In this document: positions 1 through 64,000 of the stretch, one piece after another
How positions within the stretch are numbered: position 1 is the first letter of the stretch
Layout: every line of letters starts with the position of its first letter
DNA from: Gammaproteobacteria bacterium
Lineage (GTDB): Bacteria > Pseudomonadota > Gammaproteobacteria > Steroidobacterales > Steroidobacteraceae
Direction: 5' to 3'
Assembly (NCBI GenBank): GCA_030037905.1
Contig: JASHPX010000117.1
Location: 108-64,107, forward strand
DNA length: 64,000 nucleotides
Notes under the pieces: generated by a model
What the model was told of the DNA's origin: nothing
The model's input: only the letters and a program-made list of their open reading frames with translations
The model's database searches: none
Translations under genes and position numbers: made by a program

Positions 1-595
1 AGACAGCGGCGCCCCCCGCGCGTGAGCTGCTGACGAACACCACCTCCACATTCGCCTCGCCGCAAGCTCTGAGCACCGCGGCATCCTGCGCGAACATGTC
101 GGCGAGCAGCCCCAGGCGCTGCTCGGGCGCCCAGGGCGGCTCGACCGCACGCGCGCCGGGCAGCGTCACGGTCATACCCGCACCGGCGGCGGGCGGACTA
201 TGCTCGGCCGCCGGCGCGCCACGCTCGGCTGCTGGCGGGCTACGCACGCCGTCGATGAAAACCAGGCGCTCGAAGCCGGGCAGGGCGGGCGGCAGCTCGA
301 TCTGCGCGGCAGCCGCGGGTGGTGCTGCGCCGTGGCTCGCGCCGGCGGGTCCCGGGGGTGCGGGCCCGGCGGGCGGTGCGAAGCGCTCGACGCGCTCCAG
401 CGCACGCAGATTCGCGTAACGCCACTGCTCATCGCGCATCTGTGGCCAGCCCAGCTGCGCGAGTCGTTCGGCGGCGCGCCGCCGAACGGCACGCGATGCC
501 ACCTGCTCGGGCAGCTGTGCCGCGACCGCCTCGAAGTCGCGCAGCGCGCGCTCCAGTGCCGTGTCGCGGCTTGCCGCTTTTGCCGGGGCCGTCAT
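1..595 (-). CDS. sufD: SufD Fe-S cluster assembly protein, N-terminal part (gene runs off the left edge)
   Basis: My own minus-strand translation from ATG 595 reads MTAPAKAASRDTALERALRDFEAVAAQLPEQ...LAQLGWPQMRDEQWRYANLRALERVE, a SufD-type N-terminus. It starts 7 nt after the sufC stop, behind a GAGGTGAG RBS. It is absent from the ORF track because no stop codon lies in the window. Confidence 0.75.
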   Translation of the reverse strand, partial: MTAPAKAASRDTALERALRDFEAVAAQLPEQVASRAVRRRAAERLAQLGWPQMRDEQWRYANLRALERVERFAPPAGPAPPGPAGASHGAAPPAAAAQIELPPALPGFERLVFIDGVRSPPAAERGAPAAEHSPPAAGAGMTVTLPGARAVEPPWAPEQRLGLLADMFAQDAAVLRACGEANVEVVFVSSSRAGGAAV

Positions 596-602
596 GCTCA
601 CC

Positions 603-1439
603 TCAGGCCGCCGCCTCGCTGACCCAGTCATAACCGCGGCGCTCGAGCTCCAGCGCGAGTGTGCGATCGCCGCTGAGGGCGATGCGGCCACGTGCGAGCA
701 CGTGCACCTGGTCAGGTACGACGTGATCGAGCAGGCGCTGGTAGTGGGTCACCAGAACGATGGCGCGATCGGGGGCGCGCATCGAGTTCACGCCCTCGGC
801 CACGAGCTTCAGCGCATCGATGTCCAGGCCCGAGTCGGTCTCGTCGAGCAGCGCCAGCTTGGGCTCGAGCACCAGCAGCTGCAGGATCTCGTTGCGCTTC
901 TTCTCTCCGCCGGAGAAGCCTTCATTCACGCCGCGCGACAGGAAGCTCTCGTCGATGTGCATGCGACCCATGCGCTCCTTCACCAGGGCGAGGAACTCGA
1001 ACGCATCCAGCTCGGGCAGCTCGCGCGCGCGGCGCGCGGCGTTGACGGCGGCCTTGAGCAGATAGGCGTTGTTGACGCCCGGGATCTCCACCGGATATTG
1101 GAAGCCGAGGAAGAGGCCGGCGCGCGCGCGCTCCTCGGGCTCGAGGCTGAAGAGGTCATGCCCCTCGAATGTCGCGCTGCCCGAGACGATCTCGTAGCCC
1201 GGGCGGCCTGCGAGCACGTGTGCGAGCGTGCTCTTTCCCGAGCCGTTCGGTCCCATGATGGCGTGCACCTCGCCGGCATGCACGGTCAGTGACACGCCAC
1301 GCAGCACGCGCTGCTCGCCGACCTTGACGTGCAGGTCGCGGATCTGCAGCAACGCGGCGCCGGAGGTGCCCGCGCGCTCGCCTGGGTTTACGGCGGAGGC
1401 GTGGGCGGGGGAGGCGCTCATGCCGCTGCGCTCGCTCAT
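603..1439 (-). CDS. sufC: SufC Fe-S cluster assembly ATPase
   Basis: 278 aa from ATG 1439. Walker A GPNGSGKST, signature FSGGEKKR, Walker B LALLDETDSGLD. The ATG overlaps the sufB stop (ATGA). The 369-aa track ORF is an upstream extension into sufB. Confidence 0.95.
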   Translation of the reverse strand: MSERSGMSASPAHASAVNPGERAGTSGAALLQIRDLHVKVGEQRVLRGVSLTVHAGEVHAIMGPNGSGKSTLAHVLAGRPGYEIVSGSATFEGHDLFSLEPEERARAGLFLGFQYPVEIPGVNNAYLLKAAVNAARRARELPELDAFEFLALVKERMGRMHIDESFLSRGVNEGFSGGEKKRNEILQLLVLEPKLALLDETDSGLDIDALKLVAEGVNSMRAPDRAIVLVTHYQRLLDHVVPDQVHVLARGRIALSGDRTLALELERRGYDWVSEAAA

Positions 1440-3949
1440 GCCACCGCTCCCTCGAGGCTCACGGCAAGCAGGTTCTGGGCCTCGACGGCGAACTCCATCG
1501 GCAGCTCCTTGAAGACTGCGCGGCAAAAGCCGCTGACGATCATGTTGACGGCGTCCTCGGGATCGATGCCACGCTGCAGGCAGTAGAACAGCTGCTCCTC
1601 GCTGATGCGCGAGGTGCTCGCCTCGTGCTCGACGATCGCGGTGGGGTTGCGCGCCTCGACGTACGGGAAGGTGTGTGCCCCGCAGTGTTTGCCCATCAGC
1701 AGCGAGTCGCACTGGGTGAAATTACGCGCCCCGATGGCGCTCGGCATGATCTTGACCAGCCCGCGATAGGTGTTCTGCCCATGGCCGGCGGAGATGCCCT
1801 TGGAGATGATCGTGCTGCGCGTGCCGGCGCCGATGTGGACCATCTTCGTGCCGGTGTCGGCCTGCTGGAAGTTGTTGGTGGTGGCCACCGAGTAGAACTC
1901 GCCGATCGAGCCCTCGCCGCGCAGGATGCAGCTCGGGTACTTCCAGGTAATGGCCGAGCCGGTCTCCACCTGCGTCCAGGAGATGTGCGACTTGCGTCCC
2001 CGGCACTCGCCGCGCTTGGTGACGAAATTGTAGATGCCGCCGCGGCCCTGCTCGTCACCCGGGTACCAGTTCTGCACGGTGGAATATTTGATCTGCGCGT
2101 CGGCGAGCGCCACCAGCTCCACCACCGCGGCATGCAGCTGGTTCTCGTCGCGCATGGGGGCGGTACAGTTGTGTACCGCAAAGCCCTTGACCAGATAAGA
2201 GTGTGGCTCCTCCGCGGTCTCGAAGTTGTAGACGAACCCATCGTACGGCTGACGTTGGACCCCGCGCACCGGCACGAGGAAGTAGTCGCCCCGCCGGATG
2301 GCGCGCCGGCCACGGGTATTTTCGGCATAAAACAACACATACCGCGTACTATGATGAATGACGCGTCCGTCGCGCATCGTTTCATCAAAAGCTTCGCGCA
2401 CATTGATGTATGCGAAGATCCCGCGGCGTGCGAGCATCTCCTGCAGCTGAAAGGCGAGCGTGCGCGAGACGGTCGCGCAGCGCACCCGCGTCAGGCTGCC
2501 GTCCCGGCAGACGCTGCCGTCACCGCGATAGTACGCATCGGTTGCCAGCCGCTGGCGATGTGGCGGTAGATCCATGACCGCCTTGCTGAAGCGCTTGCCG
2601 GGGGCGTATCTGCCGCCGTGCTTCTGCAGGGCGGCCCCGAGACTGCGTGAGTACACGACCAGGTACAGCCCGTGCTTGGCCGCATCGTGGGTTCTCGAGG
2701 GGCGCTTGCCGATGCAGCGTTCGACGAGCATCGTGATCTCGTCGGCCAGCTCCGTCTCGTGGTCCCCCAGGCTCCACTCGACCGCCTCGCATCCGTTGAA
2801 CCGCGTCGTGCAGCCCTCGGCGACGTAGTAGCCGAGCAGCTGCAGGAAGTCGTCGCTCAACGAGGGGTCATCCCGTTCCACCTTGTTGATGGGGAAGACC
2901 AGCAGGTCGCCTGCGGCCAACTCCCCAGCCGGGACGAATTCGGGCTCGGCGCACTGCAGGCGAGCAGGGTTGATGTCGGGCCAGCGATTCGCGCCGCGCG
3001 GTGAGCGGCACACGCGCTTGCGCCGTATCGCCAGAACCGGATGCTCCGCGGTGAGGTGAAAGCGGTTCCCGGGGCTGCGTGGGGTGATCTCGATCATCTC
3101 GCCCTGGTAAGAGCGACGCATGATCTTGTTGACCTCGGCCTCTTCTCCTTGGTGGTTGAGGACAACATCGTGCAGGGCGACGTCGCGTACGCAGCGCATC
3201 TCATCACCGCACGCAACCTCCTCCCAGGCCGGCAGGCACCCCTCGAGATAGCTGACGTACGCCCCCTCGTCCGCGATGATCAGCGTGCGCTCGAACTGGC
3301 CGGTCTTTGCAGCGTTGATCCGAAAATACGTCGACAGCTCCATCGGGCAGCGCACGCCCGGCGGTACGTACACGAACGAGCCGTCGGAGAACACCGCGGA
3401 GTTGAGCGTCGCGTAGAAGTTGTCGGTATATGGCACGACCGAGCCGAGGTAGCGTTCCACGAGCTCGGGATGCTTCTGCACCGCTTCCGAGAACGGGCAG
3501 AAGATCACGCCCGCCGCTGCGAGCCGCTCCTTGAAAGTGGTGGCCACCGAGACGCTGTCGAACACCGCGTCGACCGCGACGCCGGCGAGGCGCGCGCGCT
3601 CGTGCAGCGGCACCCCGAGCCTGTCGTAGGTGGCGAGCAGCTTTGGATCCACTTCCGCGAGGCTCTTGGGCGCGTTCAGGTTCTGGCGCGGCGCCGAGTA
3701 GTAGGAGATCGCCTCATAGTCGATCGGACCGTAGCGCAGCTGCGCCCAGTGCGGCTCGCGCTGCGTGCGCCAGTGCGCCAGGGAGCGCAGCCGCCAGTCG
3801 AGCAGGAACTGCGGCTCGCCCTTCTTGCGCGAGATCAGCCGCACGACGTCCTCGTCCAGCCCAGGCGCCACCGTATCGGCTTCGATATCGGTGACGAAGC
3901 CGTGGCGGTAGCTGCGGCCCACCAGCGCGGCCAGATCCTCCGCGCTCAT
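1436..3949 (-). CDS. sufB: SufB Fe-S cluster scaffold, intein-containing precursor (837 aa)
   Basis: The exteins (237 + 243 aa = 480 aa) read as canonical SufB: ...IIADEGAYVSYLEG / CTAPMRDENQLHAAVVELV...WKYPSCILRG...FYCLQRGI...EFAVEAQ. A 357-aa insert separates them. Confidence 0.95.
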   Translation of the reverse strand: MSAEDLAALVGRSYRHGFVTDIEADTVAPGLDEDVVRLISRKKGEPQFLLDWRLRSLAHWRTQREPHWAQLRYGPIDYEAISYYSAPRQNLNAPKSLAEVDPKLLATYDRLGVPLHERARLAGVAVDAVFDSVSVATTFKERLAAAGVIFCPFSEAVQKHPELVERYLGSVVPYTDNFYATLNSAVFSDGSFVYVPPGVRCPMELSTYFRINAAKTGQFERTLIIADEGAYVSYLEGCLPAWEEVACGDEMRCVRDVALHDVVLNHQGEEAEVNKIMRRSYQGEMIEITPRSPGNRFHLTAEHPVLAIRRKRVCRSPRGANRWPDINPARLQCAEPEFVPAGELAAGDLLVFPINKVERDDPSLSDDFLQLLGYYVAEGCTTRFNGCEAVEWSLGDHETELADEITMLVERCIGKRPSRTHDAAKHGLYLVVYSRSLGAALQKHGGRYAPGKRFSKAVMDLPPHRQRLATDAYYRGDGSVCRDGSLTRVRCATVSRTLAFQLQEMLARRGIFAYINVREAFDETMRDGRVIHHSTRYVLFYAENTRGRRAIRRGDYFLVPVRGVQRQPYDGFVYNFETAEEPHSYLVKGFAVHNCTAPMRDENQLHAAVVELVALADAQIKYSTVQNWYPGDEQGRGGIYNFVTKRGECRGRKSHISWTQVETGSAITWKYPSCILRGEGSIGEFYSVATTNNFQQADTGTKMVHIGAGTRSTIISKGISAGHGQNTYRGLVKIMPSAIGARNFTQCDSLLMGKHCGAHTFPYVEARNPTAIVEHEASTSRISEEQLFYCLQRGIDPEDAVNMIVSGFCRAVFKELPMEFAVEAQNLLAVSLEGAVA
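2168..3238 (-). mobile_element. Class-1 intein with LAGLIDADG homing-endonuclease domain inside SufB
   Basis: The insert begins with Cys (TGC at 3238-3236; CLPAWEEV = block A). Block B is TAEHPVL. Two LAGLIDADG-like motifs are present: LLGYYVAEG and DAYYRGDGS. It ends ...GFAVHN (CAC AAC at 2173-2168), followed by a +1 Cys (TGT 2167-2165) of the conserved SufB CTAP motif. Confidence 0.85.
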
Positions 3950-4443
3950 AGCGGCTCTCGCTTGGGGCTACGGATCGAGATGCCGGCCAGCGCCACGGGA
4001 AAGCCGCGGTCGAGCGGCGAGGGCGCCCCGGCGCTCGTGCCTCCGAGGCCGGCCAGCTCCAGCAGGGTGATCTCCTGCAGCGAGCGACGGATCGCCTGGG
4101 TCACGCGCTGCCAGGCGCGCCCCACGAGGCAGGTGGATTCGATGCAGCATTGGCTGGCGCGGCCGGAGCACTCGGTGAGAGCGACGGGGCCCTCCAGGGC
4201 GTCGATGATGTCCGCGGCGGTGATCTGGGCGGCCGGGCGCGCCAACAGGTAGCCACCGTGCAGCCCACGGGTCGACTGCACCAGCCCGCGCCGATGCAAC
4301 TGCTTGAGCAGCTTGGAGACCGTCGGTGCGGCCAGGCCGGTCTGCGCTGCGATCCGGGCCGCTGTTGCGCGCTGCACCGGGTGGCGGGCCAGTTGGGCGA
4401 GGATCAGGGTCGCATAGTCGGTCAATTTGCTGATTCGCAGCAT
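3946..4443 (-). CDS. Rrf2-family (IscR/SufR-like) transcriptional regulator heading the suf operon
   Basis: 165 aa. N-terminal wHTH MLRISKLTDYATLILAQLARHP...VSKLLKQLHRRGLV. Cys cluster CSGRASQCCIESTC. Its stop overlaps the sufB start by 4 nt. Confidence 0.85.
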   Translation of the reverse strand: MLRISKLTDYATLILAQLARHPVQRATAARIAAQTGLAAPTVSKLLKQLHRRGLVQSTRGLHGGYLLARPAAQITAADIIDALEGPVALTECSGRASQCCIESTCLVGRAWQRVTQAIRRSLQEITLLELAGLGGTSAGAPSPLDRGFPVALAGISIRSPKREPL

Positions 4444-4455
4444 ACGGCGGTCCTC

Positions 4456-4483
4456 AAAGTAGGACTAGTTTAGTTCCATATAG
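4456..4483. promoter_or_regulatory. Putative Rrf2/IscR-type operator upstream of the suf regulator
   Basis: An AT-rich island, AAAGTAGGACTAGTTTAGTTCCATATAG, in otherwise GC-rich DNA. GACT-N5-AGTT half-sites resemble the IscR type-1 consensus (ATASYYGACTRWWWYAGTCRRSTAT). It lies 13-40 nt upstream of the regulator ATG. Confidence 0.35.
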
Positions 4484-4582
4484 TCGCCAAGAAAAGACGC
4501 CCGGGGCGCACGAGGTCTGCGGGTGGCCTGGCTTTGCTATCCTTCGCGGCTTTCCCGCTCCACTGTCGGAGGACCCAGGCCC

Positions 4583-5605
4583 ATGAATTGCAGCGATCTC
4601 GAAGCAGTCGCCGCCGCCATGGTGGCGAAGGACAAGGGACTCCTCGCCGCTGACGAGAGCACTGGCACCATCAAGAAGCGTTTCGACAAGATCCAGCTCG
4701 AGTCGACGGAGGAGCAGCGGCGGACCTACCGGGAGTTGCTGTTCACGACCGCGGGCATCTCCCAATGGATCAGCGGTGTGATCCTGTTCGATGAGACCAT
4801 CCGCCAGAAGACGCGCGATGGAGTGCCTTTTCCGCAGTACCTCGGCAAGCTCGGGATCATCCCTGGCATCAAGGTCGACGCGGGGGCCAAGCCCCTGGCC
4901 CTATTTCCCGGCGAAACCATCACCGAGGGACTCGACGGCTTGCGCGAGCGGCTGATCGAGTACTACCGGCTCGGCGCGCGCTTTGCCAAGTGGCGCGCGG
5001 TCATCGATATCGGCGAGGGCATTCCGACGAGCTACGCCATCGAGGCGAACGCGCACGCCCTGGCGCGCTATGCGGCGCTCTGCCAGGAACAGAACATCGT
5101 GCCGATCGTGGAGCCGGAAGTGCTGATGGATGGAGCGCATACGCTCCCGCGATGCGAGCAGGTGACCGACGCGGTGCTCGGCGCGGTATTCACGCACCTG
5201 GCCGAGCAGCGCGTGTACCTCGAGGGCATGATCCTCAAGCCGAACATGGTCATCTCCGGCAAGAAATGTCCCACGCGCGCGGCGCCCGAGCAGGTCGCGG
5301 CCGCCACGCTACGCTGCCTGAAGCGCCATGTGCCTGCTGCGGTTCCGGGCATCGCCTTTCTGTCGGGGGGGCAGACCCCGGCCGAGGCTACCGAGCACCT
5401 CTCACTCATGAATCGCAGCAAGGGACTGCCCTGGCAGCTATCCTTCAGCTACGGCCGCGCTTTGCAGGACGCGGCGCTCGCGGCCTGGGGCGGCAAGGCC
5501 GCTAATTTCGCGGCGGGTCAGAAGGAGTTTCATAAGTGGGCACGTCTCAACGGGCTGGCGCGCAGCGGCGCCTTCCAGCCCGGCATGGAACAGCAGGCTG
5601 CCTGA
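4583..5605 (+). CDS. Fructose-bisphosphate aldolase, class I
   Basis: 340 aa from ATG 4583, with GGAGGA 9 nt upstream. Motifs LLAADESTGTIKKRF, the Schiff-base lysine context ILKPNMV, and FLSGGQ. Confidence 0.9.
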   Translation: MNCSDLEAVAAAMVAKDKGLLAADESTGTIKKRFDKIQLESTEEQRRTYRELLFTTAGISQWISGVILFDETIRQKTRDGVPFPQYLGKLGIIPGIKVDAGAKPLALFPGETITEGLDGLRERLIEYYRLGARFAKWRAVIDIGEGIPTSYAIEANAHALARYAALCQEQNIVPIVEPEVLMDGAHTLPRCEQVTDAVLGAVFTHLAEQRVYLEGMILKPNMVISGKKCPTRAAPEQVAAATLRCLKRHVPAAVPGIAFLSGGQTPAEATEHLSLMNRSKGLPWQLSFSYGRALQDAALAAWGGKAANFAAGQKEFHKWARLNGLARSGAFQPGMEQQAA

Positions 5606-5642
5606 GCAGCGGCCGCGCCGCACGGCCGGGCCGCCGCGAGGC

Positions 5643-6518
5643 ATGATCAGGCCCGATGCGCGTGCGTCTGCCACGGCCGGGCAAGCTGTAGCGGCGGACT
5701 CGACCGGCCCGCCACCGCAGCTGGTGGTGGACGTGCAGGATCTGCACTACGAGATCGCCGGGCGCAGCATCTTCCGCGGGCTGAACCTGCGCGTGCGGCG
5801 CGGGACCATCACCGCGGTGATGGGCCCGAGCGGCACCGGCAAGACCACGCTGCTGCGTCTCATCATGGGCGAGCACGCGCCGAGCAGCGGTCGCGTGCGC
5901 GTATTCGGCGAGGACGTCGCGACCCTCGGGCGCGAACGGCTGTACGCGCTGCGCCGGCGTGTGGGGCTGCTGTTCCAGAACGGGGCGCTGCTGACCGACC
6001 TGTCGGTATTCGAGAATGTCGCTTTCCCGGTGCGCGAGCACGCGAAGCTCCCCGAGCCGGTGCTGCGCGAGCTGGTGCTGATGAAGCTGCAGGCCGTGGG
6101 GCTGCGCGGCGCAGCCGAGCTCGCGCCCGCGGAGCTTTCAGGCGGCATGGCGCGCCGCGTGGCGCTGGCGCGCGCCATCGTCATGGATCCGGAGATGCTG
6201 GTCTATGACGAGCCGTTCGTCGGCCTCGATCCCATCTCCATGGGCGTGATCGGCCGCCTGATCGAGTCGCTCAACCGAACGCTCGGGATTACCAGCATCG
6301 TGGTATCGCATGACGTGCACGAGATCGGCGCCATTGCCGACTACAGCTACCTGCTGTCGGGCGGCACGGTCGTTGCCGAGGGCGAGCCGGCGCAGCTGGC
6401 GACCGAAAGCCGCGAGGTCGTGCGCCAGTTCATGAGCGGTACCCCCGACGGACCGGTGCCATTTCACTATCCGGCACCGGATTATTTCCAGCAGCTGTTG
6501 GAGCGGCCGCGGCGGTGA
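5643..6518 (+). CDS. mlaF: MlaF, phospholipid ABC transporter ATPase
   Basis: Walker A GPSGTGKTT, signature LSGGMARRVALARA, Walker B MLVYDEPFVGLDP. First gene of the mlaFEDCB order. Confidence 0.9.
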   Translation: MIRPDARASATAGQAVAADSTGPPPQLVVDVQDLHYEIAGRSIFRGLNLRVRRGTITAVMGPSGTGKTTLLRLIMGEHAPSSGRVRVFGEDVATLGRERLYALRRRVGLLFQNGALLTDLSVFENVAFPVREHAKLPEPVLRELVLMKLQAVGLRGAAELAPAELSGGMARRVALARAIVMDPEMLVYDEPFVGLDPISMGVIGRLIESLNRTLGITSIVVSHDVHEIGAIADYSYLLSGGTVVAEGEPAQLATESREVVRQFMSGTPDGPVPFHYPAPDYFQQLLERPRR

Positions 6519-7285
6519 CGGCTCGGACGGCACGGCGCACCTTTCGGCTGATGGAGGGAGTACACAAGCTCGGCGCCGTCAGCTTGTTCCTGCTGCGAGT
6601 GCTCGGCCAGTGCGTCCTGGCATTCGGCCGTCCGCGCGCTGTGGCGCGCCAGATCTACAACAGCGGCGCGCGCTCGCTGGTCATCATCATGCTCAGCGCG
6701 CTGTTCCTCGGCATGGTGCTCGGGCTGCAGCTATTCGATCTGTTGCAGCGCTTCGGTTCGACCTCGGCGCTCGGGGAGGCCAGTGCGCTCGCGCTGCTCA
6801 AGGAGCTCGGGCCGGTCATCACCGCGCTGCTGTTCGCCGGCCGCGCCGGCACGGCACTCGCCTCCGAGATCGGACTGATGGGCGCGACAGATCAGCTGGC
6901 GGCCATGGACATGATGGCGGTGGATCCGGTGCGGCATGTGGTGGCACCGCGCTTCCTCGGCGGTCTCATCGCCATGCCGCTGCTGGTAGCGATCTTCGAC
7001 TGCATCGGCATCTATGGCACGCAGCTGATCGGCGTTCACATGATGGGCGCCGAGTCGGGCACGTTCTGGTCGCAGATGCAGGGCGCCGTCGGCCTGCACG
7101 ACGTCTACGAGGGCATCGTCAAGAGCCTGGTATTCGGTGCGCTGTGCAGCCTGATCGCCGTCTATGAGGGTTACCACGCCGAGCCCACTGCCGAGGGAGT
7201 GGGACTGGCCACGACACGCACCGTGGTGAATTCCGCGGTGCTGATCCTGCTGTTCGACTATGTGTTGACAGCGGTGTTTTTGTAA
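6515..7285 (+). CDS. mlaE: MlaE, ABC transporter permease
   Basis: 256 aa, multi-pass. LKELGPVITALLFAGRAGTALASEIGLM is typical of MlaE. GTG 6515 overlaps the mlaF stop (GTGA). Confidence 0.9.
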   Translation: MTARTARRTFRLMEGVHKLGAVSLFLLRVLGQCVLAFGRPRAVARQIYNSGARSLVIIMLSALFLGMVLGLQLFDLLQRFGSTSALGEASALALLKELGPVITALLFAGRAGTALASEIGLMGATDQLAAMDMMAVDPVRHVVAPRFLGGLIAMPLLVAIFDCIGIYGTQLIGVHMMGAESGTFWSQMQGAVGLHDVYEGIVKSLVFGALCSLIAVYEGYHAEPTAEGVGLATTRTVVNSAVLILLFDYVLTAVFL

Positions 7286-7308
7286 GCGTAACGCAGAGGT
7301 AGGGTGCC

Positions 7309-7962
7309 ATGGCGCAAGCCAAATACACGATGGAGGCGGGTACCGGACTGTTCGTGCTGCTGGGTTTCGCGGCACTGGTGTTCCTGACTACGCAATTGCC
7401 GGGCAGCGGCCTACAACTGGGCGGGGGCGTGCCCAGCTACACTGTAAACGCCGAATTCGATGACATCGGCGGGCTGAAGGTGGGTGCTCCGGTGACCATG
7501 GCAGGAGTGCGTATCGGACAGGTCGACGCCATCGGCATCGACCCCTCCGACTATCGTGCGCGAGTGGTCCTGGGCATCGAGCGCTCCTACTCGCAGATCC
7601 CCGATGACAGCAACGCAGCCATCCAGACATCGGGCCTGCTGGGCGCCAACTACGTCGCGATTACCGCGGGCGCGTCCGAGCAGTATCTGCACATGGGTAG
7701 CCAGATTGCCTTCACCCAGTCTGCGCTGGTGCTCGAGAACATCGTCAACAAGCTGTTCGCGAACTCCGCCAGCAGCAGCGGTGGCAACAGTGGCGGCAGT
7801 GGCAACGGTAGCAGCGGTAGTGGCAGCGGCGGCAACACCGGCAGCGGCAATGGCAATGGCAATGGCAACGGTGGCGGCGCCAACGGTGGCAGCCGCGGGG
7901 GAAGCGGCGGCGGCCCCGGTGGCGCGCCCGGCCATGGCGGCGGCCCAGGTCCCAGCCACTAG
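7309..7962 (+). CDS. mlaD: MlaD, MCE-domain protein with a Gly/Ser/Asn-rich C-terminal tail
   Basis: N-terminal TM (GTGLFVLLGFAALVFL). MCE core YTVNAEFDDIGGLKVGAPVTMAGVRIGQVD. The last ~63 aa are low complexity (SSSGGNSGGSGNG...GNGNGNGNGGG...GPGPSH). Confidence 0.85.
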   Translation: MAQAKYTMEAGTGLFVLLGFAALVFLTTQLPGSGLQLGGGVPSYTVNAEFDDIGGLKVGAPVTMAGVRIGQVDAIGIDPSDYRARVVLGIERSYSQIPDDSNAAIQTSGLLGANYVAITAGASEQYLHMGSQIAFTQSALVLENIVNKLFANSASSSGGNSGGSGNGSSGSGSGGNTGSGNGNGNGNGGGANGGSRGGSGGGPGGAPGHGGGPGPSH

Positions 7963-7999
7963 CGCGCGGCCCATTGAACGCAGGACGAGCGAGGCGACT

Positions 8000-8755
8000 A
8001 TGCGACTTACCTATCTCCCCAGCGCGGCGGCACCGTCCGCCGCTTCAGTCCTCCTGGCGGTCTTCGCGGCCCTGGCGGCCCTGGTGGGCCGCCCCGCCCT
8101 GGCAGCCCCTCTCTCAGGTGCGGCCATTGGCACTGGCGCGCATACGCAGGGTGCGGTGGTCCCGGCCGGCCCCGGCGGGGGCGAGGTCGATGCGAGTAGC
8201 CCCTATCAGTTGGTCAAGACCGCCTCGACCAGCATGCTGCAGGAGCTGGATGCACATCGCGCCGAATATCGGCAGGACCCGGCCAAGCTGCGCGCGCTGG
8301 TCGATCAGACGCTATTGCCGCACTTCGACAGCGAGTTCGCCGCTCGCCTGGTGCTCGGGCGCTATTGGCGTACGGCAACTGCCGATCAGCGCCAGCGCTT
8401 CATCACTGCCTTCTACAACTCGCTGCTCAACAACTACGGCAGTGCGCTGCTGGACTACACTGCCAGCAGCATGCAGGTGCTGCCGTATCGCGGGCAGCCC
8501 AACAGTCCATACGCCACCGTGGATACGCGGGTGCGCAAGAGCGACGGCTCGATCGTAGCCGTCAATTACAGCCTGCACGAAACCCCCCAGGGCTGGAAGG
8601 TGTGGGACGTCGCGGTCGAGGGCATCAGCTACGACAAGAGCTTCCAGGAGGACTTCAGCGAACAGATCCAACGCGAGGGCCTCGATTCGGTGATCTCGCG
8701 GCTCGAGCACGGCGAGACTCCCGCCGCGATCAAGCGCACCACGTCGGGCACCTGA
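8000..8755 (+). CDS. mlaC: MlaC/Ttg2D-family periplasmic lipid-binding protein
   Basis: 251 aa from ATG 8000, in frame with the 7556 track ORF. Signal peptide MRLTYLPSAAAPSAASVLLAVFAALAALVG. Motif FDSEFAARLVLGRYWRTATADQRQRF. The longer ORF would overlap mlaD. Confidence 0.85.
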   Translation: MRLTYLPSAAAPSAASVLLAVFAALAALVGRPALAAPLSGAAIGTGAHTQGAVVPAGPGGGEVDASSPYQLVKTASTSMLQELDAHRAEYRQDPAKLRALVDQTLLPHFDSEFAARLVLGRYWRTATADQRQRFITAFYNSLLNNYGSALLDYTASSMQVLPYRGQPNSPYATVDTRVRKSDGSIVAVNYSLHETPQGWKVWDVAVEGISYDKSFQEDFSEQIQREGLDSVISRLEHGETPAAIKRTTSGT

Positions 8756-9099
8756 TGCCTGGCCCAGCTGATCCGCGGCCGTCGGGCGCCGGCCGTGCCG
8801 GCGATGAGACCTTCGTCGCTGCGGGTCCGGGGATGTATCGTCTCCATGCACCGCTGCGGTTTGCGAGCGTTGCGCGGCTGCGTAGCGCGGGTCTTGCGTT
8901 GATCGCGGGCGCGGCCGGCGATCTGACTCTGGACCTTGCAGCAGTGCCAGCCGTCGACAGCGCCGGGCTGGCGTTGCTGATCGATTGGCTCGCGGCTGCA
9001 CGCGCTGCCGGTAAGCGGCTGCGCTATGCGCAGGCACCGCAGGCGCTCATTGCGCTCGCCCGCCTCAGCGAGGTGGAGCCGCTGCTGACGGCTCAGTAG
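8755..9099 (+). CDS. mlaB: MlaB-like STAS-domain protein
   Basis: 114 aa. ATG 8755 overlaps the mlaC stop (TGATG). STAS-like ...DLTLDLAAVPAVDSAGLALLIDWLAAARAAGKRLRY. Position is as in mla operons. Confidence 0.6.
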   Translation: MPGPADPRPSGAGRAGDETFVAAGPGMYRLHAPLRFASVARLRSAGLALIAGAAGDLTLDLAAVPAVDSAGLALLIDWLAAARAAGKRLRYAQAPQALIALARLSEVEPLLTAQ

Positions 9100-9147
9100 G
9101 ACAGGCTCAGTAGGGACAGGCTCAGTAGGGCAGGCTCAGTAGGGGTA
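9091..9147. repeat. Tandem 14-15-bp repeat x4 (GGCTCAGTAGGG-ACA) spanning two convergent stop codons
   Basis: Read directly: gctcagtaggaca / ggctcagtagggaca / ggctcagtagggca / ggctcagtaggggta. The mlaB TAG (9097-9099) lies in unit 1. The minus-strand TGA of the Omp85-like gene (9136-9138) lies in unit 4. Confidence 0.9.
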
Positions 9148-10422
9148 GTTGATACCGGTGAACACCGCGGCACCCTCGCTGCCGTAGCCCACGTCGACGT
9201 AGCCGACGATGAAGGGCGGGGCGATGCCACGCATGCCCAGTCCAACCACATCGTGCAGGTGGCTGACGGGATCGGTACTGTTTCGGCGGAACACCCGGCC
9301 GGTGTCCGCGAACGGCGCGAGCTGCAGGTCGACCGGGGTCGAGGCGAGGTCGAACGAGCCGACTTTCTCGCGCAGCTCGGCGCTGAACGAAGAGGAGTCG
9401 CGGTCCGAGAAGCGACCCAGGCCGAAGCCGCGCAGCGGCTGGGGGCCGCCGATGAAGGCGCGGTCCCCACCGATACTGCTGAGCGCCCAGAAGGGCAGGT
9501 GATGCGCTTCGAGCAGGTAGCGCAGCTCACCATGCAAGGCGAGCACGGTACGCTCGCCGAAGGGCAGGTAGGCGCGCGCTTCGGTCCCGGCTTCGCTATA
9601 GAACGAGGGGTTGAGGAATCCAGTGCGGGCAGCCATGCCGGTGTAGCCGATGATCTGCACGCCTCGGGTGGGCAGGGTCAAGCTGTCCCGCGTATCGTAG
9701 AACAGCAGCACCCGGTTCAGCGTCATGCTGCTGGTGCCAAGGCTGCTCGCCGCTCCGAAGCGCCGCTGGATGGAGGTAATACCCGGTATCGAGCCGGGCA
9801 TCACCTTCACCGTCTCCGTCTGCAGCATGTAGGCGAGTTGGAGCTGCCGGGAGAGGTTCCAGCCCGGCATGGCCTGCACCAGCTCCTCCGCGCTGGTGTA
9901 GTTGGTCTCATCGGCCAGGGTGGTATCGTTGCCGATGCCGAAGAAGCGCGGGGTCCCATCGCGGTAGTACTCCAGCTGCCCGTTGAAGGACCAGGGTTCC
10001 TGCCGGAGCAGTCCGGTCTGGTAGTTGAAGTCCACCTGCCGCTCGACATGCTGGTCGATCTCACTTTGGACCGACCACTGCGTATCGGCGGACGGGTAGT
10101 CATAGATGCTCGCGCCTACGCCCCAACCGAAATAGCTATTTTTGAAGACACTGGGGGAGATGATGCGCTGGATACTGCCGTCCGGGCCGTTCTGCAGCAC
10201 GGTGGGCATCAGGCCGATGGTTTCGCCGCTGTCCGGATCGATGTCGATCTCGGGAATGGGAAGGAAGGGGGCGGTCGAGGGGTCCAGCCAGCTGGACCAG
10301 TCGAGGGCAGCCGCGCGGTCAGGAGTGCCTACCACGACGAGGCTGCAAATCAGCGCCAGACAGGCGATACTCCGGCACCGTATGGCAGCCGGGGGCCGGT
10401 GCCATGCGGGTACGTTGGGCAT
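9136..10422 (-). CDS. Omp85/D15-family outer-membrane beta-barrel without a POTRA-length N-terminus
   Basis: 428 aa from ATG 10422 (GTG 10455 is also possible). Signal peptide ...CLALICSLVVVGTPDRAAA. Alternating beta-strand pattern. C-terminus ...AAVFTGINYPY ends in an aromatic residue. The family call is from recollection of surface-antigen D15 barrels. Confidence 0.55.
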   Translation of the reverse strand: MPNVPAWHRPPAAIRCRSIACLALICSLVVVGTPDRAAALDWSSWLDPSTAPFLPIPEIDIDPDSGETIGLMPTVLQNGPDGSIQRIISPSVFKNSYFGWGVGASIYDYPSADTQWSVQSEIDQHVERQVDFNYQTGLLRQEPWSFNGQLEYYRDGTPRFFGIGNDTTLADETNYTSAEELVQAMPGWNLSRQLQLAYMLQTETVKVMPGSIPGITSIQRRFGAASSLGTSSMTLNRVLLFYDTRDSLTLPTRGVQIIGYTGMAARTGFLNPSFYSEAGTEARAYLPFGERTVLALHGELRYLLEAHHLPFWALSSIGGDRAFIGGPQPLRGFGLGRFSDRDSSSFSAELREKVGSFDLASTPVDLQLAPFADTGRVFRRNSTDPVSHLHDVVGLGMRGIAPPFIVGYVDVGYGSEGAAVFTGINYPY

Positions 10423-10682
10423 CCCCCCGATCAGGGCTGTCCTGGAACTATGCACTGGGTGGGACCCCCGCTCGCTCGCAATGAGAACAGTCTATGCATT
10501 CATGGGGAGGCCATGTTGCTCGATGACGCGGTGTTCGACGACGCGGTGATATGCTCCAACCGGCCGAAGCGGCTGCCGATTGCGGACCGTGGCAGCCGGC
10601 CGTCCGGACGGCGCCTGAGCGGATGCTCCGCCTGTCCGGCCTCGGGGCAGGCGACAGTGGTGCGATCGATATCGGGAGCGCC

Positions 10683-11816
10683 ATGACTCGAGACTCCACG
10701 CGACTGGATGAGGGAGCGGACGAGAAGTACCAGCGGCACATCCTGGTGTACGTGTCGCGCACCTTTGCGCTGACCATCCCGCAGCTGCCGGGCGACCTGC
10801 GCAAGGCTGTGACGACGGCGTACCTGCTGTGCCGTCTGGCCGACACGATCGAGGACGAGCCGAGGCTGTCCGCCGCGCAGAAGCTGCACTACCTGACGGC
10901 TTTCAGCCGCGTGGCTGCCGGTGCGGCTGATCCTGAGGCGCTCGCTCTGGAGCTCGCGCCACTGCTGTCCGAGCAGACCTCCGACCATGAGCGTGACCTG
11001 GTCACCAATATGGCACGCGTGATCCGTGTGTGCCGCGGCCTCGATCCGCGCGCACAGAAGGCGATCGGCCGTTGCGTGGAGATCATGTGTGTCGGCATGC
11101 ATCATTACCAGCGCAGCGCGAGCGTACATGGCCTGCCGCGCCTGAAGGACATGGATAGCTACTGCTACCATGTGGCCGGTGTGGTGGGCGAGATGCTCAC
11201 GGACCTCTTCTGCACATACTCGCCCGAGATCAATGTGCACGCGGCGGCGTTGCGGCGCCTGGCCCCATCCTTCGGCCAGGGGTTGCAGATGACCAACATT
11301 CTGAAGGACCTGTGGGAGGATCGCAGCCGTGGCGCGTGCTGGCTGCCGCAGGAGGTGTTTGCGCGGCGCGGCTTCGAGCTGGACCTGCTGCGCGCGCGCG
11401 AGGAGCGCAGCTTCTGCGACAGTCTGCAGGAGCTGATCGGCATTGCCCACGGGCACCTGCGTCACGCCCTATCCTTCACGCTGTTGATCCCCTCGCACGA
11501 GACCGGCATCCGGCGATTCTGTTCCTGGTCGATTGGCCTGGCGCTGCTGACGCTGCGCTCCATCAAGGATAATCCGCATTTTACCGCCGGTGCACAGGTC
11601 AAGATCTCGCGCCGCGAGGTGATGATGGTAACCGCCCTCTCCAACCTGACGGTGCACAGCGATCGCATGCTGACACGTCTGTTCGAGTATGCGGCGCGCG
11701 ATCTGCCGCTGATCACGCAGCCGAACGCGCGGGGTGGCTCGGAGCTGCATCCTCCGATTCGTCAGCAATGGGAGCGCGAGCGGGAAGCGAGCCTGCATTC
11801 CGCGTCGAGCAGCTGA
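10683..11816 (+). CDS. sqs: Squalene synthase (single-enzyme, eukaryote-type farnesyl-diphosphate farnesyltransferase)
   Basis: 377 aa from ATG 10683. Motifs YLLCRLADTIED, YCYHVAGVVGEMLT, QMTNILKDLWED. Lies immediately upstream of shc. Confidence 0.85.
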   Translation: MTRDSTRLDEGADEKYQRHILVYVSRTFALTIPQLPGDLRKAVTTAYLLCRLADTIEDEPRLSAAQKLHYLTAFSRVAAGAADPEALALELAPLLSEQTSDHERDLVTNMARVIRVCRGLDPRAQKAIGRCVEIMCVGMHHYQRSASVHGLPRLKDMDSYCYHVAGVVGEMLTDLFCTYSPEINVHAAALRRLAPSFGQGLQMTNILKDLWEDRSRGACWLPQEVFARRGFELDLLRAREERSFCDSLQELIGIAHGHLRHALSFTLLIPSHETGIRRFCSWSIGLALLTLRSIKDNPHFTAGAQVKISRREVMMVTALSNLTVHSDRMLTRLFEYAARDLPLITQPNARGGSELHPPIRQQWEREREASLHSASSS

Positions 11817-11826
11817 GGACATCTGC

Positions 11827-13812
11827 GTGGTGGTAGAGCGAGCACTGGATGTTGCAATCCCGGGCGGTATCGGCGCGTCCGAGCTGGATCGGGCCGTGCT
11901 ACGCGCGCGCGAGGCGCTGCTCGAGCTGCAACGTCCCGATGGACACTGGTCTTTCGAGCTGGAAGCCGACTGTACCATTCCGGCCGAATACATCCTAATG
12001 ATGCACTTTCTGGCCGAGCTGGACGCCCCACTGCAGGCCAAGCTCGCAGTGTACCTGCGCGAGCGCCAGGCCGAGCACGGCGGCTGGCCGCTCTACCACG
12101 GTGGGGCTTTCGATATCAGCTGCAGCGTCAAGGTCTACTACGCGCTCAAGCTCGCCGGCGACGGCGTCGAGGCGCCACACATGCAGCGCGCGCGGCGCGC
12201 GATCCTGGAGCATGGTGGGGCGGCGCGCGCCAACGTCTTCACGCGCATCACGCTGGCCATGTTCGCCCAGGTGCCCTGGCGCGCGGTGCCGTACATCCCG
12301 GTGGAGATCATGCTGCTGCCGAGCTGGTTTCCCTTCCACCTGGACAAGGTGTCGTACTGGTCGCGAACCGTCATGGTGCCGCTGCTGGTGCTCTGTACCC
12401 TGCGGGCGCGCGCGCTGAACCCGGCCGGCGTCGGCATACAGGAGCTCTTCAGCGTGCCGGCGGAGCGCGAGCGGCATTACTTTCGGCGCCGCGGGCCGAT
12501 CAACCGCCTGTTCATGCTGCTCGACCGCGCGGGTCGTATCGCCGATGCGTGGATTCCGCGGCGGGTGCGCACGCTGGCGATGCGCCGGGCGGAAGCATGG
12601 ATCCTGGAGCGGTTGAACGGCGAGGATGGGCTCGGGGCGATCTTCCCGGCGATGGTCAATGCGCTCGAGGTCATGGTGCTGCTGGGTTACCCGCGCGAAG
12701 AGCCGCACCGACGGCTGGCCGAGCGCGCGTTGCGCAAGCTTCTGGTGGTCGGGGAGACCCGCGCCTACTGCCAGCCGTGCCTCTCACCGGTGTGGGACAC
12801 GGCCCTTGCCGCCCTGGCGCTGCAGGCCGAGGGGAGCGACGCCGCGCGGGCGGCCGCGCGGCATGGACTCGAGTGGTTGCGACCGCTGCAGCTGGCCACC
12901 GACGCCCCCGGGGATTGGCGGGCACGTCGAGCGCAGCTGGCGGGCGGCGGTTGGGCATTTCAGTATCGCAACGACTACTACCCGGACCTCGACGACACGG
13001 CGGTGGTCGCCTGGGCGATGATCGATCAGCCTGCTGCTCCCGAGGCAGTTCCGGCGGTCGAGGCACAGCCTGCGGCGCGCTCCGCCGCATCCTTCGACGC
13101 TGCCGTGGAACGGGCCCTCGACTGGCTGGCCGGCATGCAGAGCAGGGGGGGCGGCTTCGCCGCATTCGACGTCGACAACACCTACTACTACCTCAATCAC
13201 ATCCCATTTGCCGATCACGGCGCGCTGCTCGACCCGCCCACGGCCGATGTGACCGGCCGGACGGTCACGGCGCTCGCCCGCCGCGCGCGAGGGCAGGACC
13301 GCTCGGCGCTCGCGGCGGCGTTGTCGTACCTGCGCAATGAGCAGGAGAGCAACGGCTCCTGGTTCGGTCGCTGGGGTAGCAACTACATCTACGGCACCTG
13401 GTCGGTACTGGTGGCCTTCGGGGCGGCGGGCTTCGACGCGAGCGATCCCGGCGTGCGGCGCGCGATCGATTGGCTGCGCGCCTGCCAGAACGAGGACGGT
13501 GGTTGGGGCGAGAGCAACGATAGCTACCAGGATCCGGCGCTGGCAGGGCGCGGCCTCGGTAGCACGCCCTATCAGACGGCCTGGGCGCTGCTCGGATTGT
13601 TGGCCGTGAATTGCGAGGATACTGCCCTGATCGAGAGCGGCGTCGACTACCTGCTGCGCAACCAGGGCTCCGGGGGACTCTGGCATCATCCGAGCTTCAC
13701 GGCGCCGGGTTTTCCGCGCGTGTTCTATCTGAAATACCACGGCTACTGCGCCTACTTTCCGCTGTGGGCGCTGGCGAGCTACCGCCGACGCCTCATCCAG
13801 ACCCGCCGCTGA
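11827..13812 (+). CDS. shc: Squalene-hopene cyclase
   Basis: 661 aa from GTG 11827, with GAGGA 7 nt upstream, just after the sqs stop. An alternative GTG at 11734 would overlap sqs. Motifs LQRPDGHWSFELEADCTIPAEYILMMHF, catalytic DLDDTAVV (DxDD), and QW repeats (NEDGGWGES). Confidence 0.93.
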   Translation: MVVERALDVAIPGGIGASELDRAVLRAREALLELQRPDGHWSFELEADCTIPAEYILMMHFLAELDAPLQAKLAVYLRERQAEHGGWPLYHGGAFDISCSVKVYYALKLAGDGVEAPHMQRARRAILEHGGAARANVFTRITLAMFAQVPWRAVPYIPVEIMLLPSWFPFHLDKVSYWSRTVMVPLLVLCTLRARALNPAGVGIQELFSVPAERERHYFRRRGPINRLFMLLDRAGRIADAWIPRRVRTLAMRRAEAWILERLNGEDGLGAIFPAMVNALEVMVLLGYPREEPHRRLAERALRKLLVVGETRAYCQPCLSPVWDTALAALALQAEGSDAARAAARHGLEWLRPLQLATDAPGDWRARRAQLAGGGWAFQYRNDYYPDLDDTAVVAWAMIDQPAAPEAVPAVEAQPAARSAASFDAAVERALDWLAGMQSRGGGFAAFDVDNTYYYLNHIPFADHGALLDPPTADVTGRTVTALARRARGQDRSALAAALSYLRNEQESNGSWFGRWGSNYIYGTWSVLVAFGAAGFDASDPGVRRAIDWLRACQNEDGGWGESNDSYQDPALAGRGLGSTPYQTAWALLGLLAVNCEDTALIESGVDYLLRNQGSGGLWHHPSFTAPGFPRVFYLKYHGYCAYFPLWALASYRRRLIQTRR

Positions 13813-13825
13813 GGCGGCCTGGGCC

Positions 13826-14593
13826 GTGAGCTGCGCCGGCGTCAATGTCACTGGAGTGGTCGCCGCGCTGCGCTCGGAGGCGGGCACTCTGGCCGGCGGC
13901 CGGGGCGGGCTGATGGTACGCACCAGCGGCATGGGCTGTGAGCGTGCGGCGCATACCGCGGTGGAGCTGGTGCGCGCGGGCGCTGGAGCGCTGCTGTGCT
14001 GGGGCGTAGCCGGTGCGCTGGACCCCGCACTTCGATGTGGAGACATCGTGCTGGCGAGCGAGGTGATGTGCGAGGCGCCTCTCGAGCTGCAGGTGGGTGG
14101 GATGCGTCCTGCGAGCGTTCCCACACATGCGCGGCTGTGCACCTCGGAGCTCTGGCGCGGGCAGCTGCAGGCTGCGCTGTTGCAGCAGGGCGCGGTGACG
14201 CAGGGAACGATCCTCACGCGCAATGAAGTCGCCTGCGAGGCAGCGCTCAAGACCAGATTGTTCCGCGAGACTGCGGCGGTCGCGGTGGACCTGGAGAGCG
14301 CGGCGGTTGGCGCAGTGGCCAGCCTGTACGGCCTGCCATTCATGGTCGTGCGCGTGATCGCCGACACCGCCGCGGACACGCTGCCGGAGGTCGTGCGCAC
14401 ATTCGCGACACCCGGCCCCAAGGGATCGCCCGGCTGGCGCAGCTGGCTGGCGCTGCTGTGTGCCCCCGGGGCGTGGCCCGGGCTGCTGCAGCTCGCGCGC
14501 CGCTACCGCGTGGCGCGGCACGTGCTGCAACGGTGCGGGCGCGCGCCCTGGAGCGGACCTTGCACACCTGCCCAGGCCGGGGCAGAGTCGTGA
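13826..14593 (+). CDS. hpnG: HpnG, hopanoid-associated nucleosidase/phosphorylase (PNP_UDP fold)
   Basis: 255 aa with a GTG start. Motifs LLCWGVAGALDP and AVAVDLESAAVGAVA...MVVRVIADTA. Position is between shc and hpnA. Confidence 0.8.
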   Translation: MSCAGVNVTGVVAALRSEAGTLAGGRGGLMVRTSGMGCERAAHTAVELVRAGAGALLCWGVAGALDPALRCGDIVLASEVMCEAPLELQVGGMRPASVPTHARLCTSELWRGQLQAALLQQGAVTQGTILTRNEVACEAALKTRLFRETAAVAVDLESAAVGAVASLYGLPFMVVRVIADTAADTLPEVVRTFATPGPKGSPGWRSWLALLCAPGAWPGLLQLARRYRVARHVLQRCGRAPWSGPCTPAQAGAES

Positions 14594-15606
14594 AAGCGCT
14601 GGTGACCGGTGCGACCGGCTTCGTCGGAGCCGCCGTGGTGCGCTCGCTGCTGCGCGCGGGCTGGCCGGTACGCGCGCTGCTGCGCGCGGGGTCCGACCGG
14701 CGCAATCTCTCGGGTCTCGAGGTGGAGCTCGCCATGGGCGAGCTGGCCGACGAGGTCTCGCTCGAGCGAGCGCTGCAGGGCTGCGAGGCGCTGTTCCACG
14801 TGGCCGCGGAATATCGGCTGTGGACAGCCGATCCGCAGAGCCTGTACCGCAGCAACGTCGAAGGCACGCGCCGGCTGCTGGAGGTCGCCTGGCGCGCGGG
14901 CGTCACCCGCATCGTCTATACCAGCAGCGTAGCCACTCTCGGACTGCGCGCCGACGGTCAGCCTGCGGACGAGCAGACCCCAGCGCAGCTGTCGGACATG
15001 ATCGGGCACTACAAACGCTCCAAATATCTCGCGGAGCAGTGGGTGCTGCAGGCAGCGCGCGCGGGGTTGCCGGTCGTCATCGTCAACCCATCCACACCCA
15101 TTGGTCCGGGGGACGTCAAGCCCACGCCGACGGGGCGGATCGTGCTGGACGCGGCGAATGGCCGCACGCCGGCCTATGTCGATACGGGGCTCAACGTCGT
15201 GCACGTCGATGACGTCGCCGAGGGTCATCTGCTCGCCTTCGAGCGCGGGCGCATCGGCGAGCGCTACATCCTGGGCGGCACCGACATGACGCTGCAGCAG
15301 ATCCTGACAACGATTGCGCAGCTGGTGGGTCGGCCACCGCCGCGCGTGCGCCTGCCACACGCGCTCGTTCTGCCCCTGGCCTATGCGGCCGAGGCGTACG
15401 CGCGCCTGACCCACGGCGATACTCGCATCACCGTAGACGGCGTGCGTATGGCGCGCCACCACATGTTTTTTTCCAGCTCCAAGGCCGCGGGCGAGCTGGG
15501 CTATCGCGCTCGCCCGGCGCAGCAGGCACTCGAGGACGCGGTGCGGTGGTTTCAGTCGGACACATTCAGAGTCGGACACATACAGAGGGAACAGTCCCAA
15601 CGATGA
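14590..15606 (+). CDS. hpnA: HpnA, hopanoid-associated NAD-dependent sugar epimerase-like protein
   Basis: 338 aa. GTG 14590 overlaps the hpnG stop (GTGA). Rossmann motif VTGATGFVGAAVV and YKRSK catalytic motif. The last ~16 codons lie in repeat element A. Confidence 0.8.
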   Translation: MKALVTGATGFVGAAVVRSLLRAGWPVRALLRAGSDRRNLSGLEVELAMGELADEVSLERALQGCEALFHVAAEYRLWTADPQSLYRSNVEGTRRLLEVAWRAGVTRIVYTSSVATLGLRADGQPADEQTPAQLSDMIGHYKRSKYLAEQWVLQAARAGLPVVIVNPSTPIGPGDVKPTPTGRIVLDAANGRTPAYVDTGLNVVHVDDVAEGHLLAFERGRIGERYILGGTDMTLQQILTTIAQLVGRPPPRVRLPHALVLPLAYAAEAYARLTHGDTRITVDGVRMARHHMFFSSSKAAGELGYRARPAQQALEDAVRWFQSDTFRVGHIQREQSQR

Positions 15607-15692
15607 CATCGATACAGCCTGAAGAGATTCCTCTGATGAATCTCTTCAGGCTGTATCGATGCCATCGCTCGAGTTGCACCCTTTGAATGTAT
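15551..15692 (+). repeat. MITE/REP-like element, copy A (with a 16-bp internal duplication and a nested palindrome)
   Basis: Shares ttcagtcggacacattcagag...ggaacag(t/g)cccaacgatg...ccatcgct(c/g)gagttgcacc(c/t)cttgaatgt with copy B at 17104-17172. It additionally carries tcggacacat(t/a)cagag twice and a 55-bp palindromic insert. Confidence 0.85.
15607..15661. repeat. Perfect 24-bp inverted repeat with 7-nt loop, nested in element A
   Basis: catcgatacagcctgaagagattc-ctctgat-gaatctcttcaggctgtatcgatg. It begins 1 nt after the hpnA stop. It is absent from copy B, where caacgatg|ccatcgct is contiguous. Confidence 0.9.
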
Positions 15693-15724
15693 CCGGCTCG
15701 GGGGGTGCCAATCGGGGGTGCCGC

Positions 15725-16099
15725 TCAGCGATGCGCTCCGGCTCGCCGGAGCCAGAGGCTCCTGTAGGCGGCGAGGTTGACCACCACCACGATGGCTGCC
15801 AGTGCCAGCTGCATCGAGCGTGTGAGCGCGGCCGGGTACAGCGCCGCGGTCACGTAGTGCTGCAGGAAGTCCCCACTGTAGGGTGTCTCGCCGGCAGCGG
15901 CGCGCAGTGAATTCTCCAGCCCGGTCAGCGGGCAGGGCCAACCGGTCAGCTCCACCGTCGCTCCCCAGGCTGCACAGGGCAAATGCAGCCACGCCAGCAG
16001 GCGCCAGCGCCGCACCAGCCACCCTCCCACCACGACGAACAGTGCGAATGCGCCGTGCAGCAGCAGTACCAGGTCGACCAGGACGTGTGACAGCAGCAC
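15725..16099 (-). CDS. Small membrane protein, DUF2784-like
   Basis: 124 aa with a GTG start and 4 predicted TM segments. The motif WPCPLTGLEN matches my recollection of DUF2784. Confidence 0.6.
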   Translation of the reverse strand: MLLSHVLVDLVLLLHGAFALFVVVGGWLVRRWRLLAWLHLPCAAWGATVELTGWPCPLTGLENSLRAAAGETPYSGDFLQHYVTAALYPAALTRSMQLALAAIVVVVNLAAYRSLWLRRAGAHR

Positions 16100-16110
16100 G
16101 AGCGCCAGCG

Positions 16111-17094
16111 CTACGCCGCCACCCGCAAGACGACCTTTCCCATGTGCCGCCCACTCTCCATCAGCCGGTGCGCCTCGCTCGCCTGTTCCAGCGGAAACAC
16201 CGCATGCACATGCGGGCGTATGTCGCCCGCGCTGATCGCCGGCCAGATGTGCTCGAACAACGCATCGCGGATCCCGGCTTTCTCGGCGACGCTGCGCGGG
16301 CGCATGGCCGAGCCGGTCAGATGCAGGCGCTTGCCCAGCACGGGGCGCAGATCGATCTGGCCGCGGCTGCCCTGCATGAAGCCGATGAACACCAGGCGAC
16401 CATTCTGCCGCAGCACCCGCAGATTGCGCTCCAGATAGGCGGCACCCACCATGTCGAGCACCACGTCGACGCCCTCACCGAAGGTATATGCAAGCGCGCG
16501 CTCGGCGAAGTCATCGTGGCGATATTCGATGGCGGCCTGAGCGCCGAATTCCCGGCACAAGCGTGCCTTCTCGCCGTCGCCCACCGTGACGATCGTTTGC
16601 GCACCCAGATGCGTAGCCAGCTGGATGGCCGCCAGGCCGATGCCGCTGGCGCCACCGTGCACCAGCAGCCGCTCACCGGCGCGCAGCTGCGCGAGATCCA
16701 CGAGGTTGGCCCACACCGTGAACCATACTTCCGGCAGGCTCGCGGCCGCTTCCGGCGATAGCCCCGCGGGAATGGGCAGCGCGTGGCGCGCCGGGGTGAC
16801 GCAGTACTCTGCGTATCCGCCGCCCGGTACCAACGCGCACACGCTGTCCCCGACCTGCCATTCGCCGACGTGCGCACCGAGCGCTGCCACGGTGCCGGCG
16901 ACCTCGAGCCCCAGGATCGGCGAGGCTCCGGGCGGGGGAGGATAGTTGCCCTGGCGCTGCAGGAGGTCGGGCCGATTGACGCCGGCCGCCAACACCCGCA
17001 CGAGGATCTGGCCCGCTGCAGGTGTCGGAACATCCCCTGCTTCGATGTGCAGCGATGCAGCGCTGCCGTCACCGCCGTAGGCCACGTATTTCAT
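16111..17094 (-). CDS. NAD(P)H:quinone oxidoreductase (zinc-type ADH superfamily, PIG3/Qor-like)
   Basis: 327 aa from ATG 17094 (MKYVAYGG...). Motifs VLAAGVNRPDLLQRQGNYPPPPGASPILGLEVAG and LVHGGASGIGLAAIQLA. Confidence 0.85.
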   Translation of the reverse strand: MKYVAYGGDGSAASLHIEAGDVPTPAAGQILVRVLAAGVNRPDLLQRQGNYPPPPGASPILGLEVAGTVAALGAHVGEWQVGDSVCALVPGGGYAEYCVTPARHALPIPAGLSPEAAASLPEVWFTVWANLVDLAQLRAGERLLVHGGASGIGLAAIQLATHLGAQTIVTVGDGEKARLCREFGAQAAIEYRHDDFAERALAYTFGEGVDVVLDMVGAAYLERNLRVLRQNGRLVFIGFMQGSRGQIDLRPVLGKRLHLTGSAMRPRSVAEKAGIRDALFEHIWPAISAGDIRPHVHAVFPLEQASEAHRLMESGRHMGKVVLRVAA

Positions 17095-17103
17095 GTGCAA
17101 GTC

Positions 17104-17172
17104 TTCAGTCGGACACATTCAGAGGGAACAGGCCCAACGATGCCATCGCTGGAGTTGCACCCCTTGAATGTG
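17104..17172 (+). repeat. MITE/REP-like element, copy B (compact form)
   Basis: Same orientation as copy A. Imperfect terminal inverted repeats acattcagaggg / cccttgaatgt. It lies between the qor-like start (17094) and the hpnK stop (17179). Confidence 0.85.
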
Positions 17173-17178
17173 ACGACT

Positions 17179-18057
17179 TCAGGCGGCGTAACGCTGACTG
17201 CGTAGCCGTACGAGATCGCCGTAGCCGCCGCAGGCCGCACGCATCTGCGTCAGGGCGGTGCGGATGCGCGGGCTGCGCAGTGCCGCGAGCTCGTCCGCAT
17301 GTCGATAGCCGCTCATGGAGCGGGCGATGGTGGCACCCGACACAGTGGCCGGATGCAGATAGATTTCGGTCACACCCACCGGCAGACGCTTGAGAGCCTC
17401 GAGCAGCGTGGTCTCATTCATGGCGCCGCTGTGATGGATGCCGAGCAGCTGGTCGTTACACAGCACTCCTGCTCGCTGCAGGCTGCGCTTCATCAGCCGC
17501 AGCCAGGGTGTCATGCCCCAGCCGGCCAGGCGCGCCATCAGCGACGGCGGCTGCAGCAGCGCCGCCGGCTCATACGGCAGGCGCACCGCCCGCAGCCCGA
17601 AATCACGCCCCACACGCAGCATCAGCCCGAGCACGGTCGGGTGAATGTGAAAATGCTTGTGCGCGTTGACGTGATCGAGCGGCAGGCCGGTGGCGACGAA
17701 GGCCTTGAACTGCGCGCGAATCTCCGCTTCCAGCTGGCGACGCGCCGCCGGGGAGAGGAAGTAGCGGGCCGCATCCGTGACCAGGCGGCTGCGGAAGCGC
17801 CCCTGTCCGTCCACCAGCGCACTGATCTCCCGCTCGGGAAGCACCGGGGCGCCGTCCGTGAGCACCAGGTGCAGCCCGACGCGCAGCGCCGGTAGCTCGC
17901 GCGCGCGCCGCACGGCGTCGGCCGTGGCCGGGGCGCCCACCATCAGGCTCGCCGCGCTCAGCGTGCCGACACGGCTCGCAAGCTCGACGGCCTCATTCAC
18001 CGCCTCGTGCAGGCCGAAATCATCGGCCGTTACGATCAGGAAACGTTCAGGCCTCAT
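17179..18057 (-). CDS. hpnK: HpnK, YdjC-family deacetylase of the hopanoid side-chain pathway
   Basis: 292 aa. YdjC signature FLIVTADDFGLHEAVNEAV...RVGLHLVLTDG. Directly downstream of hpnJ, with an 11-nt overlap. Confidence 0.8.
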   Translation of the reverse strand: MRPERFLIVTADDFGLHEAVNEAVELASRVGTLSAASLMVGAPATADAVRRARELPALRVGLHLVLTDGAPVLPEREISALVDGQGRFRSRLVTDAARYFLSPAARRQLEAEIRAQFKAFVATGLPLDHVNAHKHFHIHPTVLGLMLRVGRDFGLRAVRLPYEPAALLQPPSLMARLAGWGMTPWLRLMKRSLQRAGVLCNDQLLGIHHSGAMNETTLLEALKRLPVGVTEIYLHPATVSGATIARSMSGYRHADELAALRSPRIRTALTQMRAACGGYGDLVRLRSQRYAA

Positions 18058-19468
18058 GCGCGCGCAGGAAGCGGAAAAACTCTACGCCCTCTCGCAGCCG
18101 GCGCTTGGTCATGTCCCAGCTGCTCATCATCTCGGCGAGCAGCTCGCCGATCTTGCGCGGCCGGAAGTAGAAGCGCCGGTAGAAAGTCTCGACACCATGG
18201 AACATCTGCTCGGCCGACAGATGCGGGTAACTGATCGGGGAGAGCTGCACGCCGCGATCATTCACGAGGTTCGCGGCCGCATTCTCGGTGAGCCAGCCGT
18301 TGGCTACCGCCTGGCGGTACAGCTCGGTACCGGGGTACGGCGCGGCGAGCGATACCTGGATGGTGTTGGGATTGATCTCCATCGCAAAGCGCATCGTCTC
18401 GAGCATCGTCTCCTGGGTCTCTCCCGGCAGGCCGAGGATGAAGGTGCCGTGAACCATCACACCGAGCGTGCGGCAGTCGCGTGTGAAGCGGCGTGCGATA
18501 TCGGCACGCATGCCTTTGCGGATGTTGTGCAGGATCTGGTCATTACCCGATTCGTAGCCCACCAGCAGCAGCCGCAGCCCATTGTCCTTCATGATCTTCA
18601 ACGTCTCGTAGGGTACGTTGGCCTTGGCATTGCATGACCAGGTGACGCCCAGACGCCCGAGCCCGCGGGCGATCTCCTCGGCGCGCGGGCGAAAGTCCGT
18701 GAACGTATCGTCGTCGAAGAAGATTTCCTTCACCTGCGGAAGGTTGTCGCGAATCCACTGCACCTCGTCCAGCACGCTCTGTACGCTGCGCACGCGGTAG
18801 CGGTGGCCCCCGACGGTCTGCGGCCACAGGCAGAAGGTGCACTTGGAGCGGCAACCGCGGCCGGTATAGAACGACACGTACGGGTGCTTGAGGTAACCGA
18901 TGAAGTAGTTCTCGATGGTCAGGTCCCGCTGGTAGATCGGCGCGACCCAGGGCAGCTCGTCCATGTCGGCGAGCATGCTACGCGGCGGATTGTGTCGTAC
19001 GCGACGCGACTCATCCTGGAACGACAAGCCTGCAATTTCGGCGAACGCTCGCCCCTCGGCCACTTCCTTGCACGTGTAGTCGAATTCCTCGCGCGCGACG
19101 AAATCGATCGCCGGGCTCGCGGCGAGCGATGCGGTCGGATCCACCGCGACCTTGGCGCCGACCATGCCGATCTTCAGCGCGGGATTACGCTCCTTGAGCC
19201 GCTCGGCGGTACGCGCGTCGGTCGGAAAGGAAGGGGAGCTGGTGTGCATGATGACCAGCTCGTACTGATCGGCGAGCGGCAGCACCTGCTGCAGCGAAAG
19301 GCCGTCGGCCGGGGCATCCACCAGGCGGCTGCCGGGCACCAGCGCCGCCGGCTGCGCGATCCAGGTCGGGTACCAGAACGAGCGGATCTCCCGCTTGGCC
19401 TGGTAGCGCGAGCCGGCGCCGCCATCGAAGCCGTCGAAGGAAGGTGGATGCAGAAAGAGCGTCTTCAT
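18047..19468 (-). CDS. hpnJ: HpnJ, B12-binding radical SAM enzyme (cyclitol ether formation)
   Basis: 473 aa from ATG 19468, with AAGGA upstream. Radical SAM cluster GRGCRSKCTFCLW (CxxxCxxC). N-terminal B12-binding-like region. Confidence 0.8.
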   Translation of the reverse strand: MKTLFLHPPSFDGFDGGAGSRYQAKREIRSFWYPTWIAQPAALVPGSRLVDAPADGLSLQQVLPLADQYELVIMHTSSPSFPTDARTAERLKERNPALKIGMVGAKVAVDPTASLAASPAIDFVAREEFDYTCKEVAEGRAFAEIAGLSFQDESRRVRHNPPRSMLADMDELPWVAPIYQRDLTIENYFIGYLKHPYVSFYTGRGCRSKCTFCLWPQTVGGHRYRVRSVQSVLDEVQWIRDNLPQVKEIFFDDDTFTDFRPRAEEIARGLGRLGVTWSCNAKANVPYETLKIMKDNGLRLLLVGYESGNDQILHNIRKGMRADIARRFTRDCRTLGVMVHGTFILGLPGETQETMLETMRFAMEINPNTIQVSLAAPYPGTELYRQAVANGWLTENAAANLVNDRGVQLSPISYPHLSAEQMFHGVETFYRRFYFRPRKIGELLAEMMSSWDMTKRRLREGVEFFRFLRAHEA

Positions 19469-19506
19469 CGCTGATCCTTGTTCTGTCATAGCACGCGACG
19501 CTGCGG

Positions 19507-20706
19507 TCAGCCAACCCGATGCAGGGAACCGTCCGTGCCGACCCCGAAGCGCTGCTCGCGCCACACGATCTCGCGCTTACGAAAGCTCCAGAGCCAGAGC
19601 GCAGCCAGCAGCGTATCACGCAGTGGTACCAGCGCCACATCCCTGCAGCGCTGCCGGAAGCCGCCGCCGCCTGCAAAATAATGTAGCACGAGACGGGCGG
19701 CGGCAGTGATGGCGAGCAGCGCCGACGCCACAGTGCTGAACCCCGCCAGCGCTGCGCCGACCAGCGCCGTGGGCAGGGCCAGGCTCGGGAAGCAGCAGGC
19801 GTACCCGAGCGGTTGGGCCGACTGGATGGTGCGCAGCCAGCGCAGCTCGTGGCGGCACAAGGCCGCCAGGCCGGGCTCGCTGACCGTGGTCTCGATTGCA
19901 ACGTCAGACAGCACGATGCGCCGGCCATGCCGTCGCACCAACTCGCCGAGCCTGTAATCATCGGCGAGCTGATCGGACAGCTTGCCGAGGCCACCGATCG
20001 CCGCGAGCACTTCGGCGCGCATCGCGATCGTCGCGCCGGAGACGAACGAGCGCGAGCCGAAACGAGCCGCCAGCAGCACCGCGGGCATGAACCACTCGTT
20101 GATGAACATGGCCCCGAGCCGCGATGCCAGTCGCGCCGCGAGCGGCGCCTGTGGCTCACTCGCAGGCCGGCCAAAGTAGGGACAGGTCACCAGGCCCACG
20201 CTCGGGTCATCCAATGGGGCAACGACCCGCGCCAGATAGTCCGGCGGCACGCTGACGTCGCTGTCCGCCATGACCAGCAGCGGATGCCGGGCGAGCGGCA
20301 CCATGTTGAGCAGATTGCTGATCTTGTTGTTGCAGCCGTGCAGTGTGGGATCGACGGCCACGGCGGTCTGCAGCTCGGGGAATTGCGCCTGCAGCAGCCG
20401 CACCACCTGCAGCGCCGGGTCGGCGGCATCCCGCACGCCAAACACCACCTGGAACAGTGGGTAATTTTGGCCACAAAAGGAGCGCAACTGTGTGGCGAGA
20501 CCAGGCTCGGCCCCGCACAGTGCCTTCAGTACGGTCACGGGTGGGAGGGGCCTGACAGCTGCGTGATGCAGTGCGACGGGGCGGCGTGCCCCGCGCATGA
20601 TCAGCACGACGCACAGGGCATAGAGCGCTGCCGCTGCTGTCAGCAAAACCCCTACAATGGCCGCCATTTCGTGCATCGCGACAGATAGAGCTAGCCAACT
20701 CCCCAT
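19507..20706 (-). CDS. hpnI: HpnI, family-2 glycosyltransferase of the hopanoid pathway
   Basis: 399 aa. N-terminal TM, then VTVLKALCGAEPGL...VFGVRDAADPA...LLVMADSDV (GT2/ceramide glucosyltransferase-like). First gene of hpnI-J-K. Confidence 0.75.
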   Translation of the reverse strand: MGSWLALSVAMHEMAAIVGVLLTAAAALYALCVVLIMRGARRPVALHHAAVRPLPPVTVLKALCGAEPGLATQLRSFCGQNYPLFQVVFGVRDAADPALQVVRLLQAQFPELQTAVAVDPTLHGCNNKISNLLNMVPLARHPLLVMADSDVSVPPDYLARVVAPLDDPSVGLVTCPYFGRPASEPQAPLAARLASRLGAMFINEWFMPAVLLAARFGSRSFVSGATIAMRAEVLAAIGGLGKLSDQLADDYRLGELVRRHGRRIVLSDVAIETTVSEPGLAALCRHELRWLRTIQSAQPLGYACCFPSLALPTALVGAALAGFSTVASALLAITAAARLVLHYFAGGGGFRQRCRDVALVPLRDTLLAALWLWSFRKREIVWREQRFGVGTDGSLHRVG

Positions 20707-20814
20707 GACTGTGTATTATCTATGTGTCTGCCCCGTTCTGGTAAGCAGGCACGGTGCCCGCGGGCTCGCACCGGATCGCTGACGTCGGCCACTAATACGA
20801 ACGGAGAAACCTGC

Positions 20815-21489
20815 TTGACGGAATTGCGAAGTACTGTAAGAAAAAAGCACCAGCTGGTCGACCATCCGGACGGCAGACTCGAACAGGAAGCCGACGCGCC
20901 AGCAGCGGGCGACCTCGAGGGTGAGCCGGGTGCCGAACAGCTCATTCTAGTCGACGACGCCGATCGCGAGATCGGCCAGATGGCCAAGGCCGACTGCCAC
21001 GCCGCCGGCGGGGTACTGCACCGCGCCTTCTCGCTGTTCATTTTCAATGCACGCGACGAGCTGCTCGTGCAGCAGCGCAGCGCCCACAAGAGCCTGTGGC
21101 CGAACTACTGGTCGAACAGCTGCTGCAGCCACCCGCGCTTCGGGGAGAGCATGACCACGGCGATCCATCGACGCCTGATGGAGGAGCTCGGCCTGCACTG
21201 TGCGCTCAAATTCCTGTTCAAGTTCAAGTATCAGGCGCAATACAATCAGACCAGCGCCGAGCACGAGCTGTGCTCGGTGTTTTACGGCCGCACCAGCACC
21301 GCGGTACACGCCAACCGCGCAGAGATCACCGACTGGCGCTGGATGCCGCTGCAGCAGCTGCAGGAGCAGCTGGCAGGGCCGGCGCAAGGCTATACGCCCT
21401 GGTTCAAGCTCGAATGGGAGCAGATCCGGCGCGATCATATGAACGACATCTTGATACCGGGAGGCACGCGCGCATGGGTATTCCGCTGA
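20815..21489 (+). CDS. idi: Isopentenyl-diphosphate delta-isomerase, type 1 (Nudix)
   Basis: Motifs HRAFSLFIFN, LWPNYWSNSCCSHP, AEHELCSVF. The start is uncertain: TTG 20815 has GGAGAA 7 nt upstream, and the track offers GTG 20722. Confidence 0.8.
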   Translation: MTELRSTVRKKHQLVDHPDGRLEQEADAPAAGDLEGEPGAEQLILVDDADREIGQMAKADCHAAGGVLHRAFSLFIFNARDELLVQQRSAHKSLWPNYWSNSCCSHPRFGESMTTAIHRRLMEELGLHCALKFLFKFKYQAQYNQTSAEHELCSVFYGRTSTAVHANRAEITDWRWMPLQQLQEQLAGPAQGYTPWFKLEWEQIRRDHMNDILIPGGTRAWVFR

Positions 21490-22649
21490 TCCAGAAGTAT
21501 CGGGTGGGCCAGTACATCCTGGCACGCAAGCTGCGCGGCGACACCCGTTATCCTCTGGTGCTCATGCTCGAGCCGCTGTTCCAGTGCAACCTGGCGTGCG
21601 CAGGTTGCGGCAAGATCGACTATCCGAAGGAAGTCCTGCAGCGGCGCATGAGCGTCGAGCAGGCGCTGCGCGCCGTGGACGACTGCGGAGCGCCCATCGT
21701 CTCGATTCCCGGCGGCGAGCCGCTGATCCACAAGGAGATGCCGCAGATCGTACGCGGCATCATCGAGCGCAAGAAGTTCATCTACCTGTGCACCAACGCG
21801 ATCCTGCTGAAGCGCCACATCGATGACTACCAGCCGTCGCCCTACCTGACCTTTTCCATCCATCTGGACGGCAATCGCGAGCGCCACGACGCCTCCGTGT
21901 GCGAGGAAGGCGTATTCGACAAGGCCGTGGCGGCGATCAAGCTGCTGCGCGAGCGCGGCTTTCGCGTCACGATCAATTGCACACTGTTTTCCAAGGAGAA
22001 TCCGGACGAGGTCGCCGAATTCTTCGACTTCGCCACCTCCCTGGGTGTCGAGGCGATTACGATCTCGCCGGGCTATCACTATGAGCACGCGCCGCGCCAT
22101 GACGTATTCATGGGGCGCACGGAGAGCAAGCAGCTGTTCAGGGACGTGTTTGCGCGCGGCGCGCAGCGCCCGCGGCGTTGGGTATTCAACCAATCCGGGC
22201 TGTTCCTCGACTTCCTCGCCGGCAACCAGACCTATCATTGCACTCCCTGGAGCAATCCGACCTACAACATCTTCGGCTGGCAGCGGCCCTGCTACCTGCG
22301 GGCCGACGACGGCTACGTGTCCAGCTATCGCGAGCTGATCGAGGAGACCGATTGGACGCGCTACGGCGTCGGGGTGGACCCGCGCTGCGATAACTGCATG
22401 GCTCACTGCGGATTCGAGGGGACGGCGATCGAAGACACGCTGCATCACCCGCTCAAGGCCCTGGCGGTACGGCTGCGCGGCCCACGCGTCGAGGGTCCGA
22501 TGGCTCCCGAGGTGCCATTCGTCTATGACGAGCGACGCCACGCCGAGGCGGCGAACGGCCACGCACTGCCTGCCGCCGAGGCGGTCGTGCCGCTGCACGT
22601 CCTCAAGCGGCAGGCGCGTGGCGACGCCACGGCCGACACCGATTCTTAA
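21474..22649 (+). CDS. hpnH: HpnH, radical SAM adenosylhopane synthase
   Basis: 391 aa from ATG 21474 (GGGAGG upstream), overlapping the idi end by 16 nt. Sequence MGIPLIQKYRVGQYI...LFQCNLACAGCGKIDYP (CxxxCxxC). Confidence 0.85.
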   Translation: MGIPLIQKYRVGQYILARKLRGDTRYPLVLMLEPLFQCNLACAGCGKIDYPKEVLQRRMSVEQALRAVDDCGAPIVSIPGGEPLIHKEMPQIVRGIIERKKFIYLCTNAILLKRHIDDYQPSPYLTFSIHLDGNRERHDASVCEEGVFDKAVAAIKLLRERGFRVTINCTLFSKENPDEVAEFFDFATSLGVEAITISPGYHYEHAPRHDVFMGRTESKQLFRDVFARGAQRPRRWVFNQSGLFLDFLAGNQTYHCTPWSNPTYNIFGWQRPCYLRADDGYVSSYRELIEETDWTRYGVGVDPRCDNCMAHCGFEGTAIEDTLHHPLKALAVRLRGPRVEGPMAPEVPFVYDERRHAEAANGHALPAAEAVVPLHVLKRQARGDATADTDS

Positions 22650-22659
22650 AGAGGTCAGA

Positions 22660-23586
22660 ATGGACGCGGAGGCCGTCGTGGACGTCTCCGGCGAGAAGAG
22701 TTTTTCCTCGCAGCTGCGCTCCTGGCAGCAGCGCATGGAAGAGGCGTTGGCGGCGCGGCTGCCGGCCGCAGAACTCGTGCCCGAGCGCCTGCACGCGGCG
22801 ATGCGCTACGCGGTGCTCGGCGGGGGCAAGCGCGTGCGGCCGGTACTGCTGTTCGCCACCGCGCGCACGCTCGGGCTCACCGAACGGCACGTGGAGGGGG
22901 CGGCCTGCGCGGTCGAGCTGATTCACGCCTACTCGCTGGTGCACGATGATCTGCCGGCGATGGACAATGATGATCTGCGGCGTGGCAAGCCCACCTGCCA
23001 TCGTGCCTATGACGAGGCCACGGCCGTGCTCGTGGGTGACGCGTTACAGCCGCTTGCCTTCGAGCTGCTGGCGCGCGATGTCGCGCTGCCGGCCGATGCC
23101 GGCATCCGCCTGCGCCTCATCGAGATGCTCGCGCAGGCGAGCGGCAGCCTGGGCATGGCCGGAGGACAGGCGATCGACCTTGCGGCCAAGGGCCGGCGGC
23201 TCGCGGTCTCGGAGGTCGAGGCCATGCATGAGCGCAAGACCGGAGCGCTGATCCGCGCCAGCGTCATGATGGCGGCGGCGTGCGTGCCGCGTCTGTCCGA
23301 GGACGCGCAGACGGCGCTGGAGCGCTACGCGCGCGCCGTCGGTCTGGCGTTCCAGATCAAGGACGACGTGCTCGACGCGACCGGCGACGTCGCCACGCTC
23401 GGCAAGGCGGTAGGCGCCGACGTGCGCCAGGCGCGTTCGACCTATGCAGTGCTGTCGGGTGTCGGAGCCGCTCGCGAGCGCATGCAGCGGCTGCACGAGC
23501 AGGCGCACGAGGCGCTCGAGCAATTCGGAACCGCCGCCGAACCGCTGTGGGCAGTCTCGACCTGGCTCCTGGCGCGTCGCAACTGA
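22660..23586 (+). CDS. ispA: Farnesyl diphosphate synthase
   Basis: 308 aa from ATG 22660. [24 protein letters not shown] and [13 protein letters not shown]. Confidence 0.92.
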
Positions 23587-23609
23587 GGCTGCAATCGACG
23601 GAGCGCACC

Positions 23610-25571
23610 ATGCCAACCATGGACGCCTACCCGCTGCTGAGCACGATCGAGTCCCCGGCCGATCTGCGAGCGCTGCCCCAGAGTGAGCTGGAGAAGGTAG
23701 CGCGGGAGCTGCGGGCCTACCTGATCGATGCGGTCAGTCAGAAGGGCGGTCACTTCGCCGCGGGGCTCGGAGCCGTCGAGCTCTCGGTGGCCCTGCATTA
23801 CGTCTACCAGACCCCGCAGGACCGCGTGGTATGGGATGTCGGGCACCAGGCCTATCCGCACAAAGTGCTCACGGGGCGGCGCGACCGGCTTTCGAGCATC
23901 AAGCACAAGGGCGGTCTCGCTCCCTTCCTGGCTCGCCATGAGAGCCCCTACGACGCCTTCGGCGCCGGGCACTCGAGCACCTCGTTGAGCGCCGCGCTCG
24001 GCATGGCCATCGCCGCAGCGCGAACCGGCACGCCGCGGCGTGTGGCTGCGGTGATCGGCGATGGGGCGATGAGCGCCGGTATGGCCTTCGAGGCGCTCAA
24101 CCACATCGGCTCGCTCGATCTGGACATGCTCGTGGTGCTCAATGACAACGACATGTCGATCTCGGAGGCGATCGGCGCATTCTCCAACTATCTGGCGCGG
24201 CTGCTGTCGAGCAAGCGCTACGCGGACCTGCGTGCCACGGGCAAGCGGCTGCTACGGCGGGTGCCGCCGGCCTTGGCGCTGGCGCGCAGCTCGCAGGCCT
24301 TCATGCGGGGCATCATGCGGCCGGAGACCATCTTCGATGACATGGGCCTGCACTACGTCGGCCCTATCGACGGCCATGATGTGGGAGCGCTGGTGGCAAC
24401 GCTGCGCAATCTGCGCGAGCGCAAGGGGCCGCAGCTGCTGCATGTGGTGACCACCAAGGGAAAGGGTTATGCGCCGGCCGAGGCCGATCCGATTACCTGG
24501 CACGGCCCCGGCCCGTTCGATCCGCGCACCGGCATCGTCCTCAAGGAGAAGAGCAGCGGTCCGAGCTATTCGCAGATTTTCGGCCAGTGGCTCATGGATA
24601 TTGCCGCGGCCGACGAGCGCGTGGTAGCGATTACCCCCGCGATGCGCGAGGGCTCCGGCCTGGTGCAGTTCTCCAAGCGCTTTCCGGACAGGTATTTCGA
24701 CGTCGGGATCGCCGAGCAGCATGCCGTGACGGTCGCTGCGGGCATGGCCTGCGACGGCCTGAAGCCCGTGGTGGCCATCTACTCGACGTTTCTGCAGCGC
24801 GCCTACGACCAGCTCATCCACGACGTGGCACTGCAGAAGCTGCCGGTGGTGTTCGCGGTGGATCGCGCGGGACTGGTCGGCGGGGACGGTGCGACCCATC
24901 AGGGCAGCTTCGATCTCTCGTACCAACGCTGCATTCCGAACCTGGTGATCATGGCTCCGGCGGATGAGAACGAATGTCGGCAGATGCTGTATACGGCGTT
25001 GGTCTGCGGCCAGCCTGCGGCCGTGCGCTACCCGCGGGGCACGGGGCCAGGCGTGGCGGTTCAGGCGCAGATGCTCGCCTGTCCGATCGGCAGGGCCGAG
25101 GTGCGCCGAGTGGGACAGGGGCTCGCGATCCTCGCTTTCGGACCCATGGTGTCGGCCTGCGAGGCGCTGGCGGAAGCGCACGATCTGACGCTGGTGAACA
25201 TGCGCTTCGTCAAGCCGCTGGATCGCGACACCCTCCTGGAGATCGCCTCCGAGCACGATGCGATCGTCACCGTGGAGGAGAACGTGGTGGCTGGTGGCGC
25301 GGGCAGCGCCGTCAACGAGGTCCTGCTCGCAGCGGACGCTCGCCTGCCGGTGCTCAATTGCGGCATTCCCGATCGCTTTATCGAGCACGGCTCGCGCGAG
25401 GATTGTCTCGCCAGCGCCGGCCTGGACCGTGCGAGCCTCGAGGCTCGGATACTCGAATGGTGGCAGTCGGTAGCGCCCGCCCTCATGCGCGCGCGCCTGC
25501 GCGGTCGGCGCAGCGCGCTCGCAGCGCTGCGCGCCTGGCGCGGCTATCGCAGCGAAAGCGGGCGATCGTAG
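23610..25571 (+). CDS. dxs: 1-deoxy-D-xylulose-5-phosphate synthase
   Basis: 653 aa from ATG 23610. Motifs [29 protein letters not shown], and the TPP motif [16 protein letters not shown]. The 763-aa track ORF is an upstream extension into ispA. Confidence 0.95.
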
Positions 25572-26710
25572 CCGGTCAGCTCCAGATAGCCGCGTCCGGC
25601 CGGGCGCGTGGCGGCTGAGCCCGCGGCAACTGCGGCCCGTGCCGTCACGGCCCCTTCCCAATAGAGCGCACCGGCCGTCACGCGCGCGTCGAACTCCTGA
25701 TCGTTCATGAGCGGCGCCAGCACATACTGCTGCCTTCCCACACGTACACGCTCGCTCACCGGGTAGAGCACACCGCTGCGCGGCGAGCGCCAGTACGACA
25801 GTGGCGTGAAGGCGATGTCGGCGGGACCGAAGCTCTGCATGTGGCCAGCCGCATCGCGTAGAGTGCCGCCAGCCCAGTAGGGTCTGCCCCGCCGATCGCG
25901 GATGACGAACGCCATCAGCGCGCCGCCATCATCGAGATTCAGCCCGACCCAGTCCCATCCCTGCGCGCGCGGATCCAGGTACTCGCTCGCCCATTCGTGA
26001 TCGAGCCAGGCCTCGCCGGTTACCGCCTCGCGCCTTCCTGCGCGTACCACACTGCCTGCGACCGATAGATGCGGCTCGCTGTAGTAATAGCTCGCCGACG
26101 CTGGTGCGGGTCCCTTCTGGCTGAAGCCCCCCAGGCCGTTGAGCATCGGCGGTGCACTCGTGGAGAAGGTGAGATCGAGCGCAAAGTCGTCCGCCTGCAG
26201 TTGTGCGCGATAGACGCTGCCAGCGCCGGCGGTGATGTCCCGCTCGAGCCGCCAGTCATCGATCCACACGCGCGTATCGCCCACCGCGGCCCCGACCAGC
26301 CCGAGACCGGCGCGTCGAATGCGCTGGTCCTGCCAAAGCCGTCCGTGCGCCGGATCGCTCAGCGCGCAATGGGCGATCAGCAGCTGGCGCGGGGTGAAAT
26401 CGCTCGGATTGTCGGCGTCGAGCATTGGCTTCACTCGAAAGAATGTCACCTGAAAGCCCAGAGGGTGTTGCTCTGCATCGCGCAGCCAGCCGGTGACATA
26501 CCACCATTCGATGGCGAACTGCGGATGGCTGCCGTAGTCGCGCGGAAATTGCAGCGGGCGGCCCGGTACCACTGCAGCAGATGCGTCGTAGGCGCCGGTA
26601 GGAGCGGGACTGGCGGCGCCGGCGGCGCTGGGGGCGCTGGCGGTGCCCGCAGTGCACGCGACCACGAGCAGCAGCGCGAGCCTCACCGGCGCCGTGCCTG
26701 CCACGCTCAC
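25544..26710 (-). CDS. AttH/CrtC-like lipocalin-domain lipoprotein
   Basis: 388 aa from GTG 26710, which overlaps the permease stop (GTGA). Lipobox-like LVVAC. The motif [22 protein letters not shown] is typical of AttH/carotenoid 1,2-hydratase-like proteins. Confidence 0.7.
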
Positions 26711-29352
26711 CAGTCCTCCCGCACCGCGCGTACCACATCCGCTCCCATGGCGGCGCGGCCGCTCCACAGGGCCGTGATTGCCGCCGCGCCGATCAGCGCC
26801 AGGCTCAGTGTCGCGAGTGTCGTCCACGGCACCGTCAGATCGATGCTCCAGTGGAACGACTCGCGATTGATCACATACACCAGCACGAGGCTGAGCAATA
26901 CTCCGAGCGCGAGGCCGCACACGACGGCCAGCGCGCTCTGCAGCACCCCCTCGCAGGCGAGCATCCCGAGCACCTGGCGGCGTAGCAGGCCCAGGTGCCG
27001 CAACATCCCGAACTGGCCGCGCCGTGCGAGTGCCGTGGCGCTCGCCGCCATGCTGATGCCTGCCAGGCCGATCAGCACCGCTACAGCCTCGAGCGCATAA
27101 GTGATCACGAACGCGCGGTCAAAAGCGCGCAGCGAGCGCTCGCGCAGCTGCGAGTCGGACAGCATCTGTACGGCGCCGGGGCTCTCGAGCAGGTTACGGA
27201 TGGCAGCCTCGGTGTCGGCGGTATCGGCGCCCGGGCGCTGCCAGATCTGTGCCTGCGTTGCGCTCGGGTCTGCCGTGCTGGCCACGTAATCGGCGCGCGA
27301 GATCACGACGGCGCCGCCGGGATGCACATAGTCGCGCCACACGCCGGCAATGAAGAATCTTTCGCGGCGCCCGGCGAGCGGCAATTCGATCCAACCGCCT
27401 GGCTGCCCCATGCCCCGGTCGCGCAGCGCTTCGGAGATCCAAGCCGCCCGCGCACCGCGCGGCGCCGCTCGCGCGCTCTGCACCAGCGGCAGCACGCTGG
27501 CGGCGCGATCCGGGGAGATGTTCTCGGCGATCAGCGTCACTGCCGGCTCGTCAGCCCGCAGGTACAGCGGCTGCAAACGCTCGAACTCGGCGCGCGCGAC
27601 CTGCGGCAACCTGACGATGCGTTGCTGCTCATCGGCGCTGAGACGCACCGAGTCGCTGCCGGCAGCGGCGCGCAGCGACAAGTCCGCGGGCAGCAACTTC
27701 ACCAGCCATAGCTCGAAGGAGTCGCGGAACGAGTGCACCATGATGGCCATGGCCACCATCAGGCTGAAACTGACGATGACCGCTGCGAGGCTCACCGTGG
27801 CTGAACCTGCGCTGCCGCGCAGCTGCGCGACGGAGGCGTCGAGTACCACGCGGCCGGTGTGCGGCAGCGCCTGCATGAGCGAGCGTGTCACTTGCGGCAC
27901 CAACAGCACCGCGCCGATCAGCAGGCACCCAACCGATAGATAGCCGGCCAGGGGCAGGCCGGCGATCGGTGGCAGCCAGGAGAGCAGGCCGCCCGCCAAG
28001 AGCAACACCAGCCCCGGCGCCGTCGTTGGCAGCCGCGCGAGCACCGGCTCGACGTCCCCGGGCTTGAGAGCCGCCGCGGGTGCGCGGCGTGCCGCCTCGC
28101 AGGCCGGCAACCAGGCACCTATCGCCGCCGCCAATGTGCCGATCAGCGCAAAGCCGAGCATTGCCCAGGGGTGTACTGCGAAGGTGGCGCGAATCGCGGC
28201 CAGCTGACGGTTGCCCAGGTCCGCGCCCAGATAATCGAGCACCAGCGTGGCGGTCGCGGCGCCGAGGGCCAGTCCGGCGAGCGAGCCGGCCAGCCCGATC
28301 GCAGCACCCTCGCCGAGCAGCGCGTAGCGCAGCTCCGCGCGGGTGACCCCGAGGGCGCGCAGCAGGCCGAGCGCCGCGCGCCGGCGCAGTACCGAGAGCG
28401 ACTGCGTTGCGAACACCAGGAAGGCTCCGGTGAGCAGCGCGACCAGCGCGAGCATATTGAGATTCACGCGATAGGCGCGCGTCGCGGTGGCGGCGCGGCC
28501 GTTCTCGATACGCGGTGTGGTGGCGACCACGCCGGGCGGCAGCAGGGCACTGAGACGACGGCGGAATGCCGTGGTGTCGGCGCCGGCTCGCAGCCGCAGG
28601 TCTATGCGATCGAGGCGGCCCAGATGTGCGAGCATCCACTGGGCTGCCGCGATATCCATCACGCCGAGCGCATCCGGATAGGCCGCGGCCGGCAGCACGT
28701 CGATGACGCGCAGCTGGCGTGTCGCGCTGCCGACGACCACGGGCAGGGTATCGCCCGCGCGCAGTTGCAGCTCATCGGCGGCCGCAGCGCTTAGGATGAT
28801 GGCATCGTGAGCGAACAGGCGCGTGACATCGGGTCCGAGCGCACCGATCAGCGCCGGCTGCAAGGCGGCCGCGCGGAAGGGATCGAGAGCCAGGATCTGC
28901 AGCGACTGATCGTCGGGCGGCGCACCGCTCGCCACCGATGCAGCGTGCGCTGGCGCGGCGGCTGGCGCAGCGCTCGCGGTTGGCACGGCTCGCGAGGGCA
29001 GTGCGACCTGCAGATCGAGCATGGGACTGGCGTCGGCGACCGCCGGATCGCGCGCCAGCTCGACGAACAGATGCTCATCGAAGCCGGCAGGCGGCCCGCG
29101 GATGATCAGATCGGCATCGCCGACCACGCGCCGCGTGGCGCTGTCGAATTCCGCCAGCGCGTCCGCATTGATCAGGTAAACCGCGACGCCCAGTGCTACC
29201 CCGAGAGTGATGGCCAGCACCGTGGCCAGCGTGCGCAATGGCTGCTCGGAGAGCTGCATGCGCGCGAGCAGCCGCCAGGTCACCCATCCGGCCCCGAGGT
29301 CGTCCCCGGGGCTGCCTCCGGGGCTGCGGGTCCTCATGGCGGCTTGCATCAT
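26707..29352 (-). CDS. ABC transporter permease with two FtsX-type modules (YbbP/AttFG-like)
   Basis: 881 aa. Two blocks of 4 TM helices are separated by large periplasmic regions. ATG 29352 overlaps the ATPase stop (ATGA). Confidence 0.8.
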   Translation of the reverse strand: MMQAAMRTRSPGGSPGDDLGAGWVTWRLLARMQLSEQPLRTLATVLAITLGVALGVAVYLINADALAEFDSATRRVVGDADLIIRGPPAGFDEHLFVELARDPAVADASPMLDLQVALPSRAVPTASAAPAAAPAHAASVASGAPPDDQSLQILALDPFRAAALQPALIGALGPDVTRLFAHDAIILSAAAADELQLRAGDTLPVVVGSATRQLRVIDVLPAAAYPDALGVMDIAAAQWMLAHLGRLDRIDLRLRAGADTTAFRRRLSALLPPGVVATTPRIENGRAATATRAYRVNLNMLALVALLTGAFLVFATQSLSVLRRRAALGLLRALGVTRAELRYALLGEGAAIGLAGSLAGLALGAATATLVLDYLGADLGNRQLAAIRATFAVHPWAMLGFALIGTLAAAIGAWLPACEAARRAPAAALKPGDVEPVLARLPTTAPGLVLLLAGGLLSWLPPIAGLPLAGYLSVGCLLIGAVLLVPQVTRSLMQALPHTGRVVLDASVAQLRGSAGSATVSLAAVIVSFSLMVAMAIMVHSFRDSFELWLVKLLPADLSLRAAAGSDSVRLSADEQQRIVRLPQVARAEFERLQPLYLRADEPAVTLIAENISPDRAASVLPLVQSARAAPRGARAAWISEALRDRGMGQPGGWIELPLAGRRERFFIAGVWRDYVHPGGAVVISRADYVASTADPSATQAQIWQRPGADTADTEAAIRNLLESPGAVQMLSDSQLRERSLRAFDRAFVITYALEAVAVLIGLAGISMAASATALARRGQFGMLRHLGLLRRQVLGMLACEGVLQSALAVVCGLALGVLLSLVLVYVINRESFHWSIDLTVPWTTLATLSLALIGAAAITALWSGRAAMGADVVRAVREDW

Positions 29353-30074
29353 GGGTGCGATGCGGCCGATACCTGTGGCCGCGCGGCGAGCCGGCCGGAG
29401 GCCAGCCGCAGAATGCGATCCGCGGAGCTCGCGGCCGCCGTGGAATGCGTGATCAGAATCGCGCCGGCACCGGTGCTATGCAGCTGCTCGCGCAGCAGCT
29501 GCAGGATCTGTGCGGCCGCGCGTGCATCCAGATTTCCCGTCGGCTCGTCCGCGAGTACCAGGCGCGGCTCGTGCACCAGGGCGCGCGCGATTGCAATGCG
29601 CTGCAGTTCCCCGCCCGACAGCTCACGCGGGTAACGCCGCGCGAGCTCGAGGATGCCGCAGCGCTCGAGGCAGCGCAGTGCGCGCGGCTCGCGTTGTGCG
29701 GCAGGCACGTGCAGCAGGTCGAGCGGCAGGGTGACGTTCTGCAGCACCGTCAGGTACGGCAGCACGTGGAATGCCTGGAACACGAAACCCATGTGTGCGC
29801 GCCGCAGGCGCGTGCGCTCATCGTCGTCGAGGCGCGCGAGATCCCTGCCATTGAACAGTACGCTGCCGCTGTCCGGCCGGTCGAGCCCGGCGATCAGGTT
29901 CAGCAGCGTGGACTTGCCCGCGCCCGACTCACCCATGATCGCCACGTACTCGCCCGCCGCGAGCTGCAGCTCCAGTCCGTCCAGCAGCGCGCCGTTGCGG
30001 TTGCCATAGCTCTTGCAGAGCCCCTGCACGTTCAGCAGCGGCGCGGGAGTCAGCTCAGGCGCTGGCGCAGACAC
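29349..30074 (-). CDS. ABC transporter ATP-binding protein (LolD/YbbA-like)
   Basis: Walker A GESGAGKST, signature LSGGELQRIAIARAL, Walker B LVLADEPTGNLD. Confidence 0.9.
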   Translation of the reverse strand: MSAPAPELTPAPLLNVQGLCKSYGNRNGALLDGLELQLAAGEYVAIMGESGAGKSTLLNLIAGLDRPDSGSVLFNGRDLARLDDDERTRLRRAHMGFVFQAFHVLPYLTVLQNVTLPLDLLHVPAAQREPRALRCLERCGILELARRYPRELSGGELQRIAIARALVHEPRLVLADEPTGNLDARAAAQILQLLREQLHSTGAGAILITHSTAAASSADRILRLASGRLAARPQVSAASHP

Positions 30075-30080
30075 CGCTAC

Positions 30081-30923
30081 CTACCGCGGCGGTGATGCGC
30101 CCGACGGCGCCGTCGTCTGCGGCGCTGTGGCCTGCGGCGCCGTGGCCCCTTGCGCTGGGGTTGCAGCGCCCGGTGATGAGGGGCTGGCGCTGTTCGGGCC
30201 CAGGTCCGCCCCGGGGAACAGTTGCTCGGGCGTTTCCGGCTGACTGCCGTGCACCTTGAACTGGCGTTGCTGCAGATAGGTGTTGCGCACGAACGCATAC
30301 GAGTCGTAGGCGCTGTCGATCAGCTTGTCCTCATCGAGCAGGCCGGAACGCTCATCCACCTTGCCGACCAGGTAGACGCCCCAGCTGGCGTACTGATTCG
30401 GCACGTAGGGATAGGGCTCCATGTAGGCGTCGCCCGCAAGCCCGAAGGTATCGCGCACATCCGAGGGGCCCAGGAACGGCAGCATCAGGAAAGGTCCACG
30501 ATGCAGTCCCCAGACGCCCAGTGTCTGCCCGAAGTCAGTATCGTGCAGGTCCAGATTCATGTGGGAGGCGGGATCGAACAGCCCGCCGATGCCCAGTACG
30601 GTATTGACTACGAGCCGTGCGACGTCATTGGCGCCATCGTTGAATTTCGCCTGCAGCAGATCGTTGATGATCGTGTCGCTGTAGGTCAGATTGGTGATGA
30701 AATTGTGGATCCCGTGGCGTACCGGCGGCGGGGTATAGCGCACGTAGCCGCTCGCCACCGGTCGCAGAACGGCGTGATCCAAGGCGTCATCGAAGCTCCA
30801 GATCGAGCGGTTCATGAGCTCCCACGGATCACCGGGGCTCGGCTTGCCTTCGGGCAGCGTCGCGCAGCCGGTTACGCCGAACATCAGCACGATGAGTGCG
30901 GCGGTCAGAGGGGACCTGAGCAT
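30081..30923 (-). CDS. mlaA: MlaA/VacJ outer-membrane lipoprotein
   Basis: 280 aa. Lipobox MFGVTGC. VacJ-type PWELMNRSIWSFDDALDHAVLRPVASGY...NDLLQ. Its stop is 6 nt before the ABC ATPase start. Confidence 0.85.
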   Translation of the reverse strand: MLRSPLTAALIVLMFGVTGCATLPEGKPSPGDPWELMNRSIWSFDDALDHAVLRPVASGYVRYTPPPVRHGIHNFITNLTYSDTIINDLLQAKFNDGANDVARLVVNTVLGIGGLFDPASHMNLDLHDTDFGQTLGVWGLHRGPFLMLPFLGPSDVRDTFGLAGDAYMEPYPYVPNQYASWGVYLVGKVDERSGLLDEDKLIDSAYDSYAFVRNTYLQQRQFKVHGSQPETPEQLFPGADLGPNSASPSSPGAATPAQGATAPQATAPQTTAPSGASPPR

Positions 30924-30979
30924 GGCTGCCAGTTTAGCAGCCGGTCGCGGCGACGCGTTGGCGCAGCGCGCCGTGTGGA

Positions 30980-32800
30980 TCAGCCGTGGTGCCGCGCCTG
31001 TTGCTCCTCCCGAATCCAGTCGCGTACCTGTTGGAGCATCGCGCGGAAGCGTTCACGCTGCACGTTCGACAGATGCGGCACACGCAGCGCGAGCTCGAGC
31101 TCCTGATTGGCGAGGCCGAGGTCGCCGTTGGCGAGATTGTACTGACCCATGTAGTAGTACGCGTCAGCGGTGTCGCCGGCGGCGTTTGCCGCCAGCGCAG
31201 TAAGCTGAATCTGCGGTGGGGTGGGCTCGACCAGGTTGAACAGGTCGAGCAGCAGCCGATGAGCCTGCTCGGGATTGCCGACCTTCATCAGCGTCTCGGC
31301 GTAATCGATGGTCAGCGGCACATTGTGGGGGAACAGCTCCTCCGCCTGCGCGAACTCGTCCAGCGACGCTCGGGTCTGGCCCGCTGCTGCGAGCGCCTGT
31401 CCGAGCGCCGAGTAGAGCAGCACCAGCTCGGGATACTTGGATCGCAGCTCGCGCAGCACCGGCACCGCCAGGGCGGCCTGTCCGCTGCGTATCTGTACGA
31501 GTGCCTGTCCGTAGCGCTCCGCCGGCGTCAAGGGTCGCGCGGCGCTCAGGCCCGCGTAGTACTGCGCGATATTGTCATCGGGCGTGGCCGCGAGCACGCG
31601 CACGCGTTCCTTGATGAAGGCGTAGCTCTCCGATTCGTAGTAGTGAGCCAGTCGCGGGAACTGCGAGGCCCGCTCGCGCGCGGCCGCGATACGCTCGGGT
31701 GTGACGGGATGGTCCTGCAGGATCGCGGGGATCTCGGTGCCCTGCAGGCCCTCGGACTGTGCCAGCCGCTCGAACATCGCGGCCATCTCGTTAGGGTCGA
31801 AGCCGGCGGCAGCGAGCAGCTGGATGCCCACGTAATCGGCCTCGATCTCTTCGCCGCGGGTGAAGTTGATGCTCTTCTGAAACGCCGCGGCCTGGGCCAC
31901 CGCTATAGCTCCCTCGGTCGCTTCGCCGTTGTTCGGGCCGTGGCTTGCGACCCCGATCAGCACCGCGGCCAGCATGGCTGCCATGGACTCCATCGACAGG
32001 TGCTCCTGGGCCACCAGGTCGCGCGCTATATGGCGCTGTACGACGTGACCGGTCTCGTGCGCCATGACGGCGGCGAGCTCAGCCTCACTGTTGGTCAGCA
32101 GGATCAAGCCGGTAAAGATGAAGACGTACCCGCCGAAGGTTGCGAACGAGTTGATTTCCGGATCGTTCATGCATTCGTAGTGAAACTGCTGATCCGGATC
32201 GTGCGCCTCGGAGGCCAGGCGCATGCCCAGCTGCTGCAGGTAGTCCTGGACCTCGGGGTCATCGAGCAGCAGATGCGCGTCGCGGATCTGCTTGATCACC
32301 ATCTCGCCGATCTCGGCCTCATCGCCGCGGCTCAGAGCCGCGTCTGCCGGACTGCCCAGGTCCGGCAGGCTGCCGAACAACTTGGTGTCGGAGGTCACGG
32401 TCTGCGGGACATCGACAGGCGGCAGGGTCGCCGTCCCGAGCGTGACATCGGTCTCGTTGACCGGAGGAGGTTGCGGGGCAGGGGTCGGCTTGGGATTGGT
32501 TGGATAGAGCGGATAGGGGTAATTGTTCTGCGGATAGGGCAGAGGCCCCCCCGTCCCCACCCCCGAGGGTGGTGCAGGGGCGGGCGCCGCCGAGTTGCCG
32601 GTCTGCGGGGACTGGGAGTCGGCGGAAGTCTGGGAGTCAGCGGAAGTCTGGGAGGCGGCCGCAGTCTGGGCGGCAGCGGCAGTCTGGGCGGCTGCCACGG
32701 TCCGGGAGGCAGCTCCGGGTAAATAACCACCCAGCGCAAAGCTCCACGAACTGCTCAGCATCAGCAGGCAGCCAACACAGGCAGCAAAGGTGCGGCGCAT
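30980..32800 (-). CDS. M48 metalloprotease with C-terminal TPRs (BepA/YfgC-like)
   Basis: 606 aa from ATG 32800, with AAGGA upstream. Signal peptide, HExxH (AHETGHVVQRH), and TPR-like C-terminal half. Unusual N-terminal hexapeptide repeats. Confidence 0.8.
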   Translation of the reverse strand: MRRTFAACVGCLLMLSSSWSFALGGYLPGAASRTVAAAQTAAAAQTAAASQTSADSQTSADSQSPQTGNSAAPAPAPPSGVGTGGPLPYPQNNYPYPLYPTNPKPTPAPQPPPVNETDVTLGTATLPPVDVPQTVTSDTKLFGSLPDLGSPADAALSRGDEAEIGEMVIKQIRDAHLLLDDPEVQDYLQQLGMRLASEAHDPDQQFHYECMNDPEINSFATFGGYVFIFTGLILLTNSEAELAAVMAHETGHVVQRHIARDLVAQEHLSMESMAAMLAAVLIGVASHGPNNGEATEGAIAVAQAAAFQKSINFTRGEEIEADYVGIQLLAAAGFDPNEMAAMFERLAQSEGLQGTEIPAILQDHPVTPERIAAARERASQFPRLAHYYESESYAFIKERVRVLAATPDDNIAQYYAGLSAARPLTPAERYGQALVQIRSGQAALAVPVLRELRSKYPELVLLYSALGQALAAAGQTRASLDEFAQAEELFPHNVPLTIDYAETLMKVGNPEQAHRLLLDLFNLVEPTPPQIQLTALAANAAGDTADAYYYMGQYNLANGDLGLANQELELALRVPHLSNVQRERFRAMLQQVRDWIREEQQARHHG

Positions 32801-32944
32801 AGAATCCTTCCAACGCGTCAGCCGCGGTTTGGACTTACCGTCTCCGAATGGGTTCCAGGCAGGCACGGTCCCCGCCGTCCCCGCCGTCTCCCGAGCTCCA
32901 CGCGCATCTGAGACGCCCCAGATACCCCGGACACCCCCCATACA

Positions 32945-34351
32945 CTACAACGCTTCCGAGGCATAGTCTGCCAGGCGCGAGCGCTCCCCCCGCACCAGCG
33001 TCACGTGCCCCGCATGTGGCCAGCCGCGAAAGCGATTCACGACATAAGTGAGGCCGCAGGTCGTTTCGGTCAGGTAGGGGGTGTCGATCTGCGCAATGTT
33101 GCCCAGGCACACCAGCTTGCTGCCGGGGCCGGCGCGGGTGACCAGTGCCTTCATCTGCTTGGGCGTGAGATTCTGGGCCTCGTCCAGGATGATGAAGCGG
33201 TTCAGGAAGGTGCGGCCGCGCATGAAGTTCAAGGAGCGGACTTTGATGCGGTTGCGCAGCAGATCATTGGTGGCCGCGCGACCCCAGCTGCCGCCCTCCT
33301 CGCTGTGCGTCAGAACCTCCAGGTTGTCCATCAGCGCGCCCATCCAGGGCTCCATCTTCTCCTCCTCCGTCCCGGGCAGGAACCCGATGTCCTCCCCGAG
33401 CGGCACGGTCACGCGCGTCATGATGATCTCGACGAAGCGATTGCGCTCGAGCGTCAGCGTGAGCCCCGCGGCAAGCGCGAGCAGCGTCTTGCCGCTGCCG
33501 GCCGGCCCGAGCAGTGTCACACAGTCGATATCCGGGTCGAGCAGCAGGTTGAGTGCGAAGCTCTGTTCGCGGTTACGCGCCGTGATACCCCAGACTCCGT
33601 GCCGCTCGCTGCGAAAATCACGCGTGAGCTCGAGCCGCGCCGCCTGCGCGTCCACGCTGCGCACGATCGCTTCGATCCCCTGGGGCTCCTCCTGATAGAC
33701 GAACAGGTTCGGCCACCAGGCATTCGCGGCCGGTCCGCTGATCTGGTACCAGGTGCGATCCGCCTCCTTCCACGAGCGCATGTCGCGGCCATGTCGCTCC
33801 CAGAAGTCCGCCGGCAGCAGTTGCACGCCGGTGTACAGCACGTCGGCATCTTCGATCGTGCGGTCGCTGTAGTAGTCCTCGGCGTGCACGCCCACGATCG
33901 CGGCCTTGATGCGCAGGTTGATGTCTTTGGACACCAGCGTCACGCGGGTCTGGGCTTCCTGGCGCTGCAGCGCCAGGGTTTGACCGAGGATCGCATTGTC
34001 GGCGCCGGCGCCGGGCAGCCCCTCGGGCAGTCCGGCCGACAGCGCGCGCGTCTGGAAGAATAGCCGCCCGCTGGGCGGTCGTTTGCCATGATTGCCGCTG
34101 AACCCCGATGGAATGACCAGCCCGGCGTCGATCTGCTCCTTGACGAGGTCACGCATCATGTCGTCGAGAAAGCGACTGACCTGGCGCGCGTTGCGCGAGG
34201 CCTCCGACATGCCCTTCTTGTTGGCGTCCAGCTCCTCGAGCACGACCATGGGCAGGTATACGTCGTGCTCCTCGAAGCGGAAGATGGCGGTCGGGTCGTG
34301 CATCAGCACATTGGTGTCGAGCACGAATAGCCGGCGGGGAGCGGACTTCAC
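32945..34351 (-). CDS. PIN-domain PhoH-like ATPase (PhoH2/YlaK-like)
   Basis: 468 aa from GTG 34351, which overlaps the bcp stop (GTGA). PIN motif LFVLDTNVLMHDP and P-loop LLGPAGSGKTLLA. The track ORF begins at TTG 34519 inside bcp. Confidence 0.85.
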   Translation of the reverse strand: MKSAPRRLFVLDTNVLMHDPTAIFRFEEHDVYLPMVVLEELDANKKGMSEASRNARQVSRFLDDMMRDLVKEQIDAGLVIPSGFSGNHGKRPPSGRLFFQTRALSAGLPEGLPGAGADNAILGQTLALQRQEAQTRVTLVSKDINLRIKAAIVGVHAEDYYSDRTIEDADVLYTGVQLLPADFWERHGRDMRSWKEADRTWYQISGPAANAWWPNLFVYQEEPQGIEAIVRSVDAQAARLELTRDFRSERHGVWGITARNREQSFALNLLLDPDIDCVTLLGPAGSGKTLLALAAGLTLTLERNRFVEIIMTRVTVPLGEDIGFLPGTEEEKMEPWMGALMDNLEVLTHSEEGGSWGRAATNDLLRNRIKVRSLNFMRGRTFLNRFIILDEAQNLTPKQMKALVTRAGPGSKLVCLGNIAQIDTPYLTETTCGLTYVVNRFRGWPHAGHVTLVRGERSRLADYASEAL

Positions 34352-34986
34352 AGCGATTCGGCGGCCGCCAGCACCGCTTGGGCGTGTCCACTCACCTGCA
34401 CCTTGCGCCATTCCCGGCGCAGCACTCCGTGCGAGTCGAGCAGGAAGGTGCTGCGCTCGACGCCGGGAAAGGAACGGCCATAGAGATGCTTCAGCCGGAT
34501 GACGTCGAACTGGCGGCAAATCGTCTCGTCGGCATCGGAAAGCAGCGCGAACGGGAATCCCATCTTGTCGCGGAACTTCTCGTGCGAGGCGAGGCTATCG
34601 CGCGAGATCCCCACGATATCGGTGCCGGCAGCGGCAAAGCGCGGCGCGAGAGCAGCGAAATCCCGTCCCTCGAGCGTGCAGCCGGGCGTGTTGTCGCGCG
34701 GGTAGAAGTAGATCACCAGCTTGCGGCCGCGCGCTTGCGACAGCTGCCAGTCGGAGCCGCCAGTGGCGGGAAGTGAGAAATCCGCCACGGCGGTCCCGAG
34801 CGCCACCGTGGCCGGCGCCTTCGGGCGGCTCGAGGCCGCGGGGCCGGTTGCCGCGGCGCGGCTCGCAGTCCTGCGGGCGCCTCGTCCCTGCCGAGCCTTG
34901 GTGATGTGCTCGCCGGCTCGGGCGTTGCGCGCCGTCGGCGGTGTGCGCGGTGTGCGCGGGGTTCGGGTGGTGCGGGGGCTGCTCAT
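34348..34986 (-). CDS. bcp: Peroxiredoxin Bcp (thiol peroxidase), possibly with a basic N-terminal extension
   Basis: Motif LVIYFYPRDNTPGCTLEG (peroxidatic Cys). ATG 34986 overlaps the gcvR-like stop (ATGA). An internal GTG at 34806 would give a standard ~152-aa Bcp. Confidence 0.85.
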   Translation of the reverse strand: MSSPRTTRTPRTPRTPPTARNARAGEHITKARQGRGARRTASRAAATGPAASSRPKAPATVALGTAVADFSLPATGGSDWQLSQARGRKLVIYFYPRDNTPGCTLEGRDFAALAPRFAAAGTDIVGISRDSLASHEKFRDKMGFPFALLSDADETICRQFDVIRLKHLYGRSFPGVERSTFLLDSHGVLRREWRKVQVSGHAQAVLAAAESL

Positions 34987-35525
34987 GATTTCACCGGTTC
35001 GAGGATGGCGTCCAGGTTCAGCGAGTCACAGAAGTCCATGAACTCCTCGCGCAGCTGCGCGATGTGCAGCTTGGCGGGCACCTGCACCACCATCTGCGTG
35101 GCGAACATGGGTGCACCGGTATGGGCCGCCGCATAGGCGCGCGTCGATACGTCACTGATATCGATCCCGCGGGAGGCGAAGAACCCCGATAACCCGGCGA
35201 CGATACCCGTCTGATCCAGGCTCACGATGTCTACGGAGTAGGGCAGCATGTCCGTACGAGCGGTGCGCGGCTCGGTGCGCTTCAGATGCACGCTGAGGCC
35301 GCTGCCGTCGGCCAGCCGCGTCAGCTCCGATTCGATGCGCGCCAGTGCATGCCAGTTGCCGCTCACCAGCAACAACATGGCGAACTCGGCGCCCAGCGCC
35401 GTCATGCGGCTCTCGGCGACGTTGCCACCACATTCACTGATGATGCGCGTAAGCTCGTGGACCATGCCCGTGCGGTCGCTACCGATGGCGGAGACGGCGA
35501 GATGCTGTTTCATCGGGTCGGACAT
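34983..35525 (-). CDS. gcvR: GcvR-like tandem ACT-domain regulator
   Basis: 180 aa from ATG 35525. MSDPMKQHLAVSAIGSDRTGMVHELTRIISECGGNVAESRMTALGAEFAMLLLVSG parallels the E. coli GcvR N-terminus. gcvR-bcp lies next to dapA, as in E. coli. Confidence 0.75.
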   Translation of the reverse strand: MSDPMKQHLAVSAIGSDRTGMVHELTRIISECGGNVAESRMTALGAEFAMLLLVSGNWHALARIESELTRLADGSGLSVHLKRTEPRTARTDMLPYSVDIVSLDQTGIVAGLSGFFASRGIDISDVSTRAYAAAHTGAPMFATQMVVQVPAKLHIAQLREEFMDFCDSLNLDAILEPVKS

Positions 35526-35660
35526 CGCAGTGGTGCCGGGCAGTGTACCGGGACTCAGGCGCCTTGCGAACGGCCAGAACCGCGCGGCTTGCGCCCGGGG
35601 ACCGCTGGCCCGTAACATCGCGCGCCCCGGGGTTCGTTTCAACGTATTCATAAGCTGAGA

Positions 35661-36656
35661 ATGTTTTCAGGCAGTCTGGTTGCAATCGTGACACCGATGC
35701 ACGCCGATGGCGGCATCGACTGGTCTGCTTGGGAACGGCTGCTCGAGCTGCACGTGACCGCCGGCACGGCGGGCATCGTCGTCGGGGGCACGACCGGCGA
35801 GGCGGCTACGCTCACCGAGGCGGAGCTGTTGCAGCTGCTCTCGCGTGCCCGGCCGCTGCTGCGTAATCGCGTGGCACTGATCGCGGGCGCCGGGGAGAGC
35901 AGCACGGCCGCCACGGTGGAGCGGGTGCGACGGCTATCGGCTGCAGGGGTCGATGGACTGCTGGTCGTGACGCCCGCCTACAACCGCCCGACGCAGGAGG
36001 GGTTGTATCGGCACTTCGAGGCCGTGGCGGCAGCCTCCGAGGTGCCCGTGGTGCTCTACAACGTTCCGACGCGCACGGCGGTCGATCTGCTCCCGGCCAC
36101 TGTCGCGCGCCTGGTGCAACTGCCGCGCATCGTGGCCATCAAGGAAGCCTGCTCGAGCGGGGCCGTGCAGCGCGTGCGCGAGCTCGTGAGCCTTACCCGG
36201 GATGCGCAGGGCAGCCGGTTCAGCGTGTTGTCCGGTGATGATGGCAGTTGCGCCGAGGCGATGCTCAACGGCGCCCGTGGCGTGATCTCCGTGACGGCGA
36301 ACGTCGTGCCCGAGGCGATGGTGCGGCTGTGTGCGCTGGCCACGAAGGCAGAGCGAACCGCGGTGCAGCAACTCGACGCTTGTTTGAATGCGCTGCACCA
36401 GGCGCTGTTCGTCGAAACCAGCCCGATTCCGGTCAAATGGACGTTGGCGCAGCAGGGACGTATCGGCCCGGGCATCCGCCTCCCTCTGACGCCGTTGTCC
36501 GAACCGCTGCACGCCCGCGTGCGCGCCGCGCTCGAGGGCACGCAGCGGCAGCTGCAAGCGCTGCAGCTGCCGGTCGCGGCGCCTGCACCGGTGCCGCCGG
36601 CCCTGGCGGGTGCCGCCGGTCACAAAGCGTCAGTCAGTCAGGCGAAGTTCGCGTGA
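35661..36656 (+). CDS. dapA: 4-hydroxy-tetrahydrodipicolinate synthase
   Basis: 331 aa. Motifs GSLVAIVTPM, GTTGEAATLT, VAIKEA (Schiff-base Lys context). Carries a ~35-aa Pro/Ala-rich C-terminal extension. Confidence 0.92.
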   Translation: MFSGSLVAIVTPMHADGGIDWSAWERLLELHVTAGTAGIVVGGTTGEAATLTEAELLQLLSRARPLLRNRVALIAGAGESSTAATVERVRRLSAAGVDGLLVVTPAYNRPTQEGLYRHFEAVAAASEVPVVLYNVPTRTAVDLLPATVARLVQLPRIVAIKEACSSGAVQRVRELVSLTRDAQGSRFSVLSGDDGSCAEAMLNGARGVISVTANVVPEAMVRLCALATKAERTAVQQLDACLNALHQALFVETSPIPVKWTLAQQGRIGPGIRLPLTPLSEPLHARVRAALEGTQRQLQALQLPVAAPAPVPPALAGAAGHKASVSQAKFA

Positions 36657-37000
36657 GGCATGCTCGTTGCGCAGAGCGCGCCAGGGGCGGTGCGCTGCTG
36701 GCCTGCCTGGCAGCCACGCTGCTGTTGCCGGGGTGCTCCCTGTTTCATCACAGGCAGCACAACGATGTCGGCTGTCGAAAGCCTTATTTCACCGGCAATG
36801 CACAGACTTTGGCGTCCCTGAAGGCTCCTCCGGGGCTGACTCTCCCCAATACCGCAGGGGGGGTCAAGATACCTACGCTCGACACGCCGGTGCCCGCACG
36901 GGCCCGCAGTGCGCCGTGCCTGTACTGGCCGCCCAACTACGTGCCGGAGTTGCCGACGCCGCCGATCCGTCGAACCGCGCCGGGCACGGCGGCGCAGTAG
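36653..37000 (+). CDS. Small lipoprotein in the BamC/NlpB position
   Basis: 115 aa from GTG 36653, which overlaps the dapA stop (GTGA). Lipobox LLLPGC. Pro-rich. It sits where bamC follows dapA in enterobacteria but is about one third of BamC length. Confidence 0.45.
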   Translation: MRHARCAERARGGALLACLAATLLLPGCSLFHHRQHNDVGCRKPYFTGNAQTLASLKAPPGLTLPNTAGGVKIPTLDTPVPARARSAPCLYWPPNYVPELPTPPIRRTAPGTAAQ

Positions 37001-37095
37001 AATCTGCCGCGGTCCAGGTGCGTGCAGCTGCGCGCGGACCCTGTGATAATTTGGATTCGCTAGTGTTTGTAAGACATTGAATGGAGAGGTAGAAC

Positions 37096-37187
37096 GGAGA
37101 GGTGGCCGAGCGGTCGAAGGCGCTGGACTGGAATTCCAGTAACATCTTCACGGGTGTTCGTGGGTTCGAATCCCACCCTCTCCGCCA
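37096..37187 (+). tRNA. tRNA-Ser (anticodon GGA)
   Basis: Hand-folded cloverleaf. Acceptor GGAGAGG/CCTCTCC, anticodon stem CTGGA/TCCAG with loop CTGGAAT, a long variable arm, T-arm GTGGG-TTCGAAT-CCCAC, discriminator G, and encoded CCA. Confidence 0.92.
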
Positions 37188-37191
37188 CCCG
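37168..37191 (+). repeat. Direct repeat, proximal copy (tRNA-Ser 3' end; att-like)
   Basis: gaatcccaccctctccgccacccg matches 43762-43785 at 23 of 24 positions in the same orientation. Confidence 0.85.
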
Positions 37192-37226
37192 CTCCAGGCG
37201 GTCAGGACCGATCGCTTGCAGGCCAC

Positions 37227-40088
37227 TTAAGGGATCGCTCCTGGGTCGGCCGGGACTGTCAACGTCTGCGGCGCGGCTTGCTTGATGCGACCCAACAACC
37301 ACGCGCGCTGGCGTTCGTTCCGGTTCTCGATCCTGGAGAGATCCCGCTCGAGATCGTGATCCCCCATTGCACGGGCACCCTGAAGGAGCGCGGCCACGCA
37401 AGCCGTGCTTTCATTCGTCATCAGCCACAGACGCTGAAGGTCGCGTAGCAATCCGAAGGGGGTTCGTGCCCGGCCGACGAGTGGTGTCCGGTCGAGCAGC
37501 TTCGATTCGCCGTCAGGCAGTTCGCCATGGGTCTTCACGTAGGGACGGATCGCGGTCGCGTTTTCGCGCGACCAGGTAATGAATAGCGCACTCTGCATGC
37601 CGACGTCCGGCGCGGTCGCGTGGCAGTCGCGCAGCTTCTCCCAGCCACGGACGAGGCGGTCCTCGCTGGTCAGCAACAGGCCAATGTAGTCGGCCAGATG
37701 CGTGCGGACTTCGTGTCTGCCCGCACGCTCCGCCGCGGCATCGTCGAGTTTGGACTCGTCCGGCTGCGCTAGCAGCGCGCCAGCCGCCTTCTGCAGCTTG
37801 ACGGCGGCGTATTTGAAATGCGGCTGCTTGCTGACAGGGTCCCACTCGTAGAGGGTGATCTCGTTGGCGGCGCGTGGCCGCCCCGGGTCGTCCCAGTAGC
37901 CATAGTGGAACGGCATGAACAGCGTGCCTGGCTCGATAGCGCCGATCCGCGCCGGCGCTTCTGCGACGCCGCGGCGGGAAGTGACGCGCAGCATCTCGCC
38001 TTCGGCGATGCCGAGACCGCGCGCATCGTCCTCGCTCACCTGGATGAAGGCGTCGGGTGCGGCGTCCCGCAGCGCCTTGGACCGTCCCGTCTTGGTGCGC
38101 GTGTGGAAGTGATAGACGACGCGCCCCGTGGTGAGGAAGAACGGATATTCCTCGTCCGGCTCCTCCGTCGGCGGGACATATTCGACCGGACGCAGCAAGG
38201 CGCGCCCGTTCGGTTCTCTCGCGCGATACTCCTCCGCCGTGATCGCCGCTCCCGTCAGCAGGTCGTGACCGTAGCTTTCACAGTAATTCGGATCGGTGTC
38301 GAAGGTGAGGTCGGTGTAATAGCGGACCGAGCCGTGCGGATGCTGCTCGTTAGCCGGCCAGGGGATGCCCGAACCCTCGCTCAGCTTCGCATAGGAGAGG
38401 CCGGAATAGTCGCACGGCCTGCCGCGCGAGCATTCGCGCCAGGCGTTGAATGCGCCTTCGGCGTCCGTCCACTTGATCAGCGCTGCACCGTCCTTATCGC
38501 GGAAATCCATGCGCCGGGCGAAATCGAGGAATATATCGAGGTCCGACCGCGCCTCTCCGGGCGGCTCGATCGCCTTGTGATTCAAATGCACGACACGGTT
38601 GACATTGGTCGAGCAGCCGGTCTTCTCGCCCCAGATCGCCGCAGGCAGCACCACATCGGCCATCTGCGTCGTCTCGGTCATGAACGCGTCCTGCGCGATC
38701 ACGAACACGTCCTGCCTGCGCAGAATCGCGCGCAACCGGTTCAGGTCCGAGAACGAGACCGCCGGGTTTGTTCCCACGACCCACAGCACCTTGATCGAGC
38801 CGGCCTCGGCATAATGAAAGATCTCCAGCGCATGGGTCGCCGCGCTCCAATTCGGCAAGGTAGCCGGCTCGACGTTCCACAGCTTCGCGAGCTCTTCGAT
38901 GTGGCGAGGGTTGGCGAAATTGCGAAAACCCGGCAGGTCACCGCCTGTCCCGGTTTCGCGGCTGTTCTGAGCGGTGGGCTGGCCGTTCATTTGCAGGATG
39001 GCGCAGCCGGGTCGGCCGATTCGGCCCAGCACCAGGTTGACATTGTTGACCTGCACGGCTGCTGCCGTGCCCTGGTTGGACTGGTAGACCCCTTGCAGGC
39101 AGGTGGTCAGCAGCATCCGGGAGCGGCCGATCATGGCCGCCGCCTGCCGGAGTTGCTCGGCGGGGATCTGCGCAATCTGGGCGACTCGTTCAGGCGTGTA
39201 GGAGGCGACGGTGCGGGCCAGATCGTCGAAGCCGATCGTATGAGTGTCGATGAAGGCGCGGTCGGCGAAACCCTGTTCGATCAGCTGCTGGATCAGGCCG
39301 TTCAGCACCGCGACATTGGTGCCGAGTCGCGGCGTGATATGCAGATCCGCCTCCGCCGCCGTCGCCGTGCGGCGCGGGTCGATCGCGATCATGCGTGATG
39401 GGGCGGTCGCACGCCGGCGGTCGAGTACCCGTGCCCACAGCACCGTCGCGGTCGCAGCCATGTCGTGACCGACCAGCAGAAAGCAATCCGTGACGTCGAT
39501 GTCTTCGTAGGCGCCCGGCTGACCGTCGGACCCGAATGTCTCCTTGAGCGCAGCGCCGGCCGTCGCCGTGCACAGGCGCGTGTTGCCGTCGACGTGCAGT
39601 GTGCCGATACCGGCTTTCGCGATGACACCGAGCGTATAGTTCCCCTCGGCGAACAACTGCCCGGAGGTGTAAAACCCGATGGAGCCGGCCGTATAGCGTT
39701 GCTTTGCGTCCTTCACGCGCCGGACGATCAGGTCCATCGCGTCGTCCCAGCTCGTGCGCTCGAGTCGGCCATGACGGCGGACGAGCGGGTAAGTCAGCCG
39801 GTCGGCGCTGGCATTGGCCTCCCAGCCGTGCAGGCCCTTGGGACCGAGGCGGCCGCGATTGACCACATCCACCTCCCGCCCGCGCACGCCGACGATGCGC
39901 CCACCCGGCCGATCATCTTTGACGCCGATATCGATTCCGCAACCGTTCGAGCACAGAAAGCAGCACGCCTGCACCCAGCGATCGGGTGGCTCGTCGAGGT
40001 TCTGATCCACCCGTACCGGCCAATGCCCGTCCAATGGCGGCGTGCGCGGTCCCCAGATGTCGGCGACACTGTCACGGCTGCTGGCCAC
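37227..40088 (-). CDS. Molybdopterin (bis-MGD) oxidoreductase, Nas/NarB-like catalytic subunit with an extra ~185-aa C-terminal domain
   Basis: 953 aa. GTG 40088 lies 1 nt after the encapsulin stop. N-terminal 4Fe-4S motif CCFLCSNGCG (CxxCxxxC). Mo-ligand context GNTRLCTATAGAAL...YEDIDVTDCFLLVGHD. C-terminal MopB barrel YPFFLTTGRVVYHFHTRTKTG. The residues after ...AAVKLQKA are unassigned. Confidence 0.75.
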   Translation of the reverse strand: MASSRDSVADIWGPRTPPLDGHWPVRVDQNLDEPPDRWVQACCFLCSNGCGIDIGVKDDRPGGRIVGVRGREVDVVNRGRLGPKGLHGWEANASADRLTYPLVRRHGRLERTSWDDAMDLIVRRVKDAKQRYTAGSIGFYTSGQLFAEGNYTLGVIAKAGIGTLHVDGNTRLCTATAGAALKETFGSDGQPGAYEDIDVTDCFLLVGHDMAATATVLWARVLDRRRATAPSRMIAIDPRRTATAAEADLHITPRLGTNVAVLNGLIQQLIEQGFADRAFIDTHTIGFDDLARTVASYTPERVAQIAQIPAEQLRQAAAMIGRSRMLLTTCLQGVYQSNQGTAAAVQVNNVNLVLGRIGRPGCAILQMNGQPTAQNSRETGTGGDLPGFRNFANPRHIEELAKLWNVEPATLPNWSAATHALEIFHYAEAGSIKVLWVVGTNPAVSFSDLNRLRAILRRQDVFVIAQDAFMTETTQMADVVLPAAIWGEKTGCSTNVNRVVHLNHKAIEPPGEARSDLDIFLDFARRMDFRDKDGAALIKWTDAEGAFNAWRECSRGRPCDYSGLSYAKLSEGSGIPWPANEQHPHGSVRYYTDLTFDTDPNYCESYGHDLLTGAAITAEEYRAREPNGRALLRPVEYVPPTEEPDEEYPFFLTTGRVVYHFHTRTKTGRSKALRDAAPDAFIQVSEDDARGLGIAEGEMLRVTSRRGVAEAPARIGAIEPGTLFMPFHYGYWDDPGRPRAANEITLYEWDPVSKQPHFKYAAVKLQKAAGALLAQPDESKLDDAAAERAGRHEVRTHLADYIGLLLTSEDRLVRGWEKLRDCHATAPDVGMQSALFITWSRENATAIRPYVKTHGELPDGESKLLDRTPLVGRARTPFGLLRDLQRLWLMTNESTACVAALLQGARAMGDHDLERDLSRIENRNERQRAWLLGRIKQAAPQTLTVPADPGAIP

Positions 40089-40089
40089 G

Positions 40090-40914
40090 TCATTCTCCCA
40101 TCGGCTGCTTTTTCTCGTCGGGGGAGAGCACGACAGCAGCCTCGCTCGTCAGCAGCCGGAACGTGAAGGTCTCCAGAAAGTACAGCTCGACGGCCGTGCT
40201 GGAATGGCTCGAATACCCGATGGAGATGTCCTGACCGATGTCCAGCTCGAAATCACCGCTGCGAGTCGTGAGCACGAATCCGCCCTCGATGGCGGGTGCC
40301 CAGATGATCCCTGCATCCACCTCGCGCTCGAGATGGTGAAAGACCGGGTAGCCTTCGTCGGTTCCCCCGCTCGCGGCGGTGTACGCGTCGGCCCCGAGCA
40401 CGAGCGCATACGGTCCATTGACGCCCGCCAGTCGCAATTGGCTGACCGCGTGCGCAACAGCGCCCGGATAGCCCCGGATATTGGCGGGGAGGGCGATCTT
40501 CGGATTGCTGCTGCCTGCACGGATGCCCTGAATTCCCGCAGCGATATAGCCGTCGAAGACGGCGCGATCTTCTGCGAAGGCAATCGTGCGTGCGGCTTGC
40601 TTCACCGGTGACCAGTCCGAGTCCGTGGCGCCTCGCCCGACATCGTCAATCGCCTGCCGTGCGAGCTCGAAGGGAACGCGCAGCTCGACGATCGCTTTCG
40701 CGTCGCGTTGAGCAGCCTGGATGCCGTCGCCGGGGGCCTGGATCGGATGAAGATGTCCGGTGCCCACAGCCGCCAGGTCCAGCCCTCTCGGGTCGGGCAC
40801 ATCGACGACCCGCCGCGCCGCCAAATGGCGCTTGAGGGTGCGGGAGGCCTCCTGCTCGATCTGAGCCCAGGCCTTGTCGGAGATGGGGGCGAGTTCCCGA
40901 TGGAGATTGTTCAT
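40090..40914 (-). CDS. Family-1 encapsulin shell protein (linocin M18-like, HK97 fold)
   Basis: 274 aa from ATG 40914, which overlaps the DyP stop (ATGA). The N-terminus MNNLHRELAPISDKAWAQIEQEASRTLKRHLAARRVVD is the characteristic encapsulin start. The 439-aa track ORF is an upstream extension into dyp. Confidence 0.85.
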   Translation of the reverse strand: MNNLHRELAPISDKAWAQIEQEASRTLKRHLAARRVVDVPDPRGLDLAAVGTGHLHPIQAPGDGIQAAQRDAKAIVELRVPFELARQAIDDVGRGATDSDWSPVKQAARTIAFAEDRAVFDGYIAAGIQGIRAGSSNPKIALPANIRGYPGAVAHAVSQLRLAGVNGPYALVLGADAYTAASGGTDEGYPVFHHLEREVDAGIIWAPAIEGGFVLTTRSGDFELDIGQDISIGYSSHSSTAVELYFLETFTFRLLTSEAAVVLSPDEKKQPMGE

Positions 40915-42089
40915 GTCTTGTCTCTTGGTCTGAGAGAACCGATACCGAGCGACCCGTCTGTGCAGAGCGGACGCGTTGACGGCCTGTCCGCCGCCGGTAG
41001 TGCGTGCGGCGTCTTCCCGCCATCGGGCGATGGAGATGGACTGTGCGTTGCGACGTGGTCGAGGAAGCCCGCCGTCGGCACGAAGAACAGCGTGCCCGTG
41101 ACGGCGTGGCTGAAATCGAGCAGGCGATCGTAGTTGCCCGGGGGCCGTCCGACAAACATGTTCTCCAGCATCTGCTCGATCCGGTGCGGCGAACGGGCGT
41201 AGCCGATGAAATAGGTGCCGAACTCGCCCTTGCCGATCTCCCCGAAGGGCATGTTGTCGCGCAGGATTTCGAGCTGCTGCCCGTCCTCGATGATCGTGGT
41301 CAGTGCGTTGTGCGCCGAGGCCGGTTTTACGGCGTCGTCCAGCTCGACATCGGAGAGCTTCTTTCGGCCGATGATTTTCTCCTGTTCCTCGATCGGCAAT
41401 GCATTCCATCGTGTCAGATCGTGCAGATACTTCTGCACGATCACATAGCTTCCGCCGGCGAATGCGGCATCTTCTTCTCCGATGATGGCGGCTCTGATGG
41501 CGGCCTCTTCCGCCGGATTCTCCGTGCCGTCCACGAAACCGATCAGGTCGCGGTCATCGAAGTAATTGAAACCGTGCACCTCGTCCGCCGTCGAGACCGC
41601 TCCAACCAGCCGCGACATGATCTGCGTCGCCAGTTCGAAGCACAGATCCATGCGTGCGGAGCGGATGTGAAACAGGATGTCTCCCGGCGTCGAGACCGCA
41701 TGGTGCACGCCGCGGATTTCACGGAAGGGGTGCAGGCCTGCGGGTTTGGGCGTACCGAAAAGTCTATCCCAGGCGTCGGAACCGAAAGCCATGACGCAGG
41801 AAAGCCGTCCCTCCAGGTCCCGGAAGCCCACCGTGCGCAGAAGTGCGGCCAGATCGCCACACAAGGCACGCACCGCGGCCTCACTACCGCCCCCGGCGTT
41901 GATCGTCACGATGAGGAAGATCGCCGCACGCGTGAGCTGTGCCACGACAGGTTGTGGGGCAACCGATGCCACACCGGCCGTGTTGCCGGCGCGCCCGGGC
42001 TCCCGGCCGTTGTCAGCGGCGGGATCTGCCGGCGAAGCCTGTCGGCCGGACGGGCAGCACGGGAGTGTGTTGGCGCGCAACGCTGGCAT
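40911..42089 (-). CDS. DyP-type peroxidase with a C-terminal encapsulin cargo-loading peptide
   Basis: DyP GxxDG motif GFVDGTENP, plus IFLIVTINAGG and FGTYFIGYARS. C-terminal ...DGSLGIGSLRPRDKT matches the SLGIGSL-type targeting peptide. The start is uncertain: ATG 42089 gives a ~40-aa N-terminal extension. Confidence 0.85.
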   Translation of the reverse strand: MPALRANTLPCCPSGRQASPADPAADNGREPGRAGNTAGVASVAPQPVVAQLTRAAIFLIVTINAGGGSEAAVRALCGDLAALLRTVGFRDLEGRLSCVMAFGSDAWDRLFGTPKPAGLHPFREIRGVHHAVSTPGDILFHIRSARMDLCFELATQIMSRLVGAVSTADEVHGFNYFDDRDLIGFVDGTENPAEEAAIRAAIIGEEDAAFAGGSYVIVQKYLHDLTRWNALPIEEQEKIIGRKKLSDVELDDAVKPASAHNALTTIIEDGQQLEILRDNMPFGEIGKGEFGTYFIGYARSPHRIEQMLENMFVGRPPGNYDRLLDFSHAVTGTLFFVPTAGFLDHVATHSPSPSPDGGKTPHALPAADRPSTRPLCTDGSLGIGSLRPRDKT

Positions 42090-42098
42090 CCGGGCGAA

Positions 42099-43259
42099 TC
42101 AGGTCAGCTTGTAGGATTGGGCGCCCGTGCCGGCGAGTGCCCCACCGGCAACGATGAGATATTCCTCGCGGATCGGGGTTGCGCCGAAATGGCTCTGCAG
42201 GATCTCCAGCGTGCCGGCCGCATAGCGTGCCTGCGCGGACAGCGAGCTGCCGGAGATATGCGGTGTCATGCCATTGAAAGGCATGGTTCGCCAGGGATGA
42301 TCCGCCGGTGCAGGCTGCGGGAACCACACGTCACCGGCGTAGCCGGCGATACGGCCGGACGCGAGAGCACGCACGACGGCGTCGCGCTCGAACAGCTTCC
42401 CGCGCGCCGTGTTGATGAGGTAGGCCCCGCGTTTCATCTTGGCGAACATTCTGTCGTCGAAGAAGTGTTCAGTCGAGGGGTAGAGCGGCATATGCACGTC
42501 GATGATATCGACGGCGCCCACGAGCGACTCCGCGTCGGGATGGAACGTCAGGTCCAGCTCCTTCTCGATCTGCGGGCTGAGCCGGTGCGGATCGCTATAG
42601 TGCAGGTGCAGATCGAAGGGTTTCAGGCGACGCAGCACTGCAAGACCGATCCTGCCGGCTCCGATTGCACCGAAGTGCATGCCTTCGATGTCGTAGCTGC
42701 GCGCCGCGCAGTCCGCGATGTTCCACCCACCATAGGTTGCGATCCCGTGTGATGGCAGGTAATTGCGCACCAGCGACAGCACCATCATCACGGCATGTTC
42801 TGCCACGCTGATGCTGTTGGAGCCGGTGACCTCGGCTACCGTGACGTGAGCGCGTGCGGCGGCGTCGAGATCGACATGATCGGAACCGATACCGGCGGTC
42901 ACGGCGAGTTTCAGCTTCTTCGCCTTCGCGATCCGCTCCTTGGTCAGGTATGCCGGCCAGAACGGTTGGGAGATGACTACTTCCGCGTCCGGCAGGTGCC
43001 TTTCGAACTCCGAGTTCGGGCCATCCTTATTGCTGGTCACGATCAGCTCGTGGCCAAGCTTCTCCAGGTAGCCGCGAAGGCCGAGCTCACCCGATACGCA
43101 TCCGACGAGCTCGCCCGGCTTGAATCCAAGGGGTCCCTTCGGGGTAGGCGCGGTTTGGCCGTTGGCGTAGCGGGTGATGGTCGGGATGTCGTCCCTGGGA
43201 TAGAGGGGTGGGTATCCCGTTTCCGGATCCGGATAAAGGACACACAGAATCTTCGCCAT
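42099..43259 (-). CDS. fdh: NAD+-dependent formate dehydrogenase (D-2-hydroxyacid dehydrogenase family)
   Basis: 386 aa from ATG 43259. Near-collinear with classical FDH: MAKILCVLYPDP...VISQPFWPAYLT...AGIGSDHVDL...SISVAEHAVMMVLSLVRNY...GAGRIGLAVLRRL...GDVWFPQPAP...GGALAGTG. Confidence 0.92.
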   Translation of the reverse strand: MAKILCVLYPDPETGYPPLYPRDDIPTITRYANGQTAPTPKGPLGFKPGELVGCVSGELGLRGYLEKLGHELIVTSNKDGPNSEFERHLPDAEVVISQPFWPAYLTKERIAKAKKLKLAVTAGIGSDHVDLDAAARAHVTVAEVTGSNSISVAEHAVMMVLSLVRNYLPSHGIATYGGWNIADCAARSYDIEGMHFGAIGAGRIGLAVLRRLKPFDLHLHYSDPHRLSPQIEKELDLTFHPDAESLVGAVDIIDVHMPLYPSTEHFFDDRMFAKMKRGAYLINTARGKLFERDAVVRALASGRIAGYAGDVWFPQPAPADHPWRTMPFNGMTPHISGSSLSAQARYAAGTLEILQSHFGATPIREEYLIVAGGALAGTGAQSYKLT

Positions 43260-43761
43260 AAGGGTTCGCAGCACAGAAGAAGCCGGATGGGCACTATACC
43301 CCGCTGCGTGACGAACAATCGCGGGCGAAGGGTGGCTGGTCAGCCTTGCGTACACACCTATGAGCTGTAGCTCCCCGGAGTTGCGAGCCTGTGAAGAAGC
43401 CGCCGCCGCGATTCCAATGCTAGTCGGCCGACTCCGAGTCGCCCGTAATGCCCGTATCGGCACTTCCGAGAACTACCGGTGTATACACTGCGAGGACCAG
43501 GCTCAGCCGCGCACTGTCGATGGCGAGATCGCCGACCCGTAGGCACGGAAATCTTCAAACCCGACACGGACAGGATGCCGGAGGTCCGTCAGCGGCTCAT
43601 GAAAGCTGCGACTGATGAAGCAAGCGCCCGAATAGGCGCGCGGCGGTGCAGCAGTGGCAGTAATGACGTCCGTGCGTAGTCGGATTTACGCACACGAGCG
43701 TCGGGAATATCGAGAAACGGCCGCAGGCCGGCCCCGAAGGGGCGAGGCGCGCAGCGCCGAT

Positions 43762-43785
43762 GAATCCCACTCTCTCCGCCACCCG
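43762..43785 (+). repeat. Direct repeat, distal copy (partial tRNA-Ser 3' end; att-like)
   Basis: gaatcccactctctccgccacccg has one C>T difference from 37168-37191. No tRNA body lies upstream of it. Confidence 0.85.
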
Positions 43786-44023
43786 TTGCTCCCAGTCGAG
43801 TTTGAGCTGGTCTTGAAGGTCCTGGACACATCCTGCCAGCTCAATCGCACCTGCGGCGGCGGACCACGCCGCGCTGGCGCGGGCATCTGCTCGCGAGTGC
43901 CTCGATCCGACTTATACTGGCGTGCACGGCCGGCGTGCGCGTACGGCCCCCGGATGGTCAGGACGGCCGAGACGGCCGGCGATAGCGTCGAGGCCGTGAG
44001 GCCGGATTGCGGGGAATACCTCG

Positions 44024-44773
44024 ATGAGAATGAGATATTTGCTGGCTGCGCTGCTCGTGGGGGCCGCCTGCGCGGGCGGCGCGATTGCGGCGCGTGCTCA
44101 GGGCGCAACCGGTCATGCTCATCCGGCCGCCTTCCCCAAGGGGCACTATGGAACCCTCGATTCCCTGCCGGATTGGGGTGGAGTGTGGGTACTCAATTTC
44201 ACACGCCCGGGAGCCGATGAGCAGCCTGCGCTCAAGGGCAAGTACCTGGCGGATTATCAGACGTGGGTGCAGCAGGTCAAAGCCACTCATGGCAATGTTC
44301 CCCACGAAGGCTCGTATTGCCTGGCACCCGGCATGCCGATCATGATGGGCGTGGGCCAATATCCGATCGAATTCCTGTTCACCCCGGGGCGGGTGACCAT
44401 CCACTTCGAGGCGTGGATGCAGTGGCGCAATATCTTCACCGATGGGCGCGGACATCCGGATGCGGATGATCTGGACCCGACGTTCTATGGCGATTCCATC
44501 GGGCATTGGGAGGGCGGCACGCTGGTGGTCGATACGGTCGGGATCAAGACCGTCACCCGTCTCTCCCAGGGAATGGAGCACAGCGACAAGCTACATCTCA
44601 TCGAGCACATTCACCTGGCGAAGAACGACCCTAACACGCTGGTCGATGAGATGACCATGGAAGATCCCGATGCGCTCGCGAAGCCATGGCACCTGGTGCA
44701 CACCTACCGGCGTTCTCGCGACATGAATCTGCTCGAGTTCATGTGCGAAGAGAACGACCGCACCATTCAGTGA
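44024..44773 (+). CDS. Secreted protein of unknown function (paralog 1)
   Basis: 249 aa with a signal peptide MRMRYLLAALLVGAACAGGAIAARA. It shares CxxPGMPxxM, G(D/E)SIGHWEG(G/H)TLVVDT and C-terminal Cys-containing blocks with 44936-45826. Confidence 0.6.
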   Translation: MRMRYLLAALLVGAACAGGAIAARAQGATGHAHPAAFPKGHYGTLDSLPDWGGVWVLNFTRPGADEQPALKGKYLADYQTWVQQVKATHGNVPHEGSYCLAPGMPIMMGVGQYPIEFLFTPGRVTIHFEAWMQWRNIFTDGRGHPDADDLDPTFYGDSIGHWEGGTLVVDTVGIKTVTRLSQGMEHSDKLHLIEHIHLAKNDPNTLVDEMTMEDPDALAKPWHLVHTYRRSRDMNLLEFMCEENDRTIQ

Positions 44774-44850
44774 TGCCGCAGACTGGAGCGGGGGAGCGGG
44801 TGCGCTGCCCGCGGGGGGCGCCTGAAGAACCCGGTGGCCGCGGAGGCGCC

Positions 44851-44905
44851 GGTGCCAGGGCCGGTGCGGGTGCCCGGGCCGGCGCGGATGCCAGGGCCGG
44901 CGTCG
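44851..44905. repeat. Imperfect 18-bp tandem repeat x3 in a convergent intergenic region
   Basis: ggtgccagggccggtgcg / ggtgcccgggccggcgcg / gatgccagggccggcgtcg, read directly. Confidence 0.7.
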
Positions 44906-44935
44906 GGGCCGCCCCGGTCGGGTCCATCGGATTGC

Positions 44936-45826
44936 CTACTTGGAAGCAGCGGAGCCGGTCGGTTTGACCGAATCGTCGACGCGCTGCGCTGCCTCGTCGC
45001 CTTCCCGGGTGCCCGGCAGATTCTGGTTCAGATTCGGCGGGCACTCGACCTCCGGAATGTCGCTGTAATCCTCGCGCATCCAGCGCTTGGTACTGCGCCA
45101 TTCACCCTTCCAGTTCTTTGGATCGGTCATGATGTATTCGATCTGCAGCGTCTTGCCCTGGTCCAGCAGAGTCATTCTCTCCACGATGTGGAACTGGTCG
45201 CTGATCGGCAGGCCGTTGTCGATCCAATGCTGATTCGGCTCGAAGTACTTGGTGTCCACCACCAGGGTGTGGCCCTCCCAGTGGCCGATGGATTCGCCGT
45301 TATAGGTCGGGATGGCCAGATCCGGGTCGGTATGCGGCCGGCCATCCAGGTAGATGAGCCGCAGGCTGTTCGTGAAGCCGAACACCATCTCGACCACGGT
45401 GGGTAGCTGAATGATGTTGATGGGCCAGACCCGTGTCATGATCATCGGCATGCCGGCCGGATAGCATTCGGCGATGCTGTCGCGGTACGGCTCGTGGGCC
45501 TTGGCCGCCGCCGTGGCCGCCCGCATGGCCGCCTGTCCGGCGGCGTAGAACTGCGGATAGGGCGGCCCGAACATGAAGTCGCTGAACGATCTGCGCAAAT
45601 CGATGAACCAGGTGCCGGTCATGTTGAACGGAGGCTTGGGTCGGGGCTTCGCCAGATTCTCCGGTGCGAGCGCGCCGTAATAACCGTCGTGCTTCTGCGC
45701 CAGCTCGTCTATCTTGTCCGGGCTGAGGCCCCCCCCTCGAGGGGCCTGGGCCATGGCGGTTCCGCCGAGCACCACCAAACCCAGCGCCAAGGCGCTGACG
45801 AGACTACCGCGACCCGATGAAGTCAT
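44936..45826 (-). CDS. Secreted protein of unknown function (paralog 2)
   Basis: 296 aa with a signal peptide. ECYPAGMPMIM...NGESIGHWEGHTLVVDT...EVECPPN aligns with paralog 1. Last gene of a three-gene minus-strand unit. Confidence 0.6.
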   Translation of the reverse strand: MTSSGRGSLVSALALGLVVLGGTAMAQAPRGGGLSPDKIDELAQKHDGYYGALAPENLAKPRPKPPFNMTGTWFIDLRRSFSDFMFGPPYPQFYAAGQAAMRAATAAAKAHEPYRDSIAECYPAGMPMIMTRVWPINIIQLPTVVEMVFGFTNSLRLIYLDGRPHTDPDLAIPTYNGESIGHWEGHTLVVDTKYFEPNQHWIDNGLPISDQFHIVERMTLLDQGKTLQIEYIMTDPKNWKGEWRSTKRWMREDYSDIPEVECPPNLNQNLPGTREGDEAAQRVDDSVKPTGSAASK

Positions 45827-45888
45827 GGCGTTCCCCCGAACAACAAATACGGCCGTCTACCAGGGTACTACCGCGGCCTGAGCGCGGG

Positions 45889-46278
45889 TCACTGCGGGGG
45901 CCCCGGCGCCGGCTTGCCCAGAGTTTTGCCGTTCGCCAGTATGATCCCGACATACGAGCCGCCTGCCCGCCCGTCGCGCAGCGGCAGCATGGTCACAGTC
46001 ACCTTGTCGCCCAGCTTGAGGGTGAAGCGCCGCCAGCCTTCGTGAATGAGATTATTCGGGCTGCCCATTTCCACCGACCAGATCTCGGTGGCCCCCGCGG
46101 CGTTCACGGTGCTCACCTTGAAGCTGGCGTGCGGGTTCGTCCAATTGAATTCGGTGACCGTACCGGTGACGTTGATGTGCTTGGTCGTGTCGAACATCGC
46201 GTAGGAGTGATGTACCCACGCCGGCGTCGAGAACGAGGCCAGTATCAGGCCGCACGCCGTGATCACCAGAGCTTTCAT
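45889..46278 (-). CDS. Small secreted protein; predicted mature N-terminus HHSYAMFD (DUF6152-like by recollection)
   Basis: 129 aa from ATG 46278, with GGAG upstream. Signal peptide MKALVITACGLILASFSTPAWV, then HHSYAMFD...FNWTNPH. Paralog of the next gene. Confidence 0.6.
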   Translation of the reverse strand: MKALVITACGLILASFSTPAWVHHSYAMFDTTKHINVTGTVTEFNWTNPHASFKVSTVNAAGATEIWSVEMGSPNNLIHEGWRRFTLKLGDKVTVTMLPLRDGRAGGSYVGIILANGKTLGKPAPGPPQ

Positions 46279-46334
46279 GGCACTACTCCTCGGCGCGAGC
46301 CTCATCCGGGTCCCTACCTGCCGCTCCCGGGGCG

Positions 46335-46739
46335 CTACTTCACCACGGGCACATTGATCGGGGCGTTGCCGCGGCGGGTCGGATCCAGGATCATCGAACC
46401 GTCGGGCAGCTTGACGCTGACGAACAGGCCACCCTTGCGGCCGTCCCGCAACGGATTGATGACGACGGTGACCTGGTCCCCCGGCTTCAATGTCCGCGAC
46501 CTCCAGCCCTGACGCCGCAGATTGTTGACGCTGTTCATCTCGATCTGCCAGGTTTGGACGCCGCCGTCGGAGCGGCGCACGTCCAGGAAGATCCAGGAGT
46601 GGGGATTGGTCCACTGAAACTGGAGGACGGTGCCCTGCAGGGAAAGCTGCCGCGCCTGGTCGAACATTGCAAAGGAGTGATGTGCCACGGCGGCGTTTGC
46701 CAGAGCCAGAGCCAGCAGCCCGGCTGCGCACCCGCCCAT
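46335..46739 (-). CDS. Small secreted protein; predicted mature N-terminus HHSFAMFD (paralog)
   Basis: 134 aa from ATG 46739 (ATG 46799 is also possible). Signal peptide ...LLALALANAAVA, then HHSFAMFD...FQWTNPH. Confidence 0.55.
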   Translation of the reverse strand: MGGCAAGLLALALANAAVAHHSFAMFDQARQLSLQGTVLQFQWTNPHSWIFLDVRRSDGGVQTWQIEMNSVNNLRRQGWRSRTLKPGDQVTVVINPLRDGRKGGLFVSVKLPDGSMILDPTRRGNAPINVPVVK

Positions 46740-47104
46740 GAGCCGTATCTTCGGCGCAAGCCTCCGGGGCGCTTCATCCTTGGGGGGACCTAACCGCATT
46801 GCCGAAGTCCGTGTGGCCTGATGGATCGATCTGACTACTGCCATTTTTGATTATGCTCGCTTTTTTCTTTCATCGCGCGGCTGCGCGACCGTCCCGGGCA
46901 CGGGGGGCCGCGCCTGAAGTATGCCGCCCACGTGGGGGAAAGTCTCATGCGGGGCCAACGGGTTAGGTGTGGGCAGGGCATGTCGATGTCCGGCGCACGA
47001 CGTATCATCATGCATGCGGCTCGCCGCCGTCTGCTGTGGGTTTTCGTGTCTATGCGTCATTGCCGAGCGGGGCGGCGCGTGAAAGTCGCCATAGGAGACT
47101 GCTG

Positions 47105-47650
47105 ATGAAGACCCTGCCTAAAGCTGGTGTTGCCGCCCTCTTGGGTTTTCTCCTCGTCAATTCTGCACTGCCCGCGACCGCCGCCAATACCGTGGACGTC
47201 CTGACTCACAGCGGGCCGATCACGACATCCATCCCGCTGCCAGATCCAACTCATATTCCAATCGTGTTCGGCAAGGATATCAAATGGAAAAACGGGGAGG
47301 GGGAATCGCTCTTGTTCGGAGATCCCAATAAACCCGGAATTTACGGCGTCCTGATCAAATGGTTACCGGGTCATAACAGCAAGCCACATTTTCATTCCAC
47401 GGACCGCTACATCTATGTCGTCTCCGGCACCTGGTGGGTCAGCTCGAGCACGACCTATGATAAGAGCAGAATGTATCCGATTCCCGCCGGCAGCTTCGTC
47501 ACCGATATCGCCAATACCGTCCATTGGGATGGTGCTAAAAAGAGCACGGGCCCCTGTCTTCTCATGCTGGTGGGTGAAGGCCCCATGCACACGACTCAAT
47601 TGGTGCAGTCCGATCCGAAGAGTCCGGTATTCACGATGCCCAGGAAGTAG
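47105..47650 (+). CDS. Secreted cupin-domain protein
   Basis: 181 aa from ATG 47105 with a signal peptide. Cupin motif KPHFHSTDRYIYVVSGTWWV ... VHWDG. The gene is visibly AT-richer than its surroundings. Confidence 0.6.
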   Translation: MKTLPKAGVAALLGFLLVNSALPATAANTVDVLTHSGPITTSIPLPDPTHIPIVFGKDIKWKNGEGESLLFGDPNKPGIYGVLIKWLPGHNSKPHFHSTDRYIYVVSGTWWVSSSTTYDKSRMYPIPAGSFVTDIANTVHWDGAKKSTGPCLLMLVGEGPMHTTQLVQSDPKSPVFTMPRK

Positions 47651-47977
47651 CCGCGCGGCCGACGGGTCGAAGACGAGCCGGGTCGAATCCAACTGGGTGA
47701 GCCAGTTCCCGAGTCGGCGAACTGGCGACACCAGCCCGCGGGGGGCGCGGGACGGCTGGGACGGGGCAGGGCGGTTGAAATTTGCCGTCCGCGATTGACC
47801 TCGAGCCATTTGTCCGCTTTCATGGCGGTCTCCGATCTGGCCCGATCGCGACGGCCAAGTGCCAGCCGCAGGGCCCCGGTGCGTATCCGAGCACGCACGA
47901 CCGGGTTGCGAGGTTGCATCGCCCGGCCGGCGATGAACAATAGCGTCATCGCGTTCTTCGTCCACGAGGATTCGAAT

Positions 47978-49294
47978 ATGCCGAGCGGCAGCACCAATGT
48001 GACCAGCGGGAACGCATCAGACGCTGCGGCACGGCGGACCGGCCGGAGGGAAATGCCGCCGGCCTGGATCATCGGCATGGCGATTCTCCCGTTCGGATTG
48101 GTCGCTGGCTTTACCACCACTGCCTTGCCCTTTTTGCTCACCCATCTCGGAATTGCGCTTTACAGGGTCTCCACCATAAGCGCGATCGTGATGTCTCCGA
48201 CATTCCTGGGGTTCGTGCTGCAGCCGCTGATGGACACCGGGCTCACCCGGCGATCGCATTCCTGGTTGACGGCAGCGGTCTCGGCGATCTGCCTGGCTGT
48301 GGGGCTGACCGTCCTGTCCGCAGCGCATCTGAAAATCACCACGGCGCTGTTATTCGTGGGCGAGCTTTCCGTCGTGCTGTATTCCGGCGCAGTGGGTGGC
48401 TGGACTGCGCAGATCACGCCGGACAGGATGCGCGGCTCGGTGAGCGGCTGGACGAACGTCGCGAATCTTGGCGGCGGCGCGCTGGGTTCGCTGCTGGTGA
48501 TGTCGCTGGTGCCGCACGTTGCGCTGCATTGGCTTGGTATGGGATTGGGCGCAGCCATTGCTCTGGGCGCTGCTCCGATGCTGCTCTTTCCCCAGCCGGT
48601 GCGTTCCGCCTTCCGCTTGCGGCAGGTCGCCACAGACGCCATCGTGACCACGTGGCGCGCCTGCAAAACGCAAGGCGTGCGCACCGGCTTCATCCTGTTC
48701 CTGATGCCCGCCAGCGCCGCAGCGGCCATTAACCTTTTTGCGGGCCTGGGCAAGGACTTCCACACCGCCGAATCCACGGTCGTATGGGTAACGGGAGCGG
48801 GTTGCGCGATCACTACTTCGGTCGGCGCGCTGCTGGGCGGCTACGCCGCGAACCGCGTGTCTCGCGGACGCTTGTACCTGGGCGCGGGCCTGGTCACCGG
48901 CTTTGTCGCACTGGCGATGGCCTTCGCTCCGCACGGTCCGCCGAGCTTTATTCTCGGCGTACTGGCTTACAACGGCATCGCCGGTGTTGCATATGCCGCC
49001 TTCAATGCGTTCGGCTTCGAATTGGTGGGGCAAAAGAGCGCCGTCGCCAGCACGCAGCTCGGACTATTCTCCGCGTCCACCAACCTGGCGATCGTATATA
49101 TGACGTTCTTTGACGGGCACGCCTCGAAGTATTTTGGCGTTACTGGATTGCTGCTGACCGACGGCCTTGCCAGCATGATCTCGGCAATCGCGTTGCTGAT
49201 TCTCTTGCGCAAACTGCTAACGCGGCCTGTTGGAGACGACCCGGAAATCAGAGTCATTGGCCGCCTGGAATCTCCCGTCGAGCCCGCCAGCTGA
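47978..49294 (+). CDS. MFS-type transporter
   Basis: 438 aa from ATG 47978, with GAGGA 7 nt upstream. About 12 hydrophobic segments. The subfamily cannot be resolved by eye. Confidence 0.65.
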   Translation: MPSGSTNVTSGNASDAAARRTGRREMPPAWIIGMAILPFGLVAGFTTTALPFLLTHLGIALYRVSTISAIVMSPTFLGFVLQPLMDTGLTRRSHSWLTAAVSAICLAVGLTVLSAAHLKITTALLFVGELSVVLYSGAVGGWTAQITPDRMRGSVSGWTNVANLGGGALGSLLVMSLVPHVALHWLGMGLGAAIALGAAPMLLFPQPVRSAFRLRQVATDAIVTTWRACKTQGVRTGFILFLMPASAAAAINLFAGLGKDFHTAESTVVWVTGAGCAITTSVGALLGGYAANRVSRGRLYLGAGLVTGFVALAMAFAPHGPPSFILGVLAYNGIAGVAYAAFNAFGFELVGQKSAVASTQLGLFSASTNLAIVYMTFFDGHASKYFGVTGLLLTDGLASMISAIALLILLRKLLTRPVGDDPEIRVIGRLESPVEPAS

Positions 49295-51220
49295 GCGCTT
49301 GCGAGCTGCCGTGTCGCGAGCTTGCTTCAGCGCGGCCCAGTTCGGTGCGTACTTCAGCGCCTCGTCGTACTTCTCGAGCGCTTGTTTGAAGCGGCCCTGC
49401 TTCGCGAGCACATCACCCCAGGCCTCGAGCGGATCAGCCCAGTGAGGGCCGCGTTGGTTGGCGGCCTGCAGTTTCGAGAGGGCGCCGGCGAGATCGCCGT
49501 GGCGCGCGAGCGCGATGCCCCAGGAGTAGTAGCCGGCGGGTAGGTCTGGAGCGAGGGCGACGGCGGCGGCGTAGGCCTGCTGCGCACCCACCCAGTTCCC
49601 GCGATGATCGAGGATGTCGCCGCGGAAGCGCTGGCAGTCGACGAAGTGCGCGGCGGCGGGGTCCGCAAGGATCGCATCGGCCCGATCCGGGTGGCCGGCC
49701 GCCTCCTCGACCGGGGCGATCTGGCACATCCGGTCCCGAAGGAAGAGCGTGACTACCGGGTTCGCCAGAGCCACGCGGACCGCTTCCATTTCCGTCTCCG
49801 CCTGGCTCACATCGCCAATCTCCTCCGCCCATAGGCCTCGTGCGATGTGCGCGCTGGCGGAAGCCACGAGACTGCTAAAGGTCGATGGTATGGTCGGGTC
49901 CGCTGGCACGGTCTGGAGCGCTAGCGCCGCGGCGGCAGGATCGTGGAGTTGAACGTCGGTTATTGCGGTGTTCAGGCCGTTGGGGTTGCCCGTCTCCGCA
50001 GCGGCGATCTCTGTCCTCAACTCTGCCGGCAGATTCCAGGTCAACTCATCAAATGGCTCGAGATACTCCGCTACGTTCGATGGGCGGCCACCGGCGGCCT
50101 GGATCAATGCCTCTCCCACGCGCCAAGCGCTTTCCTCTTCTCCTAGCGCCATGAGCCTTTCTGCCTGATTGTGGTAGCCCAACCAGAAATCCGGTCTCAG
50201 CTTGACCGCCTCCTGGTACTTCTCGAGAGCGTCGCGCGACGAGGCAGTGGAAGGATCTATTGCCATCTCGCAACCGCCCCAGAGATTGAGAAGGAGTGCG
50301 CGCTCCCGATCGTCGGCGCTGGCGTACACCGATCTGACGAAGGCGATCGCGTCCGGGCAGCGGCCGGACTCTCCAAGATAAGCGCCCCAAAGGTAAGGCT
50401 GAAAGCCGGCATAGAGGTACTGAGCCGCGTCCACCACGAGCTTTTGATACTCATCGGCGCCGCCGGTGAAGGTCTTGGGAACGACACCGTCGCCGCGCAC
50501 GCTGAGCGCGAGCCCACCCGATGCGGTCTCCACCAGCTCGCCACCAATGTGCAGGTCGTGTCCGAACCGGGCCCTCAGAAGTCGCGAGATCTCGCCGAGT
50601 GAGATTCCCGTCTCGGGCACGTCGACCTTGACCTGGCTCGACCAGGCGTTCGTGAGGCTGCGCTTCTCGTTGACAAGAGCGGTTCGCGTCGCGTCCTGCA
50701 GGCGCGTGAGCTCATCCAGCACGTCGCTCGCGACCACGGTCCCGGTCACCCCTCGGGCCGCGAGCGCTGCGGGAGCCTCGAAGGCATCGATGACGACGCT
50801 GTGCGAAGTGAAGGCATCGTGCAGCATCACCGCGATACCGATGCCGATGACGATCACGACCAGCGCGATGACGACCTGGAAGGCGAGACGGATGCCCTGT
50901 CCCAGGCGCTGTCCGAGGAGCAGATGAGACTGGTGCGCCAGATGAGCCAGGCGCAGCGCATGCTCGTCGCTCAAGTGCTCCTTCTGCACCTTCAAGAGCT
51001 GCGTCTGCTCTTTCAGGAAGGCCGACGTGTCGCGGGCAACCTCGGGGTCACTGGTTGACAGCCGGGCGGCAACCGCCGCCGCAAACGCTTCGGAACCGGC
51101 CAACGCCTCGGGAGCTTCAATCTCGGGCTTCTCGTCCTCTTCTCCCAGGACTCCACCGAGCAGACCTTCCGCCATCGCGCCCCCTACTGCCGCACCAGCG
51201 AATTCTACGCCGCGACGCAA
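49217..51220 (-). CDS. Membrane-anchored TPR-repeat protein
   Basis: One TM (FQVVIALVVIVIGIGIAVML). The C-terminal third has TPR-like repeats (...AYAAAVALAPDLPAGYYSWGIALARHGDLAGALSKLQAA...). The start is TTG 51220 or ATG 51175. The 3' end overlaps the MFS gene by 78 nt, convergently. Confidence 0.55.
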   Translation of the reverse strand: MRRGVEFAGAAVGGAMAEGLLGGVLGEEDEKPEIEAPEALAGSEAFAAAVAARLSTSDPEVARDTSAFLKEQTQLLKVQKEHLSDEHALRLAHLAHQSHLLLGQRLGQGIRLAFQVVIALVVIVIGIGIAVMLHDAFTSHSVVIDAFEAPAALAARGVTGTVVASDVLDELTRLQDATRTALVNEKRSLTNAWSSQVKVDVPETGISLGEISRLLRARFGHDLHIGGELVETASGGLALSVRGDGVVPKTFTGGADEYQKLVVDAAQYLYAGFQPYLWGAYLGESGRCPDAIAFVRSVYASADDRERALLLNLWGGCEMAIDPSTASSRDALEKYQEAVKLRPDFWLGYHNQAERLMALGEEESAWRVGEALIQAAGGRPSNVAEYLEPFDELTWNLPAELRTEIAAAETGNPNGLNTAITDVQLHDPAAAALALQTVPADPTIPSTFSSLVASASAHIARGLWAEEIGDVSQAETEMEAVRVALANPVVTLFLRDRMCQIAPVEEAAGHPDRADAILADPAAAHFVDCQRFRGDILDHRGNWVGAQQAYAAAVALAPDLPAGYYSWGIALARHGDLAGALSKLQAANQRGPHWADPLEAWGDVLAKQGRFKQALEKYDEALKYAPNWAALKQARDTAARKRSAGGLDGRFQAANDSDFRVVSNRPR

Positions 51221-51528
51221 TGCGGCCGCGACGAGGACCCCGATTAATATTCACGTACGGATGAAAAGCATGGAATTAGCGCGAGGTCTTCTGCATCCGG
51301 CGCGTCGTCGCAGCGGGGCAGGGGCGAGCAGGGACTGTCGGGGCAGGGGCGCCAGCCAGGGTGGGGGATTCAGCCCGGGCGATTTGCCGGGGGCGGCCCG
51401 CCGGCGCTAGGCTGCTCTCAAAATAAGGCCCATTCGGCGAACCGGCCATGGGCGGGCAGGCGTTTGAAATTCCTATCCGCCCGGCCTTAGTCTCTCAGAA
51501 AACACGTTTTATGGTTGCGGGAGTTGCG

Positions 51529-52323
51529 ATGAAAGCGACCACCCTTGTTTTCGCGCTTGGCGTAAGTGCACTGTTGCCGCTGGCAGCAGCGGCTGCGCAG
51601 CAGCAGGTGAAGGTCGGCTACGCTCCATTCGCCCCGCCTCTTTCGTTCTTGCCTGGTGCCACAGCAGACAACTATCGGACACTCGATCCAAACGGCACTA
51701 CGGCGCAGGGCGCAATGATCGATCTGATGAACGCCATTGCCAAGGACGCAGGGTTTCAGGTCCAGTTCGTCGTGGTACCTGCGTCGGACCAGCTTGCGGG
51801 TCTCAGCACGAATAAAATTGACTTAGCATTGAACGTCATCGTCGAACGAAGCGCAGTCGCAGATTTCACCGATCCGCTGTACAAGGATAGTGAGGCGTTG
51901 CTCGTCAAGAAAAGCGATAGCGAGCGATATACGACCTGGGAAGACCTCAAGGGCGAGGCGATTGTTACCCTAAAGGGGTCACCCTTCGCCAATGCGGCAC
52001 AGAAGAGCGGTATCTTCAAGGAAGTTAAGCTCGTCACCACGGGTGCCGAGGCTGCCCAAGCCGTGCGGGACCCCGAAATCAAGGCAGGGTTCAAGGGCAG
52101 TGCCATCGATACCTTTTATAATCAGCAACACGGTGTTTATGAGCCGGACGTTCAGATGTCGAGGTCTTACCGACCGACATTTATCAGTCAGCGTGGCATA
52201 GGTGCGCGCAAAGGTGACGCACTCCTCAGCAGAGTCAAAACGTCGCTGGCAAAACTCAAGAGGAACGGTACGCTCAAAATGATCTTCACCAAGTACGGTA
52301 TCGATGGAGCTTTGGTGATGTAG
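51529..52323 (+). CDS. Family-3 (amino-acid type) ABC substrate-binding protein, orphan
   Basis: 264 aa from ATG 51529 with a signal peptide. Motifs VKVGYAPFAPPLSF...IDLMNAIAKDAGF...KIDLAL...FTDPLY. No ABC permease or ATPase gene is adjacent. Confidence 0.7.
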   Translation: MKATTLVFALGVSALLPLAAAAAQQQVKVGYAPFAPPLSFLPGATADNYRTLDPNGTTAQGAMIDLMNAIAKDAGFQVQFVVVPASDQLAGLSTNKIDLALNVIVERSAVADFTDPLYKDSEALLVKKSDSERYTTWEDLKGEAIVTLKGSPFANAAQKSGIFKEVKLVTTGAEAAQAVRDPEIKAGFKGSAIDTFYNQQHGVYEPDVQMSRSYRPTFISQRGIGARKGDALLSRVKTSLAKLKRNGTLKMIFTKYGIDGALVM

Positions 52324-52614
52324 AGATAGATCTGAGCCACCGACTCAGTCTTTCAGCATGCTGCCAAGAGCCTGCAGACGGCCCTTGATGTCTCTGCGAC
52401 ACCCGACACCGGCTTAATGGTCGGATTTGCGAGCCATCGTCGCCCGCGAGCGGCGTGTGCTCGCTGAACGCAGCGCCCAGCCCGAAAGGGCGCCGGCTGC
52501 GGCTCCGTCGCGCAAGCGCTGTCCCGCGCAAGTCCGGTCCTTGGCCGCGCCTCGATCATTGCGTCGCGTGACATAGCCCGGTAGCCTCTGAGACCGGCTT
52601 CTGGGAGACCTCCT

Positions 52615-54249
52615 ATGAGAGATGCACTCCGTCAACAGACCCTCGCCGCCTGTGTCTGCTTGATAATCGCGGCAAGCTTCGTCACGGCGCGAGCAGACGC
52701 CGCCACGACACGGCTCACCGCCGACTGTACGTCGCTCGAGGGTTTCACGATTCCAGCCTCTGCCATTGGTCTGCCTACCGGCGGGGCGACCGTCGAGACC
52801 GCGCAGGCCATCGGGGCATCCGAGCCCGGCAATGTCGATGGCGACTTCTGCAAGGTGACCGGAATCATCGCGAACGCTACGGCCTCGAAGGCCGTATTCG
52901 AATTCGAGGTCAATCTACCCGATGCGTGGAATGGCCGTGCGCTGCAGATGGGCGGAGGCGGTTATGACGGCTCGCTCGTGACTGCCCTCGGGCCCTACAC
53001 GCTGCAGCTCCCGGGCGAGGACACACCGCTGAAGCGCGGCTACGTCACCCTCGGCAGCAATGGCGGTCACCGTGGCGGCCCGGGATTCGACGGCAGGTTC
53101 GGCCTCGATGATGAAGCGCTGCTCAACTTTGGCAAGGAGTCGGTAAAGAAGACGCACGACGTTGCCATGGCGATCATCCGCAAGGCGTATGGGCGTGCGC
53201 CGCGGCGATTCTATTTCATCGGCGGATCACAAGGCGGACATGAGGCGCTCGACGCCGCTGCGCGTTACCCCGACGACTACGACGGCGTCGTCGCGGATTT
53301 CCCCGCGTACAACGTGACCCTGCTGCACCTGGGCTCGTGGAATTTCGGTCGCGCGCTGTATGCAGACCACGGGGCCGGTTGGATGGACGCGGCGCACGTC
53401 AAGCTGCTCACGGACGCCGTGATGGCCAAATGCGACGGGCTCGACGGTGTGAAGGATGGGATCATCAGCAACGTGGCCGCCTGCGATGCGGCGTTCGATG
53501 TGAAGACGCTGCGCTGTCCGGACGGGGGTACGGGGGCAAGCTGCTTGTCCGATGCGCAGCTGAAGGCGGTCGAAACGATCACCTCCGATTACAGCCCGGG
53601 TTTCAGCATCGCGGGGATGAGCACATTCCCGAAGTGGGCGCTGCTCGAAGGGTCCAGGTTCTCCGGCCCCTCGAACTTTGGGACGGTCTCTCAGCCCTCG
53701 AATCCGCTCTCCGGAAAGGAGCCGCTGCTCTATCGCGCGGGCGATGCAACGATCAAGTACATCATTACGCGCGATCCCAGCTTCGACACGCTGCACTTCG
53801 ACCCGAAACAGTACCGGGAGCGGATCGCCACCGTCGCGTCAATCATGGACGTGACCGACCAGAGCCTGGATCGATTTTGGGCGAAGGGCGGGAAGATCAT
53901 CATGACGCACGGCACCGTGGACGAGCTCATTACGCCGTACAACTCGATCGCCTACTACAAACGCCAACTCGCGCATTTCGGTCAGAAGCGACTCCATGGC
54001 TTCCTGCGCTTCTACGTCATCCCTGGGTTCAGTCACGGCTTTGGCGCATTCAACGCGAGGTTCGACGCCCTGCCGGCGCTCGAGCAATGGGTCGAGAGCG
54101 GCAAGGCTCCCGCGGGTCTGATCGCGACCGACGCCAATTCGGGTGCGCACAGGGCCCGGCCGCTCTGTGAATACCCGACGTACCCCAAATTCACCGGCGC
54201 GCCCGGCACCGCAGACTCTGCGGGCAGTTTTACCTGTACCCATGAATAG
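52615..54249 (+). CDS. Tannase/feruloyl-esterase family alpha/beta hydrolase
   Basis: 544 aa with a signal peptide. Blocks FEVNLPDAWNGRALQMGGGGYDG, YFIGGSQGGHEAL (nucleophile elbow GxSxG) and paired Cys residues are typical of the family. Confidence 0.75.
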   Translation: MRDALRQQTLAACVCLIIAASFVTARADAATTRLTADCTSLEGFTIPASAIGLPTGGATVETAQAIGASEPGNVDGDFCKVTGIIANATASKAVFEFEVNLPDAWNGRALQMGGGGYDGSLVTALGPYTLQLPGEDTPLKRGYVTLGSNGGHRGGPGFDGRFGLDDEALLNFGKESVKKTHDVAMAIIRKAYGRAPRRFYFIGGSQGGHEALDAAARYPDDYDGVVADFPAYNVTLLHLGSWNFGRALYADHGAGWMDAAHVKLLTDAVMAKCDGLDGVKDGIISNVAACDAAFDVKTLRCPDGGTGASCLSDAQLKAVETITSDYSPGFSIAGMSTFPKWALLEGSRFSGPSNFGTVSQPSNPLSGKEPLLYRAGDATIKYIITRDPSFDTLHFDPKQYRERIATVASIMDVTDQSLDRFWAKGGKIIMTHGTVDELITPYNSIAYYKRQLAHFGQKRLHGFLRFYVIPGFSHGFGAFNARFDALPALEQWVESGKAPAGLIATDANSGAHRARPLCEYPTYPKFTGAPGTADSAGSFTCTHE

Positions 54250-54372
54250 TGTCTCGCCGGCGCTTCCTGCACCCCAAGCAGTGACAGTCGTTGCCCGACT
54301 TCGCGGATCAACGCCGTCGTGTAGGTGAATCCCCGGCTGGGTGGCCGGCGCGCGACCAAATGGCCTTGGAGC

Positions 54373-55668
54373 ATGAGCGGCATTCTGCTTGCAACCCTGG
54401 GATCTCTGGGGGACTTGCATCCGTACATCGCGGTGGGCAGGGCACTCTTGGCGCGCGGTCAGCAGGTGCGCGTTGCGACCTCGATTGATTATCGTGCGCG
54501 CGTGGAGGCAGCGGGGCTGGAATTCGCGCCGCTTGCGCCCTCGATAGCCGAGCTCGGCGACCCCGAGCAGATCGCGCGCGGATTCTTCAACCCCTGGAGC
54601 GGACCTCGGCGCCTGATCGAGGCGATGGTGACAGCTCCGCTCCGCCGTGCCTATGCCGACCTGCGTGTGGCTGCGGAAGGAGTAGCAGTTGCCGTTGCGC
54701 ACCCCATCACACCCGCGCTACCCATGATCGCCGAAAGTCGCGGACTTGCGTGGCTGTCGAGCGTGCTCTCCCCCTACAGCTTGTTCTCGATTGCCGATCC
54801 CCCGGTGATTCCCAACGTCGAGTGGCTGCAGCGTTTCGGCAACTGGTCGCAGCGCCTGATGCGCAATTTGGTGCGCGCGTCAGTACGGCGTTGGGAGCGG
54901 CCACTGCATACATTACGCGCCGAGCTGGGGTTGCCGGCCGTCAACGGCTCGCTGCTGATCGATGGTCAGTTCTCGCCTCGAGGCACGCTGGCGCTATTCG
55001 ATCCGTCGCTCGCCGCCCCTCAGCGTGACTGGCCCGCCCAGACGCTCGTCTGCGGCGCGGCCCTGCACGATGCCGGCGATCCGCAAGAGGCGACAACGGC
55101 ATCCGATGAGGCGCTCGAGCATTTTCTTGCGGCGGGCCCTGCACCTGTCGTCTTCGCGCTGGGATCCTCGGCCGTCTGGCTCGCTCGGGACTATTGGAAG
55201 CATGCGATCGCCGCATGCCGGACCCTCGGCATCCGTGGATTGCTGTTGACCGGCATGCCGCTACGGCAGCAGCTGCCTTCCAATGTAGCCGCTTTTGAGT
55301 ATCTGCCATATTCCCGCATCTTTCCCCGCGCTGCAGCCATCGTTCATCAGGCCGGGATCGGCACGCTCTCTTTCGCTCTGCGCTCCGGTCGTCCACAGCT
55401 GCTGACCCCCGCCGGCTTCGACCAGCCGGACAACGCCGCGCGTGCCGCGCGCTTGGGTGTAGGCCGTGTACTGCCATTCCGCCGCGCACACGATGATGGC
55501 CGGCTAGCGCGCGAACTGCGAGCACTGCTTGCAGATCCGGAGCATGCAAGAGCCGCCGTGGAAATGGCGGCACGGTCGAAGCATGTCGACGGCGCCGCCG
55601 CAGCTGCGCAGCGGATCATCGCCTGCATGAGTCAGGCCGGAGTCAGGCCGGGCGTAATACGGGCGTAA
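54373..55668 (+). CDS. GT1-family (UDP-glycosyltransferase/MGT-like) glycosyltransferase
   Basis: 431 aa from ATG 54373. N-terminus MSGILLATLGSLGDLHPYIAVGRALLARGQQV. C-terminal donor-binding HQAGIGTLSFALRSGRPQLLTPAGFDQPDNA. The last codons lie inside 11-bp tandem repeats. Confidence 0.75.
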   Translation: MSGILLATLGSLGDLHPYIAVGRALLARGQQVRVATSIDYRARVEAAGLEFAPLAPSIAELGDPEQIARGFFNPWSGPRRLIEAMVTAPLRRAYADLRVAAEGVAVAVAHPITPALPMIAESRGLAWLSSVLSPYSLFSIADPPVIPNVEWLQRFGNWSQRLMRNLVRASVRRWERPLHTLRAELGLPAVNGSLLIDGQFSPRGTLALFDPSLAAPQRDWPAQTLVCGAALHDAGDPQEATTASDEALEHFLAAGPAPVVFALGSSAVWLARDYWKHAIAACRTLGIRGLLLTGMPLRQQLPSNVAAFEYLPYSRIFPRAAAIVHQAGIGTLSFALRSGRPQLLTPAGFDQPDNAARAARLGVGRVLPFRRAHDDGRLARELRALLADPEHARAAVEMAARSKHVDGAAAAAQRIIACMSQAGVRPGVIRA

Positions 55669-55683
55669 TACGGGCGTAATACG
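55629..55683. repeat. Two adjacent 11-bp tandem repeats: (gagtcaggccg)x2 + (ggcgtaatacg)x3
   Basis: Read directly. The GT stop codon TAA (55666-55668) lies in the second ggcgtaatacg unit. Confidence 0.9.
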
Positions 55684-55708
55684 CGGCTGATGACTCGCTA
55701 GCAGGGCA

Positions 55709-57439
55709 TTATCGCCCAGGCTCGGGGATGGCTTCGCCGTCCTTGCGCGGGTCGGACGCGCCGTAGTTGACGCCGGTCGCGAAGTCCCGCATCACCGCCT
55801 GACCGCCGCCCATGACTGCCGAGTAGTCGCCGCGCAGCTGGATCTGGTGCCCGCGGGCGGCAAGCGTCTTGCGGACGTCCTCCGGAATGCGATCCTCCAT
55901 CGCCACGTCGCATCCGTTGAAGGTCATCTTGGTGAAACGCGGCGCCTCCATCGCGGCCTGGATGTCCAGGCCGTAGTCGACCACGTTGGAGATGAATTGG
56001 GCGTGCGCCTGCGCCTGGTTGAAGCCCCCCATGATGCCGAACGCGATGCGCTGCTCGCCGCGCTGCATGAATCCCGGGAGGATGGTGTGCAGCGGGCGCT
56101 TGTGGCCGGCGAGCGCATCGGGCGAGGACGGATCGAGCGAAAAGAGCGCGCCGCGGTCCTGGAGCACGAAGCCCGTATGGCCCGCCACCAGGCGTGAGCC
56201 GAATCCCTGGTAGTTGCTCTGGATCAGCGACACCATGTTGCCCTGGCGGTCGACCGCGGTCAGGTAGGTGGTGTCGCCGGTCGTGGGGAGCGCCGGCTGG
56301 CCCGCCGCCACGTTACAGTTCGCGCGCGTCATGTCTATCAGCGCCGCGCGCGCGGCGGCATAGCGCTTCGACAGCATCGCGGCGACGGGCACGTGACTGA
56401 ATCGTGGATCACCCACGTAGCGCAGCAGATCAGCATACGCCAGCTTCTTCGCCTCGATCATCACGTGCAGCGCATCGGCGGAGTTGTGGCCGTCGCGCGC
56501 CAGCGGGAAGCCCTCCATGATGTTGAGCATCATGAGCGCGGCGATCCCCTGCCCGTTGGGGGGCAGCTCATAGACGGTCCAGCCGTGGTAGGTGGTCGAG
56601 ATCGGCTGCACCCACTCGCTGGAATAGTCCGCCAGGTCCTCGGCCGTCATTGCGCCGCCGAGCTCGCGGGAGAGGGCTAAAATCTCGCCGGCGATCGGCC
56701 CTTTGTAGAAGGCGTCGCGGCCGCCGCGCGCCACCTCCTCGAGCGAGCGGGCGAGGTCCGGATTGCGAAACACCTCACCCACGGCCGGCGTATGTCCGTC
56801 GATGAGATAGGTTCGCGAGAGATTCGCATCGGCATGCAGCGCGGCGGCGGAACCGCTCCAGTATTCCGCGGCCCATTCAGGCACCGGGAATCCGTCGCGC
56901 GCATAGGCGATCGCCGGCGCCAGGACGTCCGCCAGCTTGCGGGTTCCAAAGCGCGCCAGCAGCTTCGACCAGCCGTCGACGACGCCCGGCACCGTCACGC
57001 TGTCGATACCAAACTCCGGCATCTTGCCCGTGATGCCGTTGGCTTTCAGAAACCCGATCGTGAGCTTCGCCGGCGACCAGCCGCTGGCGTTGAGGCCATA
57101 CAGCTTCCCCGTCTTGGCGATGTATACGATCGCGAACAGGTCGCCGCCCATCCCGTCCATCATCGGCTCGACGACGCCCATCACCGCGTTGGTGGCTACG
57201 ATCGCATCGATTGCGTTGCCGCCGCGAGCGAGGACCGTCGCTCCAGCCTGTGCTGCCAGGGGGCTTTCCGCGGCAACGATTCCTCCGCGGCTGATGACCA
57301 TCGAGCGCCCCTGCGATCGATCCTGCGCGTTGGCCGGCGAGACTGCCAGGCAGGCCAGGGCCAGAAGCCCGATTGCCCCGCCGCCGATTCGCAGGCTGCG
57401 TGCGCCGATCGCAACGAGTTGCAGTCTTCCCGGGAACAT
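55709..57439 (-). CDS. ggt: Gamma-glutamyltranspeptidase
   Basis: 576 aa with a signal peptide. Autoprocessing site context TGDTTYLTAVD. Also GGNAIDAIVATNAVMGVVEP and GFGSRLV. Confidence 0.9.
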   Translation of the reverse strand: MFPGRLQLVAIGARSLRIGGGAIGLLALACLAVSPANAQDRSQGRSMVISRGGIVAAESPLAAQAGATVLARGGNAIDAIVATNAVMGVVEPMMDGMGGDLFAIVYIAKTGKLYGLNASGWSPAKLTIGFLKANGITGKMPEFGIDSVTVPGVVDGWSKLLARFGTRKLADVLAPAIAYARDGFPVPEWAAEYWSGSAAALHADANLSRTYLIDGHTPAVGEVFRNPDLARSLEEVARGGRDAFYKGPIAGEILALSRELGGAMTAEDLADYSSEWVQPISTTYHGWTVYELPPNGQGIAALMMLNIMEGFPLARDGHNSADALHVMIEAKKLAYADLLRYVGDPRFSHVPVAAMLSKRYAAARAALIDMTRANCNVAAGQPALPTTGDTTYLTAVDRQGNMVSLIQSNYQGFGSRLVAGHTGFVLQDRGALFSLDPSSPDALAGHKRPLHTILPGFMQRGEQRIAFGIMGGFNQAQAHAQFISNVVDYGLDIQAAMEAPRFTKMTFNGCDVAMEDRIPEDVRKTLAARGHQIQLRGDYSAVMGGGQAVMRDFATGVNYGASDPRKDGEAIPEPGR

Positions 57440-57605
57440 CGACTCCCCCCATCGCCCCGATGCTGCGGCAGCCTACTGCCGGCGGGGGGTGCAGTCCAGC
57501 CTGGCGGTGCGGCGCGCGGCTATTGCGTCGTTGCCCGAAGGACGTTCGAATCACGCAGCGCTCCAGTCTTGCTCACCGGAATTCGCAATTTCGCACCGCG
57601 CCTTT

Positions 57606-57647
57606 CTTGAACCCCGATTTGTAACGCGTTACGCTGTAACGCGTTAC
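57606..57647 (+). promoter_or_regulatory. Putative promoter with twin 12-bp palindromic operators upstream of the TA operon
   Basis: TTGAAC-17 nt-TACGCT. The perfect palindrome GTAACGCGTTAC occurs at 57621-57632 and again at 57636-57647 (15-bp period). It ends 16 nt before the antitoxin ATG. Confidence 0.55.
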
Positions 57648-57663
57648 AGTGAGGTCAGGGATC

Positions 57664-57867
57664 ATGGCGGAAGCAGCGGAACGGATGAAGGCGATGCGGG
57701 AGCGGCGGCGCGCTCGAGGGCTGCGCGAGTTGCGCCTGGTGGTGCCGGATGCACGCTCCAAGCTCGTCCGGCGCCGTGTCGCAAGGCAGGTTGCCGGTCT
57801 GGATCGAGCGCATGAGCTCGAGGCGCTGAGGTGGATCGAGGCGGTCTCGGAATTTGACGCCCAATGA
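57664..57867 (+). CDS. Antitoxin (DUF3018/MazE-like, Arg-rich RHH-type)
   Basis: 67 aa from ATG 57664. MAEAAERMKAMRERRRARGLRELRLVVPDARS. Its stop overlaps the toxin ATG (ATGA). Confidence 0.65.
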   Translation: MAEAAERMKAMRERRRARGLRELRLVVPDARSKLVRRRVARQVAGLDRAHELEALRWIEAVSEFDAQ

Positions 57868-58193
57868 GACGCGGCGATGTGGTAACGGTGACGGTAACCG
57901 GAGATTTTGGCATGCCCAGAGCCGCCGTCATCGTTCAAACTGATGCGCTGCCCGCCGAGCATGCTTCAGTCGTCGTGTGCCAGATGACCTCGGAGTTCAG
58001 CGATGCACCCGACTTCAGAGTAATTGTCGAACCAAGCGAGCAAAACGGTTTGCGGGTCCGATCCCAGGTGATGGCCGATGAGCCCGTGACGATTCGGCGC
58101 GCGAGAGTGGGCCGGCGGATAGGACACATGGCCGACGGAGACATGGCACGCCTGAATATCGCTCTGGCATTCGTCATGGGTTTGGCTGACTGA
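57864..58193 (+). CDS. PemK/MazF-family toxin
   Basis: 109 aa. MRRGDVVTVTV...PRAAVIVQTDAL...VVVCQMTS...QVMADEPVTIRRARVGRRIG follows the MazF/PemK pattern. Confidence 0.7.
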   Translation: MRRGDVVTVTVTGDFGMPRAAVIVQTDALPAEHASVVVCQMTSEFSDAPDFRVIVEPSEQNGLRVRSQVMADEPVTIRRARVGRRIGHMADGDMARLNIALAFVMGLAD

Positions 58194-58256
58194 AGGCACC
58201 AGCTCTGCGTAGCGTGCCACATGGACATATTCCTGACCTGCGCCTCAGGCGTGCGC

Positions 58257-59066
58257 ATGCCGAGGATCCTCTACGGAACGGCGTGGAAGCAGAGCGCCAC
58301 CGAGCGGCTCGTTACGCTCGCACTGCAGGAGGGGTTTCGCGGGATCGATACTGCCTGCCAGCCTCGGCACTACGATGAGGCCGGCGTGGGCGCCGGCATC
58401 GCTGCGGCCCTTGGGAGAAACCTGCAGCGCACCGATCTGTACGTTCAGACCAAATTCACGCCGGCTTCCGGACAGGATCCGTCGCGCGTACCCTACGATC
58501 CGAGCGCGCCGCTCGCCGAGCAAGTGACGCAGTCCTTCGCCGCGTCTCTGAGCAATCTGCGAACCGACTATCTGGATTGTCTATTCCTGCACTCTCCGCT
58601 CGCGAGTAGTGAGGACACCTTGCAGGCGTGGCGCGCCATGGAGTCGCTCGTCGAGCGCGGCGGCGTTCGCCAGCTCGGGATCAGCAACTGCTATCGACTC
58701 GAGCAACTGCGGGAGCTGTGTCGCTCCGCGCGCATCGCGCCCGCGGTTCTGCAGAACCGCTTCTACGCCGATACGGGTTACGACGTGAGCCTGCGAGCGT
58801 ACTGCGCGAGTGAGCAAATCGTGTACCAGAGCTTCTGGACGCTCACGGCGAATCCCCAGATACTGGCAGATCCCACGATCGAGTCGATCGGCTCGACCCA
58901 CGCTCGCACGCCGCCGCAGATACTCTTCCGCTACCTCATGGAGTCAGGCGTGGTTCCGCTCACCGGGACACGCTCACGCGAACACATGCGCGATGATCTG
59001 CAGATCTTCGAGTTCGAATTGAGGCAGGACGAGCGCCGCGCAATCGACGCGTTGCTCGGGGGCTGA
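58257..59066 (+). CDS. Aldo/keto reductase
   Basis: 269 aa from ATG 58257. LYGTAWK...GFRGIDTACQPRHYDE...LDCLFLHSP...GISNCY. Confidence 0.8.
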   Translation: MPRILYGTAWKQSATERLVTLALQEGFRGIDTACQPRHYDEAGVGAGIAAALGRNLQRTDLYVQTKFTPASGQDPSRVPYDPSAPLAEQVTQSFAASLSNLRTDYLDCLFLHSPLASSEDTLQAWRAMESLVERGGVRQLGISNCYRLEQLRELCRSARIAPAVLQNRFYADTGYDVSLRAYCASEQIVYQSFWTLTANPQILADPTIESIGSTHARTPPQILFRYLMESGVVPLTGTRSREHMRDDLQIFEFELRQDERRAIDALLGG

Positions 59067-59084
59067 CCTTGGGCCGGCAGCGCC

Positions 59085-59609
59085 TCAGGAGAAGATCGCG
59101 CTGGCGCGTGCAGCGATGCGTTTGCGATCGTTCTCGGAACAGTCGATAAACTGGAGCAAATGAATTAGGCCCTCTCGTCGCACGAGACCGAGCTTGGCTG
59201 TGGTACGCGCGAAAGCGATGTCTTTCTCCCGAGCAGCGCCAAGTTTGCTGAGGACGAGGTCCTCAGGGGACATGCACCAGCCGATAAATTCTTCAACGTG
59301 CACTGGGATAGCCCGTGATTTCCAGTCACGGGGTGCATAGGTGGGCGTTCGGGAAGTTACTCCCTGGGCGTAGTATCCGTATTCGACATCGAAATCACTC
59401 GCCTCTCCAATTACGAAGGAGATTTGATCCGCCATCCGCTCATCATCTCCCGGCGGAATTACGTCCACGTCACGAGTAGCGGTAAGCTCGCCCTCTGGCG
59501 GATTCGGCAGCACTGCGAGAATGGCTGCAGATCCGATGATGAATACCTCCTTCAGACCGAAGCGACGTCCGATCTCCAGAATGACGTGCTGCAGCTGCAG
59601 CCGATACAT
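59085..59609 (-). CDS. Minimal nucleotidyltransferase-fold protein (DUF6036/AbiEii-like; putative toxin-type partner)
   Basis: 174 aa. NTase-like IIGSAAILAV...TATRDVDVI. C-terminal EDLVLSKLGAAREKDIAF. Lies 6 nt downstream of a wHTH gene in an AT-richer patch. Confidence 0.45.
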   Translation of the reverse strand: MYRLQLQHVILEIGRRFGLKEVFIIGSAAILAVLPNPPEGELTATRDVDVIPPGDDERMADQISFVIGEASDFDVEYGYYAQGVTSRTPTYAPRDWKSRAIPVHVEEFIGWCMSPEDLVLSKLGAAREKDIAFARTTAKLGLVRREGLIHLLQFIDCSENDRKRIAARASAIFS

Positions 59610-59615
59610 GCTGCC

Positions 59616-60119
59616 TCAAGCGGCCCGAATCGACTCAAAGACCCTACGGCGTTCGCCGGCAGCAACGAGAACCGTAAGAGGAGATTCCTGTCGCAATGTA
59701 GCAGCTGGCTCGGAGGATTCGGTCATGATGCGCAGCAGGGTTGCAAGTGGCCCGTCGAGGAGCACAGCCCATCTATCATGGTAGACAGCGCCATGAGGAT
59801 TTACTTCACGCAACCGGCGCAGACGCTGCCGAGCGGTCTCCAGCAGACAGGGATCTCGGATGAGGCGACGTGCCACGGCCTCGTGCAAACGCAAGCTGCG
59901 CAGAGCCGACAAGTCGCGCCGGTCTGTCGCGTGGTATCGGGTTGCCCTGGCTGAGCCATCCATGACGACTCGACCTTCTGATCGAAGTTTGTGGAGAGCA
60001 CGCCACAGTGTCGGCTGACTGATGCGCTGCTTCAGTGCTCGTGTGATCTGCGGCGCGCGCAGGCCATGGGGTGACACGAGAAGCATCTGCACGATCCGCT
60101 CCGGATCAATATGCCGCAT
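59616..60119 (-). CDS. Winged-HTH protein (putative antitoxin/regulator partner)
   Basis: 167 aa. wHTH LRAPQITRALKQRISQPTLWRALHKLRSEGRVV. Preceded by an AT-rich ~225-bp promoter region (60120-60344). Confidence 0.45.
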   Translation of the reverse strand: MRHIDPERIVQMLLVSPHGLRAPQITRALKQRISQPTLWRALHKLRSEGRVVMDGSARATRYHATDRRDLSALRSLRLHEAVARRLIRDPCLLETARQRLRRLREVNPHGAVYHDRWAVLLDGPLATLLRIMTESSEPAATLRQESPLTVLVAAGERRRVFESIRAA

Positions 60120-60344
60120 TTGCCGCCGTCTCTGAATTAATCATGAATAGATATTAGTCGCCTGTGGAAGGCTGAATCAAGTTCCTTGCCTGCCAACGGA
60201 GCATATATCGTAAGTGTTTGAACTATAAATAACTTATACGGGAGAAAAGTGACACGTGGCATGCGTGCGTTTCGGGAGTTCATCCCGGCACGATCAGGTC
60301 GGTAAGCGCGGCGTTCGAGCTCCCTGGAGCTCTCGCGAGCGGCG

Positions 60345-60977
60345 TCACACGAGTCGCAAAGTGATCGCCCGGAGTACGGCCCGGGTACGGTCACGCGCGC
60401 CGAGTTTGGCGAGGATGTCGGAGACATAGTTCTTGACCGTGCCTTCGGCGAGGTTGAGGCTGCGGGCGATCTCCTTGTTCGAATATCCGCCAGCCAGCAG
60501 CCTCAGGATTTCGAGCTCACGCGCACCGAGATCGATTTGCCCGACTTCAGCCGGCGTCGCGGCTGCCAGGCGCGGATGTATCGGCCGGGTTGCCACGGGC
60601 GACAACCATTGTTCACCGCGCTGCGCGCGATCGATGGTAGCGATCAGATCCTCGGAGGAAGCTCCTTTGAGCAGAAAGCCCTGTGCGCCTGCCTCGACCG
60701 CCGCCAATAGTAGATCACTGTCCTCGAAGGTCGTCAGCATGACGATCGGCGTTCGGTTGCCCCGTCGCCGCAACTCGCGAACCATGGAAATACCGTCCAG
60801 GCCCGGCATCCGAATGTCGCTCACGATCACGTCCGCCGATGTCGCGCCTATTCGCTCGAGCAGTTCTGCTCCATCGGCCACCGATAGCACCACCTCGATG
60901 TCCATGCGTTCGAGAAGGGCCTGGAGTGCATCCCGTACGAGATCCTGATCATCGGCCAGCGCCACGCGAATCTTCAT
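60345..60977 (-). CDS. NarL/LuxR-family response regulator
   Basis: 210 aa. Receiver IRVALADDQDLV...VIVSDIRMPGLDG. C-terminal LuxR HTH LEILRLLAGGYSNKEIARSLNLAEGTVKNYV. ATG overlaps the kinase stop (ATGA). Confidence 0.9.
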   Translation of the reverse strand: MKIRVALADDQDLVRDALQALLERMDIEVVLSVADGAELLERIGATSADVIVSDIRMPGLDGISMVRELRRRGNRTPIVMLTTFEDSDLLLAAVEAGAQGFLLKGASSEDLIATIDRAQRGEQWLSPVATRPIHPRLAAATPAEVGQIDLGARELEILRLLAGGYSNKEIARSLNLAEGTVKNYVSDILAKLGARDRTRAVLRAITLRLV

Positions 60978-62121
60978 GACTGACGGCCGGCCGGCACGGT
61001 CACCCGCAGCCGAAAGCCGCCTTCCGGCGCCGTATCAGTCTCCACACGCCCTCCCAGCGGCTCCACGCGCTCCTGCATACCGCGGAGCCCATAGCCCGCC
61101 ACGCGATCGCTCGTACGCGTTCCGTCGTCACGTACCTCGAGCCGCAGGGTTTCCTCCTCTCGGCTCAGGGACAACCAGATATTGCGTGCATTCGCATGTC
61201 GTACGGCGTTCGTGAGTCCCTCTTGTCCCGCCCGCACGATGGCAGCGGCCCGGTCCGCCCCTTCGATGCGCACGCTCTCATGCAGGTCAAGGTGAATCCG
61301 TGGCGCCGGAAATGCTTCGGCGATCCGTCGTAACGCCTGTCTATGCCATCGTGGCGACGGAGATTCGCCACCACGCTGCGCAACTCCGACAGAAGCTTGC
61401 TCACCAGCTCCCTCGAAACGAGCCATTCACGCCGTGCGGATACCCGGACCTCCTGGCCAAGCAGGTCGAGGTTGAGCGCCAAGGCGGTGAGTCGATGGCC
61501 CGCCACATCGTGCAACTCCCGCGAGACGCGTAGCCGTTCTCCATCGCGCGCACTTTCGGCGAGCAGCTCTCGAGTCGCCAGCAACTGGGCATTCACTTCA
61601 CGAAGCTCTCGGGACACCCTCTGCGCCCGAGCGCGCTCGAGCGTGGTCAACAGGGCGAAGGCCTCGAAGCTGCCGTAGACGAACAGCGTGAATCCGGGGT
61701 CGGCGATACGCCAGCGGGCGAGCAGAACGGCCAGGAATACAAGATTCAGTGCCACCAGAGCGGTCACTGCGATTCTGGGGCGATAGACAGCCGCAATCGC
61801 CGCGGCGATCACGATCAACAAAATGGGGGTGAAGCTCGATGGTCCGAGCGCAAGCAGCACGAGGGCCGGTACGACCATCAAGGACAGCGAGATGATCGAG
61901 CCGCCGTCTGCGCCGCGCCTCATGATGCCGACAACGAAGACGAGCATGCAAAGCACGACCACGGTCCTTCCGGCCGGCTCTCCCAGCGGTGTCCACACGG
62001 GTGGTACTCGCCAAACGCCAATGGCGACCACCGCCCATGCCAGGTAGCCGGCAAGAAATACCGGGTTGGGCGCAAGTCCCGATAGGAAGGAGGGTAAGCG
62101 CATGCGAGACGATAGCCGCAT
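60974..62121 (-). pseudogene. HisKA_3 (NarX/DesK-type) sensor histidine kinase, interrupted by a 1-nt frameshift
   Basis: The TM region plus H-box SRELHDVAGHRLTALALNL...LRSVVANLRRHDGID lie in the frame of ORF 61165-62217. The ATPase domain ...QALRRIAEAFPAPRIHLDL...QEGLTNAVRHANA...DDG...GYGLRGMQERV lies in the frame of ORF 60974-61426. The two frames meet near 61339. Confidence 0.7.
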
Positions 62122-62215
62122 GCGCGTTTTGCCTTCAAGGTCCGATCTGCCGGATATGACTTCCGGCACCCGGGCGTATGACTTGCGGTACTGGTCTCGA
62201 GGTGGTGACGTGTCC

Positions 62216-62950
62216 ATGATGCGGCTGCCATCGGGAGCTCCAGCCGTGACACCCTACCAACTCGTCGTCGATACTCACTTGAGCTTCGGGACGGTCGCGC
62301 TGACGAGCTTCTGGATCAACGCCGCCCTGCCCAAGGGAACGCGACTGCATCGGCAGGTCGGAGCGGTGTACTTCCTCGCCATCGCCGGGGTGATCGCAAG
62401 CGCACTGCCACTGACGGCCCATGCCTTCGTCACCGGGCAGACCGTGACCGGAGTGTTTCTGTCATATCTGGTGATTTTGATAGGTACCACCCTCTGGACG
62501 GCGTGGCGCGCCATTCGGGATCGCGCCGCCGTTGCGACGTTCATCGGTCATCACTACCGGCCGCTTGCGTGGCTCAACCTCGCAAGTGCACTGACCGTTC
62601 TGGTGCTGGGGGTTGTGAATCATGCGCCGCTGCTCGCCGGTTTTTCGATTTACGGGCTACTGGCCGCCGGGCGCATGCTGCAGTTCATGGCGAAGCCGCC
62701 GACCGAGCCGTCCTGGTGGGTGCAGCGCCACTATCTCGGGATCGTCGGCAGCGGGATCGCGACCCACATCGCTTTCCTGAATTTCGGGCTGCGGAGCGTG
62801 ATCGCGCTCGATCGCTCCGACATGGCGTTCTATCTGCTCGCCTGGTTCGGGCCCGTATTGGTCGCGATCGGCATCGTACGGTGGCTGAACCACCGCTATG
62901 GTCGCAGTGCCGCCAGAGTGGGCACTGTCGTGCAACGCAGCATGACGTGA
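62216..62950 (+). CDS. Multi-pass membrane protein of unknown function
   Basis: 244 aa from ATG 62216, with about 6 hydrophobic segments. Divergent from the kinase gene. Confidence 0.5.
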   Translation: MMRLPSGAPAVTPYQLVVDTHLSFGTVALTSFWINAALPKGTRLHRQVGAVYFLAIAGVIASALPLTAHAFVTGQTVTGVFLSYLVILIGTTLWTAWRAIRDRAAVATFIGHHYRPLAWLNLASALTVLVLGVVNHAPLLAGFSIYGLLAAGRMLQFMAKPPTEPSWWVQRHYLGIVGSGIATHIAFLNFGLRSVIALDRSDMAFYLLAWFGPVLVAIGIVRWLNHRYGRSAARVGTVVQRSMT

Positions 62951-63210
62951 TGAATCGTACGTGACAGCGACCGCCGGCCGGTCCCCTTGAGGAACTGCTG
63001 GTCATCAACGCCGAGCGATTCGAGACCGGCGCCATTCGTGGAGTGACCCTGGAGGACTTCTCGCTCGACGAGTCGATTTAAAACGATGGTGGCATCCGCC
63101 GGCGCACTATGAACGGCCGCCTTGGCGCAACGATCACCCGCACCTGCCGCCGCTGCGGAGCGGGGACTGATCGCGGCGCGAGGGGCTCGGCTTTCCAGGC
63201 CGATGCGCAG

Positions 63211-63708
63211 CTACGACCTGTCGGCCGACGGGGCACGCGCCATCGGGCTGTGGACCCCACGCACGTGGGCTCTGGCCTTTCTGCTGCCGCTGCCCGAGTT
63301 CGAAGATTCGTGTCCCAATTCATCGAGGATGCCGCATTTTTTTGCGTCGGGGACCGGTTGGCATCGGCGGCGCAGAGTCCGCAACTGCTTGCGTAGCCGC
63401 TGCAGCTCGCTGATGCGCTGCTCAATGTGCTCGATGTGCTCCTCGATGAGTGCATGCGCGCCGCCGCATTCCGATTGCGGAGCATCGCGGAAGCGTAGCA
63501 GCTGCTTGATCTCATCCAAGGTCATGTCCAGCGAGCGGCAGTTCCTGATGAAAACGAGCCGTTCGAAATGCGTACGGCTATAGAGGCGATAATTGCCCCC
63601 GGTGCGCGCGGTCTGCGGAAGCAGCCCCTCGCGCTCGTAGTAGCGGATGGTCTCCGGCGGACAGTCTGCGTCGCGGGCCAGCGCGCCAATGGTGAACGAG
63701 CGATTCAT
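63211..63708 (-). CDS. MerR-family heavy-metal regulator (CadR/ZntR/PbrR-like)
   Basis: 165 aa. HTH FTIGALARDADCPPETIRYYEREGLLP...GNYRLY. Metal-binding Cys residues (C...ECGG, CQPVPDAKKCG). Confidence 0.8.
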   Translation of the reverse strand: MNRSFTIGALARDADCPPETIRYYEREGLLPQTARTGGNYRLYSRTHFERLVFIRNCRSLDMTLDEIKQLLRFRDAPQSECGGAHALIEEHIEHIEQRISELQRLRKQLRTLRRRCQPVPDAKKCGILDELGHESSNSGSGSRKARAHVRGVHSPMARAPSADRS

Positions 63709-63713
63709 GGGTC

Positions 63714-63745
63714 TTGACTCTGAAGTGGTTACAGGGTTGTAACTA
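63714..63745 (+). promoter_or_regulatory. MerR-type promoter/operator with an over-long spacer
   Basis: TTGACT-20 nt-TAACTA. The spacer ACTCTGAAGTGGTTACAGGGT resembles the CadR/PbrR operator dyad (ACCCTATAGTGGCTACAGGGT-type, from memory). It lies between cadR-like and the CDF gene. Confidence 0.6.
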
Positions 63746-63778
63746 TAGCACTCCGAGCCAAGCCTCGAGGAAGTCCTT

Positions 63779-64000
63779 ATGCCTCACTCGCACGAGGATC
63801 ACGGGAATCACCATCACGCGGGGCACGATGCGCGCGCGGGGCACGATGCGCATCCGACGCACGAGCACGAGCACGAGCACGGTCATGGGCACGTTCACGC
63901 ACACGGTACCCATAGCCATGCCGCCGACGCCGGCGAGAAGCGCTTGCTCGTCGCACTGGCGATTCTCGGGACCTTTACGGCGGTCGAGGCCGTCGGCGGT
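63779..64000 (+). CDS. Cation diffusion facilitator (CzcD/ZitB-like), 5' part only, His-rich N-terminus
   Basis: My own translation from ATG 63779 (GAGGAAG upstream): MPHSHEDHGNHHHAGHDARAGHDAHPTHEHEHEHGHGHVHAHGTHSHAADAGEKRLLVALAILGTFTAVEAVGG. It runs off the right edge, so it is not in the ORF track. Confidence 0.7.
   Translation, partial: MPHSHEDHGNHHHAGHDARAGHDAHPTHEHEHEHGHGHVHAHGTHSHAADAGEKRLLVALAILGTFTAVEAVGG

Follow-up and report, generated by a model that had tools for sequence, protein, structure and literature searches.

The sufB gene in the window, by which we mean the whole 64,000-nucleotide stretch of Steroidobacteraceae DNA analysed here, very probably carries an intein of class 1, intact and equipped with a LAGLIDADG homing endonuclease, a member of the M. 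tuberculosis SufB (Pps1) allelic family. The sequence-only reading of this DNA had claimed a SufB of 837 amino acids with an insert at 2168-3238, which is confirmed to the base: the insert has 357 amino acids and SufB without it has 480. The gene is divided into the following parts.

1436 to 3949, minus strand: sufB precursor ORF (ORF list), 837 amino acids plus stop, consisting of N-extein, intein and C-extein.
3239 to 3949, minus strand: N-extein, 237 amino acids, with the C-terminal end ...ADEGAYVSYLEG; Pfam SufBD_N, aligned with E. coli SufB up to G253.
2168 to 3238, minus strand: intein, 357 amino acids, precursor residues 238-594; a HINT splicing domain into which a LAGLIDADG homing-endonuclease domain is inserted.
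1436 to 2167, minus strand: C-extein, 243 amino acids plus stop, beginning CTAPMRDENQLH; Pfam SUFBD_core and alignment with E. coli SufB.

According to the ORF list the reading frame is open across all 837 codons, with no interruption, and its product is identical to the database protein P0077. The NCBIfam profile search identified it with the SufB equivalog PRK11814 / NF008773 (863.5 bits, cut-off 717) and with TIGR01980 (SufB; 594.3 bits, cut-off 346.4). The Pfam domains annotated on the 837 amino acid protein are SUFBD_core, SufBD_N, LAGLIDADG_3 and, weakly, Intein_splicing. The neighbouring genes, given for context only, are the following.

3946 to 4443, minus strand: Rrf2-family regulator gene upstream of sufB (ORF and junction sequence).
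603 to 1439, minus strand: sufC, an ABC ATPase (ORF and junction sequence; ABC_tran is found at this place in relatives).
1 to 601, minus strand: 5' part of sufD, which runs out of the window (translation; in relatives a SUFBD_core gene follows sufC).

The window sufB lies in an Rrf2-sufBCD operon that is intact and whose start and stop codons are coupled: the stop of the Rrf2 gene overlaps the sufB start, and the sufC start overlaps the sufB stop, both as ATGA. Two relatives, L001 and L082, have the identical gene order and an upstream gene with Pfam Rrf2. The sufD call is based on the translation and on the relatives' gene order. Scans for Rfam families and tRNAs over the whole window gave nothing bearing on the intein. 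The window lies on a contig of 65.6 kb that probably comes from a metagenome-assembled genome.

The bounds of the intein were set by motifs, with 'YLEG|C' making residue 238 the first and 'VHN|CTAP' residue 594 the last. The insertion point lies between Gly and Cys of the conserved ...EGC(S/T)AP, giving YLEG|C...HN|CTAP in the window. When the intein is removed, the resulting 480 amino acid SufB aligns free of gaps across the junction with E. coli SufB (5awf_A), with YVSYLEGCTAPMRD against YVSYIEGCSAPVRD, and the Cys+1 falls on C254, the persulfide acceptor of E. coli SufB (PMC13228346). Intein-free alleles with 92% identity carry the identical YLEGCTAPMRD. An assembly or annotation artefact was considered and rejected, since the in-frame insertion restores the host motif exactly and dozens of independent assemblies agree.

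The sequence-only reading had also named a Cys start, a His-Asn end, a +1 extein Cys, a TAEH motif and two LAGLIDADG motifs, all of which are present. Their positions are listed here with their conservation among 78 aligned homologous inteins.

3236 to 3238, minus strand: Block A with Cys1 (TGC), the nucleophile for the first acyl shift; invariant in 78/78 homologues.
3041 to 3052, minus strand: Block B, T63-A-E-H66 (TxxH); T63 and H66 invariant in 78/78.
2813 to 2839, minus strand: LAGLIDADG motif 1, LLGYYVAEG, residues 134-142, catalytic Glu141; Pfam LAGLIDADG_3, Glu in 72/78.
2516 to 2542, minus strand: LAGLIDADG motif 2, TDAYYRGDG, residues 233-241, catalytic Asp240; Asp in 77/78.
2168 to 2233, minus strand: Blocks F and G, VYNFETAEEPHSYLVKGFAVHN, residues 336-357, penultimate His356 and terminal Asn357; NCBIfam intein_Cterm.
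2165 to 2167, minus strand: extein Cys+1 (TGT), second nucleophile of the splicing reaction; numbered Cys238 in mature SufB, it corresponds to E. coli SufB C254.

The intein ends with VKGFAVHN, residues 350-357, directly followed by Cys+1. Motif 1 aligns with LLGYYVSEG of PI-PkoII and motif 2 with its YFIGDGD. Degenerate catalytic residues, which had been named as an observation that would speak against an intein, were not found: Cys1, Thr63 and His66 are conserved in 100% of the 78 inteins, as are Asn338, His356 and Asn357, where His356 and Asn357 were preset by the search pattern and so are not independent. The Asp at position F:4 of block F, common in class-1 inteins, though not universal, is absent and replaced by Asn338 (VYN). 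As the mycobacterial-type intein P0385 also has Asn at block F, Asn338 is characteristic of the family and no defect. In the comparison with intein HMMs that had been proposed, LAGLIDADG_3 matched in two stretches (Pfam, E=2e-11) and intein_Cterm scored 19.2 bits (cut-off 15.6; NCBIfam, full protein), whereas Pfam Intein_splicing stayed below its cut-off with 25.5 against 35.8 bits.

The AlphaFold2 model of the intein has a pLDDT of 89.8 and a pTM of 0.88, and in this model the insert is predicted to adopt the HINT fold. A Foldseek search with the model found the TliVMA intein (7qsu) as best match, with E=9e-18 and a TM score of 0.72, followed by PI-SceI, PI-PkoII and PI-PfuI, and all of the top 16 PDB structure matches (16/16) are intein homing endonucleases. 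With these four the window intein has a two-part fold of HINT and LAGLIDADG double-motif domains in common (TM 0.58-0.72, E 1e-13 to 9e-18), but the sequence identity is only 11-16%, and their host proteins are a VMA1 ATPase, a DNA polymerase and a ribonucleotide reductase instead of SufB. PI-SceI has an extra DNA-recognition region, none of which is evident in the 357 amino acid window intein. PI-PkoII is also the best PDB match by sequence search (E=3e-7). Pfam, NCBIfam, PDB sequence search, AlphaFold2 and Foldseek thus agree with the claim of a full-length LAGLIDADG intein.

Following established class-1 intein chemistry, SufB would first be made as an 837 amino acid precursor. Cys1, aided by Thr63 and His66 of block B, would turn the peptide bond between Gly237 and Cys238 into a thioester, which would then be attacked by the extein Cys+1. 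Cyclisation of Asn357, aided by His356, would free the intein, and an S-to-N shift would yield the 480 amino acid SufB with the native ...YLEG-CTAP.... Because Cys+1 is the residue that later accepts persulfide sulfur (C254 in E. coli), no functional SufB scaffold would be possible before splicing. The freed intein, of about 40 kDa, would be expected to cleave intein-free sufB alleles at their EG|C codons and then to copy itself in by recombination (homing). Splicing and DNA cleavage by the window intein are both predicted from its sequence.

The host protein and the insertion point are those of the M. tuberculosis SufB (Pps1, Rv1461) intein, ...Y-x-EG|C...HN|C(T/S)AP, as had been claimed for the mycobacterial SufB inteins. 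The M. tuberculosis (Mtu) site was taken from the truncated Mtu-type fragment P0433 together with the full mycobacterial-type intein of P0385. The N-extein of P0433 is 252 amino acids long, reaches the junction at ...SYVHYVEG|CLPAG and carries His residues at positions 248 and 215, in agreement with the H248 and H215 described for the Mtu SufB N-extein (PMC8891592), and the P0385 intein matches this fragment in its N-terminal part. Between the window intein and the P0385 intein the identity is 36.4% over 354 aligned positions, colinear over the full length, and the lengths are nearly equal (357 and 359 amino acids). Another match of the window intein is P0224, with E=2e-47. The window and Mtu inteins have in common Cys1, the two LAGLIDADG motifs, VYN in block F and GFAVHN at the C-terminus, and the block B TxxH His is at position 66 in the window and 67 in Mtu. 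The mycobacterial-type intein splices despite the block F Asn that the window intein carries as well. The differences lie in the host: it is Gram-negative, its SufB belongs to the E. coli type, with a GDEQGRGG insertion in the 243 amino acid C-extein, and the Mtu residues His-5 and His-38, reported as aids to Mtu N-cleavage, are replaced by Ser and Arg.

We inspected the 80 loci kept in the survey, each from a different GTDB species genome. All 80 have the intein at the identical SufB site, and the insertion site is common to 77/77 loci with complete inteins. The hosts span many bacterial and archaeal phyla. A gammaproteobacterial-type SufB occurs at about 50 of the 80 loci and 17 are labelled Steroidobacteraceae, so that the description of the intein as unusual in proteobacteria was overstated. 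The earlier reading had further allowed that the insert might be widespread in this clade and already described; widespread it is, but the literature search, which did not include the survey supplements of Novikova et al., found no paper describing gammaproteobacterial SufB inteins. The SufB of Methylothermus subterraneus already carries the database name "intein-containing". In this and other proteobacterial SufB inteins the site and operon layout are as in the window, with an intein identity of 59-81%, and the window intein is a distinct allele, with its best match in L002 (81%). The window copy keeps both LAGLIDADG motifs, whereas the Methylothermus copy is without the GDGS of motif 2.

Archaeal SufB inteins at the identical site, also claimed before, are borne out by archaeal loci: genomes of Thermoplasmata, Micrarchaeota, ARMAN-4 and Nitrososphaerales are found among L047-L081. 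The archaeal P0202 (Ferroplasma-type, Thermoplasmata) reads VHYIEG|CLPAEE...FAVHN|CTAPTY and shares site and family with the window intein, to which its intein is 38% identical. The archaeal exteins are about 40% identical to those of the window and belong to the short Gram-positive/archaeal SufB type. A viral vector was considered as well and rejected, as the inteins found in a scan of viral contigs were all distant (best-segment identity 22-36%) and none was a SufB-type copy. Among the homologous genes, many are truncated or annotated as 'SufD family' or 'LAGLIDADG endonuclease', and these sufB genes flag a recurring annotation problem.

In the survey of intein-free relatives that the earlier reading had proposed, the 119 closest SufB clusters, with 86-92% extein identity, are 478-490 amino acids long, a length which indicates that they are without the intein. 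In one relative, whose SufB is 92% identical, the site is empty within an equivalent operon. The intein-free sufB site in L082 has the sequence TATTTGGAGGGATGCACGGCGCCC, and its empty-site stretch is ...AGCTATTTGGAGGGATGCACGGCGCCCATGCG.... The closest intein-bearing relative, L046, has a different subtype: its N-extein is 96% identical to that of the window and its intein only 61%, with dN of 0.023 for the N-extein against 0.345 for the intein and dS of 0.47 against 1.08. Together with the 119 intein-free clusters this indicates that the intein is sporadic and mobile. Homing of the endonuclease on intein-free alleles would explain the patchy distribution, and is indirectly supported by it and by the discordance between intein and exteins. 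Across the gammaproteobacterial loci the intein and extein identities are nevertheless positively correlated (r=0.67), so that much of the inheritance appears to be vertical and homing may be infrequent. The compositional sign of recent transfer is weak, with a GC3 of 0.81 in the intein and 0.90-0.91 in the exteins while total GC is similar.

The intein is kept under purifying selection. Compared with the five closest inteins, dN/dS is about 0.07-0.17 for the endonuclease domain and 0.08-0.14 for the whole intein, values similar to those of the exteins, although dS is near saturation. It is very improbable that the insert is decaying or does not splice, which would leave sufB as a pseudogene or permanently interrupted and Fe-S assembly to another system. 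Many database homologues do look like fragments, and the Methylothermus homologue has lost part of a LAGLIDADG motif, but the window ORF is unbroken over its length, every splicing residue is there and does not vary across the family, dN/dS lies well under 1 and the operon is intact with its coupled codons. In the cases examined, the homologues could not be upheld as pseudogenes: the clusters of the truncated P0007 and P0009 also contain full-length members of 833 and 840 amino acids, the sufB on the long contig L001 is frameshifted but its neighbours on the same contig are likewise fragmented or fused, and the remaining fragments mostly come from contigs a few kb long.

A further explanation is that the intact intein has been domesticated as a regulator, with conditional splicing in which oxidation, nitrosylation or persulfidation of Cys1/Cys+1 stalls SufB maturation and tunes Fe-S assembly to redox. 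Work by Topilina et al. in 2015 is said to have found the Mtu SufB intein sensitive to oxidative and nitrosative stress. Family, site and the Cys1/Cys+1 pair are all shared with that intein, the +1 Cys is the persulfide acceptor, related inteins in IscU and in the beta subunit of 2-oxoacid:ferredoxin oxidoreductase likewise precede Fe-S cysteines, and the window intein contains ten Cys, including an extra Cys10 near Cys1. We nevertheless consider this explanation unlikely. The 119 closest SufB clusters manage without the intein, near-identical exteins bear different intein subtypes, and the endonuclease active-site residues are kept near-universally and under purifying selection, as for a selfish homing element. 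Moreover, sensitivity to oxidants is inherent in every Cys1/Cys+1 intein and would by itself be no sign of adaptation. Redox control of the window intein would be assumed only by analogy with M. tuberculosis.

In at least three unrelated Fe-S proteins the intein lineage is located directly ahead of a sulfur- or cluster-handling Cys: C254 in SufB, and one conserved Cys each in archaeal IscU and in the beta subunit of 2-oxoacid:ferredoxin oxidoreductase. Whether it is retained as a thiol-state switch is a speculation to which we give only a slim chance. If true, maturation of the Fe-S machinery would be conditional on redox or persulfide status, and the Steroidobacteraceae copy would be the equivalent, in a soil proteobacterium, of the stress sensor proposed for M. 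tuberculosis. Ferredoxin-domain proteins are also among the hosts of the window intein's lineage.

The window intein is a real but fairly ordinary addition to the known SufB intein family, and the understanding of inteins and of Fe-S assembly is unchanged by it. With it, the range of the M. tuberculosis-type SufB intein reaches Gram-negative Gammaproteobacteria of soil, as part of one intein allele that occurs across many bacterial and archaeal phyla and always at the persulfide-acceptor cysteine. Furthermore, it provides non-pathogenic SufB precursors of the E. coli type on which redox control of splicing can be tested.

The sufB gene and its insert lie on the minus strand of the window:

1436..3949, minus strand: ORF of the sufB precursor, 837 aa
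2168..3238, minus strand: intein, 357 aa (residues 238-594), bounded by YLEG followed by C and by VHN followed by CTAP

These junctions, located in the ORF, match exactly the insert coordinates of the sequence-only reading, which had described a LAGLIDADG intein splitting SufB at the conserved GC(S/T)AP cysteine. Taking out the 357-aa insert leaves a 480-aa protein that aligns to E. coli SufB (PDB: 5awf_A) with 680 bits and without a gap at the junction, where YVSYLEGCTAPMRD of the spliced window protein is aligned to YVSYIEGCSAPVRD, which confirms the cysteine as the insertion site. With 863.5 bits, the full 837-aa protein lies above the cut-off (717) of the NCBIfam SufB equivalog PRK11814, and Pfam SUFBD_core and SufBD_N match it as well. 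The operon order is Rrf2-sufB-sufC-sufD, with an ATGA overlap at both the Rrf2/sufB and the sufB/sufC junction; close relatives have the same order, followed by cysteine desulfurase, NifU_N-domain and FeS_assembly_P-domain genes. Cys+1, the first C-extein residue, corresponds in the alignment to 5awf_A to C254 of E. coli SufB, which is the persulfide acceptor and is required for cluster assembly (PMC13228346). The second nucleophile of the intein would therefore be the residue by which SufB later receives sulfur.

Among the family profiles, Pfam LAGLIDADG_3 was found in two stretches of the insert (E=2e-11) and NCBIfam intein_Cterm was matched, together with partial matches to several intein-containing archaeal proteins; the Pfam Intein_splicing match was below threshold. 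In a sequence search of the PDB, the intein endonuclease PI-PkoII ranks first, and both LAGLIDADG motifs are aligned to it (LLGYYVAEG in the window vs LLGYYVSEG, and YYRGDGS vs YFIGDGD). An AlphaFold2 model of the intein, built with eight homologues as input, was confident (mean pLDDT 89.8, pTM 0.88), and all of its 16 top PDB structure matches are bifunctional intein homing endonucleases, led by the TliVMA intein 7qsu (E=9e-18, TM 0.72) and including PI-SceI, PI-PkoII, PI-PfuI and the PhoVMA intein. Stand-alone LAGLIDADG enzymes, I-DmoI among them, rank next and match the middle domain of the model only. The key residues are conserved as follows in the alignment of homologous inteins:

Cys1: 78/78
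Thr63 and His66 (block B): 78/78
Glu141 (LAGLIDADG motif 1): 72/78
Asp240 (LAGLIDADG motif 2): 77/78
Asn338 (block F, VYN; window 2227..2229): 78/78
His356 and Asn357: 78/78, but fixed by the search pattern

The block F position, often Asp in class-1 inteins, is thus an invariant Asn here, also in the mycobacterial-type intein. The window intein has ten cysteines, and Cys10 is near Cys1.

Against the five closest relatives, the dN/dS of the whole intein is about 0.08-0.14 and that of its endonuclease domain about 0.07-0.17; these values, rough with dS near saturation, are like those of the exteins. The splicing and endonuclease parts are therefore both kept by selection. That the insert is decaying and no longer splices is very improbable. 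Domain matches, fold, conserved residues and the restored junction bear out a LAGLIDADG intein in SufB; the finding is real and adds the window intein to an intein allele family already known.

This family includes the SufB intein of M. tuberculosis. Searching with a profile of actinobacterial-type SufB inteins recovered P0433, a database protein whose N-terminal sequence agrees with that of Rv1461. P0433 has a 252-aa N-extein with His at 248 and 215, ending in ...SYVHYVEG and followed by CLPAGELITT.... The M. tuberculosis SufB has 846 aa (N-extein 252, intein 359 and C-extein 235 aa), with Cys1, block-B His67, His358, Asn359 and Cys+1 as intein residues and with His-5 (H248) and His-38 (H215) in the N-extein (PMC8891592), so that N-extein length and His positions agree with P0433. 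Because of both agreements, we regard P0433 as a fragment from the M. tuberculosis complex. The complete 359-aa intein of P0385, also of this type and with its block-B His at 67, aligns to that of the window colinearly from CLPA... to ...GFAVHN, with 36.4% identity across 354 aligned positions. Another intein of this mycobacterial type, that of P0224, matched the window intein with E=2e-47 in an all-against-library search with HMMER. Site, identity and score together identify the window intein, by homology, as allelic to the M. tuberculosis SufB intein at the same cysteine, as the sequence-only reading had suggested. Where M. tuberculosis SufB has His-5 and His-38, the window protein has Ser and Arg.

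Scanning one genome per GTDB species with the C-terminal pattern VKGFA[VT]HN, we found relatives encoded in 151 genomes, of which the best 80 were analysed. C(T/S)AP of SufB directly follows the intein in 80/80, and ...EG directly precedes it in 77/77 complete inteins. Gammaproteobacterial-type exteins (C-extein of 243-245 aa, at least 70% identical to that of the window) occur at about 50 of these loci, and 17 loci have a Steroidobacteraceae label. The remaining loci have a short SufB type, under labels such as Thermoplasmata, Micrarchaeota, ARMAN-4, Nitrososphaerales, Chloroflexi, Acidobacteriota and candidate-phyla-radiation bacteria. Among actinobacterial hosts are Ca. Phosphoribacter baldrii, Frankiaceae and Pseudonocardiaceae. 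The sequence-only reading had called a proteobacterial SufB intein unusual, which does not hold, as public genomes of the lineage already contain many copies. In the literature searched, discussion of SufB inteins is limited to mycobacteria and Ferroplasma, and no mention of a proteobacterial one was found.

Eight loci (L023, L024, L025, L028, L036, L040, L045, L058) combine this intein with proteobacterial-type SufB exteins 72-79% identical to those of the window, under the labels Latescibacterota, Elusimicrobia, Actinomycetota, Andersenbacteria, Thermoplasmata or Methanomassiliicoccales; they are either mislabelled or mis-binned contigs or cases of cross-phylum sufB transfer. Some SufBs have two or more inteins: P0205 (1260 aa), P0207 (1237 aa, Ca. 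Fervidibacter), P0209, P0217 (1004 aa, Ca. Phosphoribacter baldrii) and loci L048, L056, L057, L064 and L078. One is located between EG and C, the others before SEVVYH, after ...E in the N-terminal region, or before SK(L/V)TMKYPS in the C-terminal core.

Intein-free alleles, which the sequence-only reading had suggested looking for, were found among relatives. The 119 SufB clusters nearest to the window extein, which they match at 86-92% identity, are only 478-490 aa long and hence intein-free; those that have a name are called Steroidobacteraceae or Steroidobacterales. In the nearest of them, on locus L082, the site within the same operon is uninterrupted, and 57/72 nucleotides are identical to the joined flanks of the window. 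Among the best 80 of 151, extein identity to the window reaches at most about 85% in the intein-bearing species genomes for which both flanking exteins are complete, and the closest intein (L002) is 81% identical. By extein, the closest intein-bearing relative is L046 (JASHSK010000277.1, 4001-5071 + flanks), whose N-extein is 96% identical to that of the window; its intein, of another subtype (CLPGDEEVSY... vs CLPAWEEV... in the window), is only 61% identical. Since dN (0.345 vs 0.023) and dS (1.08 vs 0.47) are far higher in this intein than in its flanking extein, the pattern indicates independent invasion or replacement rather than co-descent. Overall, intein and extein identities are correlated (r=0.67) and intein clusters mostly follow extein clusters, so vertical inheritance dominates inside sub-clades. 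GC3 is 0.81 in the intein (2168..3238) vs 0.90-0.91 in the exteins (1439..2167, 3239..3949), which hints mildly at a foreign origin. No close relative of the intein was found in the viral contigs scanned.

A regulatory, redox-gated intein would accord with the M. tuberculosis analogy and with the location before the persulfide-acceptor cysteine, but we consider it unlikely, as intein-free nearest relatives and a retained endonuclease fit a selfish element better.

In the SufB of Methylothermus subterraneus (P0197, 833 aa), the endonuclease is probably dead because GDGS of LAGLIDADG motif 2 is lost (YYR----VGQDGN), with splicing blocks intact; its RefSeq version, WP_460035455.1, starts at an internal intein Met and is named a 'SufD family' protein, an annotation artefact. 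A 200-kb contig of a close relative (L001, ENA contig_168863) has the same Mla / aldolase / Rrf2-suf order as the window, with many genes fragmented or fused and its intein-bearing sufB broken by frameshifts. This fits indel-rich assembly errors, which may also lie behind other partial intein-SufB entries in protein databases. The window also contains, next to MlaF/MlaE-like genes:

7309..7962, plus strand: ORF with a low-complexity tail

The tail has about 70 Gly/Ser/Asn-rich residues (...SSSGGNSGGSGNGSSGSGSGGNTGSGNGNGNGNGGG...), and by position the ORF looks like a putative MlaD homologue.

One intein lineage precedes known or presumed Fe-S cysteines in three unrelated proteins:

SufB: Cys+1 is E. 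coli C254, the persulfide acceptor
Archaeal IscU: Cys+1 aligned to residue 58 of Archaeoglobus IscU (4eb5), which we take to be a cluster-ligand cysteine
2-oxoacid:ferredoxin oxidoreductase beta subunit: Cys+1 aligned to residue 46 of 5b46_B, presumably a [4Fe-4S] ligand with Cys12 and Cys15

The archaeal IscU inteins (P0035, P0042, P0058, P0220, P0221, P0230) are inserted between TFG and C(T/A/G)AAIATSS, belong to the same lineage (35-38% identity) and have the same ...YLVKGFAVHN end. Once spliced, the protein is a genuine IscU (E=2e-55 against 4eb5), and no paper on an IscU intein was found in the literature searched. In the oxidoreductase beta subunit of Aenigmarchaeota (P0218, P0260, P0377), a related intein lies between GIG and CGSKTPHF (36% identity, E=1e-51), with intein-free 283-aa alleles in the same 90% cluster. 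More relatives of the intein occur in 4Fe-4S ferredoxin-domain proteins (P0421-P0424).

The conserved residues and the behaviour of the homologous M. tuberculosis intein support the four-step pathway that is standard for class-1 inteins. It would begin with an N-to-S shift at Gly237-Cys238 and continue with trans-thioesterification onto Cys+1, cyclisation of Asn357 and an S-to-N shift, yielding mature 480-aa SufB and a free LAGLIDADG endonuclease of about 40 kDa, which would home into empty sufB alleles. Dependence of the whole cell would hinge on Fe-S systems beyond the 64-kb window; this sufB copy itself would depend on the predicted splicing, because the intein interrupts the SufB core just before the persulfide-acceptor cysteine and the precursor would be non-functional as a scaffold.

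Follow-up and report, generated by a model that had tools for sequence, protein, structure and literature searches.

The window (the whole 64-kb stretch of DNA that was analysed) carries a tRNA-Ser(GGA) gene, a four-gene encapsulin cassette that converges on it, an RNA element resembling the RtT units of Escherichia coli, and a block of genes native to the Steroidobacteraceae. The features are listed from left to right (strand given where one applies):

37096-37187, plus strand: tRNA-Ser(GGA) with encoded CCA (ARAGORN; Rfam tRNA, 61.5 bits)
37168-37191, plus strand: repeat copy 1, GAATCCCACCCTCTCCGCCACCCG, from the tRNA T-loop to the 3' end, plus CCCG
37188-37226: tRNA-to-Mo-gene spacer of 39 nt, ending at the stop codon of the convergent Mo-oxidoreductase gene
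37227-40088, minus strand: nitrate-reductase-like Mo-oxidoreductase, 953 aa (Pfam PF04879/PF00384/PF01568)
40090-40908, minus strand: Family 1 encapsulin shell protein (Pfam Linocin_M18, E 1e-90)
40911-42089, minus strand: DyP-type peroxidase (Pfam Dyp_perox_N/C)
42099-43259, minus strand: NAD-dependent formate dehydrogenase-like D-2-hydroxyacid dehydrogenase, 386 aa (Pfam 2-Hacid_dh, 2-Hacid_dh_C)
43260-43662: cassette upstream region, 403 nt
43663-43785, plus strand: RtT-like tRNA-trailer element, ~120 nt (Rfam RtT, our own model R1, alignments to L095, L018 and E. coli rttR, fold)
43762-43785, plus strand: repeat copy 2, the tail of the RtT-like element
43786-44023: spacer of 238 nt with no homology to relatives
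44024-46844: native Steroidobacteraceae block (conserved hypothetical protein R1, a 296-aa protein and DUF6152)

The tRNA gene and its repeated 3' end

The tRNA gene lies downstream of dapA (35661-36656), as it does in relatives (37 of the 38 related loci scanned have the dapA-tRNA-Ser arrangement). The 24-nt direct repeat of the tRNA 3' end described in the first-pass annotation is present: copy 1 consists of the last 20 nt of the tRNA followed by CCCG, and copy 2 lies in the same orientation and is identical to it at 23 of 24 positions. The sole mismatch is C37177 versus T43771, and the variant found in copy 2 is shared by tRNA-Ser and element alike in a related locus (L095). These two copies are the only matches in the 64 kb at <= 3 mismatches, and a second match to the 24-mer arose in 0 of 100 shuffles (0 expected by chance); a decayed third copy of the tail, sought inside the segment, was not found (the best other match was 15/20). 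In both copies the repeat runs four nucleotides (CCCG) beyond the CCA, an extension that would occur by chance in ~1% of cases (estimated from base composition) and that is allowed by a duplication and by an att core alike. The CCA ends of the tRNA and of the window element are 6594 nt apart, with the minus-strand operon between them. The spacer behind the tRNA contains neither a terminator-like site nor homology to the trailers of relatives, and promoter and terminator scans around both repeat copies returned nothing.

The encapsulin cassette and its origin

The formate dehydrogenase-like gene is the first of the cassette and shares 80% nucleotide identity with a 386-aa gene of L162, one of two places (with the P0267 contig) where the same four-gene order was found among different neighbours. 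It is followed by the DyP-type peroxidase, whose translation ends in ...GSLGIGSLRPRDKT, a GSLGIGSL-type motif that we take to be a targeting peptide; the coordinates given are those of the longest open reading frame, and the actual start codon may be located further downstream (homology to L162 sets in at 41958). The shell protein and the adjoining peroxidase with its C-terminal peptide would, by sequence, place the pair among the Family 1 encapsulins with DyP cargo. The Mo-oxidoreductase gene (82.7% nucleotide identity to L162) encodes a C-terminal extension of ~190 aa without a Pfam match.

Homology to L162 is limited to coding sequences. The region 43260-43662 showed no gene remnant, no promoter-consensus match and no homology to L162, and no remnant of a LysR or other gene was detected in 43260-43785. 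The ~500-bp non-coding leader of the first-pass annotation (43260-43761) is not featureless: its last ~100 nt belong to the RtT-like element. In L162 a tRNA-Glu gene lies 1.8 kb from the cassette, and its 3' end is not repeated there. Mobile-element genes were not seen in the other contexts of the cassette.

The closest named homologues of the cassette proteins belong to Alpha- and Betaproteobacteria (77-88% amino acid identity), the two classes whose homologues come closest, at 77-93%: the best named matches of the encapsulin are alphaproteobacterial (83-88%), and the homologues of the Mo-oxidoreductase (77-84%) include Enhydrobacter, Hyphomicrobiales and Candidimonas. Far from being a feature of all relatives at this position, cassette genes downstream of dapA-tRNA-Ser were found in none of the 160 related loci; the earlier proposal of an acquired segment holds on this count, and the taxonomy of the homologues makes a lateral origin probable. 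The GC3 of the cassette genes (0.76-0.81) falls within the range of the other window genes compared (0.63-0.87; 0.80-0.87 for syntenic core genes), and 79% of random sets of native genes lie farther off in codon usage than they do. Against the flanks, neither GC, GC3 nor codon usage carries a foreign signal, and the similarity in GC that had been noted by eye is borne out by computation. As compared across these loci, the 6.5-kb segment is specific to this lineage, and the cassette was probably acquired laterally, as a unit, from outside the family. Since its composition is like that of native genes, the case for lateral origin draws solely on the taxonomy of the homologues and on synteny.

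The RtT-like element and the same locus in relatives

RtT elements, which were first recognised in the tyrT operon of E. coli, are GC-rich structured units (~110-180 nt) located behind a tRNA gene, whose 3'-terminal ~19 nt, CCA included, they repeat at their own end. In E. coli, one transcript carries both tRNA and RtT units, and processing sets the units free (PGAP names rttR 'RtT sRNA, processed from tyrT transcript'). The window element is composed of three small GC hairpins and a conserved core (GCCGCAGGC..CCCCGAAGGGGCGAGGCGCGCAGCGCCGA), followed by the copy of the tRNA-Ser 3' end (18/19 against the last 19 nt of the tRNA, CCA included). Rfam RF00391 (RtT) matches it along the full model at 43663-43781 with 26.4 bits (E 0.0099 in a 901-nt search), which is below the gathering score of 45, a threshold reached by none of the seven relatives searched; the equivalent element of L018 gives a stronger match (34.9 bits, E 4e-5). 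Our own model R1 (distinct from the native-block protein of that name) scores 86 bits at 43672-43785, and the element of L095, which had been left out of model training, reaches 66.5 bits. A further model, R2, was built by sequence only from the window and 10 relatives, excluding E. coli, and was truncated at AATCC(C), before the tRNA-specific tail. It matches all four RtT units of the E. coli tyrT locus (in L163) with E values from 3e-9 to 3e-8, and the core is identical to that of E. coli RtT at 46 of 64 positions (72% over ~60 nt). The fold is not significantly more stable than those of shuffled sequences (z -1.35), and the RNAalifold consensus of alignment A1, with only 6 pairs, was not used as evidence; we claim structure no further than the Rfam alignment. 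A single RtT-like copy and a single tRNA-Ser are visible in the 64 kb. RtT-like sequence was absent from 50,697 phage and 72,556 plasmid records, bar one Salmonella contig, which is chromosomal and misfiled among the phages.

The same element stands right behind the same tRNA-Ser, at a distance of 109-198 nt and with no islet, in 11 distinct related Steroidobacteraceae-type loci (L018/L098, L020, L023, L028, L030, L031, L042, L104, L133, L152 and L095; 12 in the tail comparison, where L098 duplicates L018). There, the CCA ends of tRNA and element are 84-198 nt apart, the tails match the tRNA at 17-19 of 19 positions (12 loci), and in L030, L031, L133 and L095 they follow the local tRNA variants. 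The left ends of the elements next to the tRNA are not conserved among relatives, and the repeat unit of E. coli, L042 and L133 takes in the trailer behind the CCA, as from tandem duplication. By these alignments, the right-hand repeat copy of the window is the intrinsic tail of the RtT-like element. Copy 2 is explained by the RtT-like trailer and not by either of the two refutations offered in the first-pass annotation, presence of the operon here in all relatives or a dispersed 24-mer unrelated to tRNA-Ser; since 11-12 islet-free relatives possess the repeat, it was not created by the arrival of the 6.5-kb segment. The distance of 6.5 kb from the tRNA differs from every other known case; with this gap and a convergent operon in between, the element is unlikely to share a transcript with the tRNA and to be processed as its trailer. 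The detached copy has probably lost its co-transcription with the tRNA, and could be a relic.

The ancestral order at this locus, held by the closest relatives, is tRNA-Ser, ffs (SRP RNA) and dnaX, and where the element occurs in relatives it sits between tRNA-Ser(GGA) and the SRP-RNA gene/dnaX. The ffs-dnaX pair is absent from the window, whose synteny with relatives breaks off at 37188 and does not resume, past the 6.6 kb between the repeats, up to the window end. To the right of the element, the native block (83-85% nucleotide identity, with gene order kept, in L164 and L168-L170; homologues of protein R1 are from Steroidobacteraceae) forms the right-hand boundary of the lineage-specific region, and its genes have different left-hand neighbours in each close relative. 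Among relatives, the short element is polymorphic for presence and absence exactly at the 3' end of the tRNA. It is missing from those closest by DapA (L001-L017), so that its ancestral presence here, in this lineage, is unproven; in L014, one of them, a 6-kb glcDEF-like cluster occupies that position, with neither repeat nor integrase. DapA homologues are at most 73% identical and come only from Steroidobacteraceae or other Gammaproteobacteria. No empty site was found in the genome and metagenome collections, where the best DapA identity of 73% makes an exact empty-site comparison impossible.

Interpretation and comparison with known systems

The reading that we prefer, with a probability of roughly 0.7, is that of an acquired operon lodged between tRNA-Ser and an RtT-like trailer at a rearranged locus, the repeat being the tRNA/RtT pair and not an integration scar. 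The repeat consists of the tRNA-Ser(GGA) 3' end and the tRNA-like tail of the RtT-type trailer element; the four-gene cassette would have come to sit between the two, convergent to the tRNA, and the ancestral neighbours ffs-dnaX would have been replaced by another native gene block. Insertion may have taken a non-att route, by recombination, illegitimate or repeat-mediated, while the locus was being rearranged. The position of the element, 6.5 kb from the tRNA, requires two breakpoints, one on each side of the 120-nt element.

Tyrosine-recombinase islands target tRNA genes with an att core that spans the T-loop to the 3' end, and the first-pass annotation had read the two copies as attL and attR. 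In a version of that reading we would be dealing with a true integrative islet without its own integrase (CIME-like), in which the RtT-like core and tail form the attR-proximal end, mobilisable by an integrase encoded elsewhere; the short elements of relatives would be copies left empty or decayed, as against a cargo-loaded one in the window. The geometry fits: as in tRNA-targeting islands and CIMEs, the intact tRNA lies on one side (left) and a co-oriented partial 3' copy, from the T-loop (AATCC), on the other, with accessory cargo between them that relatives lack and that looks laterally acquired. The presence/absence polymorphism of the short element at the tRNA 3' end points the same way, as does a core conserved between E. 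coli (tRNA-Tyr) and Steroidobacteraceae (tRNA-Ser) with a tail matched to the local tRNA. However, integrase and transposase families were missing among the ~57 open reading frames scanned across the 64 kb (all but a few syntenic ones at 600-8000), and here the earlier statement that no integrase, excisionase or transposase is recognisable agrees with our result. Further departures from a CIME are the repeat in cargo-free relatives, a composition that does not deviate from the host, and an RtT-type RNA element, instead of an AT-rich att arm, beside the distal copy. The sequence to the right of copy 2 is not the ancestral ffs-dnaX, which a true attR would require as its flank. The unconserved left ends of the elements, the repeat units that include the post-CCA trailer (as tandem duplication would give), the phage and plasmid records free of RtT-like sequence, and the other cassette contexts free of mobile-element genes also weigh against the islet, which we consider distinctly unlikely; the attL/attR assignment is not supported, copy 2 being the tail of an RtT-like element. 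We accord still slighter credence to a broader idea, that RtT-type units are miniature non-autonomous elements which insert at tRNA 3' ends with a travelling core and a target-matched tail, the 6.6-kb segment being a cargo version still excisable or mobilisable in trans.

It is unlikely, to our judgement, that the locus arose by rearrangement and not by insertion, with recombination between the tRNA tail and a distant RtT tail (inversion or translocation) moving in a block of pre-existing cassette, RtT-like element and native R1 genes, and ffs-dnaX out. Such an exchange would account for synteny lost as far as the window end and for native genes whose left-hand neighbours vary among close relatives; the CCCG behind both copies agrees with it, and tails of 19-24 nt are plausible, if short, substrates. 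Yet 20 nt of identity gives RecA-dependent exchange little to work on, the 64 kb show no second RtT-like copy or tRNA-Ser, and the rearrangement would leave unexplained why the closest homologues of the cassette lie outside the family. Lastly, in a GC-rich genome, with tRNA 3' ends themselves GC-rich, copy 2 could be thought to match by chance or to be what is left of a duplicated tRNA-Ser pseudogene. This is extremely improbable, as the ~100 nt upstream of copy 2 are homologous to RtT-type elements and not to the tRNA-Ser body, and neither ARAGORN nor Rfam finds a tRNA there; the shuffles, the Rfam RtT match and the R2 matches to E. coli rule it out.

Direct repeats of tRNA 3' ends are routinely taken to prove that an integrase has inserted DNA. 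RtT-type trailers are a second, little-known source of such repeats and can mislead the prediction of islands from tRNA fragments. RtT-like elements are herewith extended beyond the enterobacterial tyrT locus to a distant gammaproteobacterial family, with a tRNA-Ser partner and allele-following tails, and the Steroidobacteraceae elements offer comparative material on RtT RNA. Were the mobile-element idea true, it would explain the 35-year-old RtT oddity of E. coli as mobile DNA and define a new, integrase-less way to move operons beside tRNA genes.

The encapsulin cassette would be an ordinary, if neat, case of an operon acquired as a unit. It resembles Family 1 encapsulin-DyP operons in having the Linocin_M18 gene directly downstream of a DyP gene with a C-terminal motif, and differs from them in its flanking FDH-like dehydrogenase and nitrate-reductase-like Mo-enzyme, in a conserved four-gene order. 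In comparison with the RtT of E. coli, the window element belongs to a different host (a Steroidobacteraceae-type gammaproteobacterium) and a different partner (tRNA-Ser(GGA), whereas the E. coli units end in a tRNA-Tyr tail); it is a single unit instead of 1-5 tandem units of 178 bp, and it lies 6.5 kb from the tRNA across a convergent operon, where those of E. coli lie directly downstream. With the RtT of the tyrT-tyrV operon it shares the core GCCGCAGGC...CCCGAAGGGCGA(A/G)GCGCGCAGCGC(T/C)GA..AATCC followed by the 3' end of the partner tRNA including CCA, the onset of tRNA identity at AATCC in the T-loop, and the location of element and partner tRNA on the same strand.

The repeat and its second copy

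The window holds a single tRNA gene, a CCA-encoding tRNA-Ser(GGA) on the plus strand (37096-37187), from whose T-loop through the 3' end and four more bases runs the first copy of a 24-mer (GAATCCCACCCTCTCCGCCACCCG, 37168-37191). The second copy lies in the same orientation at 43762-43785 and carries one difference (C37177 vs T43771). No further match at <=3 mismatches was present across the 64 kb, a relaxed scan for a decayed third copy found none (next best match 15/20), and none of the shuffled sequences yielded two 24-mer matches. The direct repeat of the tRNA-Ser 3' end that the first-pass annotation had described is thus correct as stated.

Related loci were collected via the neighbouring dapA gene, with the best matches in Steroidobacteraceae and other gammaproteobacterial MAGs (DapA identity <=73%). 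In 37 of the 38 loci scanned dapA was followed by tRNA-Ser(GGA), and in 12 dapA loci the tRNA 3' end recurred downstream after just 84-198 nt (CCA end to CCA end), with ~45 nt to the left of this second copy conserved between these loci and the window (...CCCGAAGGGGCGAGGCGCGCAGCGCCGA..AATCC). The Rfam RtT RNA (RF00391) matched the window over its full model (43663-43781, 26.4 bits, E 0.0099) and missed the gathering score of 45; the element of one related locus (L018) reached 34.9 bits (E 4e-5), another locus (L042) gave no match, and 0 of 7 relatives searched attained the gathering threshold. Because these matches were sub-threshold, homology was tested independently with a sequence-only model (R2) of the window and ten relatives, built without E. 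coli and ending at AATCC(C), short of the tRNA-specific tail portion, for which the E. coli K-12 tyrT-tyrV-rttR locus was the target. The model placed all four E. coli RtT units exactly where they lie (E 3e-9 to 3e-8), and identity between the window element and an E. coli unit is 63% over the whole length and 72% over the 60-nt core. A separate model, R1, had exactly one match in the window (86 bits) and detected, outside its training set, an element directly behind tRNA-Ser in a compared locus (L095, 66.5 bits), the core of which is almost identical to that of the window element; here the T variant of the window's second copy occurs in both tRNA and tail.

Behind the tRNA-Tyr genes of E. coli lie the RtT repeats, each of which carries the final 19 nt of tRNA-Tyr at its end and is freed by processing of the tyrT transcript, an account that the PGAP annotation and a preprint passage support. 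Homology to RtT, taken together with this habit of ending in a tRNA 3' end, identifies the second copy, on sequence grounds, as a tail that belongs to an RtT-type element itself. A chance match or a tRNA pseudogene is excluded by the shuffles, the Rfam RtT match and the match of model R2 to E. coli.

Element tails match the local tRNA-Ser allele in four compared loci (T at tail position 7 in L030, L031 and L133; T at position 9 in L095) and do not match it in L152 or in the window, where the tail has T9 (43771) and the tRNA C9. This suggests either concerted evolution of tRNA and trailer, relaxed after separation, or a different origin of the window element. RtT arrays bear a signature of tandem duplication, in that the post-CCA trailer is itself part of what is repeated (E. 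coli, L042 and L133).

Several side observations concern such trailers. Within the element of L104 (11377-11574) the RtT core is duplicated in tandem. Complete E. coli genomes (L163, L171) carry 1 to 5 RtT units behind tyrV, and K-12 has a fourth unit in the tyrT-tyrV spacer. Weak RtT-like matches (E 0.005-0.09) lie upstream of tRNA-Ser in L042 (11304-11417) and L020 (11237-11457). Sub-threshold matches to the Xanthomonas sRNA sX4 (RF02223), spanning tRNA-Ser and trailer, were registered in L018 (11265-11416) and L042 (11450-11594; 44 and 28 bits, respectively, vs a gathering score of 70), and sX4 may be another tRNA-Ser-linked trailer family.

The segment between the copies

All four genes between the copies lie on the minus strand, so that transcription runs towards the tRNA:

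42099-43259, minus strand: NAD-dependent formate-dehydrogenase-like (fdh) 2-hydroxyacid dehydrogenase
40911-42089, minus strand: DyP peroxidase, C-terminus ...GSLGIGSLRPRDKT
40090-40908, minus strand: family 1 encapsulin
37227-40088, minus strand: nitrate-reductase-like molybdopterin oxidoreductase (Mo-enzyme), 953 aa, with a ~190-aa C-terminal extension without Pfam match

Just 39 nt separate the tRNA end from the Mo-enzyme stop codon. As for the previously proposed ~500-bp non-coding leader, the 403 nt upstream of fdh indeed hold no recognisable content, and the rest is the RtT-like element. The length of the Mo-enzyme extension is conserved in all homologues (943-1020 aa); the enzyme adjoins encapsulin/DyP in the window, in three other contigs (L161, L162, L172) and probably in the P0267 contig, and stands alone in Candidimonas.

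None of the cassette genes was found in 160 dapA loci. The closest Mo-enzyme homologues (77-84% aa) include Enhydrobacter, Hyphomicrobiales, Rhizobiales and Candidimonas; the closest named encapsulin homologues (83-88%) are from Hyphomicrobiales, Xanthobacteraceae, Stellaceae and Bradyrhizobium, and the top match overall (93%) is a metagenome contig. The flanking DapA reaches <=73%, and that only to Steroidobacteraceae or other Gammaproteobacteria. L162 and the P0267 contig share the four-gene order of the window, with a LysR gene ahead of it in the former and two-component regulators in the latter, and other arrangements are seen in L161, L172 and Candidimonas; nucleotide homology between window and L162 (72-83%) ends at the ends of the coding sequences. 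These data fit a cassette that was probably acquired laterally in one piece, which we can only infer, since its GC3 and codon usage cannot be told apart from those of native genes. L162, the contig with the most similar cassette, has a tRNA-Glu(CTC) (1373-1448) 1.8 kb upstream of fdh, before the thioesterase and LysR genes; no repeat of its 3' end exists in the 9.6-kb contig.

A rearranged locus

The SRP-RNA gene (ffs) of the closest relatives begins 14-51 nt past tRNA-Ser, with dnaX behind it, and the RtT-like element, where present, sits exactly between tRNA and ffs. Neither ffs nor dnaX was found in the window, and the sequence right of 37188 matches the tRNA-downstream sequence of no relative. 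The genes from 44024 onward are native to the family: homologues of the first, encoding a conserved hypothetical protein, are from Steroidobacteraceae, and the block 44035-46830 is collinear at 83-85% nucleotide identity in four relatives (L164, L168-L170), where its left neighbours are other genes. What is particular to this lineage thus extends from 37188 to 44023, and rearrangement has affected the locus to the left as well as to the right of the RtT-like element. In L014 (9820-16000), an unrelated ~6-kb glcDEF-like (FAD-oxidase/CCG) cluster with a GDT1 transporter, with no tail repeat and no integrase, occupies the same position between tRNA-Ser and dnaX, a hint that gene clusters are simply gained and lost at the tRNA-Ser/ffs junction.

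Elsewhere in the window, a ~20-kb block (9136-29350) is absent from this place in relatives, in which the counterparts of window genes ~420-9100 and ~29350-37200 are immediate neighbours. The block contains a hopanoid-type cluster (squalene/phytoene synthase, squalene-hopene cyclase, PNP_UDP_1, NAD-epimerase, YdjC, B12 radical-SAM, GT21, DUF3463 radical-SAM), dxs, a CrtC-like protein and a MacB-type permease, and no mobile-element genes were found in it. A DUF6036 nucleotidyltransferase gene (59085-59609, minus strand) and the following 167-aa ORF without family match (region 59085-60119) may form a toxin-antitoxin-like pair.

Among ~57 ORFs over nearly the whole window, the small ones in 43589-44220 included, Pfam scans detected neither an integrase nor an excisionase, transposase or resolvase, which bears out the absence noted in the first-pass annotation. 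No mobile-element genes accompany the cassette in its other contexts, and no RtT-like sequence was found in phage and plasmid collections at blastn sensitivity. The segment does not pass the tests that define a genomic island, and the attL/attR reading of the repeat is not upheld: the repeat also occurs in islet-free relatives, the right flank is non-ancestral and the second copy is an RtT-type tail.

We favour, at a probability of about 70%, a scenario in which the tRNA/RtT pair, with its repeat, would have been in place before the cassette; the latter would have lodged between tRNA and RtT-like element without giving rise to the repeat, and ffs-dnaX would have been replaced in a further rearrangement. 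Separated from its tRNA and lying behind a convergent operon, the RtT-like copy is probably not part of the tRNA transcript. An unlikely alternative is that a block that was already assembled came to lie beside the tRNA through rearrangement between tail copies. Slightly more doubtful still is a modified form of the earlier idea, in which RtT-like core and tail are the end of an integrase-less mobilisable element; against it speak the non-ancestral right flank, the lack of conservation at the left ends, the occurrence of the repeat in relatives without the islet and the tandem-duplication signature of RtT arrays.

Comparison with known systems

The locus offers a caveat for island prediction from tRNA-fragment repeats, and RtT-like trailers with tails tracking the local tRNA exist far outside enterobacteria. 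Encapsulin and DyP together make up a conventional family 1 system. The window element resembles RtT and is homologous to it in both core and tail, but it misses the Rfam gathering score and is not directly adjacent to its own tRNA; unlike the E. coli units, it has tRNA-Ser as partner, a host from a different bacterial order and a detached position. It is best called an RtT-like element.

Follow-up and report, generated by a model that had tools for sequence, protein, structure and literature searches.

A formate dehydrogenase, DyP peroxidase, encapsulin and molybdoenzyme gene block beside a tRNA-Ser gene, and the recurrent linkage of the molybdoenzyme to encapsulins

Introduction

The classical DyP encapsulins of family 1 (M. 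tuberculosis Cfp29/DyP, Brevibacterium linens, Rhodococcus jostii) have a two-gene core in which the gene for the cargo, a DyP-type peroxidase with a GSLxIGSL-type targeting peptide, lies upstream of the gene for a shell protein (Enc) of about 270 aa. In the main text of Andreas & Giessen (2021), the accessory genes given for Actinobacteria are short-chain oxidoreductases, cupins and DUF1345, and formate and molybdenum enzymes are not mentioned. In Klebsiella, Escherichia, Salmonella and Enterobacter, DyP-Enc is directly preceded by a gene for an NAD-dependent formate dehydrogenase (FDH); this arrangement is described as highly conserved, and the FDH as devoid of a targeting peptide (PMC10960027, PMC11623594, review PMC12746231). 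The conserved order in enterobacteria is FDH-DyP-Enc-RpoH (Jones et al. 2024, PMC10960027).

In the present study we have analysed a gene block in a 64-kb window (the whole stretch of DNA under analysis, 64,000 nt). The block resembles the classical systems in its two-gene core, targeting peptide and shell length, and differs from them in its accessory genes. With the operon of K. pneumoniae, E. coli and Salmonella it shares an FDH gene directly upstream of DyP-Enc, a C-terminal targeting peptide on DyP, a dyp stop overlapping the start of the family-1 shell gene and an apparent location on mobile DNA. After the shell, however, the enterobacteria have a divergent RpoH-like sigma factor, whereas in the window the next gene begins 1 nt further on in the same orientation and encodes a 953-aa molybdoenzyme; no RpoH homologue was found in the 64 kb. 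The flanks also differ, being transposases in the enterobacterial operon and a tRNA-Ser gene with a 24-nt repeat of its end in the window. The best shell matches, taken alone, suggest a soil bacterium of the Hyphomicrobiales/Xanthobacteraceae as the probable host.

Results

The features of the block are as follows (window coordinates; MopB denotes the molybdoenzyme).

37096..37187, plus: tRNA-Ser(GGA) gene, convergent with the MopB gene (ARAGORN; Rfam RF00005, 61.5 bits)
37168..37191, plus: left 24-nt direct repeat, tRNA-Ser 3' end plus 4 nt, GAATCCCACCCTCTCCGCCACCCG (repeat search)
37227..40088, minus: MopB, 953-aa cytoplasmic Mo-bisMGD oxidoreductase of "MopB clade A" (Pfam/NCBIfam, PDB search, Foldseek, alignment)
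37227..37250, minus: aberrant MopB 3' end, ...TLTVPADPGAIP against ...TLxVPS in the family (DNA alignment, blastn)
37251..37706, minus: MopB aa 795-946, ferritin-like (YciE/bacterioferritin/Dps-like) four-helix bundle (AF2, Foldseek)
37707..37781, minus: MopB linker, aa 770-794, pLDDT below 50, poorly conserved (AF2 model, alignment)
39819..39980, minus: MopB N-terminal FeS domain, aa 37-90, only three conserved cysteines (profiles, PDB search, alignment)
40090..40914, minus: family-1 encapsulin shell protein, 274 aa (NF041155, Linocin_M18)
40926..40958, minus: DyP C-terminal targeting peptide DGSLGIGSLR (GSLGIGSL) (translation, motif scan)
40911..41971, minus: DyP-type peroxidase, likely start GTG 41971, longest ORF from ATG 42089 (profiles, translation)
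42099..43259, minus: NAD-dependent FDH, 386 aa, begins MAKILCVLYP (NF005750)
43260..43761, minus: upstream non-coding stretch of about 500 nt, homology to related loci absent (blastn)
43762..43785, plus: right copy of the direct repeat, 23/24 identical, GAATCCCACTCTCTCCGCCACCCG (repeat search)

The four minus-strand genes are intact ORFs at the coordinates of the initial annotation, and profile searches upheld all four of its family assignments. FDH scores 659 bits against NF005750 (cut-off 329) and shares 86% identity with its counterpart in a related locus, L162. The shell ORF matches the encapsulin profiles NF041155 (342 bits, cut-off 100) and Linocin_M18 (308 bits). DyP matches Dyp_perox_N, Dyp_perox_C and TIGR01413 (291 bits), shows its GXXDG motif as GFVDG and ends in ...DGSLGIGSLRPRDKT; peptide and profiles support its proposed role as cargo of the family-1 shell. 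A regex scan found no LxIGSL-type motif in FDH or MopB, in agreement with the initial reading.

Reading the junctions confirmed the overlap of dyp TGA and enc ATG (ATGA at 40914-40911), and the enc TGA (40092-40090) followed after 1 nt by GTG 40088 of the 953-aa ORF, ahead of which a Shine-Dalgarno-like GGGAGA sits within the 3' end of enc. The 9 nt given for the first junction do separate the fdh TGA (42101-42099) from ATG 42089, but this ATG is not the likely dyp start. In the 392-aa ORF, similarity to the DyP profiles, and to 70 homologues in most tblastn alignments, sets in only at about aa 37-46. GTG 41971 (353 aa) is therefore the more probable dyp start and ATG 42089 the less likely one, and the fdh-dyp spacer would then be about 127 nt. 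Scans of the coding strand found no consensus sigma-70 promoter at any junction and no convincing terminator; the only terminator-like match is a weak 5-bp stem within dyp, and such matches are fewer in the block than in shuffled sequence. The spacing suggests an operon; co-translation of the four genes, initially read from spacing alone, is not supported. Because DNA homology to other loci (blastn) spans the fdh ATG (43259) through the final codons of the MopB gene, and L162 repeats the order FDH-DyP-Enc-MopB, the order of the four genes, judged from sequence, is not due to chance. A promoter presumably lies within 43260..43761, where motif scans were negative.

The presumed integration target is the tRNA-Ser(GGA) gene. 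The 24-nt repeat has two copies in the 64 kb (up to 3 mismatches) against 0.00 expected (100 shuffles), and homology to the relatives breaks at both ends of the block, at the fdh ATG and in the last MopB codons. By tblastn, the Hva1 gene found downstream of MopB in the relatives is not in the window, nor is the LysR regulator gene of L162 and L006 at this locus. Neither the islet nor the roughly 8 kb to the right of it contains an integrase or transposase, and it is the repeat that suggests mobility. On these comparisons the block is a truncated, putatively mobile tRNA-Ser islet of 6.6 kb, in which the Hva1, LysR and Rieske-flavoprotein genes of its relatives have been lost.

MopB matches Molybdop_Fe4S4, Molybdopterin and Molydop_binding (aa 37-761). 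Its core is Nap/Nas-like, with Cys173 as putative Mo ligand, and the FeS motif is C43-x2-C46-x3-C50, in which Gly82 replaces the fourth cysteine, a pattern common to the whole MopB family; only the encapsulin-linked clade has the 4-aa insert DRPG (aa 59-62). The best match in both sequence and structure is the monomeric periplasmic NapA of Desulfovibrio desulfuricans (2NAP/2V45; E=2e-121, 32% identity, TM 0.89), which shares the full-length Mo-bisMGD core, the Cys ligand and the conserved arginine of GQPxAxxxRE. Nevertheless, MopB reaches none of the curated equivalog cut-offs of NCBIfam (NasC 431 vs 1100; NapA 352 vs 904; Fdh-alpha 486 vs 666), and it differs from NapA and NasC by the absence of a Tat signal, the glycine, and an extra linker and ferritin-like domain of about 185 aa. 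The initial label of a Nas/NarB-like molybdopterin oxidoreductase holds for the family but not for an ordinary Nas/NarB, given the three-cysteine motif and the ferritin-like C-terminal domain. In source annotations, homologues of MopB are called "nitrate reductase".

The tail (aa 795-946; pLDDT 91) has no Pfam match and no PDB sequence match; Foldseek pairs it with YciE, 3OGH (TMq 0.75, TMt 0.81). It shares its fold with YciE/YciF (DUF892), other ferritin-like four-helix-bundle stress proteins and encapsulated ferritins, but both canonical ExxH di-iron motifs are missing (conservation table), and it is fused to molybdoenzymes or to HPP (nitrite-transporter family) membrane domains. One stand-alone homologue gives a weak DUF892 match. 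In the window the terminal peptide is altered to ..VPADPGAIP, where homology to the relatives ends.

FDH lies upstream of DyP-Enc in 5/70 related Enc loci (Nitrospira, Pseudomonas, Rhizobium, Agrobacterium and one gammaproteobacterial MAG), Burkholderia has a looser version, and a K. pneumoniae plasmid carries the operon, its FDH sharing 75% identity with that of the window. The FDH pairing is not new, being already published for enterobacteria (PMC10960027). MopB also recurs. In its close clade A, defined at a minimum of 75% identity and represented by 13 informative loci, Enc/DyP or an Enc remnant lies within 7 kb of MopB in 12, in six gene orders and across phyla:

FDH-DyP-Enc-MopB: the window, L162
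DyP-Enc-MopB: L001, L075, L163
Enc-MopB, DyP absent: L006 (Stellaceae), L049/L161 (Vicinamibacterales)
Convergent arrangement: L154, L076/L156
MopB and Enc/DyP 3.4-4.4 kb apart: L074/L148
DyP 6 kb from MopB: L157
Enc remnant directly upstream of MopB: L155

Candidimonas is the sole informative clade-A locus without the linkage. Beside more distant homologues (59-73% core identity, tblastn) Enc was found in 0 of about 71. On these comparisons the encapsulin-molybdoenzyme link is recurrent and not a one-off. We found no paper linking an encapsulin to this molybdoenzyme. Overall, the initial interpretation holds in part.

A 70-aa Hva1_TUDOR protein is encoded 3' of MopB wherever the downstream flank is available, save in L162, where the downstream distance is about 3.4 kb, and in L163, where none was detected; it is also encoded directly after Enc in 12 other loci. 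In L162 there is a 4-nt overlap between the MopB stop and a gene for a Rieske + ferredoxin-NAD+ reductase fusion; this gene adjoins MopB in L162 only, and occurs also where MopB is absent, beside DyP-Enc in L039 and FDH in L160. Moco and molybdate genes adjoin L157 and L162, and a qNor gene L163. No nitrite reductase (nirBD/nasDE) or nitrate-transporter gene was adjacent in any locus examined.

Discussion

The best overall explanation, to which we give a probability of about 0.6, is a tRNA-Ser islet with a stress/redox module around a DyP-loaded family-1 encapsulin, FDH and MopB being cytosolic. Most likely the shell takes up DyP alone, with FDH and the molybdoenzyme as co-expressed redox partners; partners outside the shell, as initially suggested, are the best-supported reading, and neither enzyme has a targeting peptide. 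In the mechanism that we propose, a promoter ahead of fdh would drive all four genes, DyP hexamers packaged in the shell would consume peroxide and FDH would convert formate to NADH in the cytosol. MopB would be a cytosolic oxyanion reductase of the Nap/Nas type, linked to NAD(P)H, for which the conversion of nitrate to nitrite is the foremost candidate. Electrons would reach it through the Rieske-ferredoxin/ferredoxin-NAD+ reductase fusion seen in L162; the gene for this fusion, with Hva1 and LysR, would have been lost from the truncated copy in the window. In the Paracoccus assimilatory system NasC-NasG(Rieske)-NasB, NasG and NasB have Rieske and FAD/NAD domains; the L162 partner has both kinds of domain.

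The MopB substrate is the weakest step of the proposed mechanism. NapA as best match, the tail-HPP fusions and qNor in L163 are hints of a nitrogen oxyanion. Because the missing fourth FeS cysteine resembles the substrate-oxidising arsenite oxidase, electrons could flow opposite to the proposed direction. MopB would then oxidise nitrite, arsenite, sulfite or formate, with a predicted three-cysteine [3Fe-4S] cluster, and pass electrons to NAD(P)+ through the Rieske-flavoprotein or a ferritin-like-domain acceptor. The family-wide C-x2-C-x3-C pattern, the Rieske-domain partner in L162 and the arsenite oxidases among the Foldseek matches speak for this direction, which we consider improbable: in sequence and structure MopB comes closest to Nap and Fdh-type enzymes, not to Aio, and the tail lacks di-iron ligands. 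To our knowledge arsenite oxidase has no protein ligand to Mo, unlike MopB with its Mo-ligand Cys. Compared with AioAB, MopB is about 20% identical and cytoplasmic, and its associated Rieske domain forms part of a fusion with a flavoprotein reductase.

It is similarly unlikely that the adjacency has no functional meaning and that a horizontally assembled patchwork of genes, each useful on its own, has brought in an assimilatory nitrate reductase. The DyP-Enc neighbourhood is indeed highly variable (DUF488 13/71, NDH-2 7/71, YdeP-like MopB 6/71; also ClpB, DnaJ-like and UvrAB), the islet is truncated at both ends and the sources call homologues "nitrate reductase". However, linkage in 12/13 clade-A loci and at least six orders, against 0 of about 71 distant loci, argues against a patchwork, and the scores below the NasC and NasA equivalog cut-offs, the missing cysteine and the absence of nirBD/nasDE or nitrate-transporter neighbours argue against a plain nitrate reductase.

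Packaging of MopB in the shell, or docking on it, by an unrecognised signal (linker plus ferritin-like domain, or the C-terminal ...AAPQTLxVPS) has a slim chance. Ferritin-like proteins are classic encapsulin cargo, in the AF2 model a disordered linker region, some 25 aa long, precedes the bundle, and the terminal peptide, invariant in the family alignment, resembles the LTVGS core of Myxococcus targeting peptides; but the same tail and peptide occur in the roughly 71 distant homologues and Candidimonas, none with Enc nearby, in the models the peptide closes helix 4 and forms no free tail, it is altered in the window, no LxIGSL-type motif is present, and convergent or 3-6 kb-separated arrangements are untypical of core cargo. 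The DyP-less shell genes of two unrelated lineages (L006, L049/L161) are awkward for MopB as a mere accessory. A second Enc locus of the Vicinamibacterales MAG, L066, is linked to DyP, so that the shell beside MopB could be a dedicated paralogue. L006, on the other hand, looks as if an L162-like ancestor had simply lost FDH-DyP, given the 89% identity between the LysR proteins of the two loci.

As a module around a DyP-loaded shell with cytosolic FDH and MopB, the block would serve against combined oxidative and nitrosative stress. The dozen or so other bacteria with this molybdoenzyme beside encapsulins offer a new testable lead to the purpose of the compartment.

Results

Organisation of the gene block

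The minus strand of the window carries, at 37227-43259, four intact ORFs that are packed as tightly as the initial annotation had described, and profile searches confirmed the families assigned to all four:

43259 (start), minus strand: fdh, NAD-formate dehydrogenase (FDH)
41971 (more likely start, GTG), minus strand: dyp, DyP peroxidase
between dyp and the MopB gene, minus strand: enc, family-1 encapsulin shell (Enc)
37227..40088, minus strand: MopB gene, 953-aa Mo-bisMGD enzyme

Stop and start codons overlap between dyp (TGA) and enc (ATG) in the sequence ATGA, and the enc TGA is separated by 1 nt from the GTG of the 953-aa MopB ORF, whose upstream ribosome-binding-like motif, GGGAGA, sits inside the 3' end of enc. 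The gap of 9 nt reported between fdh and dyp is correct when measured from the fdh TGA to the ATG of the longest dyp ORF; however, as the DyP profile and most homologue alignments begin at about residue 37-46 of this 392-aa ORF, GTG 41971 is more likely to be the start on sequence grounds, and the spacer would therefore be of ~127 nt. Simple scans for independent promoters or terminators found no coding-strand consensus promoter and no convincing terminator at any of the junctions, and no EcfG, RpoH or sigma-70 consensus promoter was found upstream of fdh. The four genes may form a single transcription unit.

The shell protein matches the family-1 HK97-fold encapsulin model NF041155 at 342 bits, against a cut-off of 100, and also PF04454 (308 bits), its closest homologues (83-88% identity) being located in Hyphomicrobiales, Xanthobacteraceae, Afipia and Nitrobacter genomes. 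The taxonomy of these homologues excludes the mycobacterial origin that the GC content had suggested. The product of the adjoining dyp gene has both Dyp_perox halves (PF04261 at the N-terminus and PF20628 at the C-terminus; TIGR01413 at 291 bits), shows the GXXDG motif as GFVDG in the translation, and ends in ...DGSLGIGSLRPRDKT, the targeting peptide already recognised in the initial annotation. By these features DyP is shown to be the predicted, targeting-peptide-bearing cargo of the family-1 shell. DyP encapsulins are the commonest encapsulin type, and their physiological substrate and electron donor are unknown (PMC12746231).

Both genes flanking dyp-enc had been regarded as foreign to known operon types, a view that does not hold for FDH. 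The protein gives a full-length, equivalog-level match to NF005750 (659 bits, cut-off 329), whose alignment begins at residue 69 of the fdh ORF, MAKILCV, corresponding to coordinate 43259. Its gene lies directly upstream of dyp-enc on the same strand, as in a published operon type in which an NAD-FDH gene immediately upstream of DyP-Enc is "well-conserved" in Klebsiella, Escherichia, Salmonella, Shigella and Enterobacter, the FDH has no targeting peptide, and the block of FDH, DyP and Enc plus an RpoH-like sigma factor is flanked by transposases (Jones et al. 2024, PMC10960027). The FDH-DyP-Enc arrangement is restated in PMC11623594 and in a 2025 review (PMC12746231). We recovered the published operon on a K. 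pneumoniae plasmid, with an FDH 75% identical to that of the window; the same FDH is found 4 kb from DyP-Enc in Burkholderia pyrrocinia, and of the 70 related shell loci taken from GTDB genomes, five have it ahead of DyP-Enc (Nitrospira, Pseudomonas citronellolis, Rhizobium, Agrobacterium and a gammaproteobacterial MAG). Thus, the FDH part of the module is already known from the literature. The window differs from the published operon: the MopB gene takes the place of the RpoH-like sigma factor gene next to the shell, a tblastn search with K. pneumoniae RpoH finding no homologue in the window, and a tRNA-Ser gene and a 24-nt repeat are found instead of flanking transposases, the flanking ORFs showing no transposase or integrase Pfam match.

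The molybdoenzyme and its C-terminal domain

The Fe4S4, Molybdopterin and Molydop_binding domains (Pfam) of MopB extend over residues 37-761, leaving ~190 C-terminal residues without a Pfam match. Desulfovibrio desulfuricans NapA, a monomeric enzyme, aligns with the whole length of the core (E = 2e-121), and the AlphaFold model (pLDDT 74.5) gives a target-normalised TM-score of 0.89 against 2V45/2NAP. Cys173, in RLCTATAG, aligns with the Mo-ligand cysteine of NapA in RLCMASA, and the NapA-like arginine is kept in GQPTAQNSRE. There is no histidine after Cys173 and therefore MopB is not of the formate dehydrogenase type; likewise, no twin-arginine (RR) motif of a Tat signal is present in the N-terminus, placing the enzyme in the cytoplasm. 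MopB shares with Nap/Nas-type nitrate reductases the Mo-bisMGD domain set and the cysteine ligand of molybdenum; however, these enzymes have a four-cysteine [4Fe-4S] motif whereas MopB has only three cysteines, C43-x2-C46-x3-C50, the fourth (LCLKG in NapA) being replaced by glycine (RLGPKG) in 42/42 aligned family members. The three-cysteine pattern is otherwise familiar from the [3Fe-4S] cluster of arsenite oxidase. Furthermore, MopB stays below every NCBIfam equivalog cut-off (NasC 431 vs 1100, NasA 397 vs 1000, NapA 352 vs 904), and no linked nitrite reductase or transporter genes of the Nas type were found in ~15 neighbourhoods of clade A, i.e. homologues of at least 75% identity. The initial description as Nas/NarB-like is thus right for the core and the Mo ligand and fails at the NasC and NasA cut-offs and at the fourth cysteine. 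The family is uncharacterised although it has hundreds of members, and the three-cysteine cluster together with a fused four-helix bundle separates it from the curated Nas, Nap and Fdh families.

This bundle, the tail, follows a low-confidence linker (residues 770-794 of the AlphaFold model) and comprises four long helices in the last ~150 residues (AF2 tail model, pLDDT 91). Structurally it resembles YciE, XCC3681, bacterioferritins and Dps most closely, with Foldseek values of TMq 0.55-0.75 and TMt up to 0.83 against YciE, BfrB and Dps at an E of only ~2.5e-3, and the tail is accordingly modelled as a ferritin-like four-helix bundle. A rubrerythrin-like di-iron peroxidase domain was considered and rejected because the ExxH motifs are missing: the di-iron site (E, ExxH, E, ExxH) is absent, with no ExxH on helices B or D, and among the di-iron-type positions only E809, E893 and H823 are conserved. 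Sequence searches with the tail against PDB and Pfam gave no match, and an exhaustive profile-free search recovered ~300 homologues among 1.84 billion representatives. Many of them are stand-alone proteins of ~150 aa and several, of ~350 aa, carry the tail domain N-terminal to an HPP transmembrane domain (stand-alone or HPP-fused: proteins P0165, P0172 and P0182). Nitrite transporters are among the members of the HPP family (Maeda et al. 2014, cited by PMC4137279).

Association of MopB with encapsulin loci

On the enzyme side we sampled 80 metagenome loci and made ten single-protein look-ups. Tail-containing homologues of 945-970 aa are plentiful and form two tiers, clade A and a more distant tier 2 with 52-67% overall identity and 59-73% over the core (tblastn). 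The tail and the invariant end ...RQAAPQTLxVPS are present in both tiers and are therefore not specific to the encapsulin-linked clade, whose markers are a 4-residue insert, DRPG, beside the FeS site and a shorter linker. Hence the conserved C-terminus was rejected as an encapsulin-specific signal, being a feature of the whole family.

Collapsing near-duplicate loci left 13 informative clade-A loci, of which 12 have Enc and/or DyP within 7 kb, the Enc of locus L155 being a remnant; Candidimonas nitroreducens is the only one without any trace of either. No Enc was found in ~71 tier-2 loci, Cupriavidus included. Starting instead from the 70 shell loci, we find this enzyme (82-84% core identity) after Enc in three (L001, L006 and L049).

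Gene orders around clade-A MopB (L numbers are related loci from other genomes or metagenome contigs)
FDH-DyP-Enc-MopB: window, L162
DyP-Enc-MopB: L001, L075, L163
Enc-MopB without DyP: L006, L049/L161
MopB and Hva1 convergent with Enc-DyP: L154, L076/L156
DyP-Enc-NDH2-Hva1-cardiolipin synthase-MopB: L074/L148
MopB with DyP located 6 kb downstream, next to a YdeP-like molybdoenzyme and FdhD: L157
Shell-gene remnant (residues 194-263 only) directly upstream of MopB: L155 6648-6855

That the linkage has outlasted rearrangement into six gene orders, and is seen in Alphaproteobacteria, Acidobacteria and unassigned metagenome contigs alike, argues for a function rather than for one copied block. 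In L155 a MopB-DUF488-Hva1 block is intact beside the shell remnant, indicating that the compartment gene has decayed there and the molybdoenzyme has been kept. Full-text literature searches returned no relevant paper pairing encapsulin with a molybdopterin enzyme or nitrate reductase, and formate and molybdenum enzymes both go unmentioned in the main text of Andreas & Giessen's large genome-mining survey. The MopB link is real and recurs; as an accessory of DyP encapsulin loci the enzyme appears not to have been described. Of the possible novelty raised initially for the flanking genes, it is the MopB link that survives; FDH-DyP-Enc was already known to be conserved, and the four-gene order as such also occurs in L162.

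A second, independent molybdoenzyme-encapsulin link is provided by an FdhF/YdeP-family enzyme (~765 aa) found in loci of Rhizobium, Agrobacterium and Pseudomonas at 1-3 kb from DyP-Enc (YdeP-like enzyme near DyP-Enc: L050, L052, L054, L055, L063, L067, L027 and L157); in L157 it adjoins FdhD.

Recurrent neighbours

Genes accompanying the module in related loci
Hva1: L001 11732-11932, L006 11735-11932, L075 6028-6225, L004 8855-9061, and ~25 other loci
Rieske ferredoxin and ferredoxin-NAD+ reductase fusion: L162 9847-11376, L039 9095-10618, L160 4228-5760
DUF8021 gene and quinol-type nitric oxide reductase (NorB_cytochrome_c-like and COX1), same strand after DyP-Enc-MopB: L163 4463-7946

Where a downstream flank exists, MopB is followed by a strongly conserved 70-aa protein, Hva1_TUDOR (PF11160), the exceptions being L162, where it lies ~3.4 kb downstream of MopB, and L163, where it was not detected. 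It also comes directly after Enc in 12 further loci without MopB, and the core layout in the relatives is therefore DyP-Enc-[MopB]-Hva1; tier-2 MopB loci have no Hva1. Literature searches found no paper linking Hva1/DUF2945 to encapsulins; the eponymous fungal protein has been tied to energy metabolism (PMC5008624).

In L162 the gene overlapping the MopB stop codon encodes a 509-aa protein in which a Rieske-type ferredoxin is fused to a ferredoxin-NAD+ reductase. In NCBIfam this fusion matches dioxygenase reductases, the NirB N-terminus and NorW best, and it is found also beside DyP-Enc in Mesorhizobium (L039) and beside FDH in Burkholderia (L160), making it a candidate electron-transfer partner of the module. 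Downstream of the fusion, L162 carries a MoaD-like gene, ModA, MobA, Hva1 and MscS; upstream of its fdh there is a LysR regulator gene. The MopB gene of L157 comes after Moco-biosynthesis and molybdate-transport genes, and in L163 the nitric oxide reductase is two genes downstream of MopB. Across the neighbourhoods stress genes abound (RpoH, ClpB, DnaJ/GrpE/HspR, MscS, NDH-2, DUF488 and the YdeP-like molybdoenzyme). No homologue of Hva1, LysR, RpoH or the Rieske flavoprotein was found anywhere in the window.

A probable tRNA-associated islet

37096-37187: tRNA-Ser(GGA) gene, whose antisense strand is the ORF abutting the MopB stop
37168-37191: last 24 nt of the tRNA region
43762-43785: second copy of these 24 nt, 23/24 identical

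The two copies lie 6594 nt apart, with no third copy in the window and 0 expected by chance, and the 6.6 kb between them hold exactly the four genes and a ~500-nt stretch upstream of fdh. In L162, L001 and L075, homology extends from the fdh ATG (43259) to ~37240-37250 and no further; the break at the MopB 3' end falls in the last codon, the relatives reading ...TVPS* and then Hva1, and the window ...TVPADPGAIP* and then the tRNA. By sequence, the tRNA-Ser gene and the 24-nt repeat form an att-like signature of a putative integrated islet. Pfam finds no integrase or transposase domain among its four genes or the neighbouring ORFs; its GC content (64.5%, flanks 63-67%) is not distinctive of foreign origin, and an empty-site comparison, which covers the fetched loci only, gave 0 homologues of the flanking genes. 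We read this as a probable decayed or trans-mobilised integrative islet carrying a truncated copy of the module.

Other features of the flanks are as follows:

32945-34519: PIN-PhoH gene
34348-34986: AhpC/TSA peroxiredoxin gene, on the tRNA's chromosomal side; another peroxide-related gene, at 2 kb from the islet
34983-35651: ACT-domain gene, overlapped for 4 nt by the AhpC/TSA gene
43.8-45.8 kb: long ORFs without Pfam match, around the tandem repeat
44833-44904: 18-nt tandem repeat, GGTGCCAGGGCCGGTGCG-like, four overlapping units
45889-46844, minus strand: tandem pair of adjacent ORFs matching DUF6152, an uncharacterised family (E = 2e-33 and 9e-39)

Discussion

We propose, as the most likely mechanism, that DyP, packaged in the shell, would remove peroxide, with FDH regenerating NADH from formate in the cytosol and MopB acting there as an NAD(P)H-linked oxyanion reductase of the Nap/Nas type. 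Nitrate to nitrite would be the leading candidate reaction, on account of the Nap-like active site, the tail held in common with proteins of the HPP nitrite-transporter family, and the quinol-type nitric oxide reductase as a neighbour. The contexts of L162, L039, L160, L157 and L163 suggest by analogy an electron chain from NAD(P)H to molybdenum, in which FAD, the Rieske centre and then the FeS cluster would be the intermediate carriers and FDH the source of NADH. The NasB/NasG/NasC system of Paracoccus is an analogous arrangement. This mechanism is weakest as to the substrate of MopB and the direction in which electrons flow, since the three-cysteine cluster and the Rieske partner equally recall arsenite oxidase, a likeness under which electrons might flow in the other direction.

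The idea that MopB is itself encapsulin cargo is kept alive by the Enc-MopB pairs without DyP (L006 and L049/L161), by the second, DyP-linked shell locus of the L049/L161 MAG, and by the ferritin-like fold behind a flexible linker. Against it, L006 seems to derive by deletion from a locus of the L162 type, the LysR genes of the two being 89% identical; moreover, the tail occurs family-wide, some gene arrangements are convergent or distant, and the MopB terminus is altered in the window. A search for targeting-peptide-like motifs in FDH and MopB found none, in agreement with the initial observation that neither has an SLGIGSL-like peptide. A fortuitous adjacency of MopB and Enc is contradicted by the linkage of 12/13 clade-A against 0/71 tier-2 loci.

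A bolder form of the association, MopB as a physical or metabolic partner of the shell, is improbable even when its two versions are taken together. In one, the linker, the ferritin-like domain and the invariant C-terminal peptide would constitute an unrecognised targeting module; if true, this would be the first molybdoenzyme-loaded encapsulin, and it would fit the Enc-MopB pairs without DyP. In the other, MopB would produce a small redox carrier able to diffuse through the pores of the shell and give electrons to the encapsulated DyP, thereby filling the long-sought role of its physiological donor. Nitrite is a possible carrier: MopB would form it from nitrate with electrons drawn from formate by way of FDH and NADH, and DyP would oxidise it back, closing a formate-driven, peroxide-detoxifying cycle.

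The stress-gene-rich neighbourhoods fit the oxidative-stress role proposed for DyP encapsulins and widen that role to nitrosative or formate stress. What clues there are to the function of these compartments come mainly from their conserved neighbours, and three recurrent ones were not found in the encapsulin literature searched: the tail-bearing Nap-like MopB clade, Hva1_TUDOR and the Rieske/NAD+ reductase fusion. Together with the known FDH they outline an NAD(H)-linked redox module around the compartment, narrowing a vague "oxidative stress" role to specific possibilities: MopB may reduce nitrate, DyP may use nitrite, and the genes may be co-induced.
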